Assembly: GCA_963699255.1 (NCBI GenBank) | Contig: OY969425.1 | Location: 1,050,001 to 1,082,000, forward strand | Source: an uncultured bacterium | GTDB taxonomy: Bacteria; Margulisbacteria; WOR-1; CAVSGV01 | DNA: 32,000 nucleotides | Direction of reading: 5' to 3' | In this document: positions 1-32,000 of the stretch, one piece after another | Numbering within the stretch: the first letter of the stretch is position 1 | Layout of the letters: each line of letters starts with the position of its first letter | Program-made: the position numbers and the translations under genes | The notes under the pieces: generated by a model | Database searches by the model: none | What the model was told of the DNA's origin: nothing | Seen by the model: only the letters and a program-made list of their open reading frames with translations

Positions 1-77
1 CCGACAGATACGCCACGAACAAGTTCACCGAGATCTTTGTGCCGAACGAATGGCACGTGAACATGGGAGCAAGATGA
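1..77 (+). CDS. 3' end of an unidentified upstream gene (partial, runs off left edge)
   Basis: Frame 3 is open from the window edge and stops at TGA 75-77, overlapping the ATG at 74 as ATGA (a translational-coupling junction). The visible tail is ...DRYATNKFTEIFVPNEWHVNMGAR. Only ~25 codons are visible and the other forward frames are also open here, so support is weak. Confidence 0.3.
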   Translation, partial: DRYATNKFTEIFVPNEWHVNMGAR

Positions 78-1855
78 TATTAAGCTCAACTATCGATGAG
101 ATAAGGAACAAAGCAGATATACTCCAGATCGTTGGAGAATATGTCCCTCTTAAGAAAAGAGGCAAGAATTACATCGGGCTCTGCCCTTTCCATTCGGAAA
201 AAACCCCGTCCTTTACCGTAAGCCCGGACAAACAGATATTCCACTGCTTCGGCTGCAACGAGGGGGGTAACATCTTTTCCTTCCTAATGAAAATAGAGAA
301 TATCAGCTTTGCCGAATCCGTGGAACTTTTAGGCGAACGAGTGGGTATAACGGTACAGAAAACAGGCGCGTCTCCCGCGCTGCAAAGCGAAAAAGAAAAA
401 TACCTCGAAATAATGGAACTTGCGAAAAAGTTCTACAGGGAAGCCCTGGAAGGCCCTGAAGGTGAGCCCGCCAGGGAATATCTGAAAAAAAGAGGCCTCA
501 CTGATGATTCCGTGAAGGCATTTGAACTTGGTTTTTCCCCGAATAAGTGGGATTCACTCCTGAATTTTCTTTTTAAGAGGGGCGTTGACCGCAAAGACAT
601 GGAAAAGCTGGGGCTGATAATCGAGAGAGGGGACAAAAGCGGACACTACGACAGATTCAGAGGAAGATTGATGTTCCCGATATGCAATTTAAGAGGGCGC
701 GTCACGGGTTTCGGGGGCAGGATAATACCCACGGGCACGTCGACCAGCGAAGAAGCAAAATACATAAATTCGCCGGACTCCCCTGTTTACAACAAGGGAT
801 ATTCGCTTTACGGGTTAAGCGTGACAAAGGACGAGATAAAGAAAACAAGAACGGCAGTCCTGGTGGAAGGCAACGTTGATCTGGTCTCCTGCTGGCAGTT
901 CGGGATCAAGAACGTGGTTTGTCCTTTAGGCACGGCACTTACGCAGAACCAGGCGAAAATAATACACAGGTTCGCGGATAATGTGATCCTCGCTTTTGAC
1001 AGGGACAGCGCCGGAAACGCCGCAACGGCAAGAAGCGTTGAAATATTGAAAGACGAGGGATTCAGCGTGAAAGTTTCCGGCTTCGAAGGCGGGAAAGACC
1101 CTGATGAAGCGCTTAAAGCCAAAGGGGCGGAGAGTTTCATCAGGTCCCTTAACGACTCAGCCCCATGGATGGAATACATGATCCTGAATACGCTTTCAAA
1201 ATATAACCTGAATGAAATTGAGAACCGGGCAAAGGCAGCCAGGGAGGTTGCCCTGATAATCGCTCAGGAGAAAGAAGAGCTGGTCCAGAAGGGATACATA
1301 AATCTTGCGGCGAGCAAGTTGGGTTTCAGCGCTGATGAAATATCATCCGAAGTCAAGAGGCGCGGGTTCTACGTGAAAAAAGGCGGATCAACATCTTTGA
1401 ACACAAGCGTTGAGAAACCTTCTTCAAAGGCCGAAAAAGCCGAAGAGTGCCTGATAAAACTCTCAGTGAACAACAAAGAAATAATGGATATGTTTAAACG
1501 ATCCATAAGCTGGCAGGAATTTACCGGCAAGAACACCAGGATAATCGCCGAGCTTCTTCAAGTCACGGACTTTGACCAGAAAGATATAACGCATTTCTTG
1601 CTGGAGACCCTGCCGGACGAAGATTCAAAGAAACTGTTCTCAAAGATAATGGTGGGCGATTACCCGGCGGAGAACCTGGAAAAGGTGGCCGGAGACTGCA
1701 TAAATACGATAAAATCCCTTGCTCTTAAAATGAAAATGGCCGGTCTTCGCGAGAAGATAATGGCAGCGGAAAAAGAAGGCAAACTTGAGAACGTTTCCAT
1801 GCTACATAAGGAATTTAACGGCCTGAACGAGACATACAGGTCCTTATCGGTTTAG
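74..1855 (+). CDS. dnaG: DNA primase DnaG
   Basis: CHC2 zinc-finger motif CPFHSEKTPSFTVSPDKQIFHCFGCNEGG, primase core, and TOPRIM region (VLVEGNVDLVS...AFDRDSAGNAA). ATG 74 (MILSSTIDEIR...) matches the usual DnaG N-terminus and forms an ATGA overlap with the upstream frame. The in-frame ATG 50 from the ORF track is the alternative start. Gene order dnaG-rpoD is conserved. Confidence 0.95.
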   Translation: MILSSTIDEIRNKADILQIVGEYVPLKKRGKNYIGLCPFHSEKTPSFTVSPDKQIFHCFGCNEGGNIFSFLMKIENISFAESVELLGERVGITVQKTGASPALQSEKEKYLEIMELAKKFYREALEGPEGEPAREYLKKRGLTDDSVKAFELGFSPNKWDSLLNFLFKRGVDRKDMEKLGLIIERGDKSGHYDRFRGRLMFPICNLRGRVTGFGGRIIPTGTSTSEEAKYINSPDSPVYNKGYSLYGLSVTKDEIKKTRTAVLVEGNVDLVSCWQFGIKNVVCPLGTALTQNQAKIIHRFADNVILAFDRDSAGNAATARSVEILKDEGFSVKVSGFEGGKDPDEALKAKGAESFIRSLNDSAPWMEYMILNTLSKYNLNEIENRAKAAREVALIIAQEKEELVQKGYINLAASKLGFSADEISSEVKRRGFYVKKGGSTSLNTSVEKPSSKAEKAEECLIKLSVNNKEIMDMFKRSISWQEFTGKNTRIIAELLQVTDFDQKDITHFLLETLPDEDSKKLFSKIMVGDYPAENLEKVAGDCINTIKSLALKMKMAGLREKIMAAEKEGKLENVSMLHKEFNGLNETYRSLSV

Positions 1856-1884
1856 CATGAAGTAATATATATACTTCATGCTTT
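1855..1884 (+). terminator. Hairpin between dnaG and rpoD (possible partial intrinsic terminator or attenuator)
   Basis: Perfect 10-bp stem GCATGAAGTA (1855-1864) / TACTTCATGC (1872-1881) with a 7-nt AT loop, followed by only TTT. It starts at the last base of the dnaG stop codon. Confidence 0.5.
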
Positions 1885-1935
1885 AGTGAAATTTATTGCG
1901 ATTCTTCGCGATAATATGAACGAATGGAGGATTTA

Positions 1936-2991
1936 ATGAAAAAAGAAACGGATTATAAAAGTCTTAAAAATATCGGGGAGAAGAAAGGATATCTTACTCC
2001 GGAGGATATAATGGCCATTTATCCTGAACCTGAGAAGAACATATCCGAAATAGAAGAACTTCTTGTACACGGGATAGAAATATCCGAAGATAAGGAGAAA
2101 AAAACAGTACCAGCACCTGAGGAGGCAGTGGTAGACATCACTGAAACAGAAGTGAGAGGCGCGGGCATAGACGACACCGTTAGGATGTATCTAAGAGAGA
2201 TCGGGAAATACAAACTTCTTCGCCCCAATGAGGAGATAGAATGCGCAAAGAAGGTCAGAGCCGGAAGCATAAAGGATAAACACAGGCTTACCAATTCCAA
2301 TCTGAGGCTCGTTGTTTCCATAGCGAAGAAATATTCCGGGAGAGGGATGCTGTTCCTGGACCTTATCCAGGAAGGAAATCTCGGGCTGATCAGGGCCGTT
2401 GAAAAGTTCGACCACAGAAAAGGCTATAAATTCAGCACGTACGCGACGTGGTGGGTACGCCAGGCCATAACAAGATCCATCGCCGACCAGGCGCGCACGA
2501 TACGAATACCCGTACATATGGTCGAAACAATGAACAGGCTCAGAAAAGTGTCCAGAACGCTCCTGCAGCAGCTCGGGCGCCGACCGACCGAAGAAGAAAT
2601 AGCGAAAAGATCCAGGATGTCCGTGGATAAAGTGAGAGAAATAGTAAAGATCTCCCAGCTTCCTCTTTCGCTTGAAATGCCTGTCGGTGATGAGGATTCA
2701 TCACGCCTGGGCGATTTCGTAAAAGACACCGCGATACAGGCGCCGGATGAAGTAGTGCTTCATGGGCTTCTCAGGGAGGACCTGGAAGAGGTTATGTCAT
2801 CTCTTTCGGACAGGGAAAGGACCGTCCTGAAACTGCGATTCGGTCTTGATGACGGTCAGCCAAGGACCCTTGAGGAAGTCGGAAAAGTTTTCAATGTCAC
2901 CCGTGAGAGGATCCGTCAGATTGAAGCTAAAGCATTAAGGAAACTGAGGCACCCTACGCGAAGCAAAAAGTTAAAGGAATATCTTAGATAA
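1936..2991 (+). CDS. rpoD: Primary RNA polymerase sigma factor (sigma-70 family, RpoD/SigA)
   Basis: Sigma-70 regions 1.2-4.2 are present: [101 protein letters not shown] 1936 has GGAGGA (1926-1931) 4 nt upstream. The in-frame ATG 1924 is the alternative start. Confidence 0.95.
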
Positions 2992-2999
2992 ACACTGAG

Positions 3000-3123
3000 T
3001 AGGGTTAAGGTGTAGGTTTGGAAGCGAGTTTGGCATGGGATTGGTGTATGGAAGTTGGTGCAATACCATCTTACACACCCTTACCTATTCCAAACCCGCA
3101 TCCACACCAAAGCCTAAACCCTA
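3000..3123. terminator. ~124-nt imperfect palindrome between convergent rpoD and the methyltransferase (possible bidirectional terminator)
   Basis: Outer arms TAGGGTT (3000-3006) / AACCCTA (3117-3123). Central hairpin TGGT-gcaat-ACCA (3056-3068), with GGTGT (3043-3047) / ACACC (3075-3079). The left arm is G/T-rich and the right arm C/A-rich, symmetric about ~3062. The right arm overlaps the methyltransferase stop codon. Confidence 0.35.
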
Positions 3124-3963
3124 TTTTCTCTTTATCAGCATCACCTGGTATGTGAGATACTTCCTGAAAACATCCCTCTGGAGTGGCACAAGATTATTGA
3201 CGATTATCTGCTTTAACGTTTTCCCCTTGACCCTGAATTTGAAGAATAGGTTCAGCATCCAGTAAACTGGCGGAAGATGGACCTGCAAAGTGGTAAGGAT
3301 ACAGCTTAAGACCGGCCTTATGTAATTCAAATACACATCGGTGCCGTAGTCAAGGGTGGGAAGGATGTTATCTGTGATATCCTGTTTTTTCACGACCTTG
3401 AATCCCGCTTTTTCAACTGCTTTGAGATAGTCCGTGAGACCGGCGGAAGGGAGATTTGGTACGTTCTTCGCGCTTACCTTCTTGAAATAATCGGACACGA
3501 GAAGGTATCCTGTAGGCCGCAGCAGCTGTGATATCTTTTTTAACGCTTCCCCGAAAGGTATGTATTGGACCGACTCGCTCATGATTATCAGGTCGAACTT
3601 CTGGCCGGTGTCGTATTTTTCCAGCGTGGTCAGCTTAAAACCGGCTTTGCCTTTTGTGTTCTTCCTGAAAAGCTGCCCCTGGTAAGGATCGGGACATATA
3701 CCCGTTACCTGATATCCAAGGTTTAATAACTTTGCCGCATTGCCGCCCACCCCGCAGCCGACATCGAGGACCGTGCTTACTCCCTTTGGAATGGACGCGA
3801 TCAGATTATTAAGGTATCTTTCCTGAGCGGCCTGGAAATTCTCAAGGGTGAGCTTGTCCCCTTTCTTCCAGAGACCGAAGTGAAGGTAATTTGTCTTTGC
3901 CAGGTCGAGGTAAAGCTTAAGAACCGGCTGAACCCGAACTTTAGTTTTTTCGATTTCTTCCAT
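3121..3963 (-). CDS. Class I SAM-dependent methyltransferase (substrate unknown)
   Basis: Motif I VLDVGCGVGGNA; the N-terminal YLHFGLW element resembles small-molecule/lipid methyltransferases; post-I acidic residue and the LIIMSESVQYI motif. 280-aa ORF with no competing ORF. Confidence 0.85.
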   Translation of the reverse strand: MEEIEKTKVRVQPVLKLYLDLAKTNYLHFGLWKKGDKLTLENFQAAQERYLNNLIASIPKGVSTVLDVGCGVGGNAAKLLNLGYQVTGICPDPYQGQLFRKNTKGKAGFKLTTLEKYDTGQKFDLIIMSESVQYIPFGEALKKISQLLRPTGYLLVSDYFKKVSAKNVPNLPSAGLTDYLKAVEKAGFKVVKKQDITDNILPTLDYGTDVYLNYIRPVLSCILTTLQVHLPPVYWMLNLFFKFRVKGKTLKQIIVNNLVPLQRDVFRKYLTYQVMLIKRK

Positions 3964-4017
3964 AAAAAAATAGCCCTACTCTGTTCGATTCCAGTTAAGA
4001 TATCTCTACCTTAATTT

Positions 4018-4064
4018 GTCATTTGGCATTGGTCATTTGACATTACCCCGACCAAAGGTCGGGG
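4018..4064. repeat. Tandem 13-nt repeat followed by a perfect 8-bp hairpin
   Basis: GTCATTTGGCATT (4018-4030) and GTCATTTGACATT (4032-4044), then CCCCGACC-aaa-GGTCGGGG (4046-4064). No T-run follows on either strand, so it is not a canonical terminator. Confidence 0.6.
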
Positions 4065-4166
4065 TTAATAGCGCAACCTTCTTCAGGTCGAACTGTTAGC
4101 ATTATTCTACCTAATACAATTCACGGGTGCAAGAAGCTGAATTTGCGGCGTTCAGAATGATCTCCC

Positions 4167-4201
4167 GATACTGTGACTTAGCCGGGGAACTTCACAGTAT
4201 C
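4167..4201. repeat. Perfect 10-bp inverted repeat carrying the TCACAGTATC motif
   Basis: GATACTGTGA (4167-4176), a 15-nt spacer, then TCACAGTATC (4192-4201). The same core recurs three times at 5441-5492. Confidence 0.8.
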
Positions 4202-4498
4202 CCTCTATATACGATACGCGTACACAGGCACATACGCACGAGCGCAGGCGCGCGGCCAGACCGGCCAAATTGGGATTTTATTTGTTACTTCGGTACACAA
4301 GGATATTCATTTTAACAGTTGATACATAGATGTTGTTCATTAGCAGTAGAGAAAGACAAAGGATCAATGATGTTAGATATGAATACGAACAAAAGACAGA
4401 AGAACCTGACCCAAAGAGTTTTAGACACGCTGGGAGTTTGAAACTATTGCTGCAAAACCTACTCCTTCAAGACCTCGACTGAGCTTGGTCGGAGTCCT

Positions 4499-4548
4499 CG
4501 GCTTACGGCTTCGCTTTCTCCAGAGGCGAACAGGCGGGACAAGTAAAC
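4499..4548. repeat. Paralogous segment S0 of the non-coding region
   Basis: CGGCTTACGGCTTCG...AGAGGCGAACAGGCGGGACAAGT shares the TTAC-G-TCG, AGAGG-G-ACAGGCG and ACAAGT blocks with S1 and S2. It is the most diverged copy. Confidence 0.5.
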
Positions 4549-4620
4549 TCATCGCCCCGATGCTCCGGTTGATGCAAGCTACCCCCTGTGGTGTGGTAAG
4601 CAAGTTCATTATCCCGATAC

Positions 4621-4695
4621 TTCCGCCAGCCATACAGCTCGTAGAGAGGCGGACAGGCCGATCTCGTCAAAGGTGGGTAGGCAGAACAAGCTACC
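4621..4695. repeat. Paralogous segment S1 of the non-coding region
   Basis: TTCCGCCAGCCATACAGCTCGTAGAGAGGCGGACAGGC... is identical to S2 at 34 of the first 38 positions. It ends ...GGCAGAACAAGCTACC. Confidence 0.75.
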
Positions 4696-4892
4696 GCCTG
4701 CGGCGGGGCAGGCTGGCAGGGAGCTACCGGCTTTGAAAAAGAACAGTGAGCATTTCCCACTACTGAAAACGGGGCAAGGCGATTATCCATGCTATTTCAC
4801 GTTGGCTGAAATGTAACATTTGTTTTGCTTCATTCTCAGACTCAGATTGAGACAGTTACACAATTAACAATGACATCCGCTTTTGCCGAGGC

Positions 4893-4973
4893 TTCCGCCA
4901 GCCTTACAGTTCGTAAAGAGGGGGACAGGCGATGACTCCCGACGTAAAGCCTGCCTGTCGGCAGACAAGTCGG
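4893..4973. repeat. Paralogous segment S2 of the non-coding region
   Basis: TTCCGCCAGCCTTACAGTTCGTAAAGAGGGGGACAGGC... is identical to S1 at 34 of the first 38 positions. It ends ...GGCAGACAAGTCGG. Confidence 0.75.
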
Positions 4974-5430
4974 AATCCCGCACATATTTTACATTTCAAC
5001 AGTAAGGCAGCGGAACAATGAATGGTTATCAGGCCAAAGACAAGCAGGCAAAAAAAGCAGCTTCAGCTGATCGCTTTCTATCAAGACCCGCCTACACCAA
5101 GACTTATACCATCATACCAGCCAGAGGCAATCCCTACAAAGGCAGGCAAGCAGGGAGCAGGTTTCATCGTGTGTTTTCGCTTGGACCATTTGACCTAGTT
5201 TCCCCATGCTTTGCTAAAGATGTCCTTGGTTGTCAGCAATTCATCGCTAACTACAAGAACTGTTGACTTTGTCTTCATTTCAAGCCAGCTGTATCTGCCT
5301 GCGTCGTCTTTTTTGTGTTCGTGCTTGGAGAGGCGCGGAAATGATTTGTTTTGAATGGGATAAGGCTGGGGCCCCACCTGTCCAGACACAAAAAACGAGT
5401 GAAAACTGATGAAATCCCAAGGACAAAAAC

Positions 5431-5494
5431 AAGCGGTTACTTCACAGTATCTAGGGGGGTATTTCACAGTATCAAGCGGTTAGTTCACAGTAAA
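5431..5494 (+). promoter_or_regulatory. Three tandem 21-22-bp operator-like repeats with TTCACAGTA cores
   Basis: AAGCGGTTACTTCACAGTATC (5431-5451), TAGGGGGGTATTTCACAGTATC (5452-5473), AAGCGGTTAGTTCACAGTAAA (5474-5494). Cores lie at 5441, 5463 and 5484, spaced 22 and 21 bp (two helical turns). The array directly abuts the -35 hexamer. Confidence 0.7.
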
Positions 5495-5523
5495 TTGACT
5501 TTTTCACTATTACGGGGCATAAT
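5495..5523 (+). promoter_or_regulatory. Sigma-70-type promoter of the four-gene operon
   Basis: TTGACT (5495-5500), 17-nt spacer, CATAAT (5518-5523). The A of ATG 5530 lies 7 nt after the -10 hexamer, which predicts a leaderless transcript. Confidence 0.6.
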
Positions 5524-5529
5524 TTGATC

Positions 5530-6999
5530 ATGGTACAGGAGCTTGAATATTTAACCTTAAATGAAATAAAAGCTTTTCTTAATGCCATCAACGACACCCG
5601 TGACCGGGCACTAATAATCCTATTCCTTAATACGGGCCTTTTCTTAACCGAGGTAACTTCCCTGAAAGTTGATTCGATCGACTGGAAGAAAAAGATACTT
5701 TCCGTCCCCGGCAACCGGAAAAGGACCATCCCGCTGAACGACCAGGTTTTTGAGGCGTTAGCCAAGTGGTCGAAGGAGCGTCCGGCAGGTAAAATTCCTG
5801 ATCTTTTTGTAACTACAAAAGGCGCGCTGAAAGACCTCACAAGTCGCGGCGTAGATTATCTGATAAGAAAGTACGCAGAACAAGCCGGCATAAAGAAGCG
5901 GGTCAATCCGCAAATACTTCGCAACACATTCGCTGTCCGGCTATTCTCGGAAGAACCCTCCATCGAAAAAGCTTCCGCCATTTTGGGCATATCCGACCCG
6001 GAATCGATAAATCGTTATATACAGGCCTCTAAAAGACCGCCGGCCAAGGTGGAGATAACCGAGAAGCTTGAGCATATCGACACCCGCCACCCCGTCGTTA
6101 AAGCTGTTTCAAAGTTATTCCCTACTAAGCCGAAGATCGTAAAGCCCACGACCGCAATAAAAGGCCCCATAACTCCCAGTCCCGAAGAAGTGATCTTCGG
6201 AAGGGATAATGTGATCGCCGACATAAAAGCTGATATCGCCAAAAGTCAGCCAGTTCTGTTGACTGGCCCGCTTGGAATAGGCAAAACTCATTTATTGATA
6301 CATATGTCAAAGGTCCTCGGTCCCAATACATTATATATATCTGCGCCCAATCCGCTTAAAACCGCTCTGATGCAAATACTCGTAAAACTTGATCCTGAAT
6401 GGCAGAAAAAGCTCAACACCAGAGCTTCAACGAAAGAGATAACCGACTATATTGTGAAAATTAAAGGCGCGAAGCCACCAGTTTTGTTGATCGATAATTT
6501 GAACAATATAAAAATCTCCGATATCGACCCTATTTTGACCTTGCTGAATAACTTTCCCATACTCGCCGCCGCCGATGAAGTAAAACCGAAGCTGAAGCAG
6601 GTCTGGTGGCAGCTTAAACAGGTCCCTCTCCCGCCGTTAAATGAAGATGCCTCGAAAGAACTTATCAAATATCTTACACAGAACCTTACTATTAGCGATT
6701 ATGAAATGCTTGAAACAAGGGTACTGACCCTATCAAACGGCCTTCCTCTTGCCATTGTCGATATGATCCATCAGATAAGCCATATCCCGATGGTTTCAAA
6801 AGATGTTATCCGTGATGTTTATCATGAAGCCGGAATACACTATCGCGACTGGACGACGGTTATAATCTTCATTTACTGGATAGCTGTCATTTTTAGATTT
6901 GTTGCGCTTGGAACAAAAAGCTATGAAGCCTATTTCCTTGCCGGTTTCGGCGTGACGTTATTGATGATTTTAAGAAATGTCATGTCGATGTTGAAGTGA
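5530..6999 (+). CDS. Tyrosine-recombinase-fold domain (degenerate active site) fused to a P-loop NTPase with a C-terminal membrane anchor
   Basis: The N-terminal ~175 aa resembles the XerC/D catalytic domain (RDRALIILFLNTGLFLTEV, ILRNTFAVRLF, LGISDPESINRYI), but with the first Arg as Phe and both His residues replaced. It also has FGRD...LLTGPLGIGKTHLL (Walker A), VLLIDNLN (Walker B-like) and two C-terminal hydrophobic helices. The track start at 5524 is a TTG that directly abuts the -10 hexamer, so ATG 5530 is preferred. Confidence 0.8.
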   Translation: MVQELEYLTLNEIKAFLNAINDTRDRALIILFLNTGLFLTEVTSLKVDSIDWKKKILSVPGNRKRTIPLNDQVFEALAKWSKERPAGKIPDLFVTTKGALKDLTSRGVDYLIRKYAEQAGIKKRVNPQILRNTFAVRLFSEEPSIEKASAILGISDPESINRYIQASKRPPAKVEITEKLEHIDTRHPVVKAVSKLFPTKPKIVKPTTAIKGPITPSPEEVIFGRDNVIADIKADIAKSQPVLLTGPLGIGKTHLLIHMSKVLGPNTLYISAPNPLKTALMQILVKLDPEWQKKLNTRASTKEITDYIVKIKGAKPPVLLIDNLNNIKISDIDPILTLLNNFPILAAADEVKPKLKQVWWQLKQVPLPPLNEDASKELIKYLTQNLTISDYEMLETRVLTLSNGLPLAIVDMIHQISHIPMVSKDVIRDVYHEAGIHYRDWTTVIIFIYWIAVIFRFVALGTKSYEAYFLAGFGVTLLMILRNVMSMLK

Positions 7000-7005
7000 A
7001 TATTT

Positions 7006-8439
7006 ATGTATAGATTTAGAAACATAAAACATTTATTAGATGATGGTGAGCTGGAAAATCAAGAGATATACTTCTCGGATATTTCTGCGCTAAATGATCC
7101 GATTGAAGGCTATAGGGAAATATGCTGGAAAGGAGATAGTATCCTTTGGAAAAACCTTATTAAGCATTATCTTCTATGCCTTGAAAATGTGATAGTGCTT
7201 ACCATGCTTTCAGAAGATCAGGTTAAGTTTAGCCAACAAGACATACCGGTATTTATGAGCACTGAAAAATTGCCAACTGAATTATATAAAAATATGTTCC
7301 AGGAAATATGCAATGAGGTTCTTAATAATGAGGGCATTATAAAGTACACGGAATATCTATCATCTCGCCTAGATGGCGTCAACCATGACGAATTGTTTAT
7401 TCACCTTAAAATGATACATATGATAGCCTGCGAGGCTATTATTAAAATACATGCGGCGCATAGTTTGCAACTTGCCTCAAACAAACCATCCACAAATCAT
7501 TCCGACAGTCTTACTAAATTGTTAACAGCTTTAGAGGAATTACAATCTGGCAAAGAAGAACACATTAATAGCTTGACGCTATTCTCTATGATGAAGCAAT
7601 TCATGAGAGATAATGACATTCTCAGTTCACGCAAATCAATGGGCAAAGGGGATAACAACAAACAATGCTTCATTAAATTTGAATTTCCAGCTGCTTATAT
7701 AGAACAGATTGAATCATTAACTTATCCCAATCTATATGTGGCATGCTTTACGGAGGATTGCACAAATCCTGTTACTTGGAGTCATTATGGGGATAGCCAC
7801 AAGGGCGTTGCCCTTCAATTCAAGCCTCAGCTTATCGAAAATGAACCATGTATTAATCTTTATGGGATCACGGGTGTTTGGGGAAACGGGAAAAATAGCT
7901 ACAGTAAACGTAAATACCCTTTTAAAAAGGTGACATATTCAAATGAATTCCCCAAAATTAATTTTTTTACTTCTCTCGGACAATTAACTGTTCCGCAAGC
8001 CTTGTCTCAATGGTATACAGATGTTGACGGCAAACAGAGCACCTATGCAAGTGACATATTTAATAAGCAAGACGAATGGCGACATGAATATTGGGCGAAA
8101 TTTGAAAAAAGCGTTTTAACTAAACTTAATGACTGGGAGAAAGAAGTGGAGTTTAGATTGATATTGCCCGAAATACTTGGTCTTCATACTGATATAAACG
8201 CTCGGAAATTTAAATACGATTTTAATGACTTAGGTGGCATTGTTTTTGGCATTAAAACACCATTAGAAACTAAATCGAGAATAATAGATATTATCGAGGA
8301 AAAATGCAAAAAAATTGATCGTAAAGACTTTGAATATTATCAAGCTCAGTATGATGAATCAGCTGGTAAAATCAATATTATTAGGATGAGCATAAACCAA
8401 ACGAGGTCGAATAAAGACAATGTTAGCACCAACACATAG
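7006..8439 (+). CDS. DUF2971-family protein
   Basis: The N-terminus MYRFRNIKHLL...EIYFSDISALNDPIEGY matches the DUF2971 signature as I recall it (YkYr...l.fs....fNDPfE). 477 aa, AT-rich, and 6 nt downstream of the preceding stop codon. Confidence 0.7.
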   Translation: MYRFRNIKHLLDDGELENQEIYFSDISALNDPIEGYREICWKGDSILWKNLIKHYLLCLENVIVLTMLSEDQVKFSQQDIPVFMSTEKLPTELYKNMFQEICNEVLNNEGIIKYTEYLSSRLDGVNHDELFIHLKMIHMIACEAIIKIHAAHSLQLASNKPSTNHSDSLTKLLTALEELQSGKEEHINSLTLFSMMKQFMRDNDILSSRKSMGKGDNNKQCFIKFEFPAAYIEQIESLTYPNLYVACFTEDCTNPVTWSHYGDSHKGVALQFKPQLIENEPCINLYGITGVWGNGKNSYSKRKYPFKKVTYSNEFPKINFFTSLGQLTVPQALSQWYTDVDGKQSTYASDIFNKQDEWRHEYWAKFEKSVLTKLNDWEKEVEFRLILPEILGLHTDINARKFKYDFNDLGGIVFGIKTPLETKSRIIDIIEEKCKKIDRKDFEYYQAQYDESAGKINIIRMSINQTRSNKDNVSTNT

Positions 8440-9805
8440 CGTCTTTGGCATCTTTTTAACGCTGATATTCCTGGCAGTGTTCGGGATACAATGGGGTCTT
8501 CATTGGACGATAATTCTGTTCGCGATCATCGGAGCAATAACGCCCGACATCGACCACCCCCGCTCCGTCATAGGCAAGCTTTTTCCGTATATCTCCATTC
8601 CCCTTGAGCGCAAATATGGCCATCGAACGATAACCCATTCATTCATCGGCTGGGCTATCTTCACCGCAATTTTCGCTTTAATTGTCTTGTTTGTAGCTTT
8701 GATCTTTGGATTCATTTTTAAGTTTGACGCTTGGATTTGGGAATTAGCGCCAAGATGGACAGCCGCGTTCTCCATCTCCTACTTTTCCCACCTGGTGCTT
8801 GATATGTTTAACCGCCGCGGCAGCCAGATGTTCTGGCCGGACCCCAGCAGAGATGTTATCCCAAAAAACCCGAAGTTCAGGCCTGAATCGGGATCAAGCG
8901 GGGAGCTTTTGATCTTCTTTATTCTCTTCGTGCTGATGCTCTTTGCTTTTCCGATTTCCAAATACGGGATAGCAAGCTCGCTCCGCTGGCTAATGGCTAC
9001 TCCCGGATCAGCCATCAAGGAGTTTCAGTCCCTCAAGACCCATTCCTATGTTGAATTTAAGGGTTACTTCACGGAAACAAATGAGCCGGTCGAAGGGATA
9101 GGCGAAATTCTCGATGTCCAAAGTTCTCGACTGGTAATATTATATAAACCTGGCCTGAGTGAAGCCGTGATGGTAAAAGGAGTCGAAGGAGGGCTTGCCC
9201 GCCGAAGCCTTAGCGAAGGCGGGAAGATTTACACTTTAAGCGATGAGCTGGCTGCCGATATATCCGCTTCACATGTCCGGCTGAAAAGAACAAATACCCC
9301 TATAAAAGTCACAAAGAAGGAATTCGAAAATGAGAGCCGTGATGCTCTGCTTGCGCAGATACCCGCTGGCGCGCTTGTTTCGGGAACGGTTAAGCTCCCG
9401 GAAGGAATGGGCCTTCAGTTCCCTGCCTACGCCGGCTCTTATAAACCCTTGAGCCAGAAAAGTGGCGATCTTATTCTCTCTTACGCCTCAAAAGACCAGA
9501 TTGCAAAGCTTGCCCTGACAGAAACTTTTAATCTGCAAAAAAGGAAGGACAAGGCCGACCTCGCACAGCTATACGCTCAAGCGGATAAGCTTAAAAGCCA
9601 GATAGCAGAAGCGGAAACCGGCAACGGTCTTACACCTTTAGGCAAAGAGCTTATGATGAACAAAGATGAGATCAAAAAGCAAAAAGCCCAGCTCGCCGAT
9701 TTGAACGGCCAGCTTGAGGAAATAAATGTTAAAATAGAGGAACTTCAGCTGAAGATAAAGGCCAGAAAGTTCGCATTCTCAGGAGAAGTCTATTTAAGAC
9801 AATAA
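8420..9805 (+). CDS. DUF457/YdjM-like membrane-bound metal-dependent hydrolase fold with a C-terminal soluble coiled-coil extension
   Basis: MLAPTHSVFG..., ITPDIDHPRS and HRTITHSF are the YdjM-type His/Asp motifs, set among 5-6 hydrophobic helices. The C-terminal ~260 aa is soluble and ends in a heptad-rich segment (ADLAQLYAQADKLKSQIAEAE...LEEINVKIEELQLKIKARK). It overlaps the upstream gene by 20 nt. Confidence 0.75.
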   Translation: MLAPTHSVFGIFLTLIFLAVFGIQWGLHWTIILFAIIGAITPDIDHPRSVIGKLFPYISIPLERKYGHRTITHSFIGWAIFTAIFALIVLFVALIFGFIFKFDAWIWELAPRWTAAFSISYFSHLVLDMFNRRGSQMFWPDPSRDVIPKNPKFRPESGSSGELLIFFILFVLMLFAFPISKYGIASSLRWLMATPGSAIKEFQSLKTHSYVEFKGYFTETNEPVEGIGEILDVQSSRLVILYKPGLSEAVMVKGVEGGLARRSLSEGGKIYTLSDELAADISASHVRLKRTNTPIKVTKKEFENESRDALLAQIPAGALVSGTVKLPEGMGLQFPAYAGSYKPLSQKSGDLILSYASKDQIAKLALTETFNLQKRKDKADLAQLYAQADKLKSQIAEAETGNGLTPLGKELMMNKDEIKKQKAQLADLNGQLEEINVKIEELQLKIKARKFAFSGEVYLRQ

Positions 9806-9816
9806 GGAGGCTTGAT

Positions 9817-10347
9817 ATGAAGAAATTTGTTGTCTATCTTATTATTGCGAGTTTATTGTCTCCGCTGATTGCTTCTCTTGCTTATGCTTATGAATACACT
9901 CTCGCCACGAATGATCTCCTTGAAGTCAAAATCCTTAATCAGAAGGATATGGACACAAAACAGACTATTACGCCTGATGGCACTATTGCGCTCCCATTCC
10001 TCGGAAGGGTCCAGGCTCAGGGCAAAACGCTCAATGAATTTCAGACCTATTTGACGGCCGAATTCGCCAAGTATGTGGATAAGCCTCAGCTTGTTGTCTA
10101 TCTAACCCCAAGATCGATATATGTAGTTCAGCACGATCTCAAGAAAAATACCTGGGAAGTCAAGGAAGCTAAGTCCATTCCCGAAGCTAAAGCATTCGCT
10201 GGCGAGGATTATACTAAAGAGATCAAATATGGCGATGTTATAACCGTTGATGTCGGACTTCAACCTGACTGGTGGGAAAATAACTGGTATAAAGTGCTCA
10301 CTGGAACAGCTGTTGCAGTTGGAATATACGAAACGCTGAAAAAGTAA
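9817..10347 (+). CDS. Secreted Wza-like protein (Poly_export domain plus possible SLBB)
   Basis: AAGGAGG Shine-Dalgarno 6 nt upstream. Signal peptide MKKFVVYLIIASLLSPLIASLAYA. The Poly_export pattern is YTLATNDLLEVKI...ITPDGTIALPFLGRVQAQGKTLNEFQTYLTAEFAKYVDKPQLVVYL. Confidence 0.8.
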   Translation: MKKFVVYLIIASLLSPLIASLAYAYEYTLATNDLLEVKILNQKDMDTKQTITPDGTIALPFLGRVQAQGKTLNEFQTYLTAEFAKYVDKPQLVVYLTPRSIYVVQHDLKKNTWEVKEAKSIPEAKAFAGEDYTKEIKYGDVITVDVGLQPDWWENNWYKVLTGTAVAVGIYETLKK

Positions 10348-10463
10348 AAGGCGAACTTCTTACCTGACATAAGAAAATCTCTCGGATGATTTCTGGACTA
10401 TCCGGATTGTGGAATAGATGTCTATCTCCAGTAGCTTCGAGTCCAGCACAAAGCCAAATATCC

Positions 10464-10492
10464 TTGACTTTCCTTTACCCTTCGTGTAAAGT
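10464..10492 (+). promoter_or_regulatory. Putative sigma-70 promoter of the higB-HTH-immA-beta operon
   Basis: TTGACT (10464-10469), 17-nt spacer, TAAAGT (10487-10492), 12 nt before ATG 10505. Confidence 0.45.
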
Positions 10493-10504
10493 GTTTTGGA
10501 TGAT

Positions 10505-10837
10505 ATGGACATTAACTTTAAAACATCAAAACTTGAGAAAACCTTTAACTCTTCAAAGAAGCTTAGTATTGAATATGGGCAGAATGCCGAGGTAATTATG
10601 AACAGAATGAAGCTTTTCCAAGAGGTCGTATGCCTGAACGATGTGCCTGTTACAAAGCCACCAAGGAGACATTCTCTCAAAGGAGACAGGGAAAATCAGT
10701 TCGCAGTTGATTTAAGACAAGGCTTTAGGATTACCTTTTGCGCTAACCATGACCCGCTCCCACTTAAAGAGGATGGTGGGATTGATTTAATGAAAGTAAC
10801 GGCAATTACTATTTTAAGTGTGGTGAATTACCATTGA
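10505..10837 (+). CDS. higB: HigB-like toxin (plasmid maintenance system killer, RelE/ParE superfamily)
   Basis: MDINFKTSKLEKTFNS...KLFQEV...LKGDRENQFAVDLRQGFRITF resembles the HigB-like toxin family. It sits immediately upstream of a HigA-type HTH. The track start at 10496 is a TTG; ATG 10505 is preferred. Confidence 0.7.
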   Translation: MDINFKTSKLEKTFNSSKKLSIEYGQNAEVIMNRMKLFQEVVCLNDVPVTKPPRRHSLKGDRENQFAVDLRQGFRITFCANHDPLPLKEDGGIDLMKVTAITILSVVNYH

Positions 10838-10839
10838 AT

Positions 10840-11070
10840 ATGACTAACAATAAAAATACATATAATCCGGACTATGCAGTACATCCTGGAGTAATAATCG
10901 AGGAAACACTCTCTGTATTGGGGATGAAAAAGAGCGATCTAGCTATACGCACTGAGCTTTCATTAAAGACAATAAGCCAAATAATAAATGGTAAAGAGTT
11001 TATTACACCAGAAACAGCAGTAAAGCTTGAAAGAGTATTAGGAATGCAAGCGTATATTTGGAGGAACTAG
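10840..11070 (+). CDS. higA: HigA/VapI-type XRE helix-turn-helix antitoxin-like protein (possibly the N-terminal part of a split HTH-peptidase)
   Basis: HPGVIIEETLSVLGMKKSDLAIRTELSLKTISQIINGKEFITPETAVKLERVLGM is a typical HigA HTH. The ORF stops (TAG 11068-11070) in the middle of the helix that normally continues as FWLNLQxxYDL. Confidence 0.7.
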   Translation: MTNNKNTYNPDYAVHPGVIIEETLSVLGMKKSDLAIRTELSLKTISQIINGKEFITPETAVKLERVLGMQAYIWRN

Positions 11071-11930
11071 ATAGTTCATATCGTATATTTATTGCGAAAC
11101 AAAAAGATCAAGAGAAATATGCCGCGGCACAACGATGGATTAAAAGATTCCCCATAAAAGAACTGATTGAGAGGGGCTATCTAAAGGGTTCAGATAATAT
11201 TAATGAACTTACCGAACAGCTTTTAACTTTCTTTTCGGCTGGATCGTTAAATTCATTTAAAAGTCAAATAACTAATGTTGCTTTCCGCAAATCAGCAGCT
11301 TACCAGAGTAAGCCTGAAAGTGTTATGACTTGGCTTAGAATAGGCCAAGTTGAAGCGCAAAACACTGAAGCGCCATTGTTTAACAGGGACATGTTTACTT
11401 CTAATCTAAAAGAAATTAAGAGATTAACAACATGTAAATCAATTAAAGAAATGCTATTAAGAACGAGGGAATTATGCCTGAAGAGTGGCGTTGTTGTCTT
11501 ATATATTGAAGAAATTGAGCAAACTAGAGCAAGTGGTGCGGCATTTTGGTTAACCAAAGATAAACCGGTCATCATGCTTAGCTCTCGATATAAAACCGAT
11601 GATCATTTCTGGTTTAGTTTTTTCCATGAATGTGGACACCTGCTCAATGATAGCAAGAAAACAACATTTATAGATTATGATGATAATGAAGAAGATGCGA
11701 ACATCTTTGCAGGCAATTTCTTGATTCCACAAAAAGATTATGATGAGTATTTCGGGCAATTTAGAAATGCCGATTTAAACGCAATTATCGTTAATACTTT
11801 TGCTAAGAAAATTGGAATCGCTCCTGGAATTGTTGTCGGTAGGCTTCAAAAAGACAAAAAAATCGATTATGCCAAACAATATTCAAATCTACAAAAGAAA
11901 ATTGACTTTAAAGAAATTAATCGAACATGA
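11058..11930 (+). CDS. ImmA/IrrE-family (COG2856, peptidase M78) zinc metallopeptidase
   Basis: HExxH motif in FFHECGHLLND, and the linker RWIKRFPIKELIERGYL typical of HTH-ImmA fusion proteins. It starts at a TTG overlapping the HTH ORF in another frame. Its stop overlaps the next ATG as ATGA. Confidence 0.8.
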   Translation: MEELDSSYRIFIAKQKDQEKYAAAQRWIKRFPIKELIERGYLKGSDNINELTEQLLTFFSAGSLNSFKSQITNVAFRKSAAYQSKPESVMTWLRIGQVEAQNTEAPLFNRDMFTSNLKEIKRLTTCKSIKEMLLRTRELCLKSGVVVLYIEEIEQTRASGAAFWLTKDKPVIMLSSRYKTDDHFWFSFFHECGHLLNDSKKTTFIDYDDNEEDANIFAGNFLIPQKDYDEYFGQFRNADLNAIIVNTFAKKIGIAPGIVVGRLQKDKKIDYAKQYSNLQKKIDFKEINRT

Positions 11931-13168
11931 ACACTTTTTACGTGCCAATATTAAAAGCAAAAGAGGGAGAATTGTCTGCATTGAATGAGCTCTCCGGGAA
12001 TGTGGCGAAAAAAGTATTTCCTTTATTAGAAATCGTGCCGGATACTCGTTTACTTTCTATTAATGAAAAAATCAAAATAAACGATTCCATAACTAAGCTA
12101 ACCAAGAAAAGTCCTCATAAATTTACATATAAAGACAAAAAAGGAACCCTTCATGTCAAAGGGAGAATGACAGAAAAAGAGTTAGCATATTTGAGAGATA
12201 TTTCAAAGGAATTGAACGATGAGGTATATGCCGCAGCTGTCAACCAACTATACACAAGATCAAACCCAACCATTCAGGATTATCTTAAAGGGGTTTTTAC
12301 TAAGATGGTTGCTTTCAAGCTTACAGGAAGGACTTTATATATTGACTTTCATCATCTCGAAGAAAACAAGCATAGGGTGAATTTATTGGAATTAATATTA
12401 CAAGAGATAAGCATGAATAACATCAAAGCCATTCTTGTCTTTAGCGTTGAGGAGTTAAATAAATATAGTAAAACAATTATTGAGAGCGGAATAAAATCTC
12501 TGGCGATTAGAATTAATGGAAATGAAATCGATTCGCTTAAGGAGATTAAGGCCCAGCTCAAAACAAATCTGGATATTCCAATAAATCAGGTTGACTTAAT
12601 TATTGATCACAAAAGCCTTCAAGGAGGCGACAATCAATTATACGTTAGAGAATATGAAAGAATTACGGAAAAGGATGTATGGGGAAGATTGATATTTGCT
12701 GGGGCATCATTTCCTGTGGATCTGATGGGATATCCCCCCTACAGTGAACATGACATCCCAAGAATTGAATGGCAACAATGGAAATATTTGGCAGAAAAAC
12801 ATGATAATAAAAATATAACTTATTCGGATTACACTATAAGGAGTTCGCAATTACCTCTTGCAAAATTTGGAATTAGTCCAAGTGCAAACATTCGATATAC
12901 TCACGACGATATTTGGTTTTTAGTCCGAGGCAAATCTATAAAACACGACCCAAAGGGGAACAAGCAATATTATGATATATCAAATACAATTTTAGTTGAT
13001 GCTAAATATGCCGGTGAAAATCATTGTGAGGGGGATAAACTTATTAATATGTGCGCAAATAAAAAGTGTGGCCCTGGAAATCAGACTACTTGGATAACCG
13101 CTGGTATAACACATCATATTACGACGGTTGTTGAGCAGCTCTCCAGTTTTCTCGGGACTTTAAAGTAG
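11927..13168 (+). CDS. Beta-protein family protein (T4 beta protein / sce7725-like)
   Basis: The N-terminus MNTFYVPILKAKEGELSALNEL matches the family hallmark as I recall it (YvPiLK.K.GE..AL). C-terminal Cys/His-rich tail ...NHCEGDKLINMCANKKCGPGNQTTWITAGITHHI. ATGA coupling to immA. The family assignment is from memory. Confidence 0.6.
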   Translation: MNTFYVPILKAKEGELSALNELSGNVAKKVFPLLEIVPDTRLLSINEKIKINDSITKLTKKSPHKFTYKDKKGTLHVKGRMTEKELAYLRDISKELNDEVYAAAVNQLYTRSNPTIQDYLKGVFTKMVAFKLTGRTLYIDFHHLEENKHRVNLLELILQEISMNNIKAILVFSVEELNKYSKTIIESGIKSLAIRINGNEIDSLKEIKAQLKTNLDIPINQVDLIIDHKSLQGGDNQLYVREYERITEKDVWGRLIFAGASFPVDLMGYPPYSEHDIPRIEWQQWKYLAEKHDNKNITYSDYTIRSSQLPLAKFGISPSANIRYTHDDIWFLVRGKSIKHDPKGNKQYYDISNTILVDAKYAGENHCEGDKLINMCANKKCGPGNQTTWITAGITHHITTVVEQLSSFLGTLK

Positions 13169-13272
13169 TGCGCACGTAATCTTTCAGTACAACTAATGGG
13201 AAATCATTGGCAAGCATTCCCCATAACAAATATTTTGGCTTACTAATTATCCCCTTTTCTACACCGTGCAAT

Positions 13273-13716
13273 TTAAAGAATTTCAACGATTTCACTTTTC
13301 CATAACAATTGAACAAGCGAAAAAGCATCTACATTATTGTTAAATCTATTTTGCCTAATCATCGTAAATTCTTTATCTTTCTTAAATCTTGGAATCAATT
13401 TAATGCCCCACCATGAGGGGATCATTTTTTTTGCTGACTTTAAATGCGCCTCATTCAATACAAGGGTAACAGTGTCCATAACCTTGTTATACACGACTAT
13501 TTGTGAGGGCAATCTTGCTAGCGTATCAAAGTCACTCTTTATTTCATATCCGTGCATATACCCATTAACTGCAGCTATATCAATCCTTGCCCCACCCTGG
13601 CACAATTCAAATTCCTCAATAATAGTGGTATTTTTCTCGGGTTTTAGCGTTGCCTCATGCTTGTAAAGGAGTTTTCTTATGTCTGCATCATACAAAGGAC
13701 TATACGACCTGGACAT
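13273..13716 (-). CDS. PD-(D/E)xK-fold nuclease-like protein (sce7726/MmcB-like)
   Basis: EFELCQGGARIDIAAVNGYMHGYEIKSDFD provides an E...D...ExK arrangement. 147 aa, convergent with the Beta-protein gene. The sce7725/sce7726 pairing is recalled from NCBI family names and is not verified here. Confidence 0.55.
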   Translation of the reverse strand: MSRSYSPLYDADIRKLLYKHEATLKPEKNTTIIEEFELCQGGARIDIAAVNGYMHGYEIKSDFDTLARLPSQIVVYNKVMDTVTLVLNEAHLKSAKKMIPSWWGIKLIPRFKKDKEFTMIRQNRFNNNVDAFSLVQLLWKSEIVEIL

Positions 13717-13803
13717 ATATAGGCCCCCCCTTTTTTTAACTGTGTGAAATTATACGCTTTTAAATTATTGATGCAAGGTAAGAAGATTGGTAAGCTGTGA
13801 TAA

Positions 13804-13836
13804 GAGGCACTTACGTCTCTTCCCAGTAAGTGCCTC
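13804..13836 (-). terminator. Hairpin downstream of the R-M gene
   Basis: Perfect 11-bp stem GAGGCACTTAC (13804-13814) / GTAAGTGCCTC (13826-13836) with an 11-nt loop, 18 nt past the stop of the minus-strand gene. On the minus strand it is followed by TTAT, a weak U-tract. Confidence 0.5.
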
Positions 13837-13853
13837 AACCTTAACACGACAGT

Positions 13854-16800
13854 TCATTTTCCAAGAAAATCAATCTCATCGATCTCTTTCATAATTTTAT
13901 CCGTTTCTGTCAGAGCAACAACAATCTTCTGATAATGCTCAATGTCTTCATTAGATAGCTTGCGCCCTTTTCGGTCCTTGAGCCATTTTTGCGCAGGCTG
14001 GTAGCCGCCAATATAGAAGTTCCACGCAATTTCCGGTACTTTACCAAAGTATTGTGTCGCATTTATAAATACCTTGCTGTCTTTATAGGTTAGCTTATCA
14101 ACAGTATCCGACCCCTCAACAGGGAAGGTTGTAATATATTTTTCTACTTTAGGTGATTCGAGCAGATGCAATCCACGCAATTCTGCGCCGAGCTTTACCA
14201 GCCCATTGAATGTCTTTGCGTCTTTCGGATAAGGCACTCGTGGAAAATCAATCTTTAAGAATTCCTTATACTTTTCGCGGTAACTTGGTGAATGTAAAAC
14301 CGCGTATATATAATCAAAAATATCTTCGGGGTTACTCTTCTTGACGATCCGTTCTATTGCATCGACAATAACCTTGCTAGTATTTGCTACTCGTCTCGCA
14401 TCATCAGCACAAAGATATAGCGGAAACACTGTATCAATACTTACACTGTCTGAACGTATATATCCATTAACTAAAGGCCCGTTTGCAATAAAATAATATG
14501 AAGAAGGCATATTAGCAGGAGAACGATTTACTGTTACCAAACCGATATTCCTCACAATTAAATGTCGCATAACTTCTTTCCTCATTCGCTCAATAAAATC
14601 TTTATGATAATATACAAAGCGAGTGTCAAATGGTCTATAACATATTGAGACAGTGTTGTTACTATTAAAGTCATGCTTCAGAGCCTCTGCGATCTTCCAT
14701 CCCGCATTCTCCTTTAATGAGTATTTTGACTTTGCCTCTTGTGGCGATTGGCAACAAAGAAAATTCTTAACTCTTTTTTCCAGTGTCTCTCTGTCAAAAT
14801 CAACAATAAAATCATCGCGCGAAGTTACAACCCCAACACTTGACACAGGAAATAATTCGGCAACAGAGAATCCTTTTCCATACTGCTCCCTGATTGCCTC
14901 ATTACGGGCTATCCATTCATAATTCGGCTCAATCGGGCATACAGTTTTCCATCCCACAGAATCAATTGAATGTGAGTCTAAATACTTAAACTTATCTGAA
15001 CGTGAGCCATAACAGTCAGCATGAAATATTTTTGCTTGATTATTCTTGCTATTCTTCTTTTTTAACCCAACAAATATAGAAACTCCAGTTTTAATATCAA
15101 AAACATTCTTATCGTCAGCCCCTTTAGGTGTTTTCTCTTGTTTATTTGCGTTGCCATGAAGATCAAGCACATATATCTCATCAAATGTTTTCATAAGACG
15201 GAATCGCATACCGCGAAAAGTAGGATTGTCAATGTAGCCGTGCGCTGTGATCATTGCCACTATGCCTTCTCCGGTTTTTTCGATCATACTTTCAGCATAC
15301 CTAATAAATTTTACATAATCATCATTCAGCCATTTTGAATTTCGCTCCTGCAATCTTCCACCTGTCGGTTCAACCTTATATACATCATTACCTGTATACG
15401 AAGCGTTACTTGATTCGCCTGAATAAGGTGGATTACCAATTACCACCATTATTGGTGTCTCATTTTTGATTTTGCTTGCTTCTTTTGCTTCTTCAGCAAT
15501 GCTTTCGGCCAAACCAAAAGAAAGCATGTCCTGTTGCACCTCGGTTTGTTCAAGAGAATTTGTCAAATAAATGCCTAATCTATTGTTAAATATCTTAAAC
15601 CCTGTCTTTTTGAATGCCATGCTTAATTTGAGATGCGCGATAGTATATGGCGTCATCATAATTTCGAACCCATGAAGACGCGGTAAAAGGTCATTGTGAA
15701 CATATGTTGTCCATCTTCCCTTTTGCCCCTGTTCGATCAATCTTTTATAGATTGTGTCAATAGTCGCGCTTATAAATGTGCCGGTTCCAACCGCTGGATC
15801 CAGGATTTGAACACGATGTTTTCCATTTGACAGCTTTGAAGAATCAGCAAGACCATTTGGAAGGCCAAACTCTTTTTGCAGAATGTAGTCTACCGAACGT
15901 ACAATAAAGTTTACTACCGGCAGCGGGGTATAATACGCCCCCATTTTCTTGCGAAGCTCTGGGTCATATTCTTTAAGAAAATCTTCATAAAAATGAATAA
16001 CGGGGTCCGGGCTCGCATGTTCTTGGCCGCCAATATCAATTTTGAAGTATTGACTCATCAGCTGTTGAACGTTCGCATGCAGAAAGACGATACAAAGTTC
16101 ATCAACAATATATTTTAAACGATCATCGTAGTCAGCTCCGGCAATATGATCAAAAAAGTGACGAAGGAAAGGGTTGGATGCCGGAACCAGATCCCTGGCT
16201 TCCTGACGGGAGAATGTATCCGGAGTTTCATCGTTATAACGAGCGACAAATAGCCCATAAACAAGTGTTTGCGCGTACATATCCGCAAAAGTATCTACGG
16301 TCAGGTCATGCACAAGTAATTTTTTTATTGTTTCATATACCCGCAATAGTCCCGCATTTTTCTTTGAATCTCTATCCGAAGAGAGATAGTGCCTAATATT
16401 ATCCCTTATTCTTTGCGCCTTTCCCCCCATGATCTTTGCAAGGTGCTCTCCTGATTTGATCGGCTCTTTTTGAGATTGCGTAAAGTCAACAAGGGTTTTC
16501 GCGACTTGTTCATAATTCTCCGGTAAAGGAGAGATAGTGCGGTTCTCTTTGTCAAAGCTTGCTATTTTGATCGGCTCTTCATAAGAAACCCCATTCCTGT
16601 AAAACCTAAATTCCAAATAATCCGTCAGCACCAAATTCGTATAGCCATAATACCTTGCCATTTGTTCGGATTTCTCAACCTTATCAAGCGAGATCCCAAT
16701 ATCTTTTGTTTCAATATAGAGGATAGGAACACTATTATTGATCACGACAAAATCCGGCTTATTCCCTTCTGCAGCCCTTTCATCGTGACCGATGCGTTGA

Positions 16801-16940
16801 ACCTTTATCGACTCGAATATGCCATTTAACAATATTTCAAAGTCGGTACGGTACCCCATCTCGCTTGTTTCTTTGTGGGCAAATTTAGAAGCGACAGACT
16901 TTAGATATTTGGAAACTAAATCATTTTTATTTTCTGCCAT
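13854..16940 (-). CDS. Single-chain type IIG-like restriction-modification enzyme (PD-ExK endonuclease + gamma-class N6-adenine methyltransferase + C-terminal target-recognition region)
   Basis: N-terminal NKPDFVVINNSVPILYIETKD (D...ExK), SAM motif I ILDPAVGTGTF, catalytic motif IV VVIGNPPYSG, and a ~450-aa C-terminal region with FPLY as in type ISP/IIG specificity domains. No helicase domain is present. Confidence 0.8.
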   Translation of the reverse strand: MAENKNDLVSKYLKSVASKFAHKETSEMGYRTDFEILLNGIFESIKVQRIGHDERAAEGNKPDFVVINNSVPILYIETKDIGISLDKVEKSEQMARYYGYTNLVLTDYLEFRFYRNGVSYEEPIKIASFDKENRTISPLPENYEQVAKTLVDFTQSQKEPIKSGEHLAKIMGGKAQRIRDNIRHYLSSDRDSKKNAGLLRVYETIKKLLVHDLTVDTFADMYAQTLVYGLFVARYNDETPDTFSRQEARDLVPASNPFLRHFFDHIAGADYDDRLKYIVDELCIVFLHANVQQLMSQYFKIDIGGQEHASPDPVIHFYEDFLKEYDPELRKKMGAYYTPLPVVNFIVRSVDYILQKEFGLPNGLADSSKLSNGKHRVQILDPAVGTGTFISATIDTIYKRLIEQGQKGRWTTYVHNDLLPRLHGFEIMMTPYTIAHLKLSMAFKKTGFKIFNNRLGIYLTNSLEQTEVQQDMLSFGLAESIAEEAKEASKIKNETPIMVVIGNPPYSGESSNASYTGNDVYKVEPTGGRLQERNSKWLNDDYVKFIRYAESMIEKTGEGIVAMITAHGYIDNPTFRGMRFRLMKTFDEIYVLDLHGNANKQEKTPKGADDKNVFDIKTGVSIFVGLKKKNSKNNQAKIFHADCYGSRSDKFKYLDSHSIDSVGWKTVCPIEPNYEWIARNEAIREQYGKGFSVAELFPVSSVGVVTSRDDFIVDFDRETLEKRVKNFLCCQSPQEAKSKYSLKENAGWKIAEALKHDFNSNNTVSICYRPFDTRFVYYHKDFIERMRKEVMRHLIVRNIGLVTVNRSPANMPSSYYFIANGPLVNGYIRSDSVSIDTVFPLYLCADDARRVANTSKVIVDAIERIVKKSNPEDIFDYIYAVLHSPSYREKYKEFLKIDFPRVPYPKDAKTFNGLVKLGAELRGLHLLESPKVEKYITTFPVEGSDTVDKLTYKDSKVFINATQYFGKVPEIAWNFYIGGYQPAQKWLKDRKGRKLSNEDIEHYQKIVVALTETDKIMKEIDEIDFLGK

Positions 16941-17094
16941 TGATTTGAATTATACGCCCATAAGAAAAGAGAGTAAAGGTTGGGGGATTTTTACTTCCAG
17001 CATGCCAACATATGGAGTGCAACTCCCTTGTCCGTTATGCGCCAAGTGCATATGTGCTTCATTATTTTCTGATTTCACCATGTATTAATAATAA

Positions 17095-18156
17095 TTAATA
17101 GTTAATGGAATAATTGAATAATTGTTTGTTGATTTTAATTGAAGCTTTATATGGTGGGTAGGCATTGGCAGTGGATATATATAAATCTCTTTTTATTCGA
17201 GTATTTGGAGGCAAGATAACAGGTTTATTAAAATAGGATTGAGCTATTGAGGAATTATCCGATTTGGATAAACTCATTATTAATGATTGTTTTTGTCCCT
17301 CTAAATAGGAGATTTTCATGCGCCCCATATTAGCAGCGTTGTGATAGGCACTAATGTTACGTTCTTGGTCTTGTTGCCTTATTCCTTCTAATGCAGCACC
17401 AACAATTCCGCCATAATCTCTCTGCTCCTCCTCCTTAATTGTAACATTGCCATAAATATCTTTACTGGAAACATACTGCTTTTTTGGAATATCATTGGAT
17501 TTATTAGCCACTTCTTGTTGATATCCATATTCATTTTGGTCAACAATAGATTGAAGAGAACGAATTTGAGCATCTATTTCAGCAATTTTAGCTTCATTTT
17601 CTGACCTATTTGCATTATCAAGAGATCTCGCCACTTCATCAGGACTTAAAGTCATCAATAATGTCCTATCAGTATCTTTCATGTAAAAGTTATTTGGGTC
17701 TATTTTGACAGCATATTTATTTTTATTGTAAATGTTTAAGCTTATTTTAATAATATCTTTACCGATAATTGACCCGCTTATTTGAACTTCAACATTTGCC
17801 CTCGTTTTACTTGATGGTTTCTGGGAAAACAAATCTACATCTGTTATCGGAATGGGTTTCGACGCCTCTTGCGAACCTAACTGATTATTAGATGCTTTGG
17901 GGATATTAATTGCTTTATCATCACCATTATTAATAATAAATTCATCTTTATAGATTATATGATCCCCGGGGTATTTTACGATTATAGAATGGTTTCCCGC
18001 TTCAATTGTAGACACTACTATGCCATAGCCAGTAATATTATTATCAATTTCAATTTTATATTCTGCTATCGGTGAATTAACGGTTATGGTCCCATAGGCA
18101 AAGCAACATGAATAGCATAATCCTACTATAAAGGCCGACATGGAAAATACGCGCAT
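17095..18156 (-). CDS. Secreted protein with an N-terminal PEGA-like beta-sandwich and a central coiled coil; function unknown
   Basis: Signal peptide MSAFIVGLCYSCCFAYG. TITVNSPIAEYKIEIDNN...IEAGNHSIIVKYPG resembles a PEGA domain. Coiled-coil stretch ENEAKIAEIDAQIRSLQSIVDQ. Confidence 0.6.
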   Translation of the reverse strand: MRVFSMSAFIVGLCYSCCFAYGTITVNSPIAEYKIEIDNNITGYGIVVSTIEAGNHSIIVKYPGDHIIYKDEFIINNGDDKAINIPKASNNQLGSQEASKPIPITDVDLFSQKPSSKTRANVEVQISGSIIGKDIIKISLNIYNKNKYAVKIDPNNFYMKDTDRTLLMTLSPDEVARSLDNANRSENEAKIAEIDAQIRSLQSIVDQNEYGYQQEVANKSNDIPKKQYVSSKDIYGNVTIKEEEQRDYGGIVGAALEGIRQQDQERNISAYHNAANMGRMKISYLEGQKQSLIMSLSKSDNSSIAQSYFNKPVILPPNTRIKRDLYISTANAYPPYKASIKINKQLFNYSINY

Positions 18157-18406
18157 AAATTTACCTCACAAGTTAAGCATATTCTACTCTTATAAGAAGA
18201 AACAGACAATATTATATTTTGCTCCCCTGCCTTTCCAGTATAGCATTTTACCGCCTTTCCCTGTAAAGCGCGCTCACATTGGGACTTCGTATAAAGCCCC
18301 CTATCCCGAAAAAAGTCCTCATCCTTGCGGATTTTTTCGGGTATTAGTTCTCGCCCTCCTTCTGCCTTCCTACCTCTGCCTTCTTACTTCGTCCTTACCC
18401 CTTCTC

Positions 18407-18471
18407 CGTTGATCCGAGGAATATCCGTTGATAGCTTTATTCGTTGATTCGTTGTCTCATTCGTTGATAGC
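18407..18471 (+). promoter_or_regulatory. CGTTGAT-repeat element, copy 1 (33-bp core at 18439-18471)
   Basis: CGTTGAT at 18407, 18426, 18442 and 18462, plus CGTTGTC at 18450. The core is ATTCGTTGATTCGTTGTCTCATTCGTTGATAGC. TATAAT follows at 18477-18482 and ATG at 18494. Confidence 0.75.
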
Positions 18472-18493
18472 CTTTGCTATAATCAACAGTCAA

Positions 18494-19390
18494 ATGTTCA
18501 ATAAAACCGGTTTTATATCCTTTCTTTGCTTGATCTTATTGCAGATTCTTTGCGTAGGTTCTTTCGCTTTATCTGTACGCTCCATTGGAATGGGTGATGT
18601 ATACCCGCCTACCGGTCGCGACCCTTCCGCCATCTTCTATAATCCCGCCTATCTAGCCAATTGCGACAGCATCAGGTTATCGCTGGACAATATGAACGGT
18701 CCGATGGACCCGAAAGACAATATTGCGCTAAGCATGGGAGATCTCGGCATTGCGTCTTCTTCGCTTGGGAATGGCTCCGTTTTTTATCTGGCAACGGGCA
18801 TGAACACATACTCTTTCCTGCGGTTGGGGATTGGCGCAAAGTTCTATAACGATCAAAAGGATTTTGATGTTGGCTTCGATTGGGATGTGGTGAAAAATGT
18901 CGGTTTATCTGTCGCCCTTTTGAACGAAGAAGACAAGGTTTTGCCAAGGCAGTATTCAGCAACAATAGCCTATAAGTCAGACGACGGCGACAAATGCCTG
19001 GCCTTGAACTCCGACCTATCCGGAAATGTCAGGCTTGGATATGAAAAACAATTTACCGAAAAAGCCTTCTGGCGAGTAGGCTATAATGTCGACCATCCCT
19101 CCCTTGGCTGCACCCTTCCACTCTATCAAAATATCGACTTCGACCTTGCCGCCGAACTAGGAAAAGACAATACCAAGATACTATTTGGAATAGAGTTATT
19201 TCGTAATACCGAGAACAAGAGGGTGAATTCGGAACACAGTATCAATTTCGGCAAAGCGATCGTCGGAGAAGACGAAATTTATCAAAATCGACGGATTCAA
19301 TATCCATTATGTGGAATCCGGCTCAGGCCCCGATCTTGTCCTTATCGGCGGCGGCATACATTACACACATCACTGGGATCCTTACATTGA
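18494..19390 (+). CDS. Outer-membrane beta-barrel-like protein (PorV/FadL-like N-terminal signature); 3' end uncertain
   Basis: Signal peptide MFNKTGFISFLCLILLQILCVGSFA. VRSIGMGDVY...DPSAIFYNPAYLA resembles the aRslGMGGa...NPA motif of PorV/UPF0164-type barrels. A barrel-like C-terminal strand KILFGIELF lies near 19200. The remaining ORF to 19390 overlaps the hydrolase reading frame and is probably not genuine. Confidence 0.6.
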   Translation: MFNKTGFISFLCLILLQILCVGSFALSVRSIGMGDVYPPTGRDPSAIFYNPAYLANCDSIRLSLDNMNGPMDPKDNIALSMGDLGIASSSLGNGSVFYLATGMNTYSFLRLGIGAKFYNDQKDFDVGFDWDVVKNVGLSVALLNEEDKVLPRQYSATIAYKSDDGDKCLALNSDLSGNVRLGYEKQFTEKAFWRVGYNVDHPSLGCTLPLYQNIDFDLAAELGKDNTKILFGIELFRNTENKRVNSEHSINFGKAIVGEDEIYQNRRIQYPLCGIRLRPRSCPYRRRHTLHTSLGSLH

Positions 19391-20048
19391 GGAATGGTCT
19401 AAACATTTTCATGTGATAAATATCGACCAGCTCGGAGCCGGAGAATCGGACAAGCCGAATTACTTTTTCGGATATACGATAGAGGAACAGGGTGAATTGA
19501 TAAACGCCCTGCTTGAGAAGATAGGCGTCCAAGAAGCGTCCCTACTCGGGTACTGTTACGGTGGATCGATCGCTTTTTACATGGCGGGACACTATCCCGA
19601 TAAATATAAAAAGCTTGTGGAGATCGAGGGTTTTGTGCGGGGAATAAATACCATCCCCTTATACAGCGAAGAACATATGGAAGGAAAGAAAATGAGGCAT
19701 GACATTGAATATCTTAACGCTTATCTTGTCCGGGATTATGTTACTTTCATGTACCGCCTTGATTATCCGTATTTCAACGGCAAAATGTGGTATCAGCTGA
19801 ACAAGTCGGTGCTTTACAGCGACCTCAGGGATGAGATAAAGAACATGAAAGCCCCCGTTCTCTACTACGCAGGCACGAATTCATGGGCAAAGGAATTCCT
19901 CGGTCCGACCAAAGAATATATAAAGGAGAACGTAAAAGACCTGAAATTCATCGAGATAGAAGGCGCGGGTCACGATGTAGACAGGTTTGATGAACAACGA
20001 TTTCTGCGGGAAACGCTGGAATTCCTGAAAAGCTCGCCCCAGCCGTAA
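19311..20048 (+). CDS. Alpha/beta-fold hydrolase with a Cys nucleophile elbow (dienelactone-hydrolase-like); true 5' end upstream of the listed GTG
   Basis: DQLGAGESDKP and LLGYCYGGSIAF (G-Y-C-Y-G-G at 19548-19565), with C-terminal IEGAGHDV (catalytic His). The same frame upstream reads KFIKIDGFNIHYVESG, a typical N-terminal strand of the fold, but no ATG/GTG/TTG precedes it. Confidence 0.8.
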   Translation: MESGSGPDLVLIGGGIHYTHHWDPYIEEWSKHFHVINIDQLGAGESDKPNYFFGYTIEEQGELINALLEKIGVQEASLLGYCYGGSIAFYMAGHYPDKYKKLVEIEGFVRGINTIPLYSEEHMEGKKMRHDIEYLNAYLVRDYVTFMYRLDYPYFNGKMWYQLNKSVLYSDLRDEIKNMKAPVLYYAGTNSWAKEFLGPTKEYIKENVKDLKFIEIEGAGHDVDRFDEQRFLRETLEFLKSSPQP

Positions 20049-20080
20049 TGCTGGGGACTCGTATTCGTTTTCTCAACTTT

Positions 20081-20113
20081 ATTCGTTGATTCGTTGTCGC
20101 ATTCGTTGATAGC
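20081..20113 (+). promoter_or_regulatory. CGTTGAT-repeat element, copy 2 (33-bp core)
   Basis: ATTCGTTGATTCGTTGTCGCATTCGTTGATAGC, followed by CCCTCGCCTCC. It ends 16 nt upstream of the -35 hexamer at 20130. Confidence 0.75.
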
Positions 20114-20129
20114 CCCTCGCCTCCTTGGA

Positions 20130-20158
20130 TTGACTCTGTTTTATGCGTATGGGATAAT
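20130..20158 (+). promoter_or_regulatory. Sigma-70-type promoter of the methyltransferase/kinase operon
   Basis: TTGACT (20130-20135), 17-nt spacer, GATAAT (20153-20158). The A of ATG 20165 is 7 nt after the -10 hexamer, the same geometry as at 5523/5530. Confidence 0.6.
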
Positions 20159-20164
20159 AAAATC

Positions 20165-21223
20165 ATGAGGGGAACACAGGAAAACATTATGGAAAAAACA
20201 TATCCCGCCATAGAGAAAAAAATCATTGATTTTTCGGCTTTTTTAGCTCGTATTAAAGCTGAAAGCGAAACATACGACAGAACAACGCAGCAAGATGATG
20301 CTGCGATATCTATTATAAAGAAATTAGAGCGAAAATACTTCCCGGAGATCGACAGCCACTTTGAGCGTTTGTGGGATATGATCGTCAAGGTCGCGCCTGA
20401 TGAGCGCCAGGAGATTCAGGCTTTATTCAATAAACACCTTCTTGCTTATTTTCATTCCACCCCATTGAATCAAAGGATCATTGATAAACCTCTGGGGTAT
20501 GATGGGGACTACATTACGATGGGCTATTATTATCGGAACGGTTATGAAGGAAATACTATTTTTGATAAATTAATACATAGATATACTCTGCATATCCCCG
20601 TTGCTCAATCAGTGATCTTTAGATTCGCGTATTTTTACAAATTGATTAACGATACATACAAAGAGAACATAAAAGACAGAAAGATTAAAATTACCAGCCT
20701 TGGCTCTGGCCCGGCGATTGAGATACTAAATGTTCTAAGCGATCATATAAGCCCTACTGTTTTCGAGTTTTGTTGCGTTGATTCTGACCCAAATGCTATC
20801 GAACAAGTTAAATCCAATGTGAGCGAATTGTCTAAAAAAAGGAATATTCCGATTAACTTCGCTTTTTTAAATATGAATGTGCTGAAGTTTATAAAGTTTT
20901 CCAGAAGAAACGATATCCTTCAAGGACAACATCTGATATATGCCGGGGGGCTATTCGATTATCTCAATGCGAAAACAGCAACGGCCTTAATTAACTCTTC
21001 ATTCGATCTCTTAACTAAGCGGGGAAAACTTGTTATCACGAATTTCCGCAAAAACATCCCCTCAAGAGCTTACCTGGAAAATATCGGCGGATGGTTCCTG
21101 TTGCTAAGGGATGAAAAGGACATGCTCGATCTGTGTAAGGATATTGCTAGTAAGGCTGAAATATCGGTAGATGTTGACCGCGAAACAGAAACCAATTTAT
21201 ACTTAACCATTCAAAAGAAATGA
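20165..21223 (+). CDS. Class I SAM-dependent methyltransferase, PhcB-like (3-hydroxy fatty-acid methyl-ester signal-synthase-like family)
   Basis: Motif I ITSLGSGPAIEILNVL, CVDSDPNAIE, IYAGGLFDYL, plus the upstream DKPLGYDGDYITMGYYY element that I recall as the PrGYaGD motif of PhcB-type proteins. The alternative start ATG 20189 (MEKTY) has only a weak GGA 8 nt upstream. ATGA-coupled to the kinase. Confidence 0.75.
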   Translation: MRGTQENIMEKTYPAIEKKIIDFSAFLARIKAESETYDRTTQQDDAAISIIKKLERKYFPEIDSHFERLWDMIVKVAPDERQEIQALFNKHLLAYFHSTPLNQRIIDKPLGYDGDYITMGYYYRNGYEGNTIFDKLIHRYTLHIPVAQSVIFRFAYFYKLINDTYKENIKDRKIKITSLGSGPAIEILNVLSDHISPTVFEFCCVDSDPNAIEQVKSNVSELSKKRNIPINFAFLNMNVLKFIKFSRRNDILQGQHLIYAGGLFDYLNAKTATALINSSFDLLTKRGKLVITNFRKNIPSRAYLENIGGWFLLLRDEKDMLDLCKDIASKAEISVDVDRETETNLYLTIQKK

Positions 21224-23352
21224 ACTATTACATAATAACCGCTTTATTGAACTTTTTTGCCACGGGTTCGTTAGCTGTCATCGTGCTGTTCTCCAACATA
21301 AAGAACAGAATGAATCAAACATACGCTCTTACTTATTTGAGCATTGCTTTATGGGCGTTATTTTATTTCTTCTGGCAAACAGCCGCCAGTTATTCCGACG
21401 CCATGCTGTATCTCAAACTGCTTATGTTCGCGGCGACGTTCATGCCTATCTTCCTCTTCCATTTCATGCTGGCTTACTTAAATATCGAAAGAAAACACTA
21501 TTGGTTTTTATCTGCGCTTTATCTGATCGGTTTTATTTTTATCCTGTGTATATATAACAATCTTTTATTTGACACGCTAACCCCAAAACTTGGCTTTCCG
21601 TTTTGGCCCAACGCCGGCAAGGTCATGAATCTCTATATGGCTTTCTTTTTTGGTTTTATTCTTTATGCGATGTTCATGTTATACAAAAGCTTTATGTCTT
21701 CATTTGGCAGCACAAAAACAAGGATCATTTATCTTATTGTAGGGCTTGGTTTTGCGATCCTTGCGGGATCTCCGAATTATTTTTTGTGGTATAACATCCC
21801 TATCCCCCCGATATTAAATCCTTTATTTATCGTCTCAGTAGCAATAATCGGCTATGCCATTTTGCGCCACCGCCTCATGGATATACAGTTCATCATTAAA
21901 AAAGGTATCGTTTACTCCGCCTTGGTCGCCGTTATCATAGGCCTATATTCCGCGCTTCTCCTTGTAATTCAGCAATTATTCCAGTCAACGATCGGCGTTA
22001 ATCAATGGCTTGCTACGGTCATCACGGCAATTTGCATCGCCGCCGGTTTCAGGCCCCTCGAAATTGCTTTCACGAACTTTACTGACAAAGTCTTCTTTAA
22101 GGCCAAATACAACTATCAAAGGACCCTTGCAGAGCTGTCAAAGGGTATGGCAGAGCTGACAAACCTGGAAAGGCTGACAAAGCTTGTCGCCAAAATCGTG
22201 GTCCGAAATATGAAACTCGAAGGATCCATGCTGTTTGTTTATGATTATCGGGACAACAATTTCAACGCCGTATCCGCTCAGGGCAATATGAAGAGCTTTA
22301 GAGGAATGACGCTTCTTAAAGACGACCCGCTCATCAAGCGGCTTGACCAGACCGAAGATGTGATAATCAAGGAAGAATTGGTTCATGAATTTGAAGATAA
22401 ACAGCTTATAGTCTCATTCAGGGGCGAGATTAAGGATATTATTAAACAGATGGCGAATTTCAAAGCCGTTCTCTGCGTTCCCAGCAAGATAAAGGGCAAA
22501 TTGATCGGCTTTATTATGCTTTCTGATAAAAAATCACAGGACACATATTCTACCGAAGATTTGATGCTTTTCCAGACTCTGGCTCCGCAAGCCGCCATCG
22601 CCATCAAGAACGCTATGACCTATGACGAGATAAGGAAGGAATTGGAAGCGCATCAGAGAAAGCTGAATGAAACGGAAATAAATCTCTCCAGGTCCGAAAG
22701 GATCGCTTCCATGGCTCGGCTTATCCAGGAATATAACCATGAGATAAGAACGCCGCTTGCGATAATGAGCGCCAAATTACTTAGCCTTCCAGATAATCCC
22801 GGTGATATTGCCGATTTCAAGGAATTAAAAGCCTTTTTCGAGAAACAGATAAACAGGGCTTCTGACATCGTTGACACGACACTTCGCCTGAGCCAGCCCA
22901 AAGAGCATAAAGAAGAACTTCTTGATCTCAATAGCGTCATTGAGGACGCGCTTAAACTATACCAGCCGATTGGTCTGAATCTGATCAAAGAATTAAATCC
23001 TTTACCCGAGATCAAAGGCGATCGTGACGATCTGAAACTTGTATTTATTAACCTGTTAAAAAATGCGAGAGAGGCAACACCTGAAAAGGGCGATATAAAG
23101 ATCCGTACTTACATTGAGGACGAAAATGGCGAAAAATATGTTATCGCCAAAGTTTCGGACCACGGCATAGGCATCCCCAAAGAGAATATGGATAAGATTT
23201 TCGAGCCGTTTTTCAGCACTCATACGACAAAAGGAAGAGGCCTTGGGCTTTCACTGGTTTTCAGGATCGTAAGAGAGCATCACGGGAAGATCGAGGTTGA
23301 AAGCGAGGTCGGGAAAGGCTCTACATTTTCAGTCAGGATTCCGATCAGTTGA
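21220..23352 (+). CDS. Sensor histidine kinase (N-terminal ~7-TM sensor, GAF, HisKA, HATPase_c)
   Basis: Seven hydrophobic segments in the first ~290 aa. GAF-like region (LEGSMLFVYD...LCVPSKIKGKLIGFIMLSDK). H-box YNHEIRTPLAIM, N-box LLKNAREA, G-boxes DHGIGIP and GRGLGLSLV. Confidence 0.92.
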   Translation: MNYYIITALLNFFATGSLAVIVLFSNIKNRMNQTYALTYLSIALWALFYFFWQTAASYSDAMLYLKLLMFAATFMPIFLFHFMLAYLNIERKHYWFLSALYLIGFIFILCIYNNLLFDTLTPKLGFPFWPNAGKVMNLYMAFFFGFILYAMFMLYKSFMSSFGSTKTRIIYLIVGLGFAILAGSPNYFLWYNIPIPPILNPLFIVSVAIIGYAILRHRLMDIQFIIKKGIVYSALVAVIIGLYSALLLVIQQLFQSTIGVNQWLATVITAICIAAGFRPLEIAFTNFTDKVFFKAKYNYQRTLAELSKGMAELTNLERLTKLVAKIVVRNMKLEGSMLFVYDYRDNNFNAVSAQGNMKSFRGMTLLKDDPLIKRLDQTEDVIIKEELVHEFEDKQLIVSFRGEIKDIIKQMANFKAVLCVPSKIKGKLIGFIMLSDKKSQDTYSTEDLMLFQTLAPQAAIAIKNAMTYDEIRKELEAHQRKLNETEINLSRSERIASMARLIQEYNHEIRTPLAIMSAKLLSLPDNPGDIADFKELKAFFEKQINRASDIVDTTLRLSQPKEHKEELLDLNSVIEDALKLYQPIGLNLIKELNPLPEIKGDRDDLKLVFINLLKNAREATPEKGDIKIRTYIEDENGEKYVIAKVSDHGIGIPKENMDKIFEPFFSTHTTKGRGLGLSLVFRIVREHHGKIEVESEVGKGSTFSVRIPIS

Positions 23353-23832
23353 TCATTGGTGTTTTTCTTTATAAGCCTTTCTCTTTTCTTCGCCGGCCAG
23401 ATAATCTTCCATCGTTTCCTGTGCCATTTCCTCACCTTTTCCCTCAAAGAATCGCTTTAATGTGTTTATGACTTCATCTTCCTTGAACGGCTTTTTAATG
23501 TATCCCGCCACGTAAGCCGACGCAACTTCAAGCCATTTATCCTCATCTTCATATGCGGTAAGCATAATAACGCCTATCTTGTCTTCATATTTCTCCCTCA
23601 GCTTGTCCAAAAATTGCAGTCCATCCATCTCGGGCATTTTTATGTCGAGAAGAATACACTTGATACGGTTGTGGCCAAGTCCCAATAATGGCATATTTTT
23701 ATCTATGGTTTCAAATGCTTCTTTGGCGGAATTTGCCGTGATAGCTTCGTAACCGATCTTTCGAAGAAAGGCCGCAGCCGCATCCGCGAATTCTTTTTCA
23801 TCATCCACAACCAGAATAAGAGGCTTTTTCAT
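23353..23832 (-). CDS. Stand-alone CheY-like response-regulator receiver
   Basis: LILVVDDEKEF, phospho-acceptor ILLDIKMPEMDG, MLTAY, GYIKKPF. No output domain. Its stop codon directly abuts the kinase stop codon. Confidence 0.9.
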   Translation of the reverse strand: MKKPLILVVDDEKEFADAAAAFLRKIGYEAITANSAKEAFETIDKNMPLLGLGHNRIKCILLDIKMPEMDGLQFLDKLREKYEDKIGVIMLTAYEDEDKWLEVASAYVAGYIKKPFKEDEVINTLKRFFEGKGEEMAQETMEDYLAGEEKRKAYKEKHQ

Positions 23833-23964
23833 GTTTATCCCCTCCTACGGCAAATAATATATCACAATCCGGCCCCGAAGCAACAGCAATAATATGATTG
23901 GCTATTGAAGAACGTTTGTAAGTTTTGTTCTTCTGCGGCTTTATCCGTAGGTCCGTTGCAAATC

Positions 23965-24010
23965 CGTTGATAGCCCTATTCGTTGATTCGTTGCCTCATT
24001 CGTTGATAGC
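23965..24010 (+). promoter_or_regulatory. CGTTGAT-repeat element, copy 3 (33-bp core at 23978-24010)
   Basis: CGTTGAT at 23965, 23981 and 24001, plus CGTTGCC at 23989. The core is ATTCGTTGATTCGTTGCCTCATTCGTTGATAGC, followed by TCCCTCGCCCCC. It lies between the divergent response-regulator gene and the 24250 operon. Confidence 0.75.
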
Positions 24011-24022
24011 TCCCTCGCCCCC

Positions 24023-24050
24023 TGTTAAACACCTATAAAAGTGCTATAAT
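24023..24050 (+). promoter_or_regulatory. Putative extended -10 promoter of the 24250-32000 operon
   Basis: TG-c-TATAAT (24042-24050) with a weak -35 TGTTAA (24023-24028). This leaves a ~200-nt leader before ATG 24250. Confidence 0.45.
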
Positions 24051-24249
24051 TCTTGCTTTCCGGGGCTGGATACCCCCCCGATTCCATCGGGGCAGGCCCG
24101 AAAAAAAGAAAGGCTTTTTATGGGGAATATACTTCTTACTCCGGGTATCTGCTTGAGCCTGTTAGCATATCCCTCAATAAACCTAAAAGTGAATTCGCAG
24201 ACAATTAGTATCGATATAATAAAGAGCAAGAAGCTAGAAAGAGGATGAA

Positions 24250-24816
24250 ATGATGAATTCAAAAATGACAATTTTGGTAGTACTTGTTGTATCAGTCATG
24301 TCCTTTCCCGCACATTGCTGGATGAGAAATGCGGATATAGCCGCCTCAAGAGACTCTTTAAGGCTCGGTTTATATTCAGATTTTTCATTTTCATATGAAA
24401 AGATAATAGATTCAGATACTTCTTTTGGACTTTCGTATTGGCCGCTTCCTTTATCAGGGTTCTCTTTTTTCAGGAATTTGCTAGACGTAAGTTATAATAA
24501 GCAGTTTTATCGTGACAATAAAACCAGTTGGTCATATTTCTATGGAATATTTGGGATGGAACAAAAATTAAATGATGTCTCCTTGGTTTATCCTCCTTCC
24601 TTGAAAACCAAATATTATTGGCAAAACTTCGCTGCCCCAACCATTGGCATTTCATATGGCTACAGATTCGATGATAGATGGCGAGCGCGAGTAAATTTGC
24701 TTTATTTCTTTGATCCTTATGATATGGAATTGGCATATTTATTTTCTGATAATTACGAAATATCAATTGCCCTTAGTATGACAAATAGTATGTTTGGCGT
24801 TACTTATTTCTTTTAA
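24250..24816 (+). CDS. Small outer-membrane beta-barrel-like protein
   Basis: AGAGGA Shine-Dalgarno. Signal peptide MMNSKMTILVVLVVSVMSFPAHC. Alternating aromatic/hydrophobic strands and an OMP-type C-terminus FGVTYFF. Confidence 0.65.
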   Translation: MMNSKMTILVVLVVSVMSFPAHCWMRNADIAASRDSLRLGLYSDFSFSYEKIIDSDTSFGLSYWPLPLSGFSFFRNLLDVSYNKQFYRDNKTSWSYFYGIFGMEQKLNDVSLVYPPSLKTKYYWQNFAAPTIGISYGYRFDDRWRARVNLLYFFDPYDMELAYLFSDNYEISIALSMTNSMFGVTYFF

Positions 24817-24828
24817 AGGAGCTTAACA

Positions 24829-25620
24829 ATGAAAAATGCCGCAAAAGAAATCACCATACTCTTTATTGCATTTTTTACGATCGGAAGCGTCAAAATAACT
24901 GCATTTCAGAATCCCACCATAAATTATAATGACAAATATATTGAATCTGTGAACATTACTAATAATGTAATTACAAAGAAAAGAAAAAATGTTAATGACA
25001 TTGCGCCAACAATAACAATCAGATTTAAAAACCCACCTTCCTCTGTTATTGGATATATATTAGATTCATACGGCAATGCAATTGATCGATTATATGAAAC
25101 ACATTCTGAAATACCGAACAAAAAAGAATACATACTCAGAGCTCAATTCGATGATAATTATGTTTATAATGGATCGTATTATGTGCGAATGTTTATTAAG
25201 TGGGATGATGAAAACGGGAATGAAATACACAGCGAACAACTTAAATGCGACTATAAAATTAATATCCCTGAGAACACCATTAAAAATGGATTTTATATGA
25301 GGTCTCCAAATTCGAAGTTGTTTAATTTCGGTAATTTCAGCATTGACTCCAATCTATCTGACAAAAAAGATCCAATAATCGCCTGGGTAGATACAATAAA
25401 CAAGAACGTGAAAAAGTATCAATTATTTCTTGAGTCCAGCAGTACTTCAAATATGCCATACATTGACAATATAAACGCTCAGAAAAGAGAGATCATCATG
25501 AAAAATTATTTTATGAATAAAGCTCTTGGAGGTGGATGGATAAGAGCGGTTTTCAAGGATGGGAGTTACAAAGATACAGAAGGGATATCAAGGGTCAATT
25601 ATTTATATGATGGCATGTAA
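24829..25620 (+). CDS. Secreted or membrane-anchored protein of unknown function
   Basis: AAGGAG Shine-Dalgarno. N-terminal hydrophobic segment ITILFIAFFTIGSV. 263 aa with no motif that I recognise. Confidence 0.6.
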   Translation: MKNAAKEITILFIAFFTIGSVKITAFQNPTINYNDKYIESVNITNNVITKKRKNVNDIAPTITIRFKNPPSSVIGYILDSYGNAIDRLYETHSEIPNKKEYILRAQFDDNYVYNGSYYVRMFIKWDDENGNEIHSEQLKCDYKINIPENTIKNGFYMRSPNSKLFNFGNFSIDSNLSDKKDPIIAWVDTINKNVKKYQLFLESSSTSNMPYIDNINAQKREIIMKNYFMNKALGGGWIRAVFKDGSYKDTEGISRVNYLYDGM

Positions 25621-28600
25621 GAATAAAATACTATTTGTTATTTTATATATCTTATTTTCATGTATGGGAGCATACGCCGTAAGCCCATATAGAGATCAGA
25701 ATTTAAATGAGTTACCTGTCAAAAAAACAGAAAACTTCGGGATGTATAGAAAATATTCTAATGGCTTTCAAGAATTTCATACGGGGATTGATATAAAAAG
25801 AGGATTTGGGGCTAAGATATTTCCGGTTGCGAATGGAAACGTTGTTTTTGCGGGTTGGGGGACGGGATCTTTGAATGGGTACGGACAAATTGTAATTATT
25901 GATCACGGAGGCTGGCAAACCCAATATTCTCATCTTTCAAAAGTTTATGTGTCTGCAGGTGATCCCGTCGATACCTCTACCATTATCGGTGAAGAGGGAA
26001 TGAGTGGTCCCAATGGAAATCTTCATTACTACCCTTCTCACCTTCATTTGATTTACAGCACTGGGACCATAACAAACGATGACAATAGAATAAATATCGC
26101 AGGCTTAAGAAATCCTATATTTAAGGGATTGGATAATTTCCTCTATGATGCGCAAAAGCAAACTGTAATAAGGGACGCATTCTTTGTAAGACCGGGATTT
26201 GTTGATGGCGAATATAATTTTGGGACTTCAAAGGACAAAAAAGTTAGTATAAACGATAAAGAGATCTATAATATTGACTGGAATTATGGGATGCCAATAC
26301 GGATCATCGTTGAGGCATATGAAAAGATTTTCAATAACAGCACAAATCCTTATAGGATTCAATTCAAGATATTTGATAAATACGGATCCGTTTTTGATGA
26401 ATCTATCTCATTTGCTGACCTAAACATAGATGGGACTTACGATTACAATAACGTGTACAGCTTAACAAGTCCAGCGATAACAAGAACCACTTTAAATGGA
26501 TATTCGAGAGATGATAGGCTGTATTTATTTAAAAAATGGTATCCATCAAATACGGGAGATTATACCGTAACAATAAACGCTTATGATGCCAGCCCATTTA
26601 ATCCAGATGGAATATTAAAAGACACTAAAACATTAAAAGTTAGATTGAATTACCTTGTTGGGCTAGTTTTGCCTCCCGACATAGGGCTTGCGACTGTTGG
26701 AGCTTCCCCATTGAAAATTGACATACTAAATATTAGCGAGAAAACATTTAACCCAGATACATATATAGAAGGTTATCCCCATGAAACGATAGTGGAATAT
26801 GCGGCAAACAGTGAGGTCGCCTGGAAAGTAAAGATTGTAGATGGTTTTAATAATACTGTAAGAAGTTTTGTTGATTCCAATGGTACAAACGGCCAAATAA
26901 TGTGGGATGGAAAAGGAGACAACGGCAATTCTTTATCCTCAGGAATATTTAAAGTGAATATAACTGGCATTGACGATCAAAATAATATAAGCACGTGTGA
27001 AAGCGAAATATGTCTTGACAAGGAAAATCCAGTATTTTGGTCAATCCCGAGTGTATCAAACACTTATATTACAAGCTCTACCGAATCGATCAAAGGATCT
27101 CTTTCAGTTAACAAAGATTGCTCTATCGTTGTCCATGCTATGGATAAATATGGATCACAAAGACTGCTTGGATATCCCTTAGCGGAAAATGCATACCAAA
27201 AAGCTGGTGAAAGATTTGAGTTCAACTGGGATGGTATAGGGTCACTCCCAAATGGGGATTATTCAATAATGGTTATTGCTACAGATATTGCGGGGAACTC
27301 TACAGATTATAGAATTCCCATCACTATTAACGTTGCAAATAATCTTCAACCACCATTACTCCCGGTTACTACTCAAGAGAGTGAGGAAAAACCCGGGCTC
27401 TCTGATTTACCGCCCATGGAAACAAGACCAATAATTTCTGCCCTTGACTTAGATGATCAGGGAAATATGTATGTACTTTATGGCAGGGATAATAAGGTAA
27501 AAATATTTGACAATCAAGGTAAAGAAATAAAGGAAATTAAGTCCTTTAATAACAATGATTCCTTTAGATTGCCGTTGGGCATATCTGTTGCACCCAATGG
27601 ATCGGCTTTTTGTGTTGCAGATACATATAACAATAGAATATTGGTATTTGATAAAAACGCCAATTTGGTGGCTGAAAGAAACATAGCTTTTAAGGGATAT
27701 TTAGACATTTTAAAACGCACATCTCATGTCGGGGGCCTTTGGCATGAAGATGAAGAAGAACGTCGAAATATCAATGGGGCAACTCGATATTTTAATATGC
27801 CAACGGATTTAAAATATATCCCTAAAAGCGAAGAGTTCTTAGTGTTAGATGCGAAACATAATAGAGTGCTTAAATTTGATAAATCGGGGAATCCAGCAGT
27901 TATGTATAAACATGATTTTACCGATCAAGATAAATTAGATGAAGAAAAACTAATGCAGATGTCTAGGCAAATACCGTCAGCCGAAGAAAACCTTGGCTTA
28001 AATTTATGGGCAAATTTCGTCAATATTTGTGCGTCGGCATTTTATGGATTTTTTGGTAACACAGAAGTCATTAGCGCAGATTATTATTCAAATGAATTGT
28101 ACGAAAGTTACAGTTTTATTCATGGTTTTAACCCCAATAGTTCCGTTTCTGCTCCTGGAGACATTTATTCATCTGGCAGTCCTCCTGGTTTGTTTTTAGA
28201 TTCAAAAGCTTTTTCCATTGCTCACGATCATTCTTTTGCTATCGCTGATACGGTAAATAATAGGGTCCAATGCATGGATTCTGGCGGAAAAATCACTGAC
28301 GTTTTTTTGACTGCTGGTGCTGGCGAAACCGGAATACTTAGCCCAGAAGGAATAGCCAAAGATGATGATGGATATATATATGTTGCTGATACGGGAAACA
28401 ACCGCATCCAACGCTTTACCAAAGAACACACCTTCCTTTGCACTTATGGAGATTCAAATCTTTCGCCATCTCCACAGAAACTTATCGTAAAAATGGTTAA
28501 TGGAAAAAAATGGTTGCTCTATGCGTCCGGAGGTCTGGAGAAAATTCAAACCTGCGAAACTGATGTCCCTCCCTCAGACTTTTACCTGCAAATACCGACA

Positions 28601-31600
28601 GATCGTCTTTATTATATTAACAATAACGGTCTACCCATTTCCTGGTCATGCAAACACGAAAAAGACTTCATTAAAATAAATAAATATCAGATCATGGGTA
28701 AGCGGTCAGATAGAGATTATTGGGAAATCGTGATGGATGACATCTCTCCGGAAAGTCGATCAGTTAACTTTCATTTCCCAAGCGAGGGCAATTGGACGAT
28801 AAATGTTAGAACTAACAATGGAATATCATTTAGAGATAGTAACGGAGCAACTAATATGGGTGATTTGCCAATTGCCACAAGGGAAATCCACGCTGTCTGC
28901 GACTTTACCCCACCCAGCATTTACGATTTTTTCATGAGCAACAATTATTTCTCGCCAACTGCTGTTGGAACACTTGATGCAACATTTAGCGTAACTGATG
29001 CCGGCTCGATCGAGCTTCAAGGTATCAATGCGAACATTTTCGATAACAAATCTAATTTAATTACTTCACTTCTCAATTTGAGAGAACCCGAATGCGGTAA
29101 ATATAATATTTCATGGAATGGCAAGGACGATAATGGCGCAAGAGTTCCGGATGGGCACTACTTGTTGTACGTCAATGCGACCGATAAGGCGGGCAACTAC
29201 CGCGAAACCTCAAAGGAGGTCATTGTTGATACGGTCAAACCAAAGATATCAAATATCAGTCTTTCAACAAACCTGATCACTCCGAATGACGGCGGAATAG
29301 ACGATCAAACACAAATTTCATTTACCCTCTCCAAAGCAGCAGCTGTTTCACTGGAGTTCATAGACATGAATGACAAACTTGTCAGGAAGATCGATATTGT
29401 CGCCTCACAGGATGCCGTAAATCAAGTGGGCTGGGACGGCAAAAGCGACGAAGGCGAGGTGACCGACGGGACATATAAACTGGTTTTCAGTGTAATCGAC
29501 CTCGCGGGAAATGAAACTGTTTATGACTATGATCAGAATATCCAGATAGATACATCTGCATATTTGCTTAATGTTATGGCAAGTCCGGAAGTTATGTCAC
29601 TCGTGATCCCAAATCCGAAGCCAATAACCCTATATTATTCCGTCCCCAATACCTGCACAGTTGAAGCGTTCATCACATATATGGGCAACAATATCTATTC
29701 TCTTGTTCCTTCCGAAGATATTGGAAGAGGAACATATAAAGCTGAATGGAATGGCAAAGACAACAACGGTAATAACGTAAAGGAAGGAAGTTATAATTAT
29801 ATATTCTCAGCTATCACTCCAAAAACGAACTTCACAAAGAAAGGAATCGTCCGGATAGATAATTCAAAGCCCTATGCATCGCAGATATCGACCTCCCCTT
29901 CCGAAGAAAGCATCCAGGAACTGGATCAAATGACTGATGACATTGTTTTTTCATATTATTTAACCGAAAAATGCTTTGTGACAATTGATATTCTCGATTC
30001 CTATGGCACAGTCGTATCAAATGTCATATCAAGCCAGCTGCAGGAAGCTAAGGGCAATTCCGTTAGTTTCAGCAAAGATAAATTGATGGGCGGAGGCGTG
30101 TTTGAGCCGGGTGAATACTCCATAAGATTGAAAATGGTCGATGAGGCGGGGAACGAAGAAACGCTCAATAAGGCGAACTTCACTATCATTTCAGGATTGA
30201 GCATTTCAAATGCTGTCGCATCGCCGTTAATATTCACCCCGAACGGAGATAATCACGATGACTATGTCACTTTCAAATATAAAGTATCCGGCGGCGTTGG
30301 AGATGTCACGGCAAAAGTAAAGATAAAGTCTTTAGCTGGAGCCACAGTTAAGACCTTCACCTCTCAGCTTGCGTCTTCGGGCTATGATCAAGAGATTTGG
30401 GATGGAAAGGATGAACATAATAACCTTTGTCCCGATGGGCAATACCAGTATGAAATATCCGCAGCCGACAGCGCAGGCAACCAAGCATCTGCAATAACAG
30501 GGAGCCTTACTCTCATAAGTAAACCAACCATAGTCGTTTATGCGGATCCGAAGACTCTTTCTTCCAGCGGGAATGACATGACTATCTACTATAACATCAA
30601 TTATCAGGGGCAGCTTATTACGGGTAATTCGCAGGTAACCGCGACCATATATGATCAATCTAATACAATAGTTTATTATTTTTCCGACACAAAAGGGGAA
30701 GGAAATTATTCTAATAAGTGGGCCGGGCAAAACAATCAAACCGGAGGGATCGTTCCTAACGGAACTTACAGGCTGGAGGTCAAGTCATCAGATCCTACGG
30801 GGACCATTTATTATTATGCGACAGATCTCGTTGTTGGCGCGCCGTTGCAGATAACGGGAGAAAGCGCCTCTCCGGCTATATTCACGCCGAACGGCGACAA
30901 CCATGATGATAATACGACCATAGGATATGTCGTGAGCGGCGGGTTTGGAAGTGTTGTGTCAACGGTTGAAATAAAGACTCTATCCGGAACAACAGTAAAA
31001 ACGTTTACAGATTCGGATGTTGGAACTCCCGTTACATGTTCTTTTACATGGGATGGTAAGAACGGATCAAACAACCTGTGTCCGGATGGAAAATATCAAT
31101 ATGAGATAACCGCGGCTGATTCCACAGGGGACTTATCCGCTCAAATTACGGGAGAAATTGTTCTTGCCGCGAATCCGACGATAACTATGTCCGCAACGCC
31201 AACAACAATATCCCCGAATAGCAATGCTTCCACAATTCACTGCACGATCAATTACGGGGGATTATTTTCCGGCAATTCGCAATTAACGATTGAGGTATTC
31301 AATGGATCCGGAATCAAAGTTTACTCACTTACCGGTTCAAAAGGAGAAGGCAGCTATTCATATCTCTGGGGAGGAGAGAATAATCAGACAAGCGGCTATG
31401 TCCCGGACGGAACATACACATTGGAAGTACAGGCAACGGATCCTACGGGGACAATTTATTCATATACTGCCGATCTTGTTGTCAGCGCGGGATTACAGGT
31501 AACAGGAGAGAGTGCTGTGCCGATAATATTTTCGCCAAACGGGGATAATCATTATGACACAACGACCATTTCATATTTTGTTTCCGGCGGTGTCGGAAAT

Positions 31601-32000
31601 GGTGTATCAACGGTAGAGATAAAGTCATTAGCGGGCACTACAGTGAAAGTCTTTTCTAGTCCCTATTCCCCAGGCTCTAATCCCTCCTTTACTTGGGACG
31701 GCAAAGATATATCAGGCAGTTTATGTCCCGACGGCGAGTATACTTATGTGATAACAGCATCCGATTCCGCGGGCAATTCATCTCCAATAGTTTCAGGCGG
31801 CATTGTTCTTGCCGCAAACGCAGCAATATCCATGTATGCGGATCCAAAAACATTGTCTCCAAATGGCGATGGGATAACTAATGCTTCAACAATGTACTGT
31901 GTGATCAGCTACGGAGGCTTGATCTCTGGTGATTCGCAAATAGCGATGGATATTTTCGATCATTCCGGCATTAAAGTTTACTCGCTTACCGATACAAAGG
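25607..32000 (+). CDS. Giant secreted multidomain protein: signal peptide, M23/LytM peptidase, NHL-repeat propeller, many FlgD-Ig-like domains (partial, continues past window end)
   Basis: This ORF is not in the supplied track. I translated frame 2 from ATGATG 25607 across every sequence line to 32000 and found no stop (>=2,131 codons). N-terminus MMACKNKILFVILYILFSCMGAYA. M23 motifs HTGIDI, GYGQIVIIDHGG, YSHLS, SHLHL (25790-26050). NHL-type repeats VADTYNNRILVFD, VLDAKHNRVLKFD, IADTVNNRVQCMD, VADTGNNRIQRF (27430-28420). Repeated Ig-like modules carry F(T/S)PNGDN...WDGKD...PDG.Y signatures. Confidence 0.9.
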   Translation, partial: MMACKNKILFVILYILFSCMGAYAVSPYRDQNLNELPVKKTENFGMYRKYSNGFQEFHTGIDIKRGFGAKIFPVANGNVVFAGWGTGSLNGYGQIVIIDHGGWQTQYSHLSKVYVSAGDPVDTSTIIGEEGMSGPNGNLHYYPSHLHLIYSTGTITNDDNRINIAGLRNPIFKGLDNFLYDAQKQTVIRDAFFVRPGFVDGEYNFGTSKDKKVSINDKEIYNIDWNYGMPIRIIVEAYEKIFNNSTNPYRIQFKIFDKYGSVFDESISFADLNIDGTYDYNNVYSLTSPAITRTTLNGYSRDDRLYLFKKWYPSNTGDYTVTINAYDASPFNPDGILKDTKTLKVRLNYLVGLVLPPDIGLATVGASPLKIDILNISEKTFNPDTYIEGYPHETIVEYAANSEVAWKVKIVDGFNNTVRSFVDSNGTNGQIMWDGKGDNGNSLSSGIFKVNITGIDDQNNISTCESEICLDKENPVFWSIPSVSNTYITSSTESIKGSLSVNKDCSIVVHAMDKYGSQRLLGYPLAENAYQKAGERFEFNWDGIGSLPNGDYSIMVIATDIAGNSTDYRIPITINVANNLQPPLLPVTTQESEEKPGLSDLPPMETRPIISALDLDDQGNMYVLYGRDNKVKIFDNQGKEIKEIKSFNNNDSFRLPLGISVAPNGSAFCVADTYNNRILVFDKNANLVAERNIAFKGYLDILKRTSHVGGLWHEDEEERRNINGATRYFNMPTDLKYIPKSEEFLVLDAKHNRVLKFDKSGNPAVMYKHDFTDQDKLDEEKLMQMSRQIPSAEENLGLNLWANFVNICASAFYGFFGNTEVISADYYSNELYESYSFIHGFNPNSSVSAPGDIYSSGSPPGLFLDSKAFSIAHDHSFAIADTVNNRVQCMDSGGKITDVFLTAGAGETGILSPEGIAKDDDGYIYVADTGNNRIQRFTKEHTFLCTYGDSNLSPSPQKLIVKMVNGKKWLLYASGGLEKIQTCETDVPPSDFYLQIPTDRLYYINNNGLPISWSCKHEKDFIKINKYQIMGKRSDRDYWEIVMDDISPESRSVNFHFPSEGNWTINVRTNNGISFRDSNGATNMGDLPIATREIHAVCDFTPPSIYDFFMSNNYFSPTAVGTLDATFSVTDAGSIELQGINANIFDNKSNLITSLLNLREPECGKYNISWNGKDDNGARVPDGHYLLYVNATDKAGNYRETSKEVIVDTVKPKISNISLSTNLITPNDGGIDDQTQISFTLSKAAAVSLEFIDMNDKLVRKIDIVASQDAVNQVGWDGKSDEGEVTDGTYKLVFSVIDLAGNETVYDYDQNIQIDTSAYLLNVMASPEVMSLVIPNPKPITLYYSVPNTCTVEAFITYMGNNIYSLVPSEDIGRGTYKAEWNGKDNNGNNVKEGSYNYIFSAITPKTNFTKKGIVRIDNSKPYASQISTSPSEESIQELDQMTDDIVFSYYLTEKCFVTIDILDSYGTVVSNVISSQLQEAKGNSVSFSKDKLMGGGVFEPGEYSIRLKMVDEAGNEETLNKANFTIISGLSISNAVASPLIFTPNGDNHDDYVTFKYKVSGGVGDVTAKVKIKSLAGATVKTFTSQLASSGYDQEIWDGKDEHNNLCPDGQYQYEISAADSAGNQASAITGSLTLISKPTIVVYADPKTLSSSGNDMTIYYNINYQGQLITGNSQVTATIYDQSNTIVYYFSDTKGEGNYSNKWAGQNNQTGGIVPNGTYRLEVKSSDPTGTIYYYATDLVVGAPLQITGESASPAIFTPNGDNHDDNTTIGYVVSGGFGSVVSTVEIKTLSGTTVKTFTDSDVGTPVTCSFTWDGKNGSNNLCPDGKYQYEITAADSTGDLSAQITGEIVLAANPTITMSATPTTISPNSNASTIHCTINYGGLFSGNSQLTIEVFNGSGIKVYSLTGSKGEGSYSYLWGGENNQTSGYVPDGTYTLEVQATDPTGTIYSYTADLVVSAGLQVTGESAVPIIFSPNGDNHYDTTTISYFVSGGVGNGVSTVEIKSLAGTTVKVFSSPYSPGSNPSFTWDGKDISGSLCPDGEYTYVITASDSAGNSSPIVSGGIVLAANAAISMYADPKTLSPNGDGITNASTMYCVISYGGLISGDSQIAMDIFDHSGIKVYSLTDTK
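30203..32000 (+). repeat. In-frame 648-nt (216-codon) tandem repeat inside the giant gene, >=2.7 copies
   Basis: The anchors TTCACCCCGAACGGAGATAATCACGAT (30233), TTCACGCCGAACGGCGACAACCATGAT (30881) and TTTTCGCCAAACGGGGATAATCATTAT (31529) are exactly 648 nt apart. Each unit encodes two Ig-like domains (…SP.IF.PNGDNH.D… and …ADPKT.S…G.Y…). Confidence 0.9.

Follow-up and report, generated by a model that had tools for sequence, protein, structure and literature searches.

Hotspots of defense genes lying between conserved genes have been described for P2/P4 (PMC9122126) and, as core defense hotspots, for Pseudomonas (PMC10250203). In these hotspots, conserved flanking genes in a conserved order enclose content that is hypervariable, rich in known or candidate anti-phage systems and probably turned over by recombination in the flanks. 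The locus analyzed here, within a window of 32,000 nucleotides (the whole stretch of DNA that was analyzed), shares this organization and departs from it in several respects. Its flanks are the genes of one three-gene chromosomal operon, whereas the described hotspots are bounded by genes of phages or satellites or by unrelated core genes. Its insertions are ORF-precise, co-oriented and apparently promoterless, with spacers of 0–15 nt to their neighbors in most cases, and it offers two slots and possibly a third, within the leader, besides an island downstream. Integrons also place a tyrosine-recombinase-family gene beside co-oriented promoterless cassettes served by one upstream promoter, with phage defense encoded by some cassettes. 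The present locus, by contrast, has a catalytically dead recombinase domain that is joined to an ATPase and a membrane anchor, it lacks attC-type sites, and its slots, which lie between conserved genes, contain from one to a few genes. A further point of reference is the DUF2971 family, whose fold and experimentally tested Aristaios system have been described (PMC12522546, PMC11381338).

The conserved genes and the slots between them

Four plus-strand ORFs lie at 5530–6999 (ORF1, with an alternative TTG start at 5524), 7006–8439 (ORF2), 8420–9805 (ORF3) and 9817–10347 (ORF4), with a gap of 6 nt, an overlap of 20 nt and a gap of 11 nt between them. A preliminary description of this DNA had given this packing correctly and had read the four genes as one system. 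The related loci lead to a different reading. In about 110 of them, nearly all from Margulisbacteria, the recurring genes are only ORF1, ORF3 and ORF4, always in fixed order, and the trio is co-linear in loci L001–L116 at 35–91% identity. No homologue of ORF2 was found in any of the 116 related loci. The expected co-localization thus holds for three of the genes, tightly together in more than 100 loci, and fails for ORF2. As judged from sequence comparison, the novel object is a three-gene core (ORF1, ORF3 and ORF4) with cargo slots, and not a four-gene system.

ORF2 occupies slot 1 of the window, outside the conserved core, and slot 2 is empty. It is of the DUF2971/PDC-S31 type, with an ADP-ribosyltransferase fold. 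Its family membership, proposed in the preliminary description as a DUF2971 call, stands on the match to the PADLOC model PDC-S31 (1.3e-21) and on PF11185, which its full-length homologues carry; it does not stand on the Pfam DUF2971 score of ORF2 itself, which at 19.2 is under the gathering threshold of 22. The protein shares the DUF2971 family with Aristaios and PDC-S31 and has WSHYGD...HKG and E-x-E-type motifs. It is longer than Aristaios (477 versus 316 aa), and its N-terminal 225 residues are without domain assignment. Its full-length homologues are scattered patchily across phyla. From these comparisons ORF2 is a swappable guest, probably a stand-alone defense gene of the Aristaios/PDC-S31 type and no subunit. 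The alternative of a single dedicated system with all four proteins as its subunits draws on the tight packing and the one shared promoter in the window. It is hardly tenable, being already contradicted by comparative genomics: with ORF2 in 0/116 related loci, the two slots hold 62 other families, local GC is ~36% over ORF2 versus 43–49% over the core genes, the ORF2 family is found alone in unrelated phyla, and Aristaios, a DUF2971 protein, acts as a single-gene system (PMC11381338).

Slot 1 (between ORF1 and ORF3) is filled in 35 of 74 loci and slot 2 (between ORF3 and ORF4) in 29 of 57, and empty slots leave gaps of ~0–140 nt, mostly below 50 nt. Clustering of the 76 cargo proteins gave 62 families, and one and the same family may occupy either slot. 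Among them are matches to Shedu SduA (1e-144) and SoFic (7e-114), to the PADLOC candidate families PDC-S02, PDC-S04, PDC-S11, PDC-S13 and PDC-S19, to AbiEi/AbiEii, HNH, DUF559 and SEC-C, and to AlbA_2 or DUF4062 fused to HATPase_c_4. By these matches, many slot genes count as single-gene anti-phage systems, either known or candidate. The GC content of the cargo is below that of its own locus, and 3′-end remnants of ORF1 or ORF3 flank some of the cargo genes.

The trio is chromosomal in Margulisbacteria, beside housekeeping genes, and a search of viral contigs gave no relatives. In a survey of the flanks of ~55 loci, no flanking gene family recurred in more than seven, which argues that the trio is a self-contained unit; since half of the loci are without cargo, it should also have a function of its own. 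The survey never placed the trio in a capsule or exopolysaccharide locus, the setting in which the preliminary description would have seen a housekeeping export role. Downstream of ORF4 in the window are the 3′ remnant of a Peptidase_C1 (papain-like) gene (10361–10418, plus strand), which is intact directly 3′ of ORF4 in L022 and L001, a PD-Lambda-2-like defense system (10834–13168, plus strand) with an HTH protein, an ImmA/IrrE-like protein and a Beta protein (PD-Lambda-2_B, 3.2e-33; PD-Lambda-2_C, 2.1e-44), and a type IIG restriction-modification enzyme (13854–16940, minus strand; 1.5e-291). The accessory context described earlier is upheld and sharpened by these assignments, and the suspected association with defense is stronger than could be seen at the time, the trio lying both beside and around known defense genes. 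Two loci in which neither slot is filled also have defense genes immediately downstream, encoded on the same strand.

The three core proteins

ORF1 (5530–6999, plus strand) joins a degraded tyrosine-recombinase domain to an AAA+/STAND-like P-loop domain and a transmembrane hairpin, and its model accordingly has a XerA-like fold, an AAA+ fold and the hairpin. The recombinase part (residues 7–168; Phage_integrase, 5.5e-23) is the catalytic domain, and the N-terminal core-binding domain is absent. The P-loop domain (~225–420; AAA_22/AAA_16) has the Walker A motif GPLGIGKT and Walker B at D322-N323, and resembles STAND/NLR folds. The two transmembrane helices claimed in the preliminary description are found in the AF2 model as the C-terminal hairpin 442–488 (helices 442–462 and 465–488). 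In the active site, R-I is replaced by F38, H-II by Q128 and H/W-III by I154, with R131 and Y163 retained; this degradation, also claimed earlier, is common to 22 of 22 aligned homologues. Walker A is invariant among the homologues and Walker B is D-N.

The core-binding half normally helps recombinases to clamp DNA, and yeast Ndc10 is a case of a catalytically dead tyrosine-recombinase fold reused as a DNA binder. Like Ndc10, ORF1 has the catalytic-domain fold but not all of the catalytic residues, and in both cases the context is suggestive of site-specific DNA binding; unlike Ndc10, ORF1 carries the domain in one chain with an AAA+ ATPase and a membrane hairpin, and the domain keeps R-II and the tyrosine. 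By domain assignment, the dead recombinase domain is the sole DNA-binding-type domain of the conserved unit, and we infer that this domain, with its core-binding half missing, may bind DNA. The best score of the domain is to the XerA/integron-integrase model (7e-31), and this match, the co-oriented cassettes that lack evident promoters and the palindromic elements in some slots would fit an integron-like platform in which ORF1 captures cassettes. We consider such a platform highly improbable, as every member has lost the catalytic R-I, H-II and H/W-III, the 0–15 nt spacers of most cargo are too short for attC-like sites, the recombinase gene runs in the same direction as the cassettes and is not divergent from them, and the palindromic elements are found outside the slots too.

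ORF3 (8420–9805, plus strand) has a 5-TM YdjM/DUF457 metallohydrolase domain (YdjM, 3.9e-28) with a conserved His/Asp set and a C-terminal extension. In its model, the five transmembrane helices are followed by a beta domain (209–357, predicted periplasmic), a long alpha-hairpin (368–448) and a closing strand (453–460). On our positive-inside reading of the sequence, the C-terminal part would be located in the periplasm. The best PDB fold matches are mostly to the adaptors AcrA and MacA, with Wzc further down, at weak E-values of 0.04–0.4 and none at E ≤ 0.001. No Pfam adaptor model matched ORF3 itself, and the ORF3 profile gave only coiled-coil noise against PDB sequences; the relative of ORF3 in L119 has a weak BSH_YknX match, and a recognizable lipoyl-like motif flanks its hairpin on both sides. 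Topology and the weak fold matches suggest that ORF3 may be adaptor-like. The mean column identity of ORF3 is unusually high (66%), with the consequence that a housekeeping role fits as well as a platform role. ORF4 (9817–10347, plus strand; 176 aa) consists of a signal peptide, a Poly_export domain (24–96; 5.8e-20) and a C-terminal hydrophobic helix, and has no lipobox. The signal peptide and the helix, which ends in basic K/R, are kept across 52 homologues. The earlier domain calls for ORF1, ORF3 and ORF4 are upheld by the profile matches given here.

Tripartite efflux pumps and the Wza–Wzc machine for polysaccharide export share with the trio a cytoplasmic nucleotide-binding protein, a Poly_export (OPX) domain protein and an inner-membrane protein with a beta domain and an alpha-hairpin, predicted to be periplasmic in the trio. 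In contrast to these machines, the trio has an AAA+/STAND-like ATPase in place of an ABC ATPase or a BY-kinase, a YdjM hydrolase as its membrane part, no polysaccharide genes nearby, and a small OPX-like protein without lipobox and with an inner-membrane-type end anchor. No outer-membrane component was found. The likeness of the Poly_export domain and the adaptor-like ORF3 to such machines, the high phylum-wide conservation and the half of loci that are empty would agree with the trio being lineage-specific envelope housekeeping, for example polymer or lipid export or tethering, with defense genes accumulating in a permissive, well-expressed operon. This explanation is unlikely in our estimation. 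The flank survey placed the trio in no locus for glycosyltransferases, flippases or polymerases and showed no recurrent flanking family; several small genomes hold two to four diverged loci, some of them partial; ORF4 is only 176 aa and lacks a lipobox; foreign ORFs between essential subunits are expected to be costly, yet occur in about half of the loci; and neither operator arrays nor a domain derived from a recombinase are characteristic of export machines.

The upstream region

The homology with related loci has its left edge in a conserved block of ~90 nt (4066–4160) with the invariant TACC.AATAC...TGCAAGA, which blastn and alignment also place 5′ of ORF1 in L022, L026, L029, L032/L003, L085 and L087. 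RNAalifold gave no RNA structure for the block (−0.43 kcal/mol). A putative inverted-repeat operator, GATACTGTGA-N13-(T)TCACAGTATC, follows at 4167–4201; its arms are the same motif as the direct repeats described below and co-vary among lineages (for example, ATGTTGCGG/CCGCAACAT in L032). The variable leader of 1.2 kb, or "slot 0" (4202–5429, plus strand), is without convincing ORF or RNA: it has no Rfam match, no blastx match, no folding excess, and no conservation even with L001 and L022. Between the blocks that flank it lie ~60 nt in L029, and 3.3 kb with two ORFs in L032. The preliminary description had overlooked both the inverted repeat and the leader that separates it from the direct-repeat array.

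The array that had been claimed at the promoter is present as three direct repeats of TTCACAGTA with a period of 21–22 (5430–5492, plus strand), directly 5′ of the −35 hexamer of a sigma-70-like promoter, TTGACT-17-CATAAT (5495–5523, plus strand; 10/12 positions match). TTCACAGTA occurs 4 times in the window, with 0.12 expected. The array is kept in L001, L022 and L037, and the promoter in L001 and L022. Under a strict criterion of three in-register repeats, 15 of 61 loci have analogous arrays with lineage-specific motifs, a count reached by 0–1 of 50 shuffles; the motifs (CGCAAT, CACAGT, CGCACT and CACACC) form a related family. The operator classes follow the phylogeny of ORF1 in its recombinase and ATPase domains equally, which reflects ordinary relatedness and is no proof of co-evolution.

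Iteron-like 21–22 bp arrays and an inverted repeat beside the gene, distant ORF1–YdjM pairs on a Rep_1 plasmid-like contig, and the precedent of Ndc10 as a recombinase-fold centromere binder together raise the idea of a DNA-tethering or partition-like module, in which the dead recombinase domain binds centromere-like repeats and the ATPase and anchor fix DNA to the envelope. We regard this as very unlikely: the trio is chromosomal and beside housekeeping genes, the repeats abut the −35 hexamer in the style of a transcriptional operator, and ORF3, ORF4 and the cargo slots are left unexplained.

A candidate platform for defense genes

Our preferred reading, which we give about an even chance of being correct, is that the trio forms an inner-membrane/periplasmic module that regulates its own expression, and that its operon is used as a hotspot and expression platform for single-gene defenses; the biochemical role of the trio itself is sketched here as we infer it. 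The three proteins would assemble into an inner-membrane complex, with ORF1 in the cytoplasm, anchored via its two-helix hairpin. The metal site of ORF3 would face the cytoplasm, and its beta domain and coiled-coil hairpin would reach into the periplasm in the manner of a membrane-fusion (adaptor) protein. ORF4 would be a periplasmic Poly_export-domain protein held in the inner membrane by its C-terminal anchor. The dead recombinase domain would most likely bind the direct TTCACAGTATC repeats and the inverted repeat, and ORF1 would thereby autoregulate the operon, gated by an ATP-binding switch (Walker B D-N). Because the cargo has no evident promoter and such short spacing, it would be expressed under the operon control of ORF1. 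Cargo may swap between trio loci via recombination in the conserved flanking genes, and the module would be a regulated platform for swappable defenses, possibly answering envelope events. A point against the platform reading is that strict repeat arrays are present in only about a quarter of the loci.

Zorya is a membrane-associated defense complex that couples envelope sensing to DNA binding. The proposed trio would likewise resemble Kiwa, an inner-membrane complex that perceives envelope events and is linked to a DNA-binding component (PMC11785009). It differs from both in that the core proteins showed nothing past P-loop-level similarity to PADLOC models, and in that its predicted DNA-binding part appears aimed at its own operator. 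A rival possibility is that the trio itself is an anti-phage or anti-plasmid system with the cargo merely nested in it, nesting of one defense system in another being common. In one version, the membrane-anchored, DNA-binding ORF1 ATPase would meet incoming DNA at the inner membrane and activate ORF3, which as a phospholipase-C/P1-nuclease-like metallohydrolase would degrade membrane lipid (abortive infection) or nucleic acid. The similarity of the ATPase to STAND/NLR folds and the weak Zn_dep_PLPC matches in 19 of 25 ORF3 family members, with the His/Asp set invariant, are consistent with this possibility. So are the presence of more than one diverged locus in several genomes, the varied genomic contexts, the location at the edge of defense islands, the decay of one locus by insertion of an IS element and a serine recombinase, and the distant ORF1–YdjM pairs, found on a 15-kb contig bearing Rep_1/ERF and beside RusA and DUF87. 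We judge it somewhat unlikely, in view of the PADLOC result, of the conservation of ORF3 and ORF4, which is like that of lineage housekeeping genes and unlike that of fast-evolving immune genes, and of the near confinement to one phylum, compared with the patchy spread of ORF2. With so many different known or candidate anti-phage genes in its slots across related genomes, the trio marks a previously undescribed store of bacterial immune genes.

The conserved unit and its distribution

Four forward-strand ORFs, each supported by an ORF call and a profile match, lie at positions 5530–6999 (ORF1, or from a TTG codon at 5524), 7006–8439 (ORF2), 8420–9805 (ORF3) and 9817–10347 (ORF4). ORF1 and ORF2 are 6 nt apart, ORF2 and ORF3 overlap by 20 nt, and 11 nt separate ORF3 from ORF4, as in the preliminary description, which took the four genes for one system. 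We compared this arrangement by tblastn with related loci, 31 from a scan of one genome per species and 80 from a metagenome scan with the ORF3 profile. ORF1, ORF3 and ORF4 were found at 35–91% identity and in the same order and orientation throughout the approximately 110 loci, whereas a homologue of ORF2 was present in none. Co-localisation in other genomes thus held for three of the genes but failed for ORF2, and the reading as a four-subunit system is contradicted. The flanking gene families did not recur, the most frequent one being present in 7 of approximately 55 loci. Since only ORF1, ORF3 and ORF4 are kept between variable flanks, the conserved unit is a self-contained trio and not a four-gene system. 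Several genomes carry two to four trio loci, some of them partial.

The nearest relatives of ORF1 and ORF3 are annotated as WOR-1, Saganbacteria or Margulisiibacteriota, and neither profile detected a relative in 2.9 million viral contigs. As no phage genes recurred in the flanks either, a prophage or satellite origin was rejected. In the window, dnaG, rpoD and a methyltransferase gene lie 5' of the trio, on a chromosome of the Margulisbacteria type. Embedding in capsule or exopolysaccharide loci, which the preliminary description had named as the sign of an export role, was rejected on the flank survey: the trio does not lie in such a locus, and polysaccharide genes do not recur beside it.

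Distant ORF1–YdjM pairs without ORF4 were found in one further locus (L035) and on a contig of about 15 kb with Rep_1 and ERF genes (L117/L118), which looks like a plasmid or phage. In another distant locus (L119), a 597-aa YdjM protein is followed by a 296-aa AAA+-hairpin protein without the recombinase domain, and DUF87 and RusA genes adjoin. The occurrence of ATPase–YdjM pairs without ORF4, and of one without the recombinase domain, marks this pair as the older core. Decay was seen as well. In loci L032–L034 from WOR-1 genomes (11462–19114), the genes after ORF1 encode a SEC-C protein, a small protein with sigma-70 region 4 and an AlbA_2–HATPase_c_4 protein, and beyond them lie genes for a transposase of the IS3 type and a serine recombinase. 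All that is left of ORF3 is a piece of about 23 aa (seen in L003), ORF4 has been lost, and the trio has therefore decayed there.

Predicted proteins of the trio

The domains previously proposed for ORF1, ORF3 and ORF4 were borne out by profile search. ORF1 matched Phage_integrase (5.5e-23, residues 7–168) and AAA_22/AAA_16. In its AF2 model (pLDDT 79.5) the recombinase catalytic domain is followed by the AAA+ domain and a two-helix hairpin, and Foldseek returned XerA (4e-9) together with RFC, RuvB(L) and NLR NB-ARC (1e-7 to 1e-6). Within the recombinase active site, R-I is replaced by F38, H-II by Q128 and H/W-III by I154, and these three members of the R-K-H-R-H/W-Y set are likewise replaced in all 22 aligned homologues; R131 and Y163, both invariant, and a basic residue in the beta-hairpin are kept. 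The N-terminal core-binding domain is also absent, the Pfam catalytic domain beginning at residue 7 and the NCBIfam XerA match at model position 92. With the catalytic set and the core-binding domain lost, ORF1 is not predicted to be an active tyrosine recombinase or integron integrase. The ATPase part shows both Walker motifs and the lidded AAA+ fold expected of AAA+/STAND P-loop NTPases. Its Walker A (GPLGIGKT) is invariant, and its Walker B (hhhhD322-N323) has N in place of the usual catalytic E; this D-N pair suggests that the domain may be a nucleotide-binding switch rather than a fast hydrolase.

ORF3 belongs to the YdjM/DUF457 membrane metallohydrolases (3.9e-28; PF04307, 98.6 bits vs the gathering cut-off of 29). 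Across 25 sequences, H6, D43, D45, H68, H73, H124 and D128 do not vary, and H46 hardly does; 19 of the 25 family members gave weak matches to Zn-dependent phospholipase C. The metal-ligand loops are rich in K/R, which by a positive-inside reading, made by hand rather than taken from predictor output, places them in the cytoplasm and consequently the part after TM5 in the periplasm. That part is modeled (pLDDT 71) as a beta domain, a hairpin of approximately 35-residue helices at 368–448 and a closing strand. Its best PDB matches were mostly AcrA and MacA (E 0.04–0.2), with Wzc lower, and all of these were weak (E 0.04–0.4). None of the Pfam adaptor models matched ORF3, and a profile search of PDB sequences found no solved homologue. 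The longer relative in L119 showed a weak match to BSH_YknX, the barrel-sandwich domain of the adaptor YknX, and carries a lipoyl-like motif pair (V.EGD..RKGQV.A.L and DGKVV) on either side of the hairpin. The C-terminus of the L119 protein appears adaptor-like.

ORF4 matched Poly_export (5.8e-20; 71.7 bits vs a cut-off of 28), and every NCBIfam OPX model scored far under its cut-off. The protein has 176 aa and a conserved AYA-type signal peptide with no Cys lipobox, whereas OPX/Wza proteins are expected to be lipoproteins of approximately 350–400 aa. ORF4 therefore shares with them the Poly_export (PES) domain, but differs in lipoprotein signal, length and genomic setting, which for them is a polysaccharide locus. 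Its C-terminal hydrophobic helix (PD.WedNWYKv.T..Av.vGiy.tl) is conserved and in most homologues runs into one or two basic residues (K/R); it looks like an inner-membrane stop-transfer anchor. On the features of the three proteins, ORF1, ORF3 and ORF4 would together form an inner-membrane complex with a periplasmic arm.

Cargo of the operon and neighbouring defence genes

The intervals between the core genes proved variable. Slot 1, between ORF1 and ORF3, exceeds 200 nt in 35 of 74 loci, and the distance between the two genes is either approximately 0–140 nt or 0.27–6.5 kb; slot 2, between ORF3 and ORF4, shows the same pattern of distances, with more than 200 nt between its genes in 29 of 57 loci. 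The cargo ORFs are nearly always co-oriented with the trio and have a GC content below that of the locus. They start 3–15 nt past the upstream stop codon and end at, or a few nucleotides from, the next start codon, such that the spacers beside most cargo are 0–15 nt. The 76 cargo proteins of at least 100 aa fell into 62 clusters, some families being present in either slot. Among them are Shedu SduA (1e-144), SoFic (7e-114) and the PADLOC candidates PDC-S02, S04, S11, S13 and S19. By annotation, AbiEi/AbiEii, HNH, DUF559, a YhcG nuclease, a TOTE primase, SEC-C proteins, AlbA_2 or DUF4062 fused to HATPase_c_4, Bro-N and HD proteins are also represented. The trio loci have the conserved flanks, the hypervariable content and the known defence families among that content by which core-gene-flanked defence hotspots are recognized. 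A serious rival reading of the same insertions is that the trio is an envelope housekeeping system that merely tolerates them.

ORF2 belongs with this cargo. Its earlier assignment to DUF2971 was weak by Pfam (19.2 bits vs a cut-off of 22) but agreed with PADLOC, which placed it in the candidate single-gene family PDC-S31 (1.3e-21), and many full-length homologues carry PF11185. Members of the family (approximately 470 aa) turn up in scattered lineages, among them spirochaetes, Bacillus, Clostridium, Plesiomonas and Paraburkholderia, and the GC content of ORF2 is approximately 36%, vs 43–49% in the core genes. Its absence from the related loci, its patchy distribution and its low GC content identify ORF2 as the cargo that slot 1 now holds; in the window, slot 2 has no cargo (11 nt). 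DUF2971 has an ADP-ribosyltransferase fold and is kin to DarT and AbiGi (PMC12522546). Aristaios (DUF2971) and Rugutis (SEC-C) of lactococcal plasmids are single-gene anti-phage systems, and Aristaios is the only lone DUF2971 gene for which anti-phage action has been shown (PMC11381338).

Short 3'-end remnants of ORF1 or ORF3 lie beside the cargo in slot 1 of L010, L040, L052 and L061 and in slot 2 of L037, L076 and L094. They suggest that cargo turns over when trio loci recombine with one another, and not through a cassette-specific recombinase. Loss is seen 3' of the operon, where only 58 nt from the 3' end of a papain-like (Peptidase_C1) gene, interrupted by a stop codon, follow ORF4 at 10361–10418; the gene is intact directly 3' of ORF4 in L022 (14466–15233) and L001, and was therefore deleted in the lineage of the window. 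Integron-like capture was rejected, as the active site of ORF1 is dead and spacers of 0–15 nt beside most cargo leave no room for attC sites. An integron has a divergent intI and imperfect palindromes of the attC type, whereas ORF1 is co-oriented with the cargo.

Other repeats were observed in and around the slots. In L009 (2148–6693), slot 1 contains a second, 75-aa copy of the ORF1 C-terminus as well as part of FHIPEP joined to a zinc ribbon, which suggests repeated, messy recombination at this slot. Between genes, and in slots with or without cargo, short heptamer repeats (ATTTGTC / ATTGGTCATTTGAC) and long imperfect palindromes are found repeatedly (window 4014–4044; slots of L010, L016, L058, L062, L064, L067, L088 and L106). 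The cargo in L016, L067 and L106 is bracketed by inverted repeats of approximately 35–45 nt that resemble miniature inverted-repeat elements (MITEs).

Defence genes also follow the operon. The toxin–antitoxin/ImmA module and the Beta-protein pair noted in the preliminary description were typed as one three-gene PD-Lambda-2-like system (10834–13168). Its ImmA/IrrE-like protein matched PD-Lambda-2_B (3.2e-33) and its Beta protein PD-Lambda-2_C (2.1e-44). The third gene, which encodes an HTH protein, had no PD-Lambda-2 match, its sole match being a marginal one to PDC-M64C. The type IIG R-M enzyme reported in the same accessory stretch was confirmed (13854–16940, minus strand, 1.5e-291). It adjoins a 147-aa minus-strand ORF (13273–13716) that matched PADLOC "cll" (2e-24), and a type IIG enzyme with 52% identity to that of the window lies downstream of the trio in L022. 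Two loci in which neither slot is occupied have same-strand defence genes downstream and housekeeping genes upstream: a methyltransferase and a ResIII enzyme follow the trio in the first, and an EcoRI-type methylase, GmrSD, a Ymh protein and an OLD-family nuclease in the second. That the trio is itself an immune effector is likewise a serious rival explanation; a PADLOC search of ORF1, ORF3 and ORF4 returned nothing except P-loop similarity. Farther along the window, a forward-strand ORF of more than 2150 codons (approximately 25550–32000), with an N-terminal signal-like segment, runs past the window end and is predicted to encode a giant secreted or surface protein; being truncated, it is missing from ORF listings.

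Upstream repeats and a proposed platform account

The operator array proposed for the single promoter of the operon was confirmed. TTCACAGTA is present four times in the window, vs 0.12 expected; three tandem copies form a period-22 array at 5430–5492 that abuts a TTGACT-17-CATAAT promoter, and the fourth is one arm of an inverted repeat at 4167–4201. Three in-register 8-mers at 20–23-bp spacing lie just 5' of ORF1 in 15 of 61 loci, a count given by at most 1 of 50 shuffles, and two copies are present in many further loci. The motifs CACAGT, CGCAAT, CGCACT and CACACC are related to one another and make up a family. Farther 5', a block of approximately 90 nt (4066–4160) with invariant TGCAAGA and TACC.AATAC is kept in distantly related loci, and the inverted repeat that follows it is built from the same lineage-specific motif as the array. 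Block and array are approximately 60 nt apart in L029, 1.2 kb apart in the window, where the DNA between them is apparently non-coding, and 3.3 kb apart in L032, where two ORFs intervene; this interval (4202–5429 in the window) could be a third variable slot or the remains of former cargo. We found in it no convincing ORF, no blastx match and no excess folding, and it is unconserved even against 90%-related loci. The 1.5-kb upstream region gave no Rfam match at gathering or E <= 1 bar a chance PsrR1 hit (20 of 42 bits), and no tRNA was found there; RNAalifold found no structure in the 90-nt block (−0.43 kcal/mol). Two promoter candidates in the block were rejected: the spacing does not fit sigma-54, and a minus-strand TTGCAC-17-TAGAAT, considered as a strong sigma-70 promoter, is a weak match at only 8 of 12 positions and was uncalled by the promoter scan.

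The dead recombinase domain is the sole DNA-binding-type domain of the conserved unit, which makes ORF1 the leading candidate for the operator-binding protein; bound there, it would act as a switch on the operon. The operator classes follow the ORF1 phylogeny, and do so equally for the ATPase domain, for which reason a test of co-evolution between the operator and the DNA-binding domain of ORF1 does not discriminate. Histidine kinases of the HisKA_7TM type recur within approximately 10 kb of trio loci, several with a response regulator (window 21220–23832; L001 at approximately 20000; L019; L027), and in L010 the kinase/response regulator pair (5779–6898) lies directly 5' of ORF1; a regulatory link to the trio is possible.

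The best-supported account is that the trio is a conserved, autoregulated inner-membrane/periplasmic module, whose operon and the region just 3' of it act as a hotspot for single-gene defences and as their expression platform. Support for the structural part of this account is good; we infer the mechanistic part, namely the operator-binding switch of ORF1, its complex with ORF3 and ORF4 and any envelope coupling. A bolder version, which we consider rather unlikely, would make the trio an envelope-coupled immune hub: a membrane-tethered ATP switch with a domesticated, dead recombinase domain would perceive phage attack at the envelope through YdjM-adaptor and mini Poly_export partners that span the periplasm, and switch on polycistronic, swappable single-gene defences in ORF-precise slots of its own operon. 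The hotspot principle is known from P2/P4 (PMC9122126) and from core hotspots of Pseudomonas (PMC10250203), and ORF-precise, apparently promoterless slots within one conserved chromosomal operon are a new implementation of it. Our literature search found no description of the trio or of its protein combination; Kaur et al. 2020 do not mention its domains, and an apparent match to "DUF457" was false, being a prefix match to DUF4579. The combination of a dead recombinase–AAA+–membrane anchor protein, a YdjM hydrolase with a predicted adaptor-like periplasmic arm and a miniature Poly_export protein appears unprecedented, and the probability that the trio constitutes a new type of system is substantial.

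The trio provides a search handle for anti-phage genes of an uncultivated phylum, since it suffices to locate ORF1, ORF3 and ORF4 and to read the genes between and after them. The yield so far is 62 cargo families from approximately 110 loci, and the many without a Pfam or PADLOC match are candidates for new defence genes. P2/P4 hotspots and integron cassettes have been comparable sources of immune genes. Foreign genes set ORF-precisely between the subunits of a conserved operon raise the questions of joint regulation of defence genes and of cassette movement without a dedicated recombinase, and the trio may give the first functional context for the widespread, uncharacterised YdjM/DUF457 family.

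Follow-up and report, generated by a model that had tools for sequence, protein, structure and literature searches.

A phased repeat array at a promoter and a palindrome near the end of a serine-recombinase island are putative binding sites of a recombinase-fold AAA+ protein

Results

A phased repeat array abuts the int-AAA promoter

The window analysed here is a 32,000-nucleotide stretch of contig OY969425.1 (positions 1,050,001 to 1,082,000; assembly GCA_963699255.1) from an uncultured bacterium of the WOR-1 lineage of Margulisbacteria, and positions are those of the window unless stated otherwise. It carries a gene, here called int-AAA, together with a repeat array, a promoter and two conserved operon partners:

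5434..5451, + strand: array unit 1 (CGGTTAC-TTCACAGTATC), core centre at about -84 from the inferred transcription start
5456..5473, + strand: array unit 2 (GGGGTAT-TTCACAGTATC), core centre at about -62
5477..5494, + strand: array unit 3 (CGGTTAG-TTCACAGTAAA), core centre at about -41, adjoining the -35 hexamer
5495..5523, + strand: sigma-70-type promoter TTGACT-17-CATAAT
5530..6999, + strand: int-AAA
8420..10347, + strand: conserved operon partners, namely a long YdjM-like membrane protein (8420-9805) and a Poly_export-domain protein (9817-10347)

As a preliminary description of this DNA had proposed, TTCACAGTA cores are located on the + strand at 5441-5449, 5463-5471 and 5484-5492, and the repeats lead into TTGACT-17-CATAAT, which follows directly after unit 3. 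The tandem units of 21-22 bp seen at that stage are correct with respect to the spacings (22 and 21 bp) but not to the unit length, which is really about 18 bp (GGnTAn-TTCACAGTATC). Each unit is non-palindromic, and a modest A-rich block lies immediately upstream of the array. The promoter matches in 10 of 12 positions, the best sigma-70 match within 3900-5700, and the ATG of int-AAA at 5530 is positioned only 7 nt downstream of the -10 hexamer, so that the int-AAA mRNA is probably leaderless; a TATAAT-6-ATG geometry is seen again in many int-AAA homologues. In an alignment of five sequences with a mean identity of 84%, the -35 and -10 hexamers are invariant, as are the three cores (in unit 2, 10 of 11 core columns), whereas free variation is seen in spacer 1 and in the spacer of the promoter. 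This pattern supports, at the level of sequence, the earlier suggestion that the repeats are a functional cis-element linked to the adjacent recombinase-fold protein.

int-AAA combines a degenerate recombinase fold with an AAA+ module

Pfam searches, PDB sequence alignment, family alignments, inspection of active-site columns and an AlphaFold model analysed with Foldseek divide int-AAA into an Xer-like catalytic fold (residues 7-168), an AAA+ ATPase (residues ~220-400) and a two-helix membrane hairpin (residues ~442-488). The Phage_integrase catalytic-domain match begins at residue 7, and neither Pfam nor the AlphaFold model places an arm-binding domain, a core-binding domain or any other domain before it. 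According to Pfam, the fold is present in the first ORF alone, which led us to reject the idea of three tandem recombinases, or a recombinase-in-trio arrangement. The six catalytic positions are F38, R63, Q128, R131, I154 and Y163, four of which are substituted relative to R-K-H-R-H/W-Y, with Arg131 and Tyr163 kept. Arginine is found at the Arg-I position in none of 59 close homologues (F, T, Y or M across the clade), His-III is replaced by I, L, V or F, His-II is variable, and the beta-hairpin Lys position is mostly Arg, three checked members having C, A or a gap instead. Remote relatives retain R-x-H-R-H-Y. Judged by these substitutions, int-AAA is probably catalytically inactive as a recombinase. 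Among its basic residues, R24, R84 and R131 are invariant and R63, R65, K97, R106 and K114 near-invariant, as would suit a fold that binds DNA.

The AAA+ module bears Walker A and B motifs and is of a type that forms head-to-tail assemblies. In most members Walker B has the sequence hhhhDN instead of DE/DD, and the fold resembles generic clamp-loader and RuvB types by Foldseek, not specifically DnaA or Orc. More than 170 homologues are distributed over about one fifth of the phylum's genomes searched, yet PADLOC and NCBIfam assigned int-AAA to no family above threshold, and literature searches yielded no description of the family or of the site array. A DUF2971/PDC-S31 gene at 7006-8439 represents an insertion specific to this island and is missing in island e2.

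A palindrome near the island end reuses the array motif

The sites head a 42.7-kb mobile island, the left end of which contains the following features:

4069..5360, unstranded: left arm of a 1,292-bp inverted repeat
4070..4160, + strand: P' half of the attachment site, mimicking a tRNA 3' end
4167..4201, unstranded: palindrome GATACTGTGA-N15-TCACAGTATC, the array core in two inverted copies whose starts are 25 bp apart
4202..4262, unstranded: CCCTCTATATA box, then a GC-rich tract of alternating purine-pyrimidine

A large serine recombinase (LSR) placed the island at the tRNA-Glu 3' end, and empty sites in three relatives (G082, G085 and G086) reveal the insertion. The LSR gene is a complete ORF at one island end, where it adjoins an XRE gene, and the LSR crossover maps to 4069|4070. 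The P' half, delineated from junction sequences, ORF translations and empty sites, also codes for an alternative C-terminal tail of the LSR (..A|QPSSGRTVSIILPNTIHGCKKLNLRRSE*, stop TGA at 4158-4160) that is also conserved in L012 and in island e2. The island resembles LSR islands of the phiC31, Bxb1 and A118 type in its position at a tRNA-Glu 3' end, its terminally placed LSR and the existence of relatives with empty sites, but neither the array nor the palindrome is an LSR att site: both are too far from the crossover (98 bp for the palindrome and about 1.37 kb for the array, rather than within ~25 bp) and both are unlike the P and P' half-sites. An apparent outward promoter (TTGCAC-17-TAGAAT, - strand, 4132-4104), seemingly conserved in four lineages, was likewise discarded, since its conservation is explained by the block coding for the LSR alternative tail (..ILPNTIHGCK..). 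No RNA family matched the window at the Rfam gathering score.

The two sites were described as bracketing an ORF-free region, and the region is indeed without convincing genes, but 4069-5360 is an inverted-repeat arm rather than simple non-coding DNA. When the window was aligned to its own genome with blastn, the partner arm was recovered, inverted and 100% identical, at genome positions 1093516-1094807, corresponding to window positions ~43516-44807 and thus beyond the window, and the arm pair encloses ~38 kb of the 42.7-kb island. The outer edge of the left arm is the left end of the island. Arms are homogeneous within islands (100% in e1 and 99.2% in e2) and differ between islands; the arm described here has only its outer ~365 bp, at 80% identity, in common with the paralogous island. 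In G129 the two arms match at just 85%, and L012 has no inverted repeat. Classical transposon ends were rejected on the grounds that the arm outer edges differ between islands, which they do because each mimics another tRNA end (Glu, Gln or Arg). The notion of relict element ends is not supported either, given that the palindrome resides 98 bp inside the true left end, that the LSR ORF is complete and that three relatives have empty sites.

The inverted repeat proposed at 4167-4201 is confirmed, with perfect 10-bp arms separated by an asymmetric 15-bp spacer, and it shares one 10-11-bp motif with the array. It starts 6 nt past the stop codon of the LSR alternative tail and lies ~100 bp from the outer edge in each inverted-repeat arm. 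The CCCTCTATATA box and GC-rich tract that follow are conserved in an alignment of six repeat arms, analogous CCCTATATA boxes come after the site in L012, G129 and G132, and a 31%-GC block is found ~100 bp beyond the palindrome. Across both strands of the 1.77-Mb genome there are 16 exact copies of TTCACAGTA, compared with 15.4 expected from composition. Nine of these fall in two islands that make up ~3.6% of the genome, so the random scatter that would have spoken against the motif is not observed, and the clustering is not due to chance. The paired palindrome occurs only four times in the genome, once per repeat arm of the two islands, and the motif search found no copy in the XRE-LSR intergenic region, including the promoter region of XRE itself.

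The motif co-varies with int-AAA across lineages

In seven lineages the homologous gene or operon is preceded by a phased triple with spacings of 22+21 bp, or 21+22 bp in L042 (p <= 0.015, phased-triple score compared with shuffles), the encoded proteins being between ~37% and 100% identical. The architecture is found again upstream of orthologous operons, with a core sequence that differs by lineage: two lineages have GTAGCAATA, and the others have TTCACAGTATC, TTCGCCATATC, TTCCGCAATATC, TCGCnnCAnA or TCACTACAnC. In every case the core of the array is matched in the end-proximal site or palindrome of that lineage. The core is TCACAGTATC in G000, G082 and G083, and the palindrome is conserved in G082 and G083; L012 bears ATGTTGCGGA-N15-CCGCAACATC, with identical 25-bp arm geometry but a different core. 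A single site occupies the position of the palindrome in G129 and G132, with the core ATCGCAACATC, and in G040, with GTAGCAATA.

Comparison of G145 with G000 reveals a different motif, although XRE is 78% and LSR 71% identical, int-AAA being 62% identical, whereas G083 has the identical motif with an LSR only 57% and an int-AAA ~85% identical to those of G000 and with no XRE homologue near the LSR (the best match, at 35%, is on another contig). These identities indicate that the motif tracks int-AAA, not LSR or XRE. Co-variation with the motif is just as evident for the YdjM-like and Poly_export-like partners, so that both stay candidate binders by comparison alone. In L012 two other genes stand between the array and int-AAA, and what had been called autoregulation is thus really operon control. 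The int-AAA gene of G083 is a pseudogene with intact sites, which may reflect recent decay.

Alternative explanations for the repeats

In the yeast 2-micron plasmid, FRT is located within 599-bp inverted repeats, and the island similarly has long inverted repeats with one target site apiece, whose arms are kept identical and contain inverted elements for what would be its own recombinase-fold protein. The palindromes could by analogy serve as FLP/FRT-like crossover sites for inversion of the ~38-kb segment, and the direct repeats would then be accessory sites; the inverted site pair in each arm, the homogenisation of arms within (100% and 99.2%) but not between islands, the retained Tyr163 and Arg131 and the intact active sites of remote relatives are all compatible with inversion. 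We nevertheless consider true recombination sites very improbable, because Arg-I and His-III are substituted clade-wide, the Lys position is mostly Arg and His-II is variable, the spacer measures 15 bp rather than 6-8 bp, G129 and G132 contain one site instead of a pair, L012 lacks the inverted repeat and the G129 arms have diverged to 85%. Moreover, int-AAA is at the end opposite the LSR in all four assemblies with an adjacent LSR (G000 e1, G129, G132 and G083), that is, one orientation only and no inverted isomer, which, coming from assemblies rather than reads, is a weak argument against inversion. The repeat is instead a duplicated attachment-site region of a serine-recombinase island with a probably non-catalytic int-AAA. 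In lambda-Int-type systems, the core comprises inverted arms around a 6-8-bp overlap and the arm sites have a different sequence. Although direct repeats near an element end, beside a tyrosine-recombinase-fold gene, are reminiscent of this arrangement, the proposed arm-type-like nature of the sites is not supported, given the lack of an arm- or core-binding domain in int-AAA, the single motif shared by array and palindrome, the 15-bp spacer and the degenerate active site, with four of six catalytic positions substituted. A resemblance to theta-plasmid iterons (R6K, P1, pPS10 and others) is seen in that tandem direct repeats of about 17-22 bp recur at ~22-bp spacing, the motif is reused in inverted form, as in textbook iteron/Rep-operator logic, and the putative binder int-AAA is encoded next door and would be autoregulated. 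An iteron-like origin or centromere-like site of the excised circle, with int-AAA as AAA+ initiator or membrane tether and promoter control as a by-product, would draw on the ~18-bp repeats spaced 21-22 bp, the adjacent AAA+ ATPase, the A-rich block before the array and the 31%-GC block past the palindrome, the need of an LSR-excised circle for maintenance, and a membrane anchor suited to tethering or segregation. In theta plasmids, however, it is the inverted pair that overlaps the rep promoter, the direct repeats form the origin and Rep is a winged-helix protein, whereas in the island the direct repeats sit exactly on the promoter, the inverted pair is 0.65-1.25 kb away and the protein has a recombinase fold and an AAA+ module. 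We found no DnaA boxes (none in 4000-5600) and only modest A-rich blocks where an origin would have an AT-rich unwinding element; Pfam detected no helicase, primase or polymerase domain in the scanned ORFs, several of which had no match of any kind. Together with the hhhhDN Walker B and the generic clamp-loader/RuvB fold of the ATPase, this makes an origin or centromere unlikely.

The repeats might also be operators of another regulator (the XRE repressor, a small island HTH protein or a host factor), with int-AAA merely the regulated gene. Three phased operators by a promoter are indeed a textbook feature of phage immunity regions, an XRE gene is situated beside the LSR, and small Sigma70_r4 HTH genes are present on some related islands. 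Yet the motif is independent of XRE and LSR identity, being identical in G083 even though no XRE homologue lies near its LSR, and is missing from the XRE promoter region; the small HTH genes are not universal, and the units are non-palindromic in contrast to typical HTH-dimer operators. We accordingly place little weight on such a regulator. For the palindrome taken by itself, its start 6 nt past the LSR tail stop codon, and a 15-bp-stem hairpin at the equivalent place in island e3, which is without int-AAA, would suit an RNA terminator hairpin that serves the LSR gene once the island is excised and has no connection with the array. That the palindrome is nothing but a terminator seems to us extremely doubtful: the hairpin is weak (-14.1 kcal/mol, z = -0.67), has no U tract and is absent from the terminator scan, its arms equal the array core in two independent motif lineages, a single, non-hairpin site takes its place in G129, G132 and G040, and the arms of the e3 hairpin are not reused elsewhere. 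Terminator and protein site are not, however, mutually exclusive readings of the palindrome.

Discussion

The repeats and the palindrome are real and conserved, and are most likely protein-binding sites whose reader would be the "dead recombinase"-ATPase int-AAA. On the comparative evidence above, we consider it fairly probable that array and palindrome are int-AAA binding sites, rather than recombination or arm-type sites, that control the leaderless promoter and tie it to the island end. We envisage int-AAA as a membrane-anchored protein that joins an AAA+ ATPase to an N-terminal tyrosine-recombinase fold no longer capable of recombination chemistry. Some three protomers, lined up head-to-tail on one side of the DNA near -84, -62 and -41, would set expression of the operon, and further protomers would occupy the inverted site pair just past the end of the LSR tail-coding sequence, one pair per arm. 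Oligomerisation of the AAA+ modules could then bridge the palindrome sites to the promoter array. The near-consensus promoter fits repression, whereas site positions of -41, -62 and -84 fit activation; a C-terminal membrane anchor is unusual in transcription factors and counts against int-AAA as a regulator. DNA looping, as raised in the preliminary description, may occur, the relevant geometry being that of island end, spare attachment site and promoter rather than a simple span of non-coding DNA. More tentatively, int-AAA and its array may represent the core of an undescribed maintenance or control module of serine-recombinase islands, in which the pseudo-recombinase, polymerised head-to-tail on the array, would bridge to the LSR-tail sites and couple the integration state (integrated, excised or with a spare attachment site) to expression, tethering or replication.

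The closest functional analogy is with TnsF of the Tn7-like Tn6022, whose inactivated tyrosine-recombinase domain is a sequence-specific target selector within a machinery that includes the AAA+ TnsC (Faure et al. 2023, PMC10293859). Both cases would combine a catalysis-dead recombinase domain, as DNA-binding or -bending module, with an AAA+ ATPase in a mobile element, an analogy of function only. In int-AAA, in contrast, a single polypeptide unites the dead domain with the AAA+ module and a membrane hairpin, the sites are inside the element (at promoter and end) rather than in a host target gene, and the island is moved by an LSR. In addition, Pfam identified no TnsA, TnsB, TnsC or DDE transposase in the island ORFs scanned, and TnsF-type N-terminal zinc fingers are lacking, as int-AAA starts directly with the catalytic fold. 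The three-part architecture is shared with uncharacterised intact tyrosine-recombinase-AAA+-transmembrane proteins, of which a single-protein search returned one locus (L057, in a Flavobacteriaceae MAG); this also has the same long partner gene downstream and short direct and inverted repeats upstream, but keeps R-x-H-R-H-Y, which the int-AAA clade has lost.

These observations provide an entry point to a large protein family, with a site of ~18 bp, a three-site array spaced 22+21 bp and natural specificity variants, protein and site having altered in concert. The sequence comparisons suggest that int-AAA joins TnsF as a second example in which a tyrosine-recombinase fold is retained as a putative DNA reader after loss of catalysis, the new aspect here being fusion of the putative reader fold to an AAA+ motor and a membrane anchor. 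The serine-recombinase islands in question target tRNA genes and bear defence genes, and this putative reader is situated at their attachment-site end; if int-AAA does sense or control the state of the island, it would constitute a new layer of mobile-element regulation.

Repeat array and promoter upstream of int-AAA

The gene for int-AAA (5530–6999, +) is preceded by a phased array (5434–5494) and, further upstream, by a palindrome built from the same cores; a paralogous island of the same genome, e2, repeats the arrangement (G-handles denote genomes of the phylum, G000 being the one under study, and L-handles loci from database searches; "genome" marks contig numbering).

4167–4201: palindrome, GATACTGTGA-N15-TCACAGTATC
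5441, 5463 and 5484 (start positions), +: three TTCACAGTA cores
5495–5523, +: sigma-70 promoter, TTGACT-17-CATAAT, with the ATG at 5530
Genome 868564–887045: e2, with matching palindromes and a matching set of three repeats before a 90%-identical int-AAA paralogue

Cores, promoter hexamers and palindrome are all present as the preliminary description had them, although the true repeat unit, of ~18 bp (GGnTAn-TTCACAGTATC), is longer than the 9-mer given there. No sigma-70 match within 3900–5700 is better than this promoter, which is probably leaderless; the three cores are centred at −84, −62 and −41 relative to the transcription start inferred from the −10 hexamer. The exact 9-mer occurs 16 times in the 1.77-Mb genome, compared with 15.4 expected from composition; 9 of these 16 copies fall within two islands making up ~3.6% of the genome, and the inverted pair, 25 bp apart from start to start, is found at exactly four places. 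The motif is therefore not scattered, its local clustering is far beyond chance, and the random scatter against which the proposal was to be checked is ruled out.

Five aligned sequences (e1, the island entering the window; e2; one metagenome contig; G082; G083) agree in all three cores and in both promoter hexamers, and differ in spacer 1 and in the promoter spacer. The repeats also recur upstream of orthologues, where conservation had been proposed as a test: a phased triple of 22+21 bp (21+22 in L042) stands above shuffles in seven lineages (p <= 0.015), with differing cores and protein identity down to ~37%. In L012, a WOR-1 genome, int-AAA stands third in the operon, and the array lies 5′ of the gene that comes first. 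We note a TATAAT-like hexamer 6 nt 5′ of the ATG in the int-AAA homologues L023, L025, L029, L033, L040 and L041, a recurrence from which leaderless expression looks conserved across the gene family.

In every lineage compared, the end-proximal site and the array carry one lineage-specific core, which points to a single binder for both.

Cores common to the array and the end-proximal site
TCACAGTATC: G000, G082 and G083
CCGCAACATC: L012, in a palindrome with unchanged 25-bp arm spacing
ATCGCAACATC: G129 and G132, with a single end-proximal site
GTAGCAATA: G040, with a single end-proximal site

Island boundaries and inverted arms

The segment of e1 enclosed by the arms, together with the adjoining large serine recombinase (LSR) cassette, comprises:

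Arm-enclosed: int-AAA, DUF2971/PDC-S31, YdjM-like and Poly_export-like genes
Arm-enclosed: PD-Lambda-2-like cassette and Type ISP restriction enzyme
Arm-enclosed: two-component system, ~3,500-aa surface protein, outer-membrane proteins and DprA-like gene
Just outside the far arm: XRE regulator gene and LSR

The LSR ORF ends within an antisense tRNA-Glu(TTC), and the left arm has the second island junction (4069|4070) at its left edge. At empty sites in G082, G085 and G086, the methyltransferase flank (to window ~4069) adjoins tRNA-Glu directly, and together with the junctions these sites therefore give e1 a length of about 42.7 kb. Positions 4070–4160 mimic the tRNA end and code, in the LSR frame, an alternative tail (..A|QPSSGRTVSIILPNTIHGCKKLNLRRSE*) that only excision of the island would fuse to the LSR gene. 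The LSR gene crosses its own attachment site (4070–4160; L009 12716–13006 (−) and 13325–14767 (+)), so that its last ~10–28 residues depend on whether the island is integrated or excised. At its outer edge, the far arm adjoins an inverted copy of the LSR 3′ segment; together they form a complete, intact spare attachment site, in inverted orientation, 5′ of the XRE/LSR cassette. The palindrome starts 6 nt past the stop codon of the LSR tail in e1, 5 nt in e2 (at tRNA-Gln) and 7 nt in L012 (at tRNA-Glu(CTC)); in G129 and G132, a single site directly follows the tail stop, as judged by eye.

What had been described as an ORF-free region between the two sites is actually one arm (4069–5360) of a 1,292-bp inverted repeat, 100% identical in the assembly sequence to genome 1093516–1094807, and the two arms flank about 38 kb. 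Those of e2 measure 914 bp (99.2%), and only the outer ~365 bp are common to e1 and e2 (80%), the inner parts being unrelated; this likeness within and difference between islands suggests concerted evolution of the arms within each island. Long inverted arms are found in G129 (586 bp, 85%), G132 (623 bp, 92%), G083 (926 bp, 94%), G082 (641 bp, 93%) and G040 (at least 254 bp, 97%), and none in L012.

The arm has further features. At 4350–4441, in its conserved outer part, a conserved AAGGA-N5-ATG precedes a ~24-codon ORF (MMLDMNTNKRQKNLTQRVLDTLGV*), a possible micro-ORF or leader; e2 has it too, G083 has a truncated form and G082 a different one. A GC-rich, purine-pyrimidine-alternating tract (4212–4262), Z-DNA-prone by eye, follows a CCCTCTATATA box; L040, L041 and L012 have analogous tracts after their first sites. 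The island-specific inner arm contains GC-rich direct repeats (4575–4930; 50 nt at 4609/4881, 84% identical; 27 nt at 4575/4687) without a match in Rfam, and the corresponding stretch of e2 holds unrelated tandem repeats of ~73 bp. Just left of e1, the tRNA-trailer flank carries a short repeat (ccttaatttgtcatttggcattggtcatttgacatt, 4009–4044) that recurs at genome 1041707–1041742 and 1101060–1101187, one of these being the left end of e3, a third LSR island. The DUF2971/PDC-S31-like gene (7006–8439), between int-AAA and the YdjM-like gene, is confined to e1; e2 and relatives have other small genes there, marking a variable slot within a conserved operon.

A recombinase fold with a degenerate active site, joined to an ATPase

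In the 489-aa int-AAA, a Xer-like catalytic-fold domain starts at residue 7; an AAA+ module follows (Walker A GxxGxGKT, Walker B hhhhDN), and the C terminus forms a helical hairpin of hydrophobic sequence. Read against XerA and XerD, Arg-I is replaced by Phe, the β-hairpin Lys by Arg, His-II by Gln and His/Trp-III by Ile; Arg-II and the Tyr are kept, the former invariant and the latter nearly so (at least 90%). Among the 1.84 billion representatives searched, no member of the close clade has Arg-I, whereas R-x-H-R-H-Y is kept in 46 of 70 full-length relatives checked, mostly remote ones (22–30% identity). The int-AAA clade therefore descends from intact recombinase-ATPase fusions, and catalysis was probably lost within it. 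Distribution of the family is patchy (29/146 phylum genomes, frequently at contig ends), its hosts being, by source names, Margulisbacteria, WOR-1, Saganbacteria and some Patescibacteria. Using the active-site-intact query P0164, a remote relative followed by a 464-aa ORF was found in a Flavobacteriaceae MAG (L057 5500–5680, JAUMXI010000032), with direct and inverted ATCTTACCTA repeats upstream; repeat arrays may thus be older than the loss of catalysis.

Which protein reads the sites

By sequence comparison, the motif follows the identity of int-AAA, not that of LSR or XRE.

Protein identity to G000 and state of the motif
G145 (the L012 genome): int-AAA 62%, LSR 71%, XRE 78%; motif different
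G083: int-AAA ~85%, LSR 57%, no XRE homologue near the LSR; motif identical
G082: int-AAA 91%, LSR 57% (encoded at another place in the genome), no close XRE homologue; array cores as in G000, one palindrome arm altered

The XRE–LSR intergenic region holds zero motif copies. In e3, which lacks int-AAA, a plain hairpin after the tail stop (genome 1101218–1101262; 15-bp stem, 15-nt loop) occupies the palindrome position of e1, e2 and L012, and its arms are not reused elsewhere. By comparison alone, the YdjM-like and Poly_export-like operon partners would also be candidate binders, but Pfam finds no DNA-binding domain in either. We consider it improbable that another regulator is the binder. Somewhat less improbable, if still unlikely, is that the sites serve the excised circle as iterons or a centromere-like element, with int-AAA still the binder; the array geometry resembles iterons and their Rep operators. 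It is highly improbable that the palindrome is a terminator hairpin only. True inversion sites are equally hard to credit, given the degenerate active site of int-AAA, the 15-bp palindrome spacer, the lineages with a single site or without inverted arms, and the location of int-AAA, which in each of the four assemblies that have an adjacent LSR lies at the opposite end from it.

The sites lack defining features of LSR att sites and terminators, and equally of lambda-type arm/core systems, so the arm-type-like reading of the preliminary description is not supported; an FRT system is likewise improbable. Functionally, the nearest precedent is TnsF: in a Tn7-like element with the AAA+ protein TnsC in its machinery, this inactivated tyrosine-recombinase domain serves as a sequence-specific selector (PMC10293859). 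The literature searched contains no description of the int-AAA family or its sites.

A probable phased operator for int-AAA

We favour int-AAA as the binder and suggest that about three protomers could sit head-to-tail on the array, on one DNA face because 43 bp (22+21) correspond to about 4.1 helical turns. AAA+ contacts would confer cooperativity and could bridge the array to the inverted pair near the attachment-site end of each arm; we infer binding, bridging and transcription start alike. As to regulatory sign, the site positions fit activation and the near-consensus promoter fits repression. The array would thus be a phased binding-site array and operator for an undescribed pseudo-recombinase-ATPase that heads serine-recombinase islands.

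What the first reader, a model, noticed from the sequence alone, without database searches (positions are those of the whole stretch)
5530..6999. Pseudo-recombinase: tyrosine-recombinase fold lacking three of the six catalytic residues, fused to an NTPase and a membrane anchor
I aligned the protein by eye to XerD (ATGLRVSEL / GKGNKER / PHVLRHAFATHLL / LGHSDLSTTQIYTH). The corresponding segments here are NTGLFLTEV / GNRKR / PQILRNTFAVRLF / LGISDPESINRYI. The first catalytic Arg is Phe, the first His is Gln and the second His is Ile, while the second Arg and the Tyr nucleophile position are kept. Downstream are FGRD...LLTGPLGIGKTHLL, VLLIDNLN and two C-terminal hydrophobic helices. This looks like a DNA-recognition module that no longer recombines, coupled to a membrane-tethered STAND/AAA-like NTPase. 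I cannot place this architecture in a described family.
Basis: partly seen in the sequence, partly recalled or inferred. Interest (0 to 1): 0.65.

Follow-up and report, generated by a model that had tools for sequence, protein, structure and literature searches.

The report
Dead integrase fused to membrane NTPase
This gene encodes a membrane-anchored protein whose integrase-like domain has lost its DNA-cutting residues and is fused to an ATP-switch module. It is a conserved core gene of a previously undescribed family of mobile genomic islands in Margulisbacteria, where it most likely binds island-specific DNA sites rather than recombining them.

Summary
ORF 5530-6999 (489 aa) has a tyrosine-recombinase catalytic domain (Pfam E 5e-23; Foldseek top hit XerA), a STAND/AAA-like P-loop NTPase and a C-terminal two-helix membrane hairpin.

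Alignments place Phe at Arg-I, Gln at His-II and Ile at His-III. A 6-residue hairpin deletion also removes the catalytic Lys. Arg-II and Tyr remain. This pattern is conserved in about 120 Margulisbacteria homologues under strong purifying selection (Ka/Ks 0.08).

Full-length relatives in Bacteroidota keep the complete R-K-H-R-H-Y set, so this clade is a degenerate offshoot.

The gene heads a conserved trio with a long YdjM membrane protein and a short Wza-like protein. The trio lies at one end of a ~45-kb tRNA-linked island, absent from sister genomes, that carries a large serine recombinase and defence cargo.

A TTCACAGTAT motif forms a phased triple array on the gene's promoter. It also forms a palindrome in each of the 1.3-kb inverted repeats bounding the cargo.

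The best reading is a non-catalytic, site-specific DNA binder and ATP switch that regulates or organises the island at the membrane. A defence-sensor role is not excluded.

The scan had already noted the 90%-identical paralogue in this genome (e1-2551530).

The parts
4069..5360 (.). Left copy of a 1,292-bp inverted repeat (IR1). The other copy lies outside the window at genome 1093516-1094807, which would be window 43516-44807.
   Evidence: blastn of the window against its own genome gives 100% identity over 1,292 bp in inverted orientation. The paralogous island has an equivalent 914-bp IR, and G129 and G088 have 586-bp and 394-bp IRs in the same positions.
4167..4201 (.). Perfect palindrome GATACTGTGA-N15-TCACAGTATC, about 100 bp inside the outer edge of IR1. 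It carries the same 10-mer as the promoter array.
   Evidence: Read directly from the sequence and found by a palindrome scan. The same palindrome sits in all four IR copies of the two islands.
5441..5494 (+). Three direct TTCACAGTA(T) cores at 5441, 5463 and 5484, spaced 21-22 bp and abutting the -35 hexamer. This is the candidate operator array.
   Evidence: Sequence. 7 of the 9 genome-wide TTCACAGTAT hits fall in the two islands, against about 3.4 expected genome-wide. The array is conserved upstream of the paralogue and the G082 orthologue, and related phased arrays lie upstream of homologues in other genera.
5495..5523 (+). Sigma-70-like promoter TTGACT-17-CATAAT. The ATG lies 7 nt after the -10 hexamer, so the transcript may be leaderless.
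   Evidence: Best consensus match in the 5200-10600 scan, 10 of 12. This is a consensus match only.
5530..6999 (+). The gene itself: degenerate tyrosine-recombinase domain + STAND-like NTPase + TM hairpin (489 aa).
   Evidence: AF2 mean pLDDT is 82.9.
5548..6033 (+). Residues 7-168: tyrosine-recombinase catalytic-domain fold with F38, a shortened hairpin lacking Lys, Q128, R131, I154 and Y163.
   Evidence: Pfam, XerA/XerD alignments, Foldseek hit to XerA 5hxy at rmsd 3.2 over ~180 columns, hhalign to intact relatives, Ka/Ks 0.076.
6196..6819 (+). Residues 223-430: P-loop NTPase. Features are an invariant FGR motif, Walker A GxxGxGKT, Walker B hhhhD-N, then a helical region.
   Evidence: Column conservation. 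Pfam AAA_22, AAA_5 and AAA are above cut-off. The Bacteroidota orthologue hits NB-ARC and ATPase_2. Foldseek finds NRC resistosomes, RFC and RuvBL.
6847..6993 (+). Residues 440-488: two-helix membrane hairpin with invariant R456, F457, G461, E466 and Y468.
   Evidence: Hydropathy, conservation, Ka/Ks 0.008. It aligns to the hairpin of the intact relatives.
7006..8439 (+). DUF2971 / PDC-S31-like gene inserted between genes 1 and 2. This is variable cargo, not core.
   Evidence: Pfam DUF2971 and PADLOC PDC-S31 at E 1e-21. It is absent from the paralogous island, where a 94-aa ORF sits instead.
8420..9805 (+). Long YdjM-family membrane protein (461 aa). It has five N-terminal TM helices, then a beta-rich domain and an alpha-helical hairpin that is probably periplasmic.
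   Evidence: Pfam YdjM E 4e-28. It follows the recombinase-NTPase gene in Margulisbacteria and in nearly every Bacteroidota locus with enough downstream sequence. AF2 model. The topology is inferred from the positive-inside rule.
9817..10347 (+). Short Wza/OPX-like exported protein (176 aa).
   Evidence: Pfam Poly_export E 6e-20. PDB sequence hits to Wza and to 185-aa polysaccharide export proteins. Conserved as third gene in L015, L017, G129, G132, G088, G069 and G064.

Best explanation
The protein is a catalytically dead derivative of a tyrosine recombinase that has been kept as a sequence-specific DNA-binding head. This head is joined to a STAND-type ATP switch and anchored in the inner membrane by a helical hairpin.

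It is a core gene of a family of tRNA-linked integrative islands in Margulisbacteria. A large serine recombinase (LSR) supplies the actual strand exchange for these islands.

Proposed mechanism (all steps inferred):
1. The head binds the TTCACAGTAT-type sites. It binds as a dimer on the palindrome about 100 bp inside each island-end inverted repeat, next to the LSR crossover points. It binds cooperatively on the three phased repeats over its own promoter.
2. Promoter binding autoregulates the operon.
3. ATP-dependent oligomerisation loops or pairs the sites and holds the island ends at the membrane, together with the long YdjM partner and the Wza-like protein.

Shown here:
- fold, loss of four catalytic residues, conservation and purifying selection;
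- the gene trio;
- island boundaries, LSR linkage, and motif distribution.

Inferred:
- DNA binding to those motifs;
- lack of catalysis;
- the interaction with YdjM;
- any effect on LSR recombination.
For: Degenerate site:
- F38, Q128 and I154 replace Arg-I, His-II and His-III, and the Lys hairpin is deleted.
- The pattern is conserved in the clade.
- The degenerate sequences form one split with 100% SH-aLRT support against 57 intact R-K-H-R-H-Y relatives.

The domain is still functional:
- Ka/Ks is 0.076 between paralogues at Ks about 0.66-0.86.
- There are many invariant residues.

Cognate sites:
- 7 of 9 genomic TTCACAGTAT hits lie in the two islands, as a promoter triple array plus palindromes in all IR copies.
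- Homologues in other genera carry their own 21-22-bp phased arrays of a related TTCgCAnnATC-type motif.

Island core gene:
- Three sister genomes have an empty site, which shows a ~44.8-kb insertion.
- The LSR 3' end overlaps a tRNA gene in four elements.
- The order [IR - this gene - YdjM - OPX - cargo - DprA-like - IR - LSR] recurs in G129, G132 and G088.
- LSR and this gene are directly adjacent in G069 and G029.
- 20 of 29 genomes with the gene have a close LSR, against 31 of 117 without it (relatives are not independent).

ATP switch:
- Walker A is intact, and Walker B is D-N with no catalytic Glu.
Against: - No binding, ATPase or recombination data exist.
- The matching palindrome is clear only in this genome's two islands and their close orthologue. 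It is degraded in G129 and G088.
- The inverted repeats are absent from the small G145/L013 element, which also lacks the YdjM and OPX genes.
- 9 of 29 genomes with the gene show no close LSR. Many of these are fragmented assemblies.
- LSRs are not known to need membrane-bound accessory ATPases.
- STAND NTPases and defence-rich surroundings point equally well to an immunity role.
Confidence: 0.45

Rival explanations
1. It is the sensor/switch subunit of an unrecognised anti-phage or anti-plasmid conflict system. The STAND NTPase oligomerises when the integrase-like head detects foreign DNA or a recombination intermediate. It then activates the long YdjM membrane protein (a predicted metal-dependent hydrolase), with the Wza-like protein, as effector.
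For: - STAND-like fold, with Foldseek hits to NLR resistosomes and NB-ARC hits in the Bacteroidota orthologue.
- Patchy distribution (29 of 146 genomes), often multicopy and sometimes pseudogenised.
- It sits among defence genes: PDC-S31, PD-Lambda-2 B/C and a Type ISP R-M enzyme.
- An SNase nuclease follows the pair in Riemerella.
Against: - No PADLOC model matches any of the trio beyond P-loop noise.
- The gene keeps a fixed position and orientation relative to the LSR and the island ends, whereas defence cargo is variable.
- Self-encoded cognate site arrays sit at its own promoter and in the island repeats.
- There is no C-terminal repeat sensor domain.
Confidence: 0.25
2. The trio is a minimal trans-envelope conduit modelled on Wza/Wzc-type polymer export. 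It comprises a cytoplasmic site-specific DNA-binding ATPase, an inner-membrane protein with a periplasmic adaptor-like hairpin, and a periplasmic OPX protein. It moves island DNA, or another polymer, across the envelope.
For: - Gene 3 is a Wza/OPX homologue.
- The YdjM-long model has a beta domain plus an antiparallel alpha-hairpin. It gives weak Foldseek hits to Wzc, MacA and AcrA (E 0.06-0.5).
- Its C-terminal domain is predicted to be periplasmic by the positive-inside rule (inference).
- A DprA-like gene is another core island gene.
Against: - The Foldseek hits are not significant.
- The OPX gene is missing from the Bacteroidota relatives' loci examined and from G145/L013.
- No relaxase, pilus or coupling-protein genes were seen.
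- The recombinase head cannot nick DNA if it is truly dead.
Confidence: 0.12
3. It is an initiator-like protein for the excised circular island. The phased 22-bp repeats act as iterons, and the ATPase is an ORC/DnaA-style origin-binding module attached to the membrane.
For: - Three direct repeats at helical spacing lie next to the gene, with an inverted copy elsewhere.
- FGR plus P-loop motifs resemble the AAA_16 / Cdc6-like families.
- Intact Bacteroidota relatives sit directly after a primase-VapE helicase gene.
Against: - No AT-rich unwinding element or helicase gene was found near the array in this island.
- The repeats overlap the promoter, as an operator would.
- The Margulisbacteria islands carry no primase next to the gene.
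Confidence: 0.08
4. It is still an active recombinase with a non-canonical active site. Y163 and R131 are retained, and the nearly invariant R63, R65 and R162 replace the missing Arg and Lys. It inverts or resolves DNA at the palindromes in the inverted repeats.
For: - Y163 (116/120) and R131 (120/120) are conserved, and R63, R65 and R162 are nearly invariant.
- A perfect palindrome with recombinase-core-like inverted arms lies in each inverted repeat.
Against: - Four catalytic positions are lost to hydrophobic or neutral residues, or to deletion.
- The 15-bp spacer is about twice the length of usual core spacers (established knowledge of lox, dif and FRT sites).
- In 8 of 9 same-contig cases the trio and the LSR share one orientation, which argues against free flipping.
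- The islands carry a dedicated LSR.
Confidence: 0.07

Closest known systems
XerA / XerC / XerD-type tyrosine recombinases (Pfam PF00589)
   Same: Same catalytic-domain fold. Best sequence matches are NCBIfam XerA (E 7e-31, well below the family cut-off), solved XerA and XerD structures, and Foldseek top hit 5hxy. Arg-II and the Tyr position are retained.
   Different: - No N-terminal core-binding domain.
- Arg-I, Lys, His-II and His-III are lost.
- Fused to an NTPase and a membrane hairpin.
- Scores are far below every Xer equivalog cut-off (107.7 bits against 220).
- The genome has four ordinary PF00589 genes besides the two fusion copies.
Uncharacterised intact recombinase-STAND-TM proteins of Bacteroidota (e.g. 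in Olivibacter sitiensis, Riemerella columbina, Dyadobacter, Flavobacterium)
   Same: Homologous over the full length, including the TM hairpin (hhalign E 3.9e-53, 473 columns). They are paired with a long YdjM gene, often with variable genes inserted between the two.
   Different: - They keep the full R-K-H-R-H-Y set.
- They follow a primase-VapE gene rather than lying at an LSR island end.
- No Wza-like third gene was seen.
- They are themselves unstudied, so they give no function.
STAND NTPases (NB-ARC / Avs / PF01637-type)
   Same: P-loop with the preceding GR motif, Walker B Asp, a helical region after the NBD, and structural similarity to NLR resistosomes.
   Different: - No C-terminal repeat sensor; a TM hairpin takes its place.
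- Matches to the nSTAND and Avs models are only marginal.
- Walker B is D-N.
Wza/Wzc (OPX/PCP) polysaccharide export pairs
   Same: One partner is a genuine Wza-family protein. The operon combines a membrane-anchored P-loop protein with an inner-membrane protein bearing a helical hairpin.
   Different: - The NTPase is not a BY-kinase.
- YdjM-long is not a detectable PCP (Foldseek E of at least 0.06).
- There are no glycosyltransferase or polymerase genes.
- The cytoplasmic head is a DNA-enzyme fold.
Domesticated, catalytically inactive tyrosine-recombinase derivatives (e.g. Crypton-derived DUF3504 proteins of vertebrates; from my own knowledge, not tested here)
   Same: The concept is the same: a recombinase fold kept after loss of catalysis, presumably for DNA binding.
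   Different: Unrelated lineage, eukaryotic, with no NTPase or membrane anchor.

Membership tests
Tyrosine recombinase (PF00589) | Catalytic-domain fold / HMM match above the gathering score | tested here: met
   82 bits against a cut-off of 27.1, covering profile positions 2-170 of 172. Foldseek hit to XerA at rmsd 3.2.
Tyrosine recombinase (PF00589) | Catalytic residues R-K-H-R-H/W-Y | tested here: not met
   F38, a deleted Lys hairpin, Q128, R131, I154 and Y163. The pattern is conserved across the clade.
Tyrosine recombinase (PF00589) | N-terminal core-binding (SAM-like) domain forming a clamp | tested here: not met
   The catalytic domain starts at residue 7. XerA and XerD align only from their residue ~105-130 onward.
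Tyrosine recombinase (PF00589) | Strand cleavage and exchange through a 3'-phosphotyrosine | not testable with these tools
   This needs biochemistry.
Xer equivalogs (NCBIfam XerA/XerC/XerD) | Score above the curated equivalog cut-off | tested here: not met
   XerA 107.7 against 220; XerC 73.7 against 335; XerD 70.2 against 330.
STAND / AAA+-like P-loop NTPase | Walker A GxxxxGK[ST] | tested here: met
   G246, G249 and G251 are invariant or nearly so; K252 is present in 63/69 and T253 in 63/69.
STAND / AAA+-like P-loop NTPase | Walker B hhhhD[DE] with a catalytic acidic residue | tested here: inconclusive
   D322 is invariant, but the next residue is Asn in 57/69. The intact relatives often have DD, DS or DN.
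STAND / AAA+-like P-loop NTPase | Family HMM above cut-off | tested here: inconclusive
   AAA_22, AAA_5 and AAA are just above cut-off. AAA_16, ATPase_2 and the nSTAND models are below it. NB-ARC reaches 32.7 against 23.5 in the Bacteroidota orthologue.
STAND / AAA+-like P-loop NTPase | C-terminal ligand-sensing repeat domain | tested here: not met
   The protein ends in a TM hairpin directly after the helical region.
Known anti-phage defence systems (PADLOC-DB 2.0) | Match of the trio proteins to a defence-system model | tested here: not met
   Only P-loop-level hits for gene 1 (mad8 at E 2.5e-5 over 40 residues). YdjM-long and OPX give nothing meaningful.
Large-serine-recombinase integrative element | LSR gene with Resolvase + Recombinase + Zn-ribbon domains at an element end | tested here: met
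   The L013/G145 LSR carries PF00239, PF07508 and PF13408. The island's own LSR is 71% identical to it. An LSR lies at the end of both islands.
Large-serine-recombinase integrative element | Insertion relative to an empty site in related genomes | tested here: met
   In G083, G082 and G085 the methyltransferase gene abuts the gene found at own 1098794, about 44.8 kb away in this genome. G083 has tRNA-Glu at the empty site.
Large-serine-recombinase integrative element | Excision or circular intermediate, and defined attL/attR | not testable with these tools
The internal IR1/IR2 junction has the sequence expected of attP, so short reads could not tell the two apart anyway.
Wza/Wzc-type export machinery | OPX (Poly_export) component | tested here: met
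   PF02563 at E 5.8e-20 in gene 3, and Wza PDB hits.
Wza/Wzc-type export machinery | PCP partner with BY-kinase and polysaccharide synthesis genes | tested here: not met
   There is no PCP or BY-kinase HMM hit. Foldseek to Wzc gives E 0.06. The islands have no glycosyltransferases.

The most novel reading that the evidence does not exclude
The dead integrase head, ATP switch, YdjM-long protein and Wza-like protein together form a new kind of membrane machine encoded by a mobile island. The machine recognises the island's own end sequences. It either gates large-serine-recombinase integration and excision from the membrane, or hands island DNA to a trans-envelope conduit. Either way it would be a recombinase exapted into the cis-site recognition subunit of a DNA-handling envelope complex.
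Probability: 0.12. Interest if true: 0.85.

Novelty: new variant of a known kind. Interest (0 to 1): 0.6.

Why it matters
- **Domestication of a recombinase.** Bacterial examples of a recombinase fold retained after losing its chemistry are rare and mostly anecdotal. Here a whole clade under strong purifying selection shows it, with intact sister proteins available for direct comparison. That gives a natural experiment on how a DNA enzyme becomes a DNA-binding module.
- **A new mobile element family.** The work defines a previously undescribed integrative island family in Margulisbacteria, a poorly known sister group of Cyanobacteria. Its core comprises the LSR, this protein, YdjM-long, an OPX protein and a DprA-like protein. 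It ferries defence systems.
- **A function for YdjM.** A role for the widespread YdjM family is still lacking. Its strict pairing with this NTPase across two phyla makes that question testable.

Tried and rejected
- **Structured RNA upstream.** Rfam at gathering and E-value thresholds, plus a tRNA scan of the window and of 3900-5600, found nothing. The 1.5-kb ORF-free stretch is not a known RNA.
- **Defence and family catalogues.** PADLOC, PHROGs and NCBIfam give no named system for the trio.
- **Partner structure.** A PDB sequence search with YdjM-long found nothing. A Foldseek search of its AF2 model gave only non-significant hits.
- **Locus search.** The search for related loci with the broad intact-family alignment failed for lack of a conserved stretch. 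It worked with a narrower alignment.
- **Palindrome conservation.** I searched G129 and G088 for the operator-matching palindrome in their inverted repeats. It is not clearly conserved there, so the palindrome/operator link rests on this genome and its close relative.
- **Sequencing reads.** I could not test for inversion, excision or transcription.
- **Literature.** Five searches and two targeted reads found no description of a recombinase-STAND-TM protein or of a YdjM pairing.
- **Chimeric assembly.** Rejected: there are more than 170 full-length homologues, and two copies lie in a single-contig genome.
- **Housekeeping Xer.** Rejected: the distribution is patchy, the gene lies on an island, and the genome has four ordinary PF00589 genes.
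Full report
**1. The observation**

The ORF runs from ATG 5530 to the stop at 6999 on the + strand and encodes 489 aa.

Pfam places a Phage_integrase domain on residues 7-168 (E 5.5e-23, covering 2-170 of the 172-position model). P-loop models AAA_22, AAA_5 and AAA fall on about 240-345 and score just above their cut-offs. NCBIfam's best hit is archaeal XerA, but far below the equivalog cut-off (107.7 bits against 220).

HMMER alignments to solved XerA (4a8e, 5hxy) and XerD (1a0p, 5dcf) give these correspondences:
- F38 opposite Arg-I
- Q128 opposite His-II
- R131 opposite Arg-II
- I154 opposite His-III
- Y163 opposite the nucleophile

I checked XerD numbering on the sequence (R148, K172, H244, R247, H270, Y279). 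The catalytic K172 falls where the query has a gap or a Pro.

A profile-profile alignment against catalytically intact relatives settles this (hhalign probability 100%, E 3.9e-53, 473 columns). The clade has a 6-residue deletion in the beta2-beta3 hairpin that removes the conserved Lys.

An AlphaFold2 model built on 69 sequences has mean pLDDT 82.9. In Foldseek its N-terminal domain matches XerA best (5hxy, rmsd about 3.2 Å over ~180 columns). The C-terminal part matches NLR resistosomes, RFC and RuvBL, which are STAND/AAA+ folds. Two hydrophobic helices (440-463 and 469-488) end the protein.

**2. It is a conserved, selected family and not an accident**

A search of 5.8 billion proteins found 175 homologues. 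Nearly all are 480-545 aa with both domains. Where a source names them they come from Margulisiibacteriota, WOR-1 or Saganbacteria, generically labelled 'tyrosine-type recombinase/integrase' or mislabelled 'EcfA2'.

Residue counts at the catalytic positions across 120 of them:

| Position | Residue | Count |
|---|---|---|
| Arg-I | F | 102/120 |
| His-II | Q | 88/120 |
| Arg-II | R131 | 120/120 |
| His-III | I | 107/120 |
| Nucleophile | Y | 116/120 |

In the NTPase, Walker A is intact. Walker B is an invariant Asp followed by Asn in 57/69, so there is no catalytic Glu. The 'FGR' motif is invariant. The membrane hairpin carries invariant R456, F457, G461, E466 and Y468.

The genome holds a second copy that is 90% identical. 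Ka/Ks between the two copies by region:

| Region | Ka/Ks |
|---|---|
| Recombinase-like domain | 0.076 |
| NTPase | 0.079 |
| TM hairpin | 0.008 |

The degenerate domain is therefore under strong purifying selection.

**3. Intact relatives exist**

An exhaustive HMM search of 1.84 billion representatives gave 185 clusters at E <= 1e-30.

Among the 83 near-full-length hits of 440-640 aa that I checked for catalytic residues, the top tier is degenerate: every cluster scoring above about 260 bits. A second tier at 140-260 bits has the same length and architecture but keeps R, H, R, H and Y (57 clusters). It also keeps a nearly invariant hairpin Lys.

In a maximum-likelihood tree 36 of the 38 degenerate sequences form one split, with 100% SH-aLRT support and a long branch, against the intact ones. 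The remaining two form a pair nested among the intact sequences. The tree is unrooted, so polarity is inferred from the universal conservation of the catalytic set in the superfamily.

Genome hits for the intact group are almost all Bacteroidota, including cultured strains: Olivibacter sitiensis DSM 17696, Riemerella columbina DSM 16469, Dyadobacter sp. 32 and several Flavobacterium. Stand-alone NTPase+TM proteins of about 300 aa also exist.

An earlier follow-up in this scan on the paralogue (e1-2551530) gave me the lead that intact relatives exist. I verified it independently here.

**4. Gene neighbourhood**

In this window the gene is followed by three genes:
- a DUF2971 / PDC-S31 gene;
- a 461-aa YdjM-family membrane protein;
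- a 176-aa Wza/OPX-like exported protein.

The paralogous locus has the same genes but lacks DUF2971.

Homologues at 55% and 42% identity, in unrelated chromosomal contexts, show the same trio (L015, L017). So do G129, G132, G088, G069 and G064.

In Bacteroidota the intact gene is followed by a long YdjM gene in nearly every locus with enough downstream sequence. There is often a 0.4-2.4 kb variable insert between the two. In the four loci whose ORFs I listed, a ~710-aa gene sits directly upstream; in L052 it carries primase and VapE-helicase domains.

The YdjM-long AF2 model (pLDDT 74) has five N-terminal TM helices, a beta-rich domain and an antiparallel alpha-hairpin. The positive-inside rule puts the C-terminal 280 residues in the periplasm; this is an inference. 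Foldseek gives only non-significant hits, among them Wzc, MacA and AcrA (E 0.06-0.5).

**5. The gene sits at the end of a mobile island**

*Inverted repeats.* blastn of the window against its genome shows that 4069-5360 is 100% identical, in inverted orientation, to genome 1093516-1094807. This is a 1,292-bp inverted repeat (IR1) bracketing about 38 kb. Directly after the right copy, a second inverted repeat (IR2, 161 bp, 98%) brackets a 480-aa large serine recombinase (LSR). The LSR's 3' end overlaps tRNA-Glu(TTC).

*Other elements.* The paralogous island has the same plan: a 914-bp IR1, a 197-bp IR2, an LSR and tRNA-Gln. G129 and G088 also show IR1 and an LSR. The LSR/tRNA overlap recurs in G145 and L013.

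*Empty site.* In three genomes of the same family the flanking methyltransferase gene directly abuts the gene that lies 44.8 kb away here. In G083 tRNA-Glu sits in that gap, in the opposite orientation to this genome.

*Core genes.* The recurrent genes are a DprA-like gene, a ~174-aa gene, the LSR, this gene, YdjM-long and the OPX gene. In G029 and G069 the LSR lies immediately upstream of this gene (DprA-like - LSR - this gene in G029). That is the circular permutation of the arrangement here.

*Co-occurrence.* Across the phylum the gene is patchy: 29 of 146 genomes, often multicopy, sometimes fragmented or at contig ends. 20 of those 29 have a close LSR, against 31 of the other 117. These counts are not phylogenetically independent.

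*Cargo.* Cargo in this island includes PD-Lambda-2-like B and C genes, a Type ISP R-M enzyme, a histidine kinase and response regulator, and a giant surface protein.

**6. Candidate cognate DNA sites**

Three TTCACAGTA cores at 5441, 5463 and 5484 (21-22 bp apart) run into the best promoter match of the region, TTGACT-17-CATAAT. The ATG lies 7 nt after the -10 hexamer.

The same 10-mer forms a perfect palindrome (10-bp arms, 15-bp spacer) at 4167-4201, about 100 bp inside the outer edge of IR1. It therefore occurs in both IR1 copies and in both copies of the paralogous island. Seven of the nine TTCACAGTAT hits in the 1.77-Mb genome lie in these islands.

Homologous loci in other genera have their own phased arrays of a related motif, for example TTCCGCAnnATC x3 in G142 and TTCGCCAGATC / TTCGCATAATC in G129. 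That is what co-evolving protein-site pairs would look like.

The palindrome is not clearly preserved in G129 or G088. Earlier first-reader notes had flagged the array and the palindrome (e1-2551607). An earlier follow-up on the spacer (e1-2551608) called it an ordinary patchwork. The perfect inverted duplicate 39 kb away is new here.

**7. Interpretation**

Shown:
- a tyrosine-recombinase catalytic fold without its chemistry;
- conservation under selection;
- fusion to a P-loop switch and a conserved membrane hairpin;
- obligate pairing with a YdjM-long protein;
- a fixed place at the end of an LSR-type island;
- a private DNA motif at its promoter and in the island-end repeats.

Inferred: the head binds those motifs, as a dimer on the palindrome (as recombinases do on core sites) and cooperatively on the array. 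It represses its own operon. Through ATP-driven oligomerisation it loops or pairs the island-end sequences at the membrane, next to the LSR crossover points. I put this at about 0.45.

Rivals, with my confidence in each:
- an immunity sensor with YdjM-long as effector, 0.25. The STAND fold and defence-rich setting support it. The fixed position, self-sites and absence from PADLOC argue against it.
- a Wza/Wzc-like trans-envelope conduit, 0.12;
- an iteron-binding initiator for the excised circle, 0.08;
- a still-active non-canonical recombinase, 0.07. In 8 of 9 same-contig cases the trio and the LSR share one orientation, which argues against free flipping, and four catalytic residues are missing.

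**8. Comparison with known families, and novelty**

The protein shares its fold with Xer recombinases but fails the catalytic-residue and core-binding-domain tests for membership. It is STAND-like but lacks a sensor-repeat domain.

Five literature searches and two targeted reads found no description of this architecture or of the YdjM pairing. I rate it a new variant of known kinds: a domesticated recombinase fold on a STAND switch, set inside a new island family.

**Limits**

No expression, read-level or biochemical evidence could be obtained.

Noticed in passing
window 4069-5360 and genome 1093516-1094807 (outside the window): A 1,292-bp inverted repeat, 100% identical, brackets ~38 kb of the island. 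Perfect identity suggests ongoing gene conversion or a recent duplication.
   Followed up: partly
genome 1094804-1096733 (right of the window): A second inverted repeat (161 bp, 98%) brackets the large serine recombinase gene and abuts the first repeat. The internal junction rc(IR1)|IR2 has exactly the sequence expected of the circular-form junction (attP), so the element seems to carry an intact inverted attP-like copy beside attL and attR. In circular form the LSR gene would be flanked by a ~1.45-kb inverted repeat. In G064 the LSR is in the opposite orientation to the trio.
   Followed up: partly
genome 1096727-1096801; G083 locus L035 1038-1111: The LSR ORF ends inside tRNA-Glu(TTC), convergently. 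The same LSR/tRNA overlap occurs with tRNA-Gln in the second island and with tRNA-Glu(CTC) in G145 and L013. Relative to the empty site in G083, the tRNA and its upstream 19-mer are inverted in this genome.
   Followed up: partly
window 7006-8439: A DUF2971 / PADLOC PDC-S31-like gene is wedged between genes 1 and 2 of the trio. The paralogous island has a 94-aa ORF there, and Bacteroidota loci often have 0.4-2.4 kb of variable genes (e.g. a D12 methyltransferase) at the same spot. This looks like an insertion hotspot inside the operon.
   Followed up: partly
window 11058-13168 and 13854-16940: M78/ImmA-like peptidase plus Beta-protein genes match PADLOC PD-Lambda-2 B and C (E 3e-33 and 2e-44). 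A 1,027-aa Type ISP restriction-modification enzyme lies on the opposite strand. Both are defence cargo of the island.
   Followed up: no
genome 1091986-1093269 (right of the window); also G129, G132, G088, G029: A DprA/Smf-like 179-aa gene and a ~174-aa gene of unknown function are conserved at the LSR-proximal end of the cargo in several genera. They look like further core genes of the element.
   Followed up: partly
window 25559-31999 (continues beyond): A giant (>2,147 aa) surface protein with an M23 peptidase domain, many FlgD-Ig, Big and NHL repeats, and CHU_C (type IX secretion) signals is encoded inside the island.
   Followed up: no
window 4009-4068; genome 1041707, 1101060 and others: A short dispersed repeat (ccttaatttgtcatttggcattggtcatttgacatt...) sits just outside the left island boundary. 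It recurs near other loci and in relatives' genomes.
   Followed up: no
genome 1106312-1107778: A third large serine recombinase (59% identical to the island's) lies only ~10 kb to the right of this island. G082 has an LSR at the corresponding place without the trio.
   Followed up: no

Follow-up and report, generated by a model that had tools for sequence, protein, structure and literature searches.

The window analysed here, a 32,000-nt stretch from the genome of an uncultured bacterium, contains a compact cassette flanked by core genes whose order is kept in a relative. All five reading frames of the original prediction were recovered in the ORF listing of the window, and they are tightly coupled. 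Four intact genes stand in the same arrangement at a syntenic relative (L001), the reference for most comparisons below, and the same set of four is also present at a third locus (L094). The features are as follows.

10464..10492, plus strand: promoter-like site, TTGACT-17 nt-TAAAGT (consensus scan, 9/12)
10505-10837, plus strand: HigB-like RelE/ParE-type toxin gene, 110 aa, C-terminal NYH (PHROG 3066; likeness to Proteus HigB)
10840-11070, plus strand: HigA-type HTH, N-terminal part of a PD-lambda-2B-like gene (TIGR02607; stop codon at 11068-11070)
11058-11930, plus strand: linker and ImmA/IrrE (M78) metallopeptidase, part of the same gene (PF06114, PD-Lambda-2_B)
11060..11072, plus strand: frame break in the HTH-peptidase gene; the window is one base shorter than intact L001
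11927-13168, plus strand: Beta / TIM-B protein, 413 aa (PF14350, PADLOC models)
13119..13168, unstranded: 50 nt in which the coding regions of beta and cII overlap tail to tail (comparison with L001)
13119..13290, minus strand: remainder of the cII-like gene, in another frame, coding for the C-terminal helical part (tblastn, extension of the NF033832 match)
near 13275-13285, minus strand: frame break in cII; the window is one base longer than the intact relative
13273-13716, minus strand: P4 cII-like / sce7726-family gene, N-terminal 147 codons with the predicted PD-(D/E)xK-type core (NF033832, PADLOC 'cll')
13764..13836, minus strand: spacer 5' of cII (consensus matches)
13854..16940, minus strand: gene for a single-chain Type ISP/IIG restriction-modification enzyme of 1028 aa, intact; adjoins the cassette but lies outside it

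The first gene encodes a protein 68% identical to the first gene product of L001, which is also 110 aa long, and its ATG at 10505 is aligned with the L001 start. For its assignment as a HigB, which was to be confirmed by HMM, the evidence is mixed: the gene lies at the predicted position and its product matches PHROG 3066 ('toxin of TA system') at 2.3e-7, but no Pfam, NCBIfam or PADLOC match was found (PADLOC searched to E≤1), and the likeness to Proteus vulgaris HigB structures among PDB chains is weak (E 0.04-0.06 over 28 residues, with the pattern HxLKGDRExxxxxxxRxxxRITF). A single promoter had been proposed for the operon. The -35/spacer/-10 block is nearly identical in L001, where the remaining spacer is not conserved, which speaks for this site; against it stand a score of 9/12 and a number of promoter-consensus sites in the region that is not above chance expectation. 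The first ATG follows the -10 hexamer by 12 nt, leaving a very short leader.

The next two reading frames had been read as separate HTH and peptidase genes, whereas relatives have one gene of about 365 aa and a frame break splits the copy in the window. The domain assignments themselves proved correct. The HTH matches TIGR02607 (antidote_HigA) at 2.2e-15 and 56.3 bits, above the cut-off of 47.7, and shares 79% identity with residues 1-76 of the L001 protein, which is one chain of 365 aa; the peptidase matches PF06114 (4.7e-13) and keeps both the HECGH motif and the downstream Glu in the motif alignment. Joining the next frame to the HTH raises the TIGR02607 score to 59.9 bits and extends the profile coverage from 5-66 to 5-80 of 81. 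A tblastn search with the L001 protein places the frame change at 11067, and a codon-by-codon comparison agrees. Among PADLOC models, PD-Lambda-2_B (PDLC03982) matches the peptidase part at 3.2e-33 (profile 109-381 of 402).

The beta gene begins where the peptidase ends, its ATG overlapping the peptidase TGA as ATGA, as originally described, and its membership of the Beta_protein family was borne out by HMM (PF14350, 5.7e-52). Among PADLOC models the product matches PD-Lambda-2_C (PDLC03984) at 2.1e-44 and 'beta' at only 1.2e-5. All family-invariant residues are present, and about 65 aa inserted at residues ~43-110 are found only in this protein and its two closest relatives. The AlphaFold2 model (pLDDT 93.3, pTM 0.92) supports a TIM-barrel fold: the top Foldseek matches in the PDB are almost all TIM barrels (MeTr, TrpA, designed barrels, aldolases), although these matches are generic (probability up to 1.00, best E 1.3e-3). 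No queuine (deazaguanine) transglycosylase occurs among the top 50. Membership of the sce7725 family was considered and rejected, the NCBIfam sce7725_fam model scoring 14.7 bits vs a cut-off of 60; on sequence, the protein is a member of another branch of PF14350.

A small convergent gene with an E...D...ExK signature had been predicted at 13273-13716. Its position and motif stand, E35, D46, E58 and K60 (L001 numbering) being invariant in 42 homologues, but the gene extends to 13119 and is frame-broken. The N-terminal part alone matches NF033832 (sce7726) at 8.9e-43 and 146.3 bits (cut-off 70) over profile positions 1-140 of 184; reading across the break brings this to 165 bits and positions 1-183 of 184, and improves the PADLOC 'cll' match from 2.1e-24 to 1.3e-27. 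With L001 cII as query, tblastn returned two segments in two frames, in agreement with the codon comparison. In the AlphaFold2 model of the L001 orthologue (pLDDT 92.1) the motif lies on three consecutive strands (31-38, 43-51 and 53-60). Foldseek listed SfsA, Cas4 SSO0001, YaeQ, Shedu SduA and a putative REase, all non-significant (E≥0.04, TM≤0.3). The overlap with beta is equally long in L001, where 44 of the 50 nt are identical, and an overlap of 14-137 nt was present in 47 of the 48 beta/cII pairs examined; P4, with a 27-nt gap, was the exception.

Upstream of cII and in the same orientation lies the restriction-modification gene, whose product matches PF18135 (8e-85, with N6_Mtase) and the PADLOC model REase_MTase_IIG (1.5e-291). 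The spacer between them holds a promoter-like consensus match at 13793-13764 and a perfect 11-nt inverted repeat at 13804-13836, which is probably a terminator of the restriction gene.

Taken together, and by analogy with characterised systems, we consider it likely that the cassette is of the four-gene anti-phage kind represented by PD-lambda-2 and P4 gop-beta-cII ("TIM-B"), built from two autonomous modules. The first module would comprise a predicted HigB-like mRNA-interferase toxin and a HigA-HTH-M78 peptidase fusion, and the second the P4 "beta" TIM-barrel protein and a convergent, predicted PD-(D/E)xK nuclease of the P4 cII type. The original prediction of a conflict or abortive-infection unit made of toxin, protease-linked HTH, Beta protein and PD-(D/E)xK gene agrees with published PD-lambda-2 and P4 gop-beta-cII; its novelty does not survive, such systems having been described already, and neither does its intactness, given two frame breaks at the locus as assembled.

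These breaks allow more than one reading. The cassette might be intact and functional, both breaks being consensus errors in the single-contig assembly of an uncultured lineage, a possibility that we regard as real but doubtful. Each break is a one-base length difference at a short run of the same base, and the catalytic motifs (HExxH in the peptidase; E, D and ExK in cII) are kept on both sides of the breaks, with downstream frames open to the normal stop, a pattern that very recent or artefactual breaks would leave. However, the base runs at the breaks are merely 2-3 bases long, and no break was seen in other long ORFs totalling about 28 kb, including window ORFs of 2147 (6.4 kb), 1028, 710, 601, 491, 477 and 461 aa and, elsewhere in the genome, rpoB, uvrA and two rpoC frames. 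The chance that two random errors would both fall within ~1.7 kb of ~30 kb is about 0.003, and frame-broken copies of such cassettes also occur in other genomes (L034, L048, L061 and L033). The cassette as assembled is probably impaired and, given two one-base breaks, may be decaying. This genome would then be left with HigB, a free HigA-like HTH of 78 aa, an intact beta and a cII core lacking the C-terminal helical domain.

A second question is whether the four genes form one unit. Independent distribution of the genes had been named as an observation that would speak against it, and each pair does occur without the other; yet the combination recurs across several phyla. HigB and HigA-M78 stand alone, with no beta, in 4 of the 6 further contexts sampled (Dehalococcoides, Moorella and two others), the remaining two having either an unassigned 374-aa protein or a large methyltransferase after them. 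The family involved, annotated 'HigA family addiction module antidote' (~365 aa), is very large (over 3,400 members at E≤1e-10), and these have a partner of 110-112 aa upstream; the 112-aa partner in Moorella has a weak PF05015 match. Beta and cII in turn are found alone in the Rac prophage, or with DUF4145, DUF2513 or FRG, and 33 of 41 beta clusters have a convergent cII that overlaps beta at the 3' end. These observations would fit a chance juxtaposition of a HigB/HigA-peptidase toxin-antitoxin pair and a separate beta/cII pair within a defence island. We find this unlikely, since the peptidase stop and beta start overlap as ATGA, 16 loci spread over several phyla repeat the gene order with HigBs of two different families, and the beta gene is needed for PD-lambda-2 defence in E. 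coli (PMC9519451). An HTH-ImmA gene lies directly 5' of beta in 13 other loci, also from several phyla, with cII present in 9 of them.

Another reading is that the frame split is not decay but a working, derived arrangement in which the HTH acts as a free HigA-like protein and the peptidase is made separately, as in two-gene ImmR/ImmA pairs; we judge this very unlikely. The TIM-B metallopeptidase is 'sometimes' fused to an HTH (bioRxiv 10.64898/2026.10.19.760177), and the 78-aa HTH product still scores above the HigA model cut-off. But the peptidase frame lacks a canonical start preceded by a ribosome-binding site at a suitable distance: its sole in-frame start is the TTG at 11058, and the GGAGG at 11060-11064 falls downstream of it. 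Moreover, the break interrupts a conserved helix mid-way that is continuous in L001, and the adjoining cII is broken too. Scarcely credible is a role outside defence, in which the cassette would act in the manner of ImmR/ImmA and switch lysogeny or excision of an integrated mobile element: prophages and ICEs are controlled by pairs of HTH and M78 proteins, and the region has a high AT content and an integrase-like gene nearby at 5524-6999, but no phage or conjugation genes were found in the window, the flanking core genes are syntenic in a relative, and the best peptidase match is PD-lambda-2_B (3e-33), with RmrA and other M78 PADLOC models at 1e-10 or weaker.

If the cassette is an anti-phage system of the PD-lambda-2 / gop-beta-cII kind, a model for an intact copy can be drawn by analogy. 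The conserved promoter (10464-10492) would drive the operon, with the operon's own HTH as repressor, and in the uninfected cell HigB and the HTH-peptidase would restrain each other. Upon infection, beta, with a predicted role as enzyme or sensor, would be needed for switch-on; the peptidase would then lift the restraint, freeing the HigB RNase and perhaps also the cII nuclease to halt the cell before the phage completes its cycle, in other words abortive infection. The overlapping convergent transcripts could render cII and beta-operon expression mutually antagonistic. The direction of toxin and antitoxin in this model is uncertain because the peptidase protein of PD-lambda-2, not its HigB, is toxic alone, and an essential role for peptidase catalysis is questionable because the intact relative L001 has HDCGH in place of HExxH.

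In E. coli, PD-lambda-2 is an abortive-infection system in which B is toxic by itself, A relieves that toxicity and defence requires C (Vassallo et al., 2022, PMC9519451). The cassette resembles it in the order on one strand of a small HigB-like gene, an HTH-M78 fusion and a P4-beta-like protein, in the strong matches to the B and C models (3e-33 and 2e-44) and in the position of C directly 3' of B; the locus of E. coli C likewise has HigB, ImmA and beta in equal order. The differences begin with the canonical gene A, which is PF09907 HigB_toxin, whereas the first gene of the cassette encodes a putative HigB of Proteus type with no PADLOC match and would, as far as its sequence indicates, be the counterpart of gene A, a functional analogue drawn from another HigB family. 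The TIGR02607 HigA HTH is missing from canonical B proteins, and the match to the B profile does not begin before position 102. The window has a convergent cII where the E. coli, Pantoea and Pseudomonas loci have none; in E. coli C a SIR2 gene takes that position. The extra ~65-aa insertion in beta and the frame break in gene B also set the cassette apart.

The second relative is the gop-beta-cII locus of satellite phage P4, reportedly described by Ghisotti in 1990 and listed as gop_beta_cll in DefenseFinder and PADLOC. There gop and beta lie on the plus strand with cII convergent on the minus strand, so that, as in the window, a toxin gene stands 5' of beta; the PADLOC 'beta' (weakly) and 'cll' models both match the window genes. 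Unlike in P4, HigB and the HTH-peptidase occupy the Gop position, and no ORF of the locus matches PADLOC 'gop'. P4 cII is also longer (264 aa) and separated from beta by a gap, whereas the window cII is frame-broken. The P4 system defends against lambda and P1 (Rousset et al., 2022, PMC9122126) and is triggered by phage orf184 (bioRxiv 2023.04.06.535777). The original prediction had treated Beta and sce7726-type genes as a pair with no assigned function, which is incorrect: they are P4 beta and cII, components of proven anti-phage systems. The naming of the pair as sce7725/sce7726 (NCBIfam) was right for the convergent gene, a clear sce7726_fam member (146 bits vs 70), and wrong for beta, which falls below the sce7725_fam cut-off.

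The whole architecture has been described as "TIM-B systems" in an October 2026 preprint, as a prediction from comparative genomics (bioRxiv 10.64898/2026.10.19.760177). Our Foldseek results support the TIM-barrel fold; the relationship of beta to deazaguanine (queuine) transglycosylases claimed in the same preprint was not recovered in our search of the PDB. Finally, the first two genes of the cassette belong to the family of HigB/HigA-M78 two-gene modules, and differ from most sampled members, which have no beta or cII, in being joined to both, as they are in L001 and L094. This kind of cassette is thus already known, and what the analysis adds is the joining of two self-standing modules, together with a toxin/HTH pair from a family other than that of canonical PD-lambda-2 and frame breaks in two of the genes.

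The original prediction described positions 10464-13716 as a conflict module in which HigB, HigA-type HTH, ImmA/IrrE peptidase and Beta-protein genes face a convergent nuclease-like gene. All five open reading frames (ORFs) were confirmed there, and HMM searches supported the HigA HTH, M78 and Beta_protein assignments. The cassette is laid out as follows:

10505-10837, plus strand: first gene, HigB-like, 110 aa, starting with ATG
10834/10840-11070, plus strand: HTH ORF, 78 aa (TIGR02607)
11058-11930, plus strand: M78 peptidase ORF, 290 aa, in a different frame from the HTH ORF (PF06114)
11927-13168, plus strand: Beta_protein gene, 413 aa, its start ATG overlapping the preceding TGA as ATGA
13716-13273, minus strand: convergent cII-like gene, 147 aa as assembled (NF033832)

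The HTH ORF scores above the HigA equivalog cut-off (TIGR02607, 56.3 bits vs 47.7), the 290-aa ORF encodes an ImmA/IrrE M78 peptidase (PF06114, 4.7e-13) in which HECGH and the downstream Glu are present, and the 413-aa protein belongs to Pfam Beta_protein (5.7e-52). The convergent gene is a sce7726-family member (NF033832, 8.9e-43), which upholds one half of the sce7725/sce7726 pair proposed originally; the other half fell, the family model rejecting the beta gene as sce7725. The 110-aa first gene had no match in Pfam, NCBIfam or PADLOC. It matches a PHROG of toxin-antitoxin toxins (2.3e-7) and, weakly, the core of Proteus vulgaris HigB structures (E 0.04), and its product ends in NYH (DYH in the orthologue on L001, a syntenic metagenomic contig). 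At the equivalent position in Moorella, a 112-aa protein weakly matches PF05015 (HigB-like_toxin). The PADLOC scan assigned the peptidase to PD-Lambda-2_B (3.2e-33), the Beta protein to PD-Lambda-2_C (2.1e-44) and 'beta' (1.2e-5), and the convergent gene to 'cll' (2.1e-24), the PADLOC spelling of cII.

These matches place the locus among known anti-phage systems. PD-lambda-2 came out of a functional selection in E. coli. [quoted passage not shown] The record of satellite phage P4 has gop (247-648) and beta (651-1718) together on a single strand, facing a convergent cII (1746-2540). Protection by gop-beta-cII covers lambda and P1 (PMC9122126), and its trigger is the phage accessory gene orf184 (bioRxiv 2023.04.06.535777). 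An October 2026 preprint groups PD-lambda-2- and P4-type loci as "TIM-B systems", in which a TIM-barrel beta protein is combined with varied effectors, HigB among them, a metallopeptidase, often HTH-fused, is placed between effector and TIM-B, and P4-like versions carry an overlapping convergent restriction-type endonuclease gene (bioRxiv 10.64898/2026.10.19.760177). The Beta/nuclease-like pair is thus P4 beta/cII, and the full layout is already a described kind. The conflict-module interpretation agrees with the PD-lambda-2 and gop-beta-cII layouts, but the pair it took to have no assigned function comes from proven anti-phage systems.

The cassette region has a G+C content of 33-38%, against 45-49% in the dnaG-rpoD core on its left. 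The same AT-rich block carries a defence gene, DUF2971/PDC-S31 (7006-8439), and an intact Type ISP/IIG restriction-modification (R-M) enzyme. At its right edge, two ORFs of 353 aa (17095-18156, minus strand) and 320 aa (18428-19390, plus strand) had no Pfam or PADLOC match. Between the Type ISP stop and the cII start lies a perfect 11-nt inverted repeat (13804-13836; GAGGCACTTAC, 11-nt loop, GTAAGTGCCTC), which is probably the terminator of the R-M gene.

L001 (10 kb) reads, in order, YdjM-like, Poly_export, a 110-aa HigB-like gene, a 365-aa HTH-M78 gene, beta and a convergent 198-aa cII. Its beta is the closest relative of the window Beta protein (46% identity), and protein identities are 65-67% for YdjM-like and Poly_export and 68% for HigB-like. 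A Trypsin_2/PDC-S45-like gene (966-1742) is inserted between YdjM-like and Poly_export in L001; the window instead carries a guest gene, DUF2971, shifted one position to the left. The 365-aa HTH-M78 protein aligns to two window frames (79% and 68% identity) that switch at 11067, where the window is shorter than L001 by one base, and joining the HTH and peptidase frames raises coverage of the HigA model from 5-66 to 5-80 of 81. In cII the frame switches near 13280, where the window is longer by one base. Read through the break, the gene ends at 13119, covers 1-183 of the 184-position sce7726 model, and its score rises from 146 to 165 bits. As judged from sequence, the HTH-peptidase gene and cII are both broken relative to intact copies elsewhere.

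Two sources of these breaks, mutation and assembly error, had to be weighed. An indirect test found zero frame breaks in ~28 kb of other long ORFs, which comprised seven in the window (2147, 1028, 710, 601, 491, 477 and 461 aa) and, outside the window, rpoB (1108 aa), uvrA (951 aa) and the two frames of rpoC. The latter gene is divided between open frames of 698 and 740 aa (source contig 1674735-1678818), which looks like a natural rpoC1/rpoC2 arrangement of the cyanobacterial type. The chance of two random errors both falling within ~1.7 kb of ~30 kb is ~0.3%, and the base runs at the breaks are short. Because of this unbroken background, the low chance of coincidence and the short runs, we lean towards real mutations, which we regard as fairly probable, assembly errors being a distinctly weaker possibility. 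A programmed frameshift at the HTH/peptidase junction was rejected: no slippery heptamer is present, Asn-tRNA would re-pair poorly with GAA after the required –1 shift, and the L001 frame is simply continuous.

The cII break removes the C-terminal helical domain and spares the catalytic core. With B and cII frame-broken, the window copy of the cassette is probably impaired, and it may be reduced at most to a HigB/HigA-like pair and an orphan beta. Elsewhere, L034 has a split ImmA gene (2702-3971), and beta is split in L048 (710-1797) and L061 (3845-5027) and truncated in L033 (3983-4726). Decay may be common among these cassettes.

To place the pair more broadly, 80 beta loci were taken from species genomes, and their ORFs were called and searched with HMMs built for this analysis. 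Beta with a convergent cII was present in 42 of the 80 loci and, when proteins were clustered at 50% identity with the references and the window counted in, in 33 of 41 beta clusters. cII is missing from two Streptomyces-type clusters (32 loci), from four loci of PD-lambda-2 type and from one truncated copy. No cII-like ORF was detectable within 4 kb in the two Streptomyces-type clusters (L039 and L046-L087, nearly all Streptomyces), one of which has an upstream 414-aa ORF with no Pfam match. The PD-lambda-2-type locus of E. coli C (NZ_CP029371, L088; 2336-6547) encodes HigB (86 aa), ImmA (402 aa) and beta (375 aa) and no cII; a convergent 505-aa SIR2-family gene lies there instead, 80 nt past beta, and may be an alternative convergent effector. 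In 47 of 48 pairs the 3' ends of beta and cII share 14-137 nt, the sole exception being P4 (27-nt gap). The overlap is 50 nt in both the window and L001, with 44 bases identical, and the end of cII, WRAAQQ, is encoded antisense to VVEQL, a conserved motif of beta. Closer to the window, the beta gene was absent from the 40 nearest relatives and from 108 other sampled genomes of the phylum. Three beta/cII loci with no peptidase upstream encode an ImmA-like protein (333-340 aa, HExxH) just past cII on the beta strand (L002 3231-4235, L008 2079-3101, L014 5697-6698), which suggests that the peptidase can occupy either side of the pair.

The genes upstream of beta vary, and include Gop, DUF4145, DUF2513 and FRG-domain proteins, among others. 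An HTH-M78 gene of ~400 aa precedes beta at 13 loci from several phyla, nine of which also have cII. In these canonical loci the first gene is HigB-like (~86-110 aa) in 11 of the 12 that are readable, L048 being left out since its contig begins inside the peptidase gene; in L031 a DUF6932 protein takes this place. PF09907 (HigB_toxin) was found in both canonical first genes scanned (L017, 1.9e-23; L060, 5.3e-5, below cut-off), and the TIGR02607 HTH was not found in the B proteins of L017, L060 or the E. coli locus. An HMM built from the window and L001 HigB proteins recovered no more members among 86 loci. The window and L001 form a sub-type with a distinct HigB family and a HigA-type HTH, and L094 is a third locus of this sub-type with the same four genes. 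The HigA-M78 fusion family exceeds 3,400 proteins at E<=1e-10 and is mostly autonomous: four of six HigB/HigA-M78 contexts sampled beyond L094 are plain two-gene modules without beta/cII, other genes coming next in the remaining two. Since each module occurs without the other, the cassette is best described as two self-standing modules, beta/cII and HigB/HigA-peptidase, that have come together repeatedly and with HigB proteins of two different families. Independent distribution, which the original prediction had set against its own reading, was therefore found in part: the modules do occur separately, but the joined cassette recurs.

The AlphaFold2 model of window beta reached a pLDDT of 93.3 from a 46-sequence alignment. 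Its best PDB matches are nearly all TIM barrels, the matches themselves being weak (best E 1.3e-3), and the transglycosylase link claimed in the TIM-B preprint was not recovered by Foldseek. All family-invariant residues are kept (P32, D140, R195, D227, R279, D301 and Y324), and a ~65-aa insertion after the first strand is common only to the window and its two nearest relatives. Between the window (11927-13168) and L001 (3876-5105), beta identity is 25-40% in the N-terminal half and 53-71% in the C-terminal half. With 46% identity overall against 55-79% for the flanking core and the other cassette genes, beta is the fastest-changing cassette gene, a pattern that would fit a sensor under diversifying selection. 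For L001 cII, a confident AlphaFold2 model (pLDDT 92.1) places the invariant E35, D46, E58 and K60 on three consecutive strands, and the Foldseek matches are enriched in PD-(D/E)xK proteins (SfsA, Cas4, YaeQ, Shedu SduA), none of them significant. On this modelling, cII likely has a nuclease fold.

Each of the three sub-type loci has R-M genes, of a different type each time, directly upstream of cII and co-oriented with it:

Window, 13854-16940: Type ISP/IIG R-M
L001, 5695-9894: Type III R-M
L094, 5861-7119: Type II BglII-like R-M with MT-A70 methylase

The ten other cII neighbours that were examined, all on the cII strand, included no R-M gene; they were HD, KAP NTPase, FtsZ, IS1, Fic or unassigned. 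The placement in the sub-type may be a defence-island effect; a real link between R-M genes and cII is unlikely. A general operon association of cII with upstream R-M genes was rejected on 44 loci: 19 have a neighbour on the cII strand, 14 have one on the other strand and 11 have none. We think it very improbable that the sub-type cassette is wired to the R-M system as its back-up. In such a design, transcription running on from the R-M operon through cII and over the 50-nt overlap would control how much of the convergent HigB-peptidase-beta transcript is present, and the cassette would fire once a phage shuts down or evades restriction.

A working model of the cassette can be drawn by analogy with the E. 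coli systems and from the layout of the locus. A promoter at 10464-10492, conserved in L001, would drive the four plus-strand frames, with the HTH probably acting as its repressor. HigB and the HTH-peptidase would neutralise each other, and beta, enzyme-like with a conserved polar pocket, would be required for firing upon infection. Peptidase action would then free the effector or effectors, leading to abortive infection, and the convergent cII and beta operon transcripts may antagonise each other through their overlap. HigB would not necessarily be the toxin of the sub-type, because the toxic protein in PD-lambda-2 is B. Peptidase catalysis may or may not be needed, because HDCGH replaces HExxH in the intact L001 HTH-M78 protein (2776-3873); HExxH is kept in 17 of 17 other full-length homologues, the broken window copy included.

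Little about the locus is new in kind, as both PD-lambda-2 and gop-beta-cII have been proven to act against phages and comparative genomics has already described their joint architecture. It extends the reach of this kind to a small-genome uncultured lineage, beta being found in no other sampled genome of the phylum, and offers a data point on modularity, in that beta/cII, with its conserved tail-to-tail overlap, is separable from HigB/HigA-peptidase. The window copy is also a natural example of apparent decay, through two frame breaks, in a potentially self-toxic cassette, and the intact L001 cassette would be a usable second test case for the mechanism of the kind. Compared with the E. coli PD-lambda-2 prototype, the window differs by a swapped HigB/HTH family, an additional cII and two frame breaks.

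Follow-up and report, generated by a model that had tools for sequence, protein, structure and literature searches.

The window, by which we mean the whole 32,000-nt stretch of DNA analyzed here, contains three copies of a 33-bp repeat, each lying 5' of a plus-strand gene unit (Table 1). The giant protein encoded 3' of copy 3 carries M23, NHL, FlgD_ig, and CHU_C domains, is of the type IX secretion cargo type, and extends past the end of the window. The 352-aa protein encoded ahead of the kinase had been described as a PhcB-like methyltransferase, an assignment that we did not retain: it has no Pfam, NCBIfam, or PDB match, just a weak GxGxxxE-like stretch, and is called methyltransferase-like below. 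As previously pointed out, copy 3 also faces the divergent gene of a receiver protein that has no DNA-binding or output domain; two paralogs of this receiver (43 to 53% identity) are encoded behind two other 7TM kinases. Domain searches among the window genes revealed no DNA-binding regulator near the copies, in agreement with the earlier note, to which no cognate factor was evident in the window.

Table 1. Repeat units, flanking sequences, and genes around the three copies (window positions)
Feature	Positions	Strand	Basis or remark
Pyrimidine-rich tract, period 7/14 (CTGCCTT-type words), running into copy 1	18351-18405	+	sequence read
Type-A unit belonging to copy 1, CCGTTGATCCGAGGAATATCCGTTGATAGC; the inner of the two units in a tandem A-B solo arm	18406-18435	+	variable-gap regex scan, arm alignment
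Type-B unit, copy 1 of the 33-mer	18439-18471	+	outer end GATAGC; ATG at 18494
PorV/PorQ-like outer-membrane protein (18494-19390) and alpha/beta hydrolase (19311-20048), 3' of copy 1	18494-20048	+	domain searches
Type-B unit, copy 2, single unit	20081-20113	+	33 nt past the hydrolase stop, 16 nt before the predicted promoter
C-rich outer flank of copy 2, CCCTCGCCTCCT	20114-20125	+	sequence read; like the flank of copy 3 at 24011-24022
Best sigma-70-like promoter match of the region, TTGACT-17-TGnGATAAT	20130-20158	+	consensus match only
352-aa protein, then HisKA_7TM-GAF-HisKA-HATPase kinase (21220-23352), 3' of copy 2	20165-23352	+	domain searches
Receiver protein of 159 aa, stand-alone; gene convergent with that of the kinase, start facing copy 3	23353-23832	-	receiver domain only
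Type-A unit of copy 3 (CCGTAGGTCCGTTGCAAATCCGTTGATAGC)	23945-23974	+	regex scan, arm alignment
Type-B unit, copy 3	23978-24010	+	regex scan, arm alignment
Secreted proteins of 188 and 263 aa of no known family, then the giant protein, 3' of copy 3	24250-31999	+	

The pattern ATTCGTTGATTCGTTGNCNCATTCGTTGATAGC matches all three copies on the plus strand with 0 mismatches; allowing as many as 3 mismatches brought no further match, and dinucleotide shuffling gave 0 matches in 100 rounds, the chance expectation being none. Near-identity of the three copies, with just two variable positions, is thereby borne out; the variable positions are 17 and 19, both within the spacer between words 2 and 3. Each copy corresponds to one unit of a three-word array, YCGTTNAT-YCGTT-N6-7-YCGTTGATAGC, in which N6-7 is AT-rich, the words are spaced by 8 and 11 to 12 nt, and the homology between aligned arms ends sharply at GATAGC. 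The additional upstream repeats noticed at copies 1 and 3 are likewise present (CCGTTGATAGC at 18425-18435 and 23964-23974), as part of a second complete unit, type A, such that these two copies are doubled as A-B and copy 2 is single. The outer end of all three arms points toward the next plus-strand gene. The C-rich tails reported behind copies 2 and 3 were found as CCCTCGCCTCC and TCCCTCGCCCCC, and similar C-rich flanks adjoin arms elsewhere in the genome; at 496596 and 1202919 (genome positions) the flank is CCCTTACC, and its complement provides the TAA stop of the upstream gene. The pyrimidine-rich tract 5' of copy 1 is an adjoining array with a vocabulary different from CGTTGAT, where Tandem Repeats Finder (TRF) detected an array of period 14 (18361-18387). 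Short-word arrays of other kinds abound in the genome.

The copies had been taken for a local regulon signature, that is, for sites of a multimeric transcription factor that would coregulate the three operons, perhaps together with other 7TM-GAF kinase or type IX cargo islands. The factor could be encoded elsewhere, for example, as an OmpR-type response regulator or as a PDDEXK_3 protein acting as a DNA binder. The layout in the window agrees with such an operator in that the three copies share their orientation and stand directly 5' of plausible promoters, TTGACT-17-GATAAT starting 16 bp after copy 2 and preceding the methyltransferase-like/kinase operon, and in that both variable positions fall inside a 5-nt spacer (p of about 0.02 from counting positions). 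The location of the copies 5' of three plus-strand units is thus upheld, whereas their proximity to promoters is a prediction by consensus only, the number of sigma-70-like matches in the region being equal to the shuffle expectation. The distance from the arm end to the predicted -10 element varies widely (5, 39, and 33 nt), which argues against an operator; the sequence TGCTATAAT occurs at 18475-18483, 3 nt past copy 1, and again at 24042-24050.

At the genome level, a variable-gap scan located 14 units at 8 intergenic loci in the 1.77-Mb host genome (G000), where near-full copies of the 33-mer number only 4; a fixed-gap position weight matrix and a CGTT-density scan proved too strict or too noisy. 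The loci comprise gene-less hairpin dyads (501636-501724 and 1202919-1202995), inverted arrays around a small gene, and solo arms, namely, the three in the window and one at 473223-473296. Copy 3 and the left arm of the 501637 dyad, which lie about 570 kb apart, agree at 29/31 positions, those of the spacer being counted as well. Plus-type arms all lie 5' of a gene start (17 to 240 nt away), as would be expected of an operator, but left arms begin 0 to 6 nt past stop codons inside same-strand gene strings, and the arm at 497197 is separated from the ATG by 17 nt filled only by the Shine-Dalgarno sequence, which leaves no room for a promoter. The unit is not specific for the three promoters of the window, and the genome-wide search does not support a local regulon signature: units occur in the opposite orientation after stop codons, as dyads, around a nuclease gene, and, in relatives, near unrelated housekeeping genes and inside queA. 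In kind, this is the dispersed REP/MITE-like repeat that the earlier note had named as the alternative to a regulon, although it occupies 8 loci rather than hundreds. A role in replichore orientation similar to that of KOPS was also considered and rejected, as the orientation of the arms tracks neighboring genes and not the replichore (origin near 1.43 Mb and terminus near 0.50 Mb by skew).

The full form of the repeat family is a cassette of about 0.6 kb in which two inverted arrays surround a small GxxExxY/PDDEXK_3 gene. The gene at 496687-497187 is the sole PF13366/TIGR04256 gene of the host genome (PF13366 at 1e-30 and TIGR04256 at 1.6e-31), and its product conserves the nuclease motif D72 and E82-x-K84 as well as the G..E..Y motif. 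Its flanks are complementary (Smith-Waterman score of 42 versus 13.7 +/- 2.0 for shuffles, z = 14.2), and complementary inverted flanks with z > 4 were found in 14 of the 22 PDDEXK_3 cassettes of the class. The word vocabulary tracks the ORF subfamily: AACG(G/A)AT words are used by four ORFs at least 58% identical to the host ORF, whereas ORFs with at most 39% identity use other words. Metagenomic homologs of the cassette at 84% and 76% identity have clear arms of the same kind, and one at 67% has degenerate arms only. The close homologs occupy at least two differing genomic contexts, namely, the spacer between an outer-membrane protein gene and an NHL-repeat gene and the divergent region of enzyme and 7TM-kinase operons. 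A subfamily with a C-terminal extension of about 40 aa (G000, G005, G015, G009, and the metagenomic homologs) recurs next to operons that combine a "lipid-type enzyme" with a 7TM-GAF kinase, where it lies in the divergent control region. Other cassettes of the class use other vocabularies. We also asked about four-helix-bundle PF05635 genes as partners and rejected them: no CGTTGAT unit flanks a gene at any of 14 loci, the lone unit near them (L118) being the arm of an adjoining PDDEXK_3 cassette, and none of the 10 PF05635 genes of the host genome adjoins a unit, the three whose flanks were read using other vocabularies. The gene-plus-repeat system, a GxxExxY nuclease-fold cassette with short-word arms, is apparently undescribed; we found no published description.

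A comparison of 55 units, including 8 dyads, showed that the words are near-invariant and the spacers free. The resemblance between dyad partners does not exceed that between nonpartners (20.5 versus 20.6 of 24 positions), and at the variable C/T position partners agree in 13/24 cases versus 72% for nonpartners, with no compensatory agreement. It is the words that are conserved, whereas neither the spacers nor the pairing of one arm with another is, and the words therefore look like iterated protein-recognition sites. The proposal that the direct repeats are binding sites gains from this, and the word-level conservation as such also speaks for the regulon reading. The same comparison bears on an RNA-level element, in which paired arms would form a processed or mRNA-stabilizing stem, as in rRNA intervening sequences, and solo arms, located in 5' leaders or intercistronic regions, would offer an RNA-binding protein a single-stranded platform. 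Left arms that begin 0 to 6 nt after stop codons in same-strand strings are probably transcribed, the dyads and cassette flanks are strongly complementary (gene-less dyads fold with z scores of -6.7 and -2.5 versus shuffles), and the window arrays show unusually little structure, folding no better than shuffles (z of +0.33 for copy 1, -0.14 for copy 2, and +1.94 for copy 3), as a single-stranded platform would be. Against it stand the missing compensation in dyad partners, the inability of solos to pair, and the location of copies 1 and 3, each in a divergent promoter region and 5' of the predicted -10 element, so that plus-strand transcripts probably do not include them. We regard an RNA-level role as a long shot.

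The unit is present in 7 of the 65 genomes of the class, across four families, and a search of 185,579 species genomes for exact matches yielded essentially WOR-1/Margulisiibacteriota records alone. No strain variants and no genome of the same genus were found, a metagenome scan giving one unrelated match and an exact-protein look-up of the receiver giving 0. One genus (g20) has at least 16 to 17 units per genome, next to tsaD, a radical-SAM gene, an MFS transporter gene, lolA, dapA, an aroE-like gene, an APH-family kinase gene, trxB, and hrcA. The unit lies in frame within a loop of queA in G021, G027, and one metagenomic contig and is missing from queA in G030 and G033; queA of the host genome has a single ATCAACGGA word exactly at the position of the three-word unit. 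This single word would fit arrays made in place, in which replication slippage lengthens a word already present at the locus; the arrays would then have no function and would not have been copied from one locus to another. The wealth of other short-word arrays, such as the period-14 tract beside copy 1, and of other vocabularies in the class would fit as well. However, the layout, spacing, and GATAGC end are the same at distant loci and in four families, copy 3 and the 501637 arm share even their spacer, and slippage would give regular tandem periods where TRF sees just a two-copy 8-mer in each unit; origin by slippage alone is barely plausible. The g20 genomes also argue against the PDDEXK_3 protein as a universal partner: PF13366 gave no match in G021 or G027 despite the many units there, the assemblies being 99% and 93% complete but fragmented. 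As this genus keeps many well-conserved units with no PDDEXK_3 gene found, the cassette protein cannot be the sole reader or mobilizer.

In the host genome, the neighbors of the arms include PorV-like outer-membrane proteins, type IX secretion cargo, and 7TM-kinase modules; in genus g20 they are housekeeping genes with no relation to each other. In the host genome, 3 of its 7 HisKA_7TM kinase operons have arms alongside, where about 0.07 would be expected by a rough estimate. On the G005 contig, arms stand beside both kinase operons, including upstream of the NAD_binding_4-kinase operon; the kinase-locus cases in G005, L130, and L133 are one orthologous locus. The enrichment near 7TM-GAF kinase modules exceeds random scatter and speaks for a regulon, but such modules are accessory islands. 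The family has no close ortholog of the methyltransferase-like gene, and conservation of the motif upstream of homologs was not borne out: it is absent from the 400 nt upstream of six distant methyltransferase-like homologs of other families, the best of which is 33% identical. A second motif near the arms, CTGTCAATT...TGTCGA/TGTCG-N-CGACA, was discarded, being conserved at the one orthologous kinase locus only and absent from the window; sites of this type are not enriched genome-wide (24 versus 13 to 20 in shuffles). A LytTR-type operator was rejected as well: TCCGTTGAT fits the LytTR-type consensus, yet the genome encodes no LytTR domain. The search for a cognate regulator covered LytTR proteins and the window genes; the genome encodes 14 receiver proteins elsewhere. 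On balance, we consider the regulon reading rather unlikely.

Our combined results favor a different origin for the three copies, with a probability of about 0.6: they would be solo arms of a lineage-restricted nuclease-cassette repeat family rather than an operator serving a local regulon. In this reading, the 33-mer is the terminal unit of a short-word array family with the word CGTTGAT, followed by a short C-rich flank, and the window copies are arms left unpaired, two of them doubled as A-B, that are unable to form hairpins. They may have spread by a process that copies cassette ends, either mobilization by the cassette protein or recombination or gene conversion between arms, and such a shared process would explain the near-identity of the copies to each other and to the arm 570 kb away. 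The words would be read by a protein, for which the nuclease-fold protein of the cassette itself is the best candidate in the host genome. A regulatory side effect on the three neighboring promoters is possible; it would be incidental or acquired later by co-option and would not account for the existence of the repeats. We also entertain a bolder proposal, which we hold to be quite improbable: the PDDEXK_3 subfamily with the C-terminal extension might be a sequence-specific reader of CGTTGAT arrays, as a binder or nicking enzyme, and orphan arrays might have been co-opted in the host lineage as operators before kinase, outer-membrane protein, and surface-protein operons. A selfish cassette would thereby have been domesticated to supply the DNA-binding output that receiver-only two-component modules lack.

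The plausible operator array of this window is probably a dispersed repeat, and in genomes of this kind, inference of a regulon from recurrent motifs therefore needs a genome-wide and cross-species check. Our findings add three points to the nuclease-fold cassette system: its vocabulary tracks the ORF subfamily, conservation is in words and not in pairing, and arms persist unpaired. They do so as direct promoter-proximal copies, in frame in the essential gene queA, and in a genus in which the cassette gene was not found.

Several known systems resemble the family in part. Response-regulator operators, such as TorR boxes, Pho boxes, and LytTR 9-mers with 12-nt spacers, are likewise arrays of 7- to 9-nt direct repeats upstream of promoters, a likeness (TorR, PhoB, and LytTR type) that favors the regulon reading; the units described here, however, are not restricted to such places, as some lie 3' of genes or within coding sequence and others form hairpin dyads. 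The host genome lacks LytTR, and outside it the units have no coherent set of target genes. Correia/MITE-type elements are small, bounded by inverted repeats, and intergenic and can land by promoters and alter expression secondarily. The cassettes and arms share the small size, inverted-repeat boundaries, and promoter-side location, but no transposase-derived inverted repeats or target-site duplications were seen at the arms, and there is no promoter inside an arm. ORF-bearing intervening sequences of 23S rRNA carry an S23p/PF05635 four-helix-bundle ORF. As in those, a small ORF lies between complementary arms in a cassette wedged between genes; the present cassette differs in lying outside rRNA, in its ORF family, in conserving words and not pairing, and in the unpaired copies of the window. 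In cyanobacteria, a sister lineage of Margulisiibacteriota, STRR sequences are regular tandem heptamers in intergenic DNA. Both families are intergenic arrays of heptamer words, but the unit here has a fixed set of three words spaced by 8 and 11 to 12 nt and a defined end. The term STRR (short tandemly repeated repetitive) occurs in PMC4748335.

The closest parallel is provided by REP/REPIN elements, which have a single-copy RAYT gene (Bertels and Rainey 2011, PMC3116915; PMC3337134; PMC5581495). In both systems, short intergenic repeats occur as folding inverted doublets and as singlets, a single-copy gene lies between inverted copies of its own repeats, and the repeats are lineage restricted, with copy numbers that vary between relatives. 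The flanked gene here encodes a GxxExxY protein of the PD-(D/E)XK fold, whereas RAYT is an HUH/Y1 (IS200-like) transposase; the arm consists of three 7- to 8-nt words, is not palindromic, and does not fold as a single array; and copy numbers are low (14 units in the host genome and 16 to 17 or more in genus g20). If the cassette protein does read the arms, the system would be an analog of REP/RAYT built on a different enzyme fold.

The three-copy repeat is a real feature of the window. The 33-mer ATTCGTTGATTCGTTGNCNCATTCGTTGATAGC matches the plus strand at 18439-18471, 20081-20113 and 23978-24010 (copies 1, 2 and 3), and no further match was found in the window even at three mismatches, nor in 100 dinucleotide shuffles. 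As the earlier note had described, the copies differ at just two positions, a C-rich flank lies 3' of copies 2 and 3, and additional repeats precede copies 1 and 3. Both variable positions fall within the spacer that separates CGTTGAT-type words two and three, and the additional repeats are a second complete unit each (18406-18435 and 23945-23974), in which CC replaces TT ahead of each CGTT. An alignment of all copies in the genome, together with a table of 55 units from four genomes, gave a layout of YCGTTNAT, YCGTT, a 6- to 7-nt AT-rich spacer and YCGTTGATAG(C), with word starts at 0, +8 and +19/20. Across the 55 units the words are nearly invariant and the spacers free; in the alignment homology ends sharply past GATAGC, bar the short C-rich flank, and Tandem Repeats Finder detects nothing but an internal 8-nt doubling of the unit. 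We read the window copies, with a probability of about 0.6, as solo (unpaired) arms from the GxxExxY cassette repeat family, in a variant built on the CGTTGAT word; in this family a small nuclease-fold gene is enclosed by inverted arrays of short words.

The window occupies positions 1,050,001-1,082,000 of a single contig of 1.77 Mb (47.5% G+C). A search of the genome with the 33-mer recovered four full copies at ≤3 mismatches, and a variable-gap scan of the whole genome found 14 units at eight loci, listed in the table. The possibility that the element is a dispersed REP-like repeat is borne out insofar as it extends past the three promoters, but eight loci are not a REP family with hundreds of copies. 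Copy 3 matches the left arm at 501637 in 29 of 31 positions, spacer included, and copying has therefore taken place between loci 570 kb apart. At two left arms (496589-496596 and 1202912-1202919), the TAA of the upstream gene falls inside a conserved outer flank, GGTAAGGGR|GCTATC, and the element may supply, or target, the stop codon there. A separate stretch of at least 200 bp, duplicated (near-)identically at ~204070-204260 and 1259600-1259790, contains CGTTGATAGC by chance and is unrelated to the arms. From the cumulative GC skew, the replication origin is predicted at about 1.43 Mb and the terminus at about 0.50 Mb, so the plus-strand operons of the window run head-on to replication; the arm and cassette cluster at 466-503 kb is located at the predicted terminus.

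Coordinates of arms, kinase modules and second-motif sites (genome numbering unless a window or contig is named)
Feature	Coordinates	Orientation	Context
Two units	473223-473296	minus	begin at the first base past a 7TM-GAF kinase stop codon
Two units	496596-496662	minus	4 nt past a stop
One unit	497197-497226	plus
Inverted dyad	501636-501724	minus/plus	6 nt past a stop
Copies 1-3	window 18406-18471, 20081-20113, 23945-24010	all plus
Dyad	1202919-1202995		4 nt past the stop of a GH94 gene
Kinase modules	window 20165-23832; 466833-473222, 916075-920781, 1204079-1210650, 1035952-1038916
Second motif	470261-470290, 473320-473358; L130 about 2850-2900; L021 about 1585-1630; L133 about 2830-2870 and 3620-3660

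The units at 496.6 and 497.2 kb stand inverted to each other on either side of a 166-aa gene that matches PF13366 (PDDEXK_3) and TIGR04256 (GxxExxY), retains the D...ExK and G..E..Y motifs and is the only one of its kind in the genome; a published superfamily survey enters PDDEXK_3 as a family of unknown function (PMC3424549). Its flanks are complementary well above shuffles (z = 14.2). Among genomes of the class, 14 of 22 PDDEXK_3 genes have flanks that are complementary at z > 4, each pair made of one short reiterated word, and the word tracks the ORF: AACG(G/A)AT accompanies four ORFs 58-100% identical to the one described here (this genome, G005, G015 and G009), and ORFs at ≤39% identity carry CGCGAA, CACGAA, GCCAAG, CACTAAG, GCTAAT or CCCGAAAA. 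Metagenomic homologues at 84% and 76% identity have clear arms of like design; at 67% the arms are degenerate only. The cassette on contig L128 occupies the spacer between an outer-membrane-protein gene and an NHL-repeat gene, as it does here, and those of G005, L130 and L133 sit in the divergent control region of an "enzyme + 7TM-GAF kinase" operon. The genome also encodes ten PF05635 (23S rRNA intervening-sequence protein) genes (e.g., at 465438 and 495300), two of which share islands with CGTTGAT arms; each of the three with flanks examined uses a word vocabulary of its own.

The dyad at 501.6 kb folds at -32 kcal/mol (z = -6.7) and that at 1202.9 kb with a z of -2.5. Folding above shuffles was not seen in the three window arrays or the solo pair at 473 kb (z = -0.14 to +1.94), and the window contains no minus-orientation unit; the window copies are thus unpaired "right arms." Partner arms do not covary, contrary to what arms that matter as a stem alone would show: dyad partners are as alike as randomly paired units of one genome (20.5 versus 20.6 of 24 positions), and at the variable C/T position partners agree in 13 of 24 cases, lower than the 72% of nonpartners. 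Conservation therefore goes word by word, as in iterated protein-recognition sites. Because word vocabulary and ORF subfamily travel together, the PDDEXK_3 protein of the cassette is the obvious candidate reader of the words in this genome, an assignment weakened by genus g20, which has units but in whose assemblies (130-140 contigs) no PF13366 gene was found.

Among 65 genomes of the class, 7 contain the unit, and the scan controls were nearly clean (one reversed-pattern match, in G005, in the 1-mismatch scan). The carriers among relatives are G005, of the same family, G015 and G045 (family f10), G060 (family f12) and two species of g20, which have 16 and 17 fixed-gap units and more with a variable gap. 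Exact matches among 185,579 species genomes fall nearly all in WOR-1/Margulisiibacteriota records or metagenome-assembled genomes that GTDB puts in the same class; three singletons lie outside the lineage. Arms in relatives usually start with GCTATCAACG right past a stop codon. In three lineages the three-word unit also lies in frame in an essential gene, queA, whose variable loop carries it in G027 (L024:367-396), in G021 (L081, about 1800-1835) and in the sole metagenomic match to the unit type of the 33-mer (L112:2221-2252). The queA genes of G030 and G033, of the same family as G021 and G027, lack it, and in the present genome the queA loop (about 1515270-1515300) is short, with one ATCAACGGA word in the corresponding position. 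The DNA words of the loop persist while its amino acids vary among species, which points to constraint, or repeated copying, at the DNA level.

The earlier note had taken the CGTTGAT arrays for operators of a local regulon over three window operons. The shared orientation of copies 1 to 3 5' of these operons stands, all plus-type arms of the genome precede a gene start, TGCTATAAT comes after copies 1 and 3, and the region's best (predicted) sigma-70-like match begins 16 bp past copy 2. However, units also occur at gene 3' ends, in dyads and in coding sequence, and their neighbors in g20, G060 and G015 are unrelated (genes for an M50 peptidase, DJ-1, a radical-SAM protein, an MFS transporter, an APH kinase, a DUF3298 protein and a shikimate-dehydrogenase-like protein, and tsaD, lolA, dapA, trxB and hrcA). 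Distances from arm to -10 element vary, and only a Shine-Dalgarno sequence separates the 497197 arm from the ATG. Also in favor of a regulon, arms adjoin 3 of the 7 HisKA_7TM kinase operons against ~0.07 expected, a rough estimate based on eight loci and some 1,700 intergenic gaps, but this link to kinases comes in part from a single orthologous locus (G005, L130 and L133), and both kinase/arm clusters of the genome are accessory islands, one at the skew-predicted terminus. The element is absent upstream of homologs of the methyltransferase-like gene in other families; the gene has no close ortholog. Nor was a cognate factor found: the genome has no LytTR domain, the local response regulator is receiver-only, as noted earlier, and the remaining window genes are dnaG, rpoD, those for an integrase-AAA fusion and a Type ISP restriction enzyme, and others like them. 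We consider a regulon unlikely, and compatible with later co-option of the arms.

The seven HisKA_7TM(-GAF) histidine kinases are paralogous, and a gene for a lipid- or small-molecule-type enzyme comes ahead of most of them (an NAD_binding_4 reductase, twice; a ketoacyl synthase with a thioesterase; or a family-less 352-aa protein). Behind three of the kinases lie convergent stand-alone receiver paralogs, 43-53% identical, which have a charged tail but lack an output domain. The loci resemble a family of signal-synthase/sensor modules. The NAD_binding_4 gene upstream of the kinase at 466833-468989 consists of two overlapping ORFs (468991-469983 and 469916-470221), which suggests a frameshift or sequencing error. 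A second motif, CTGTCAATT-N13-17-TGTCGA / TGTCG-N-CGACA, is kept in the orthologous enzyme and 7TM-kinase control region of several genomes; it shows no genome-wide enrichment, is absent from the window, and may be the actual operator or promoter of that locus. Within the window, an island after rpoD (3121-16940) encodes a methyltransferase, a tyrosine-integrase/AAA fusion (5524-6999) and the 1028-aa Type ISP restriction-modification enzyme. It also contains a YdjM-like gene and, next to a "Beta protein" gene, an M78/IrrE-like gene; the operons with the repeats sit at its far edge. The hairpin CCCCAGC-cgtaat-GCTGGGG (20028-20056), across the hydrolase stop codon and just 5' of copy 2, may be a terminator or processing stem.

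ORF-bearing rRNA intervening sequences and the cyanobacterial STRR repeats are among the closest analogues of the solo arms and cassettes described here. The closest published analogues also include the REP/REPIN-RAYT systems (PMC3116915, PMC3337134, PMC5581495), whose defining features include a palindromic unit and an HUH transposase; the CGTTGAT arms are not palindromic and the gene they enclose is of the PDDEXK_3 type, and we therefore place them outside the REP/RAYT family.
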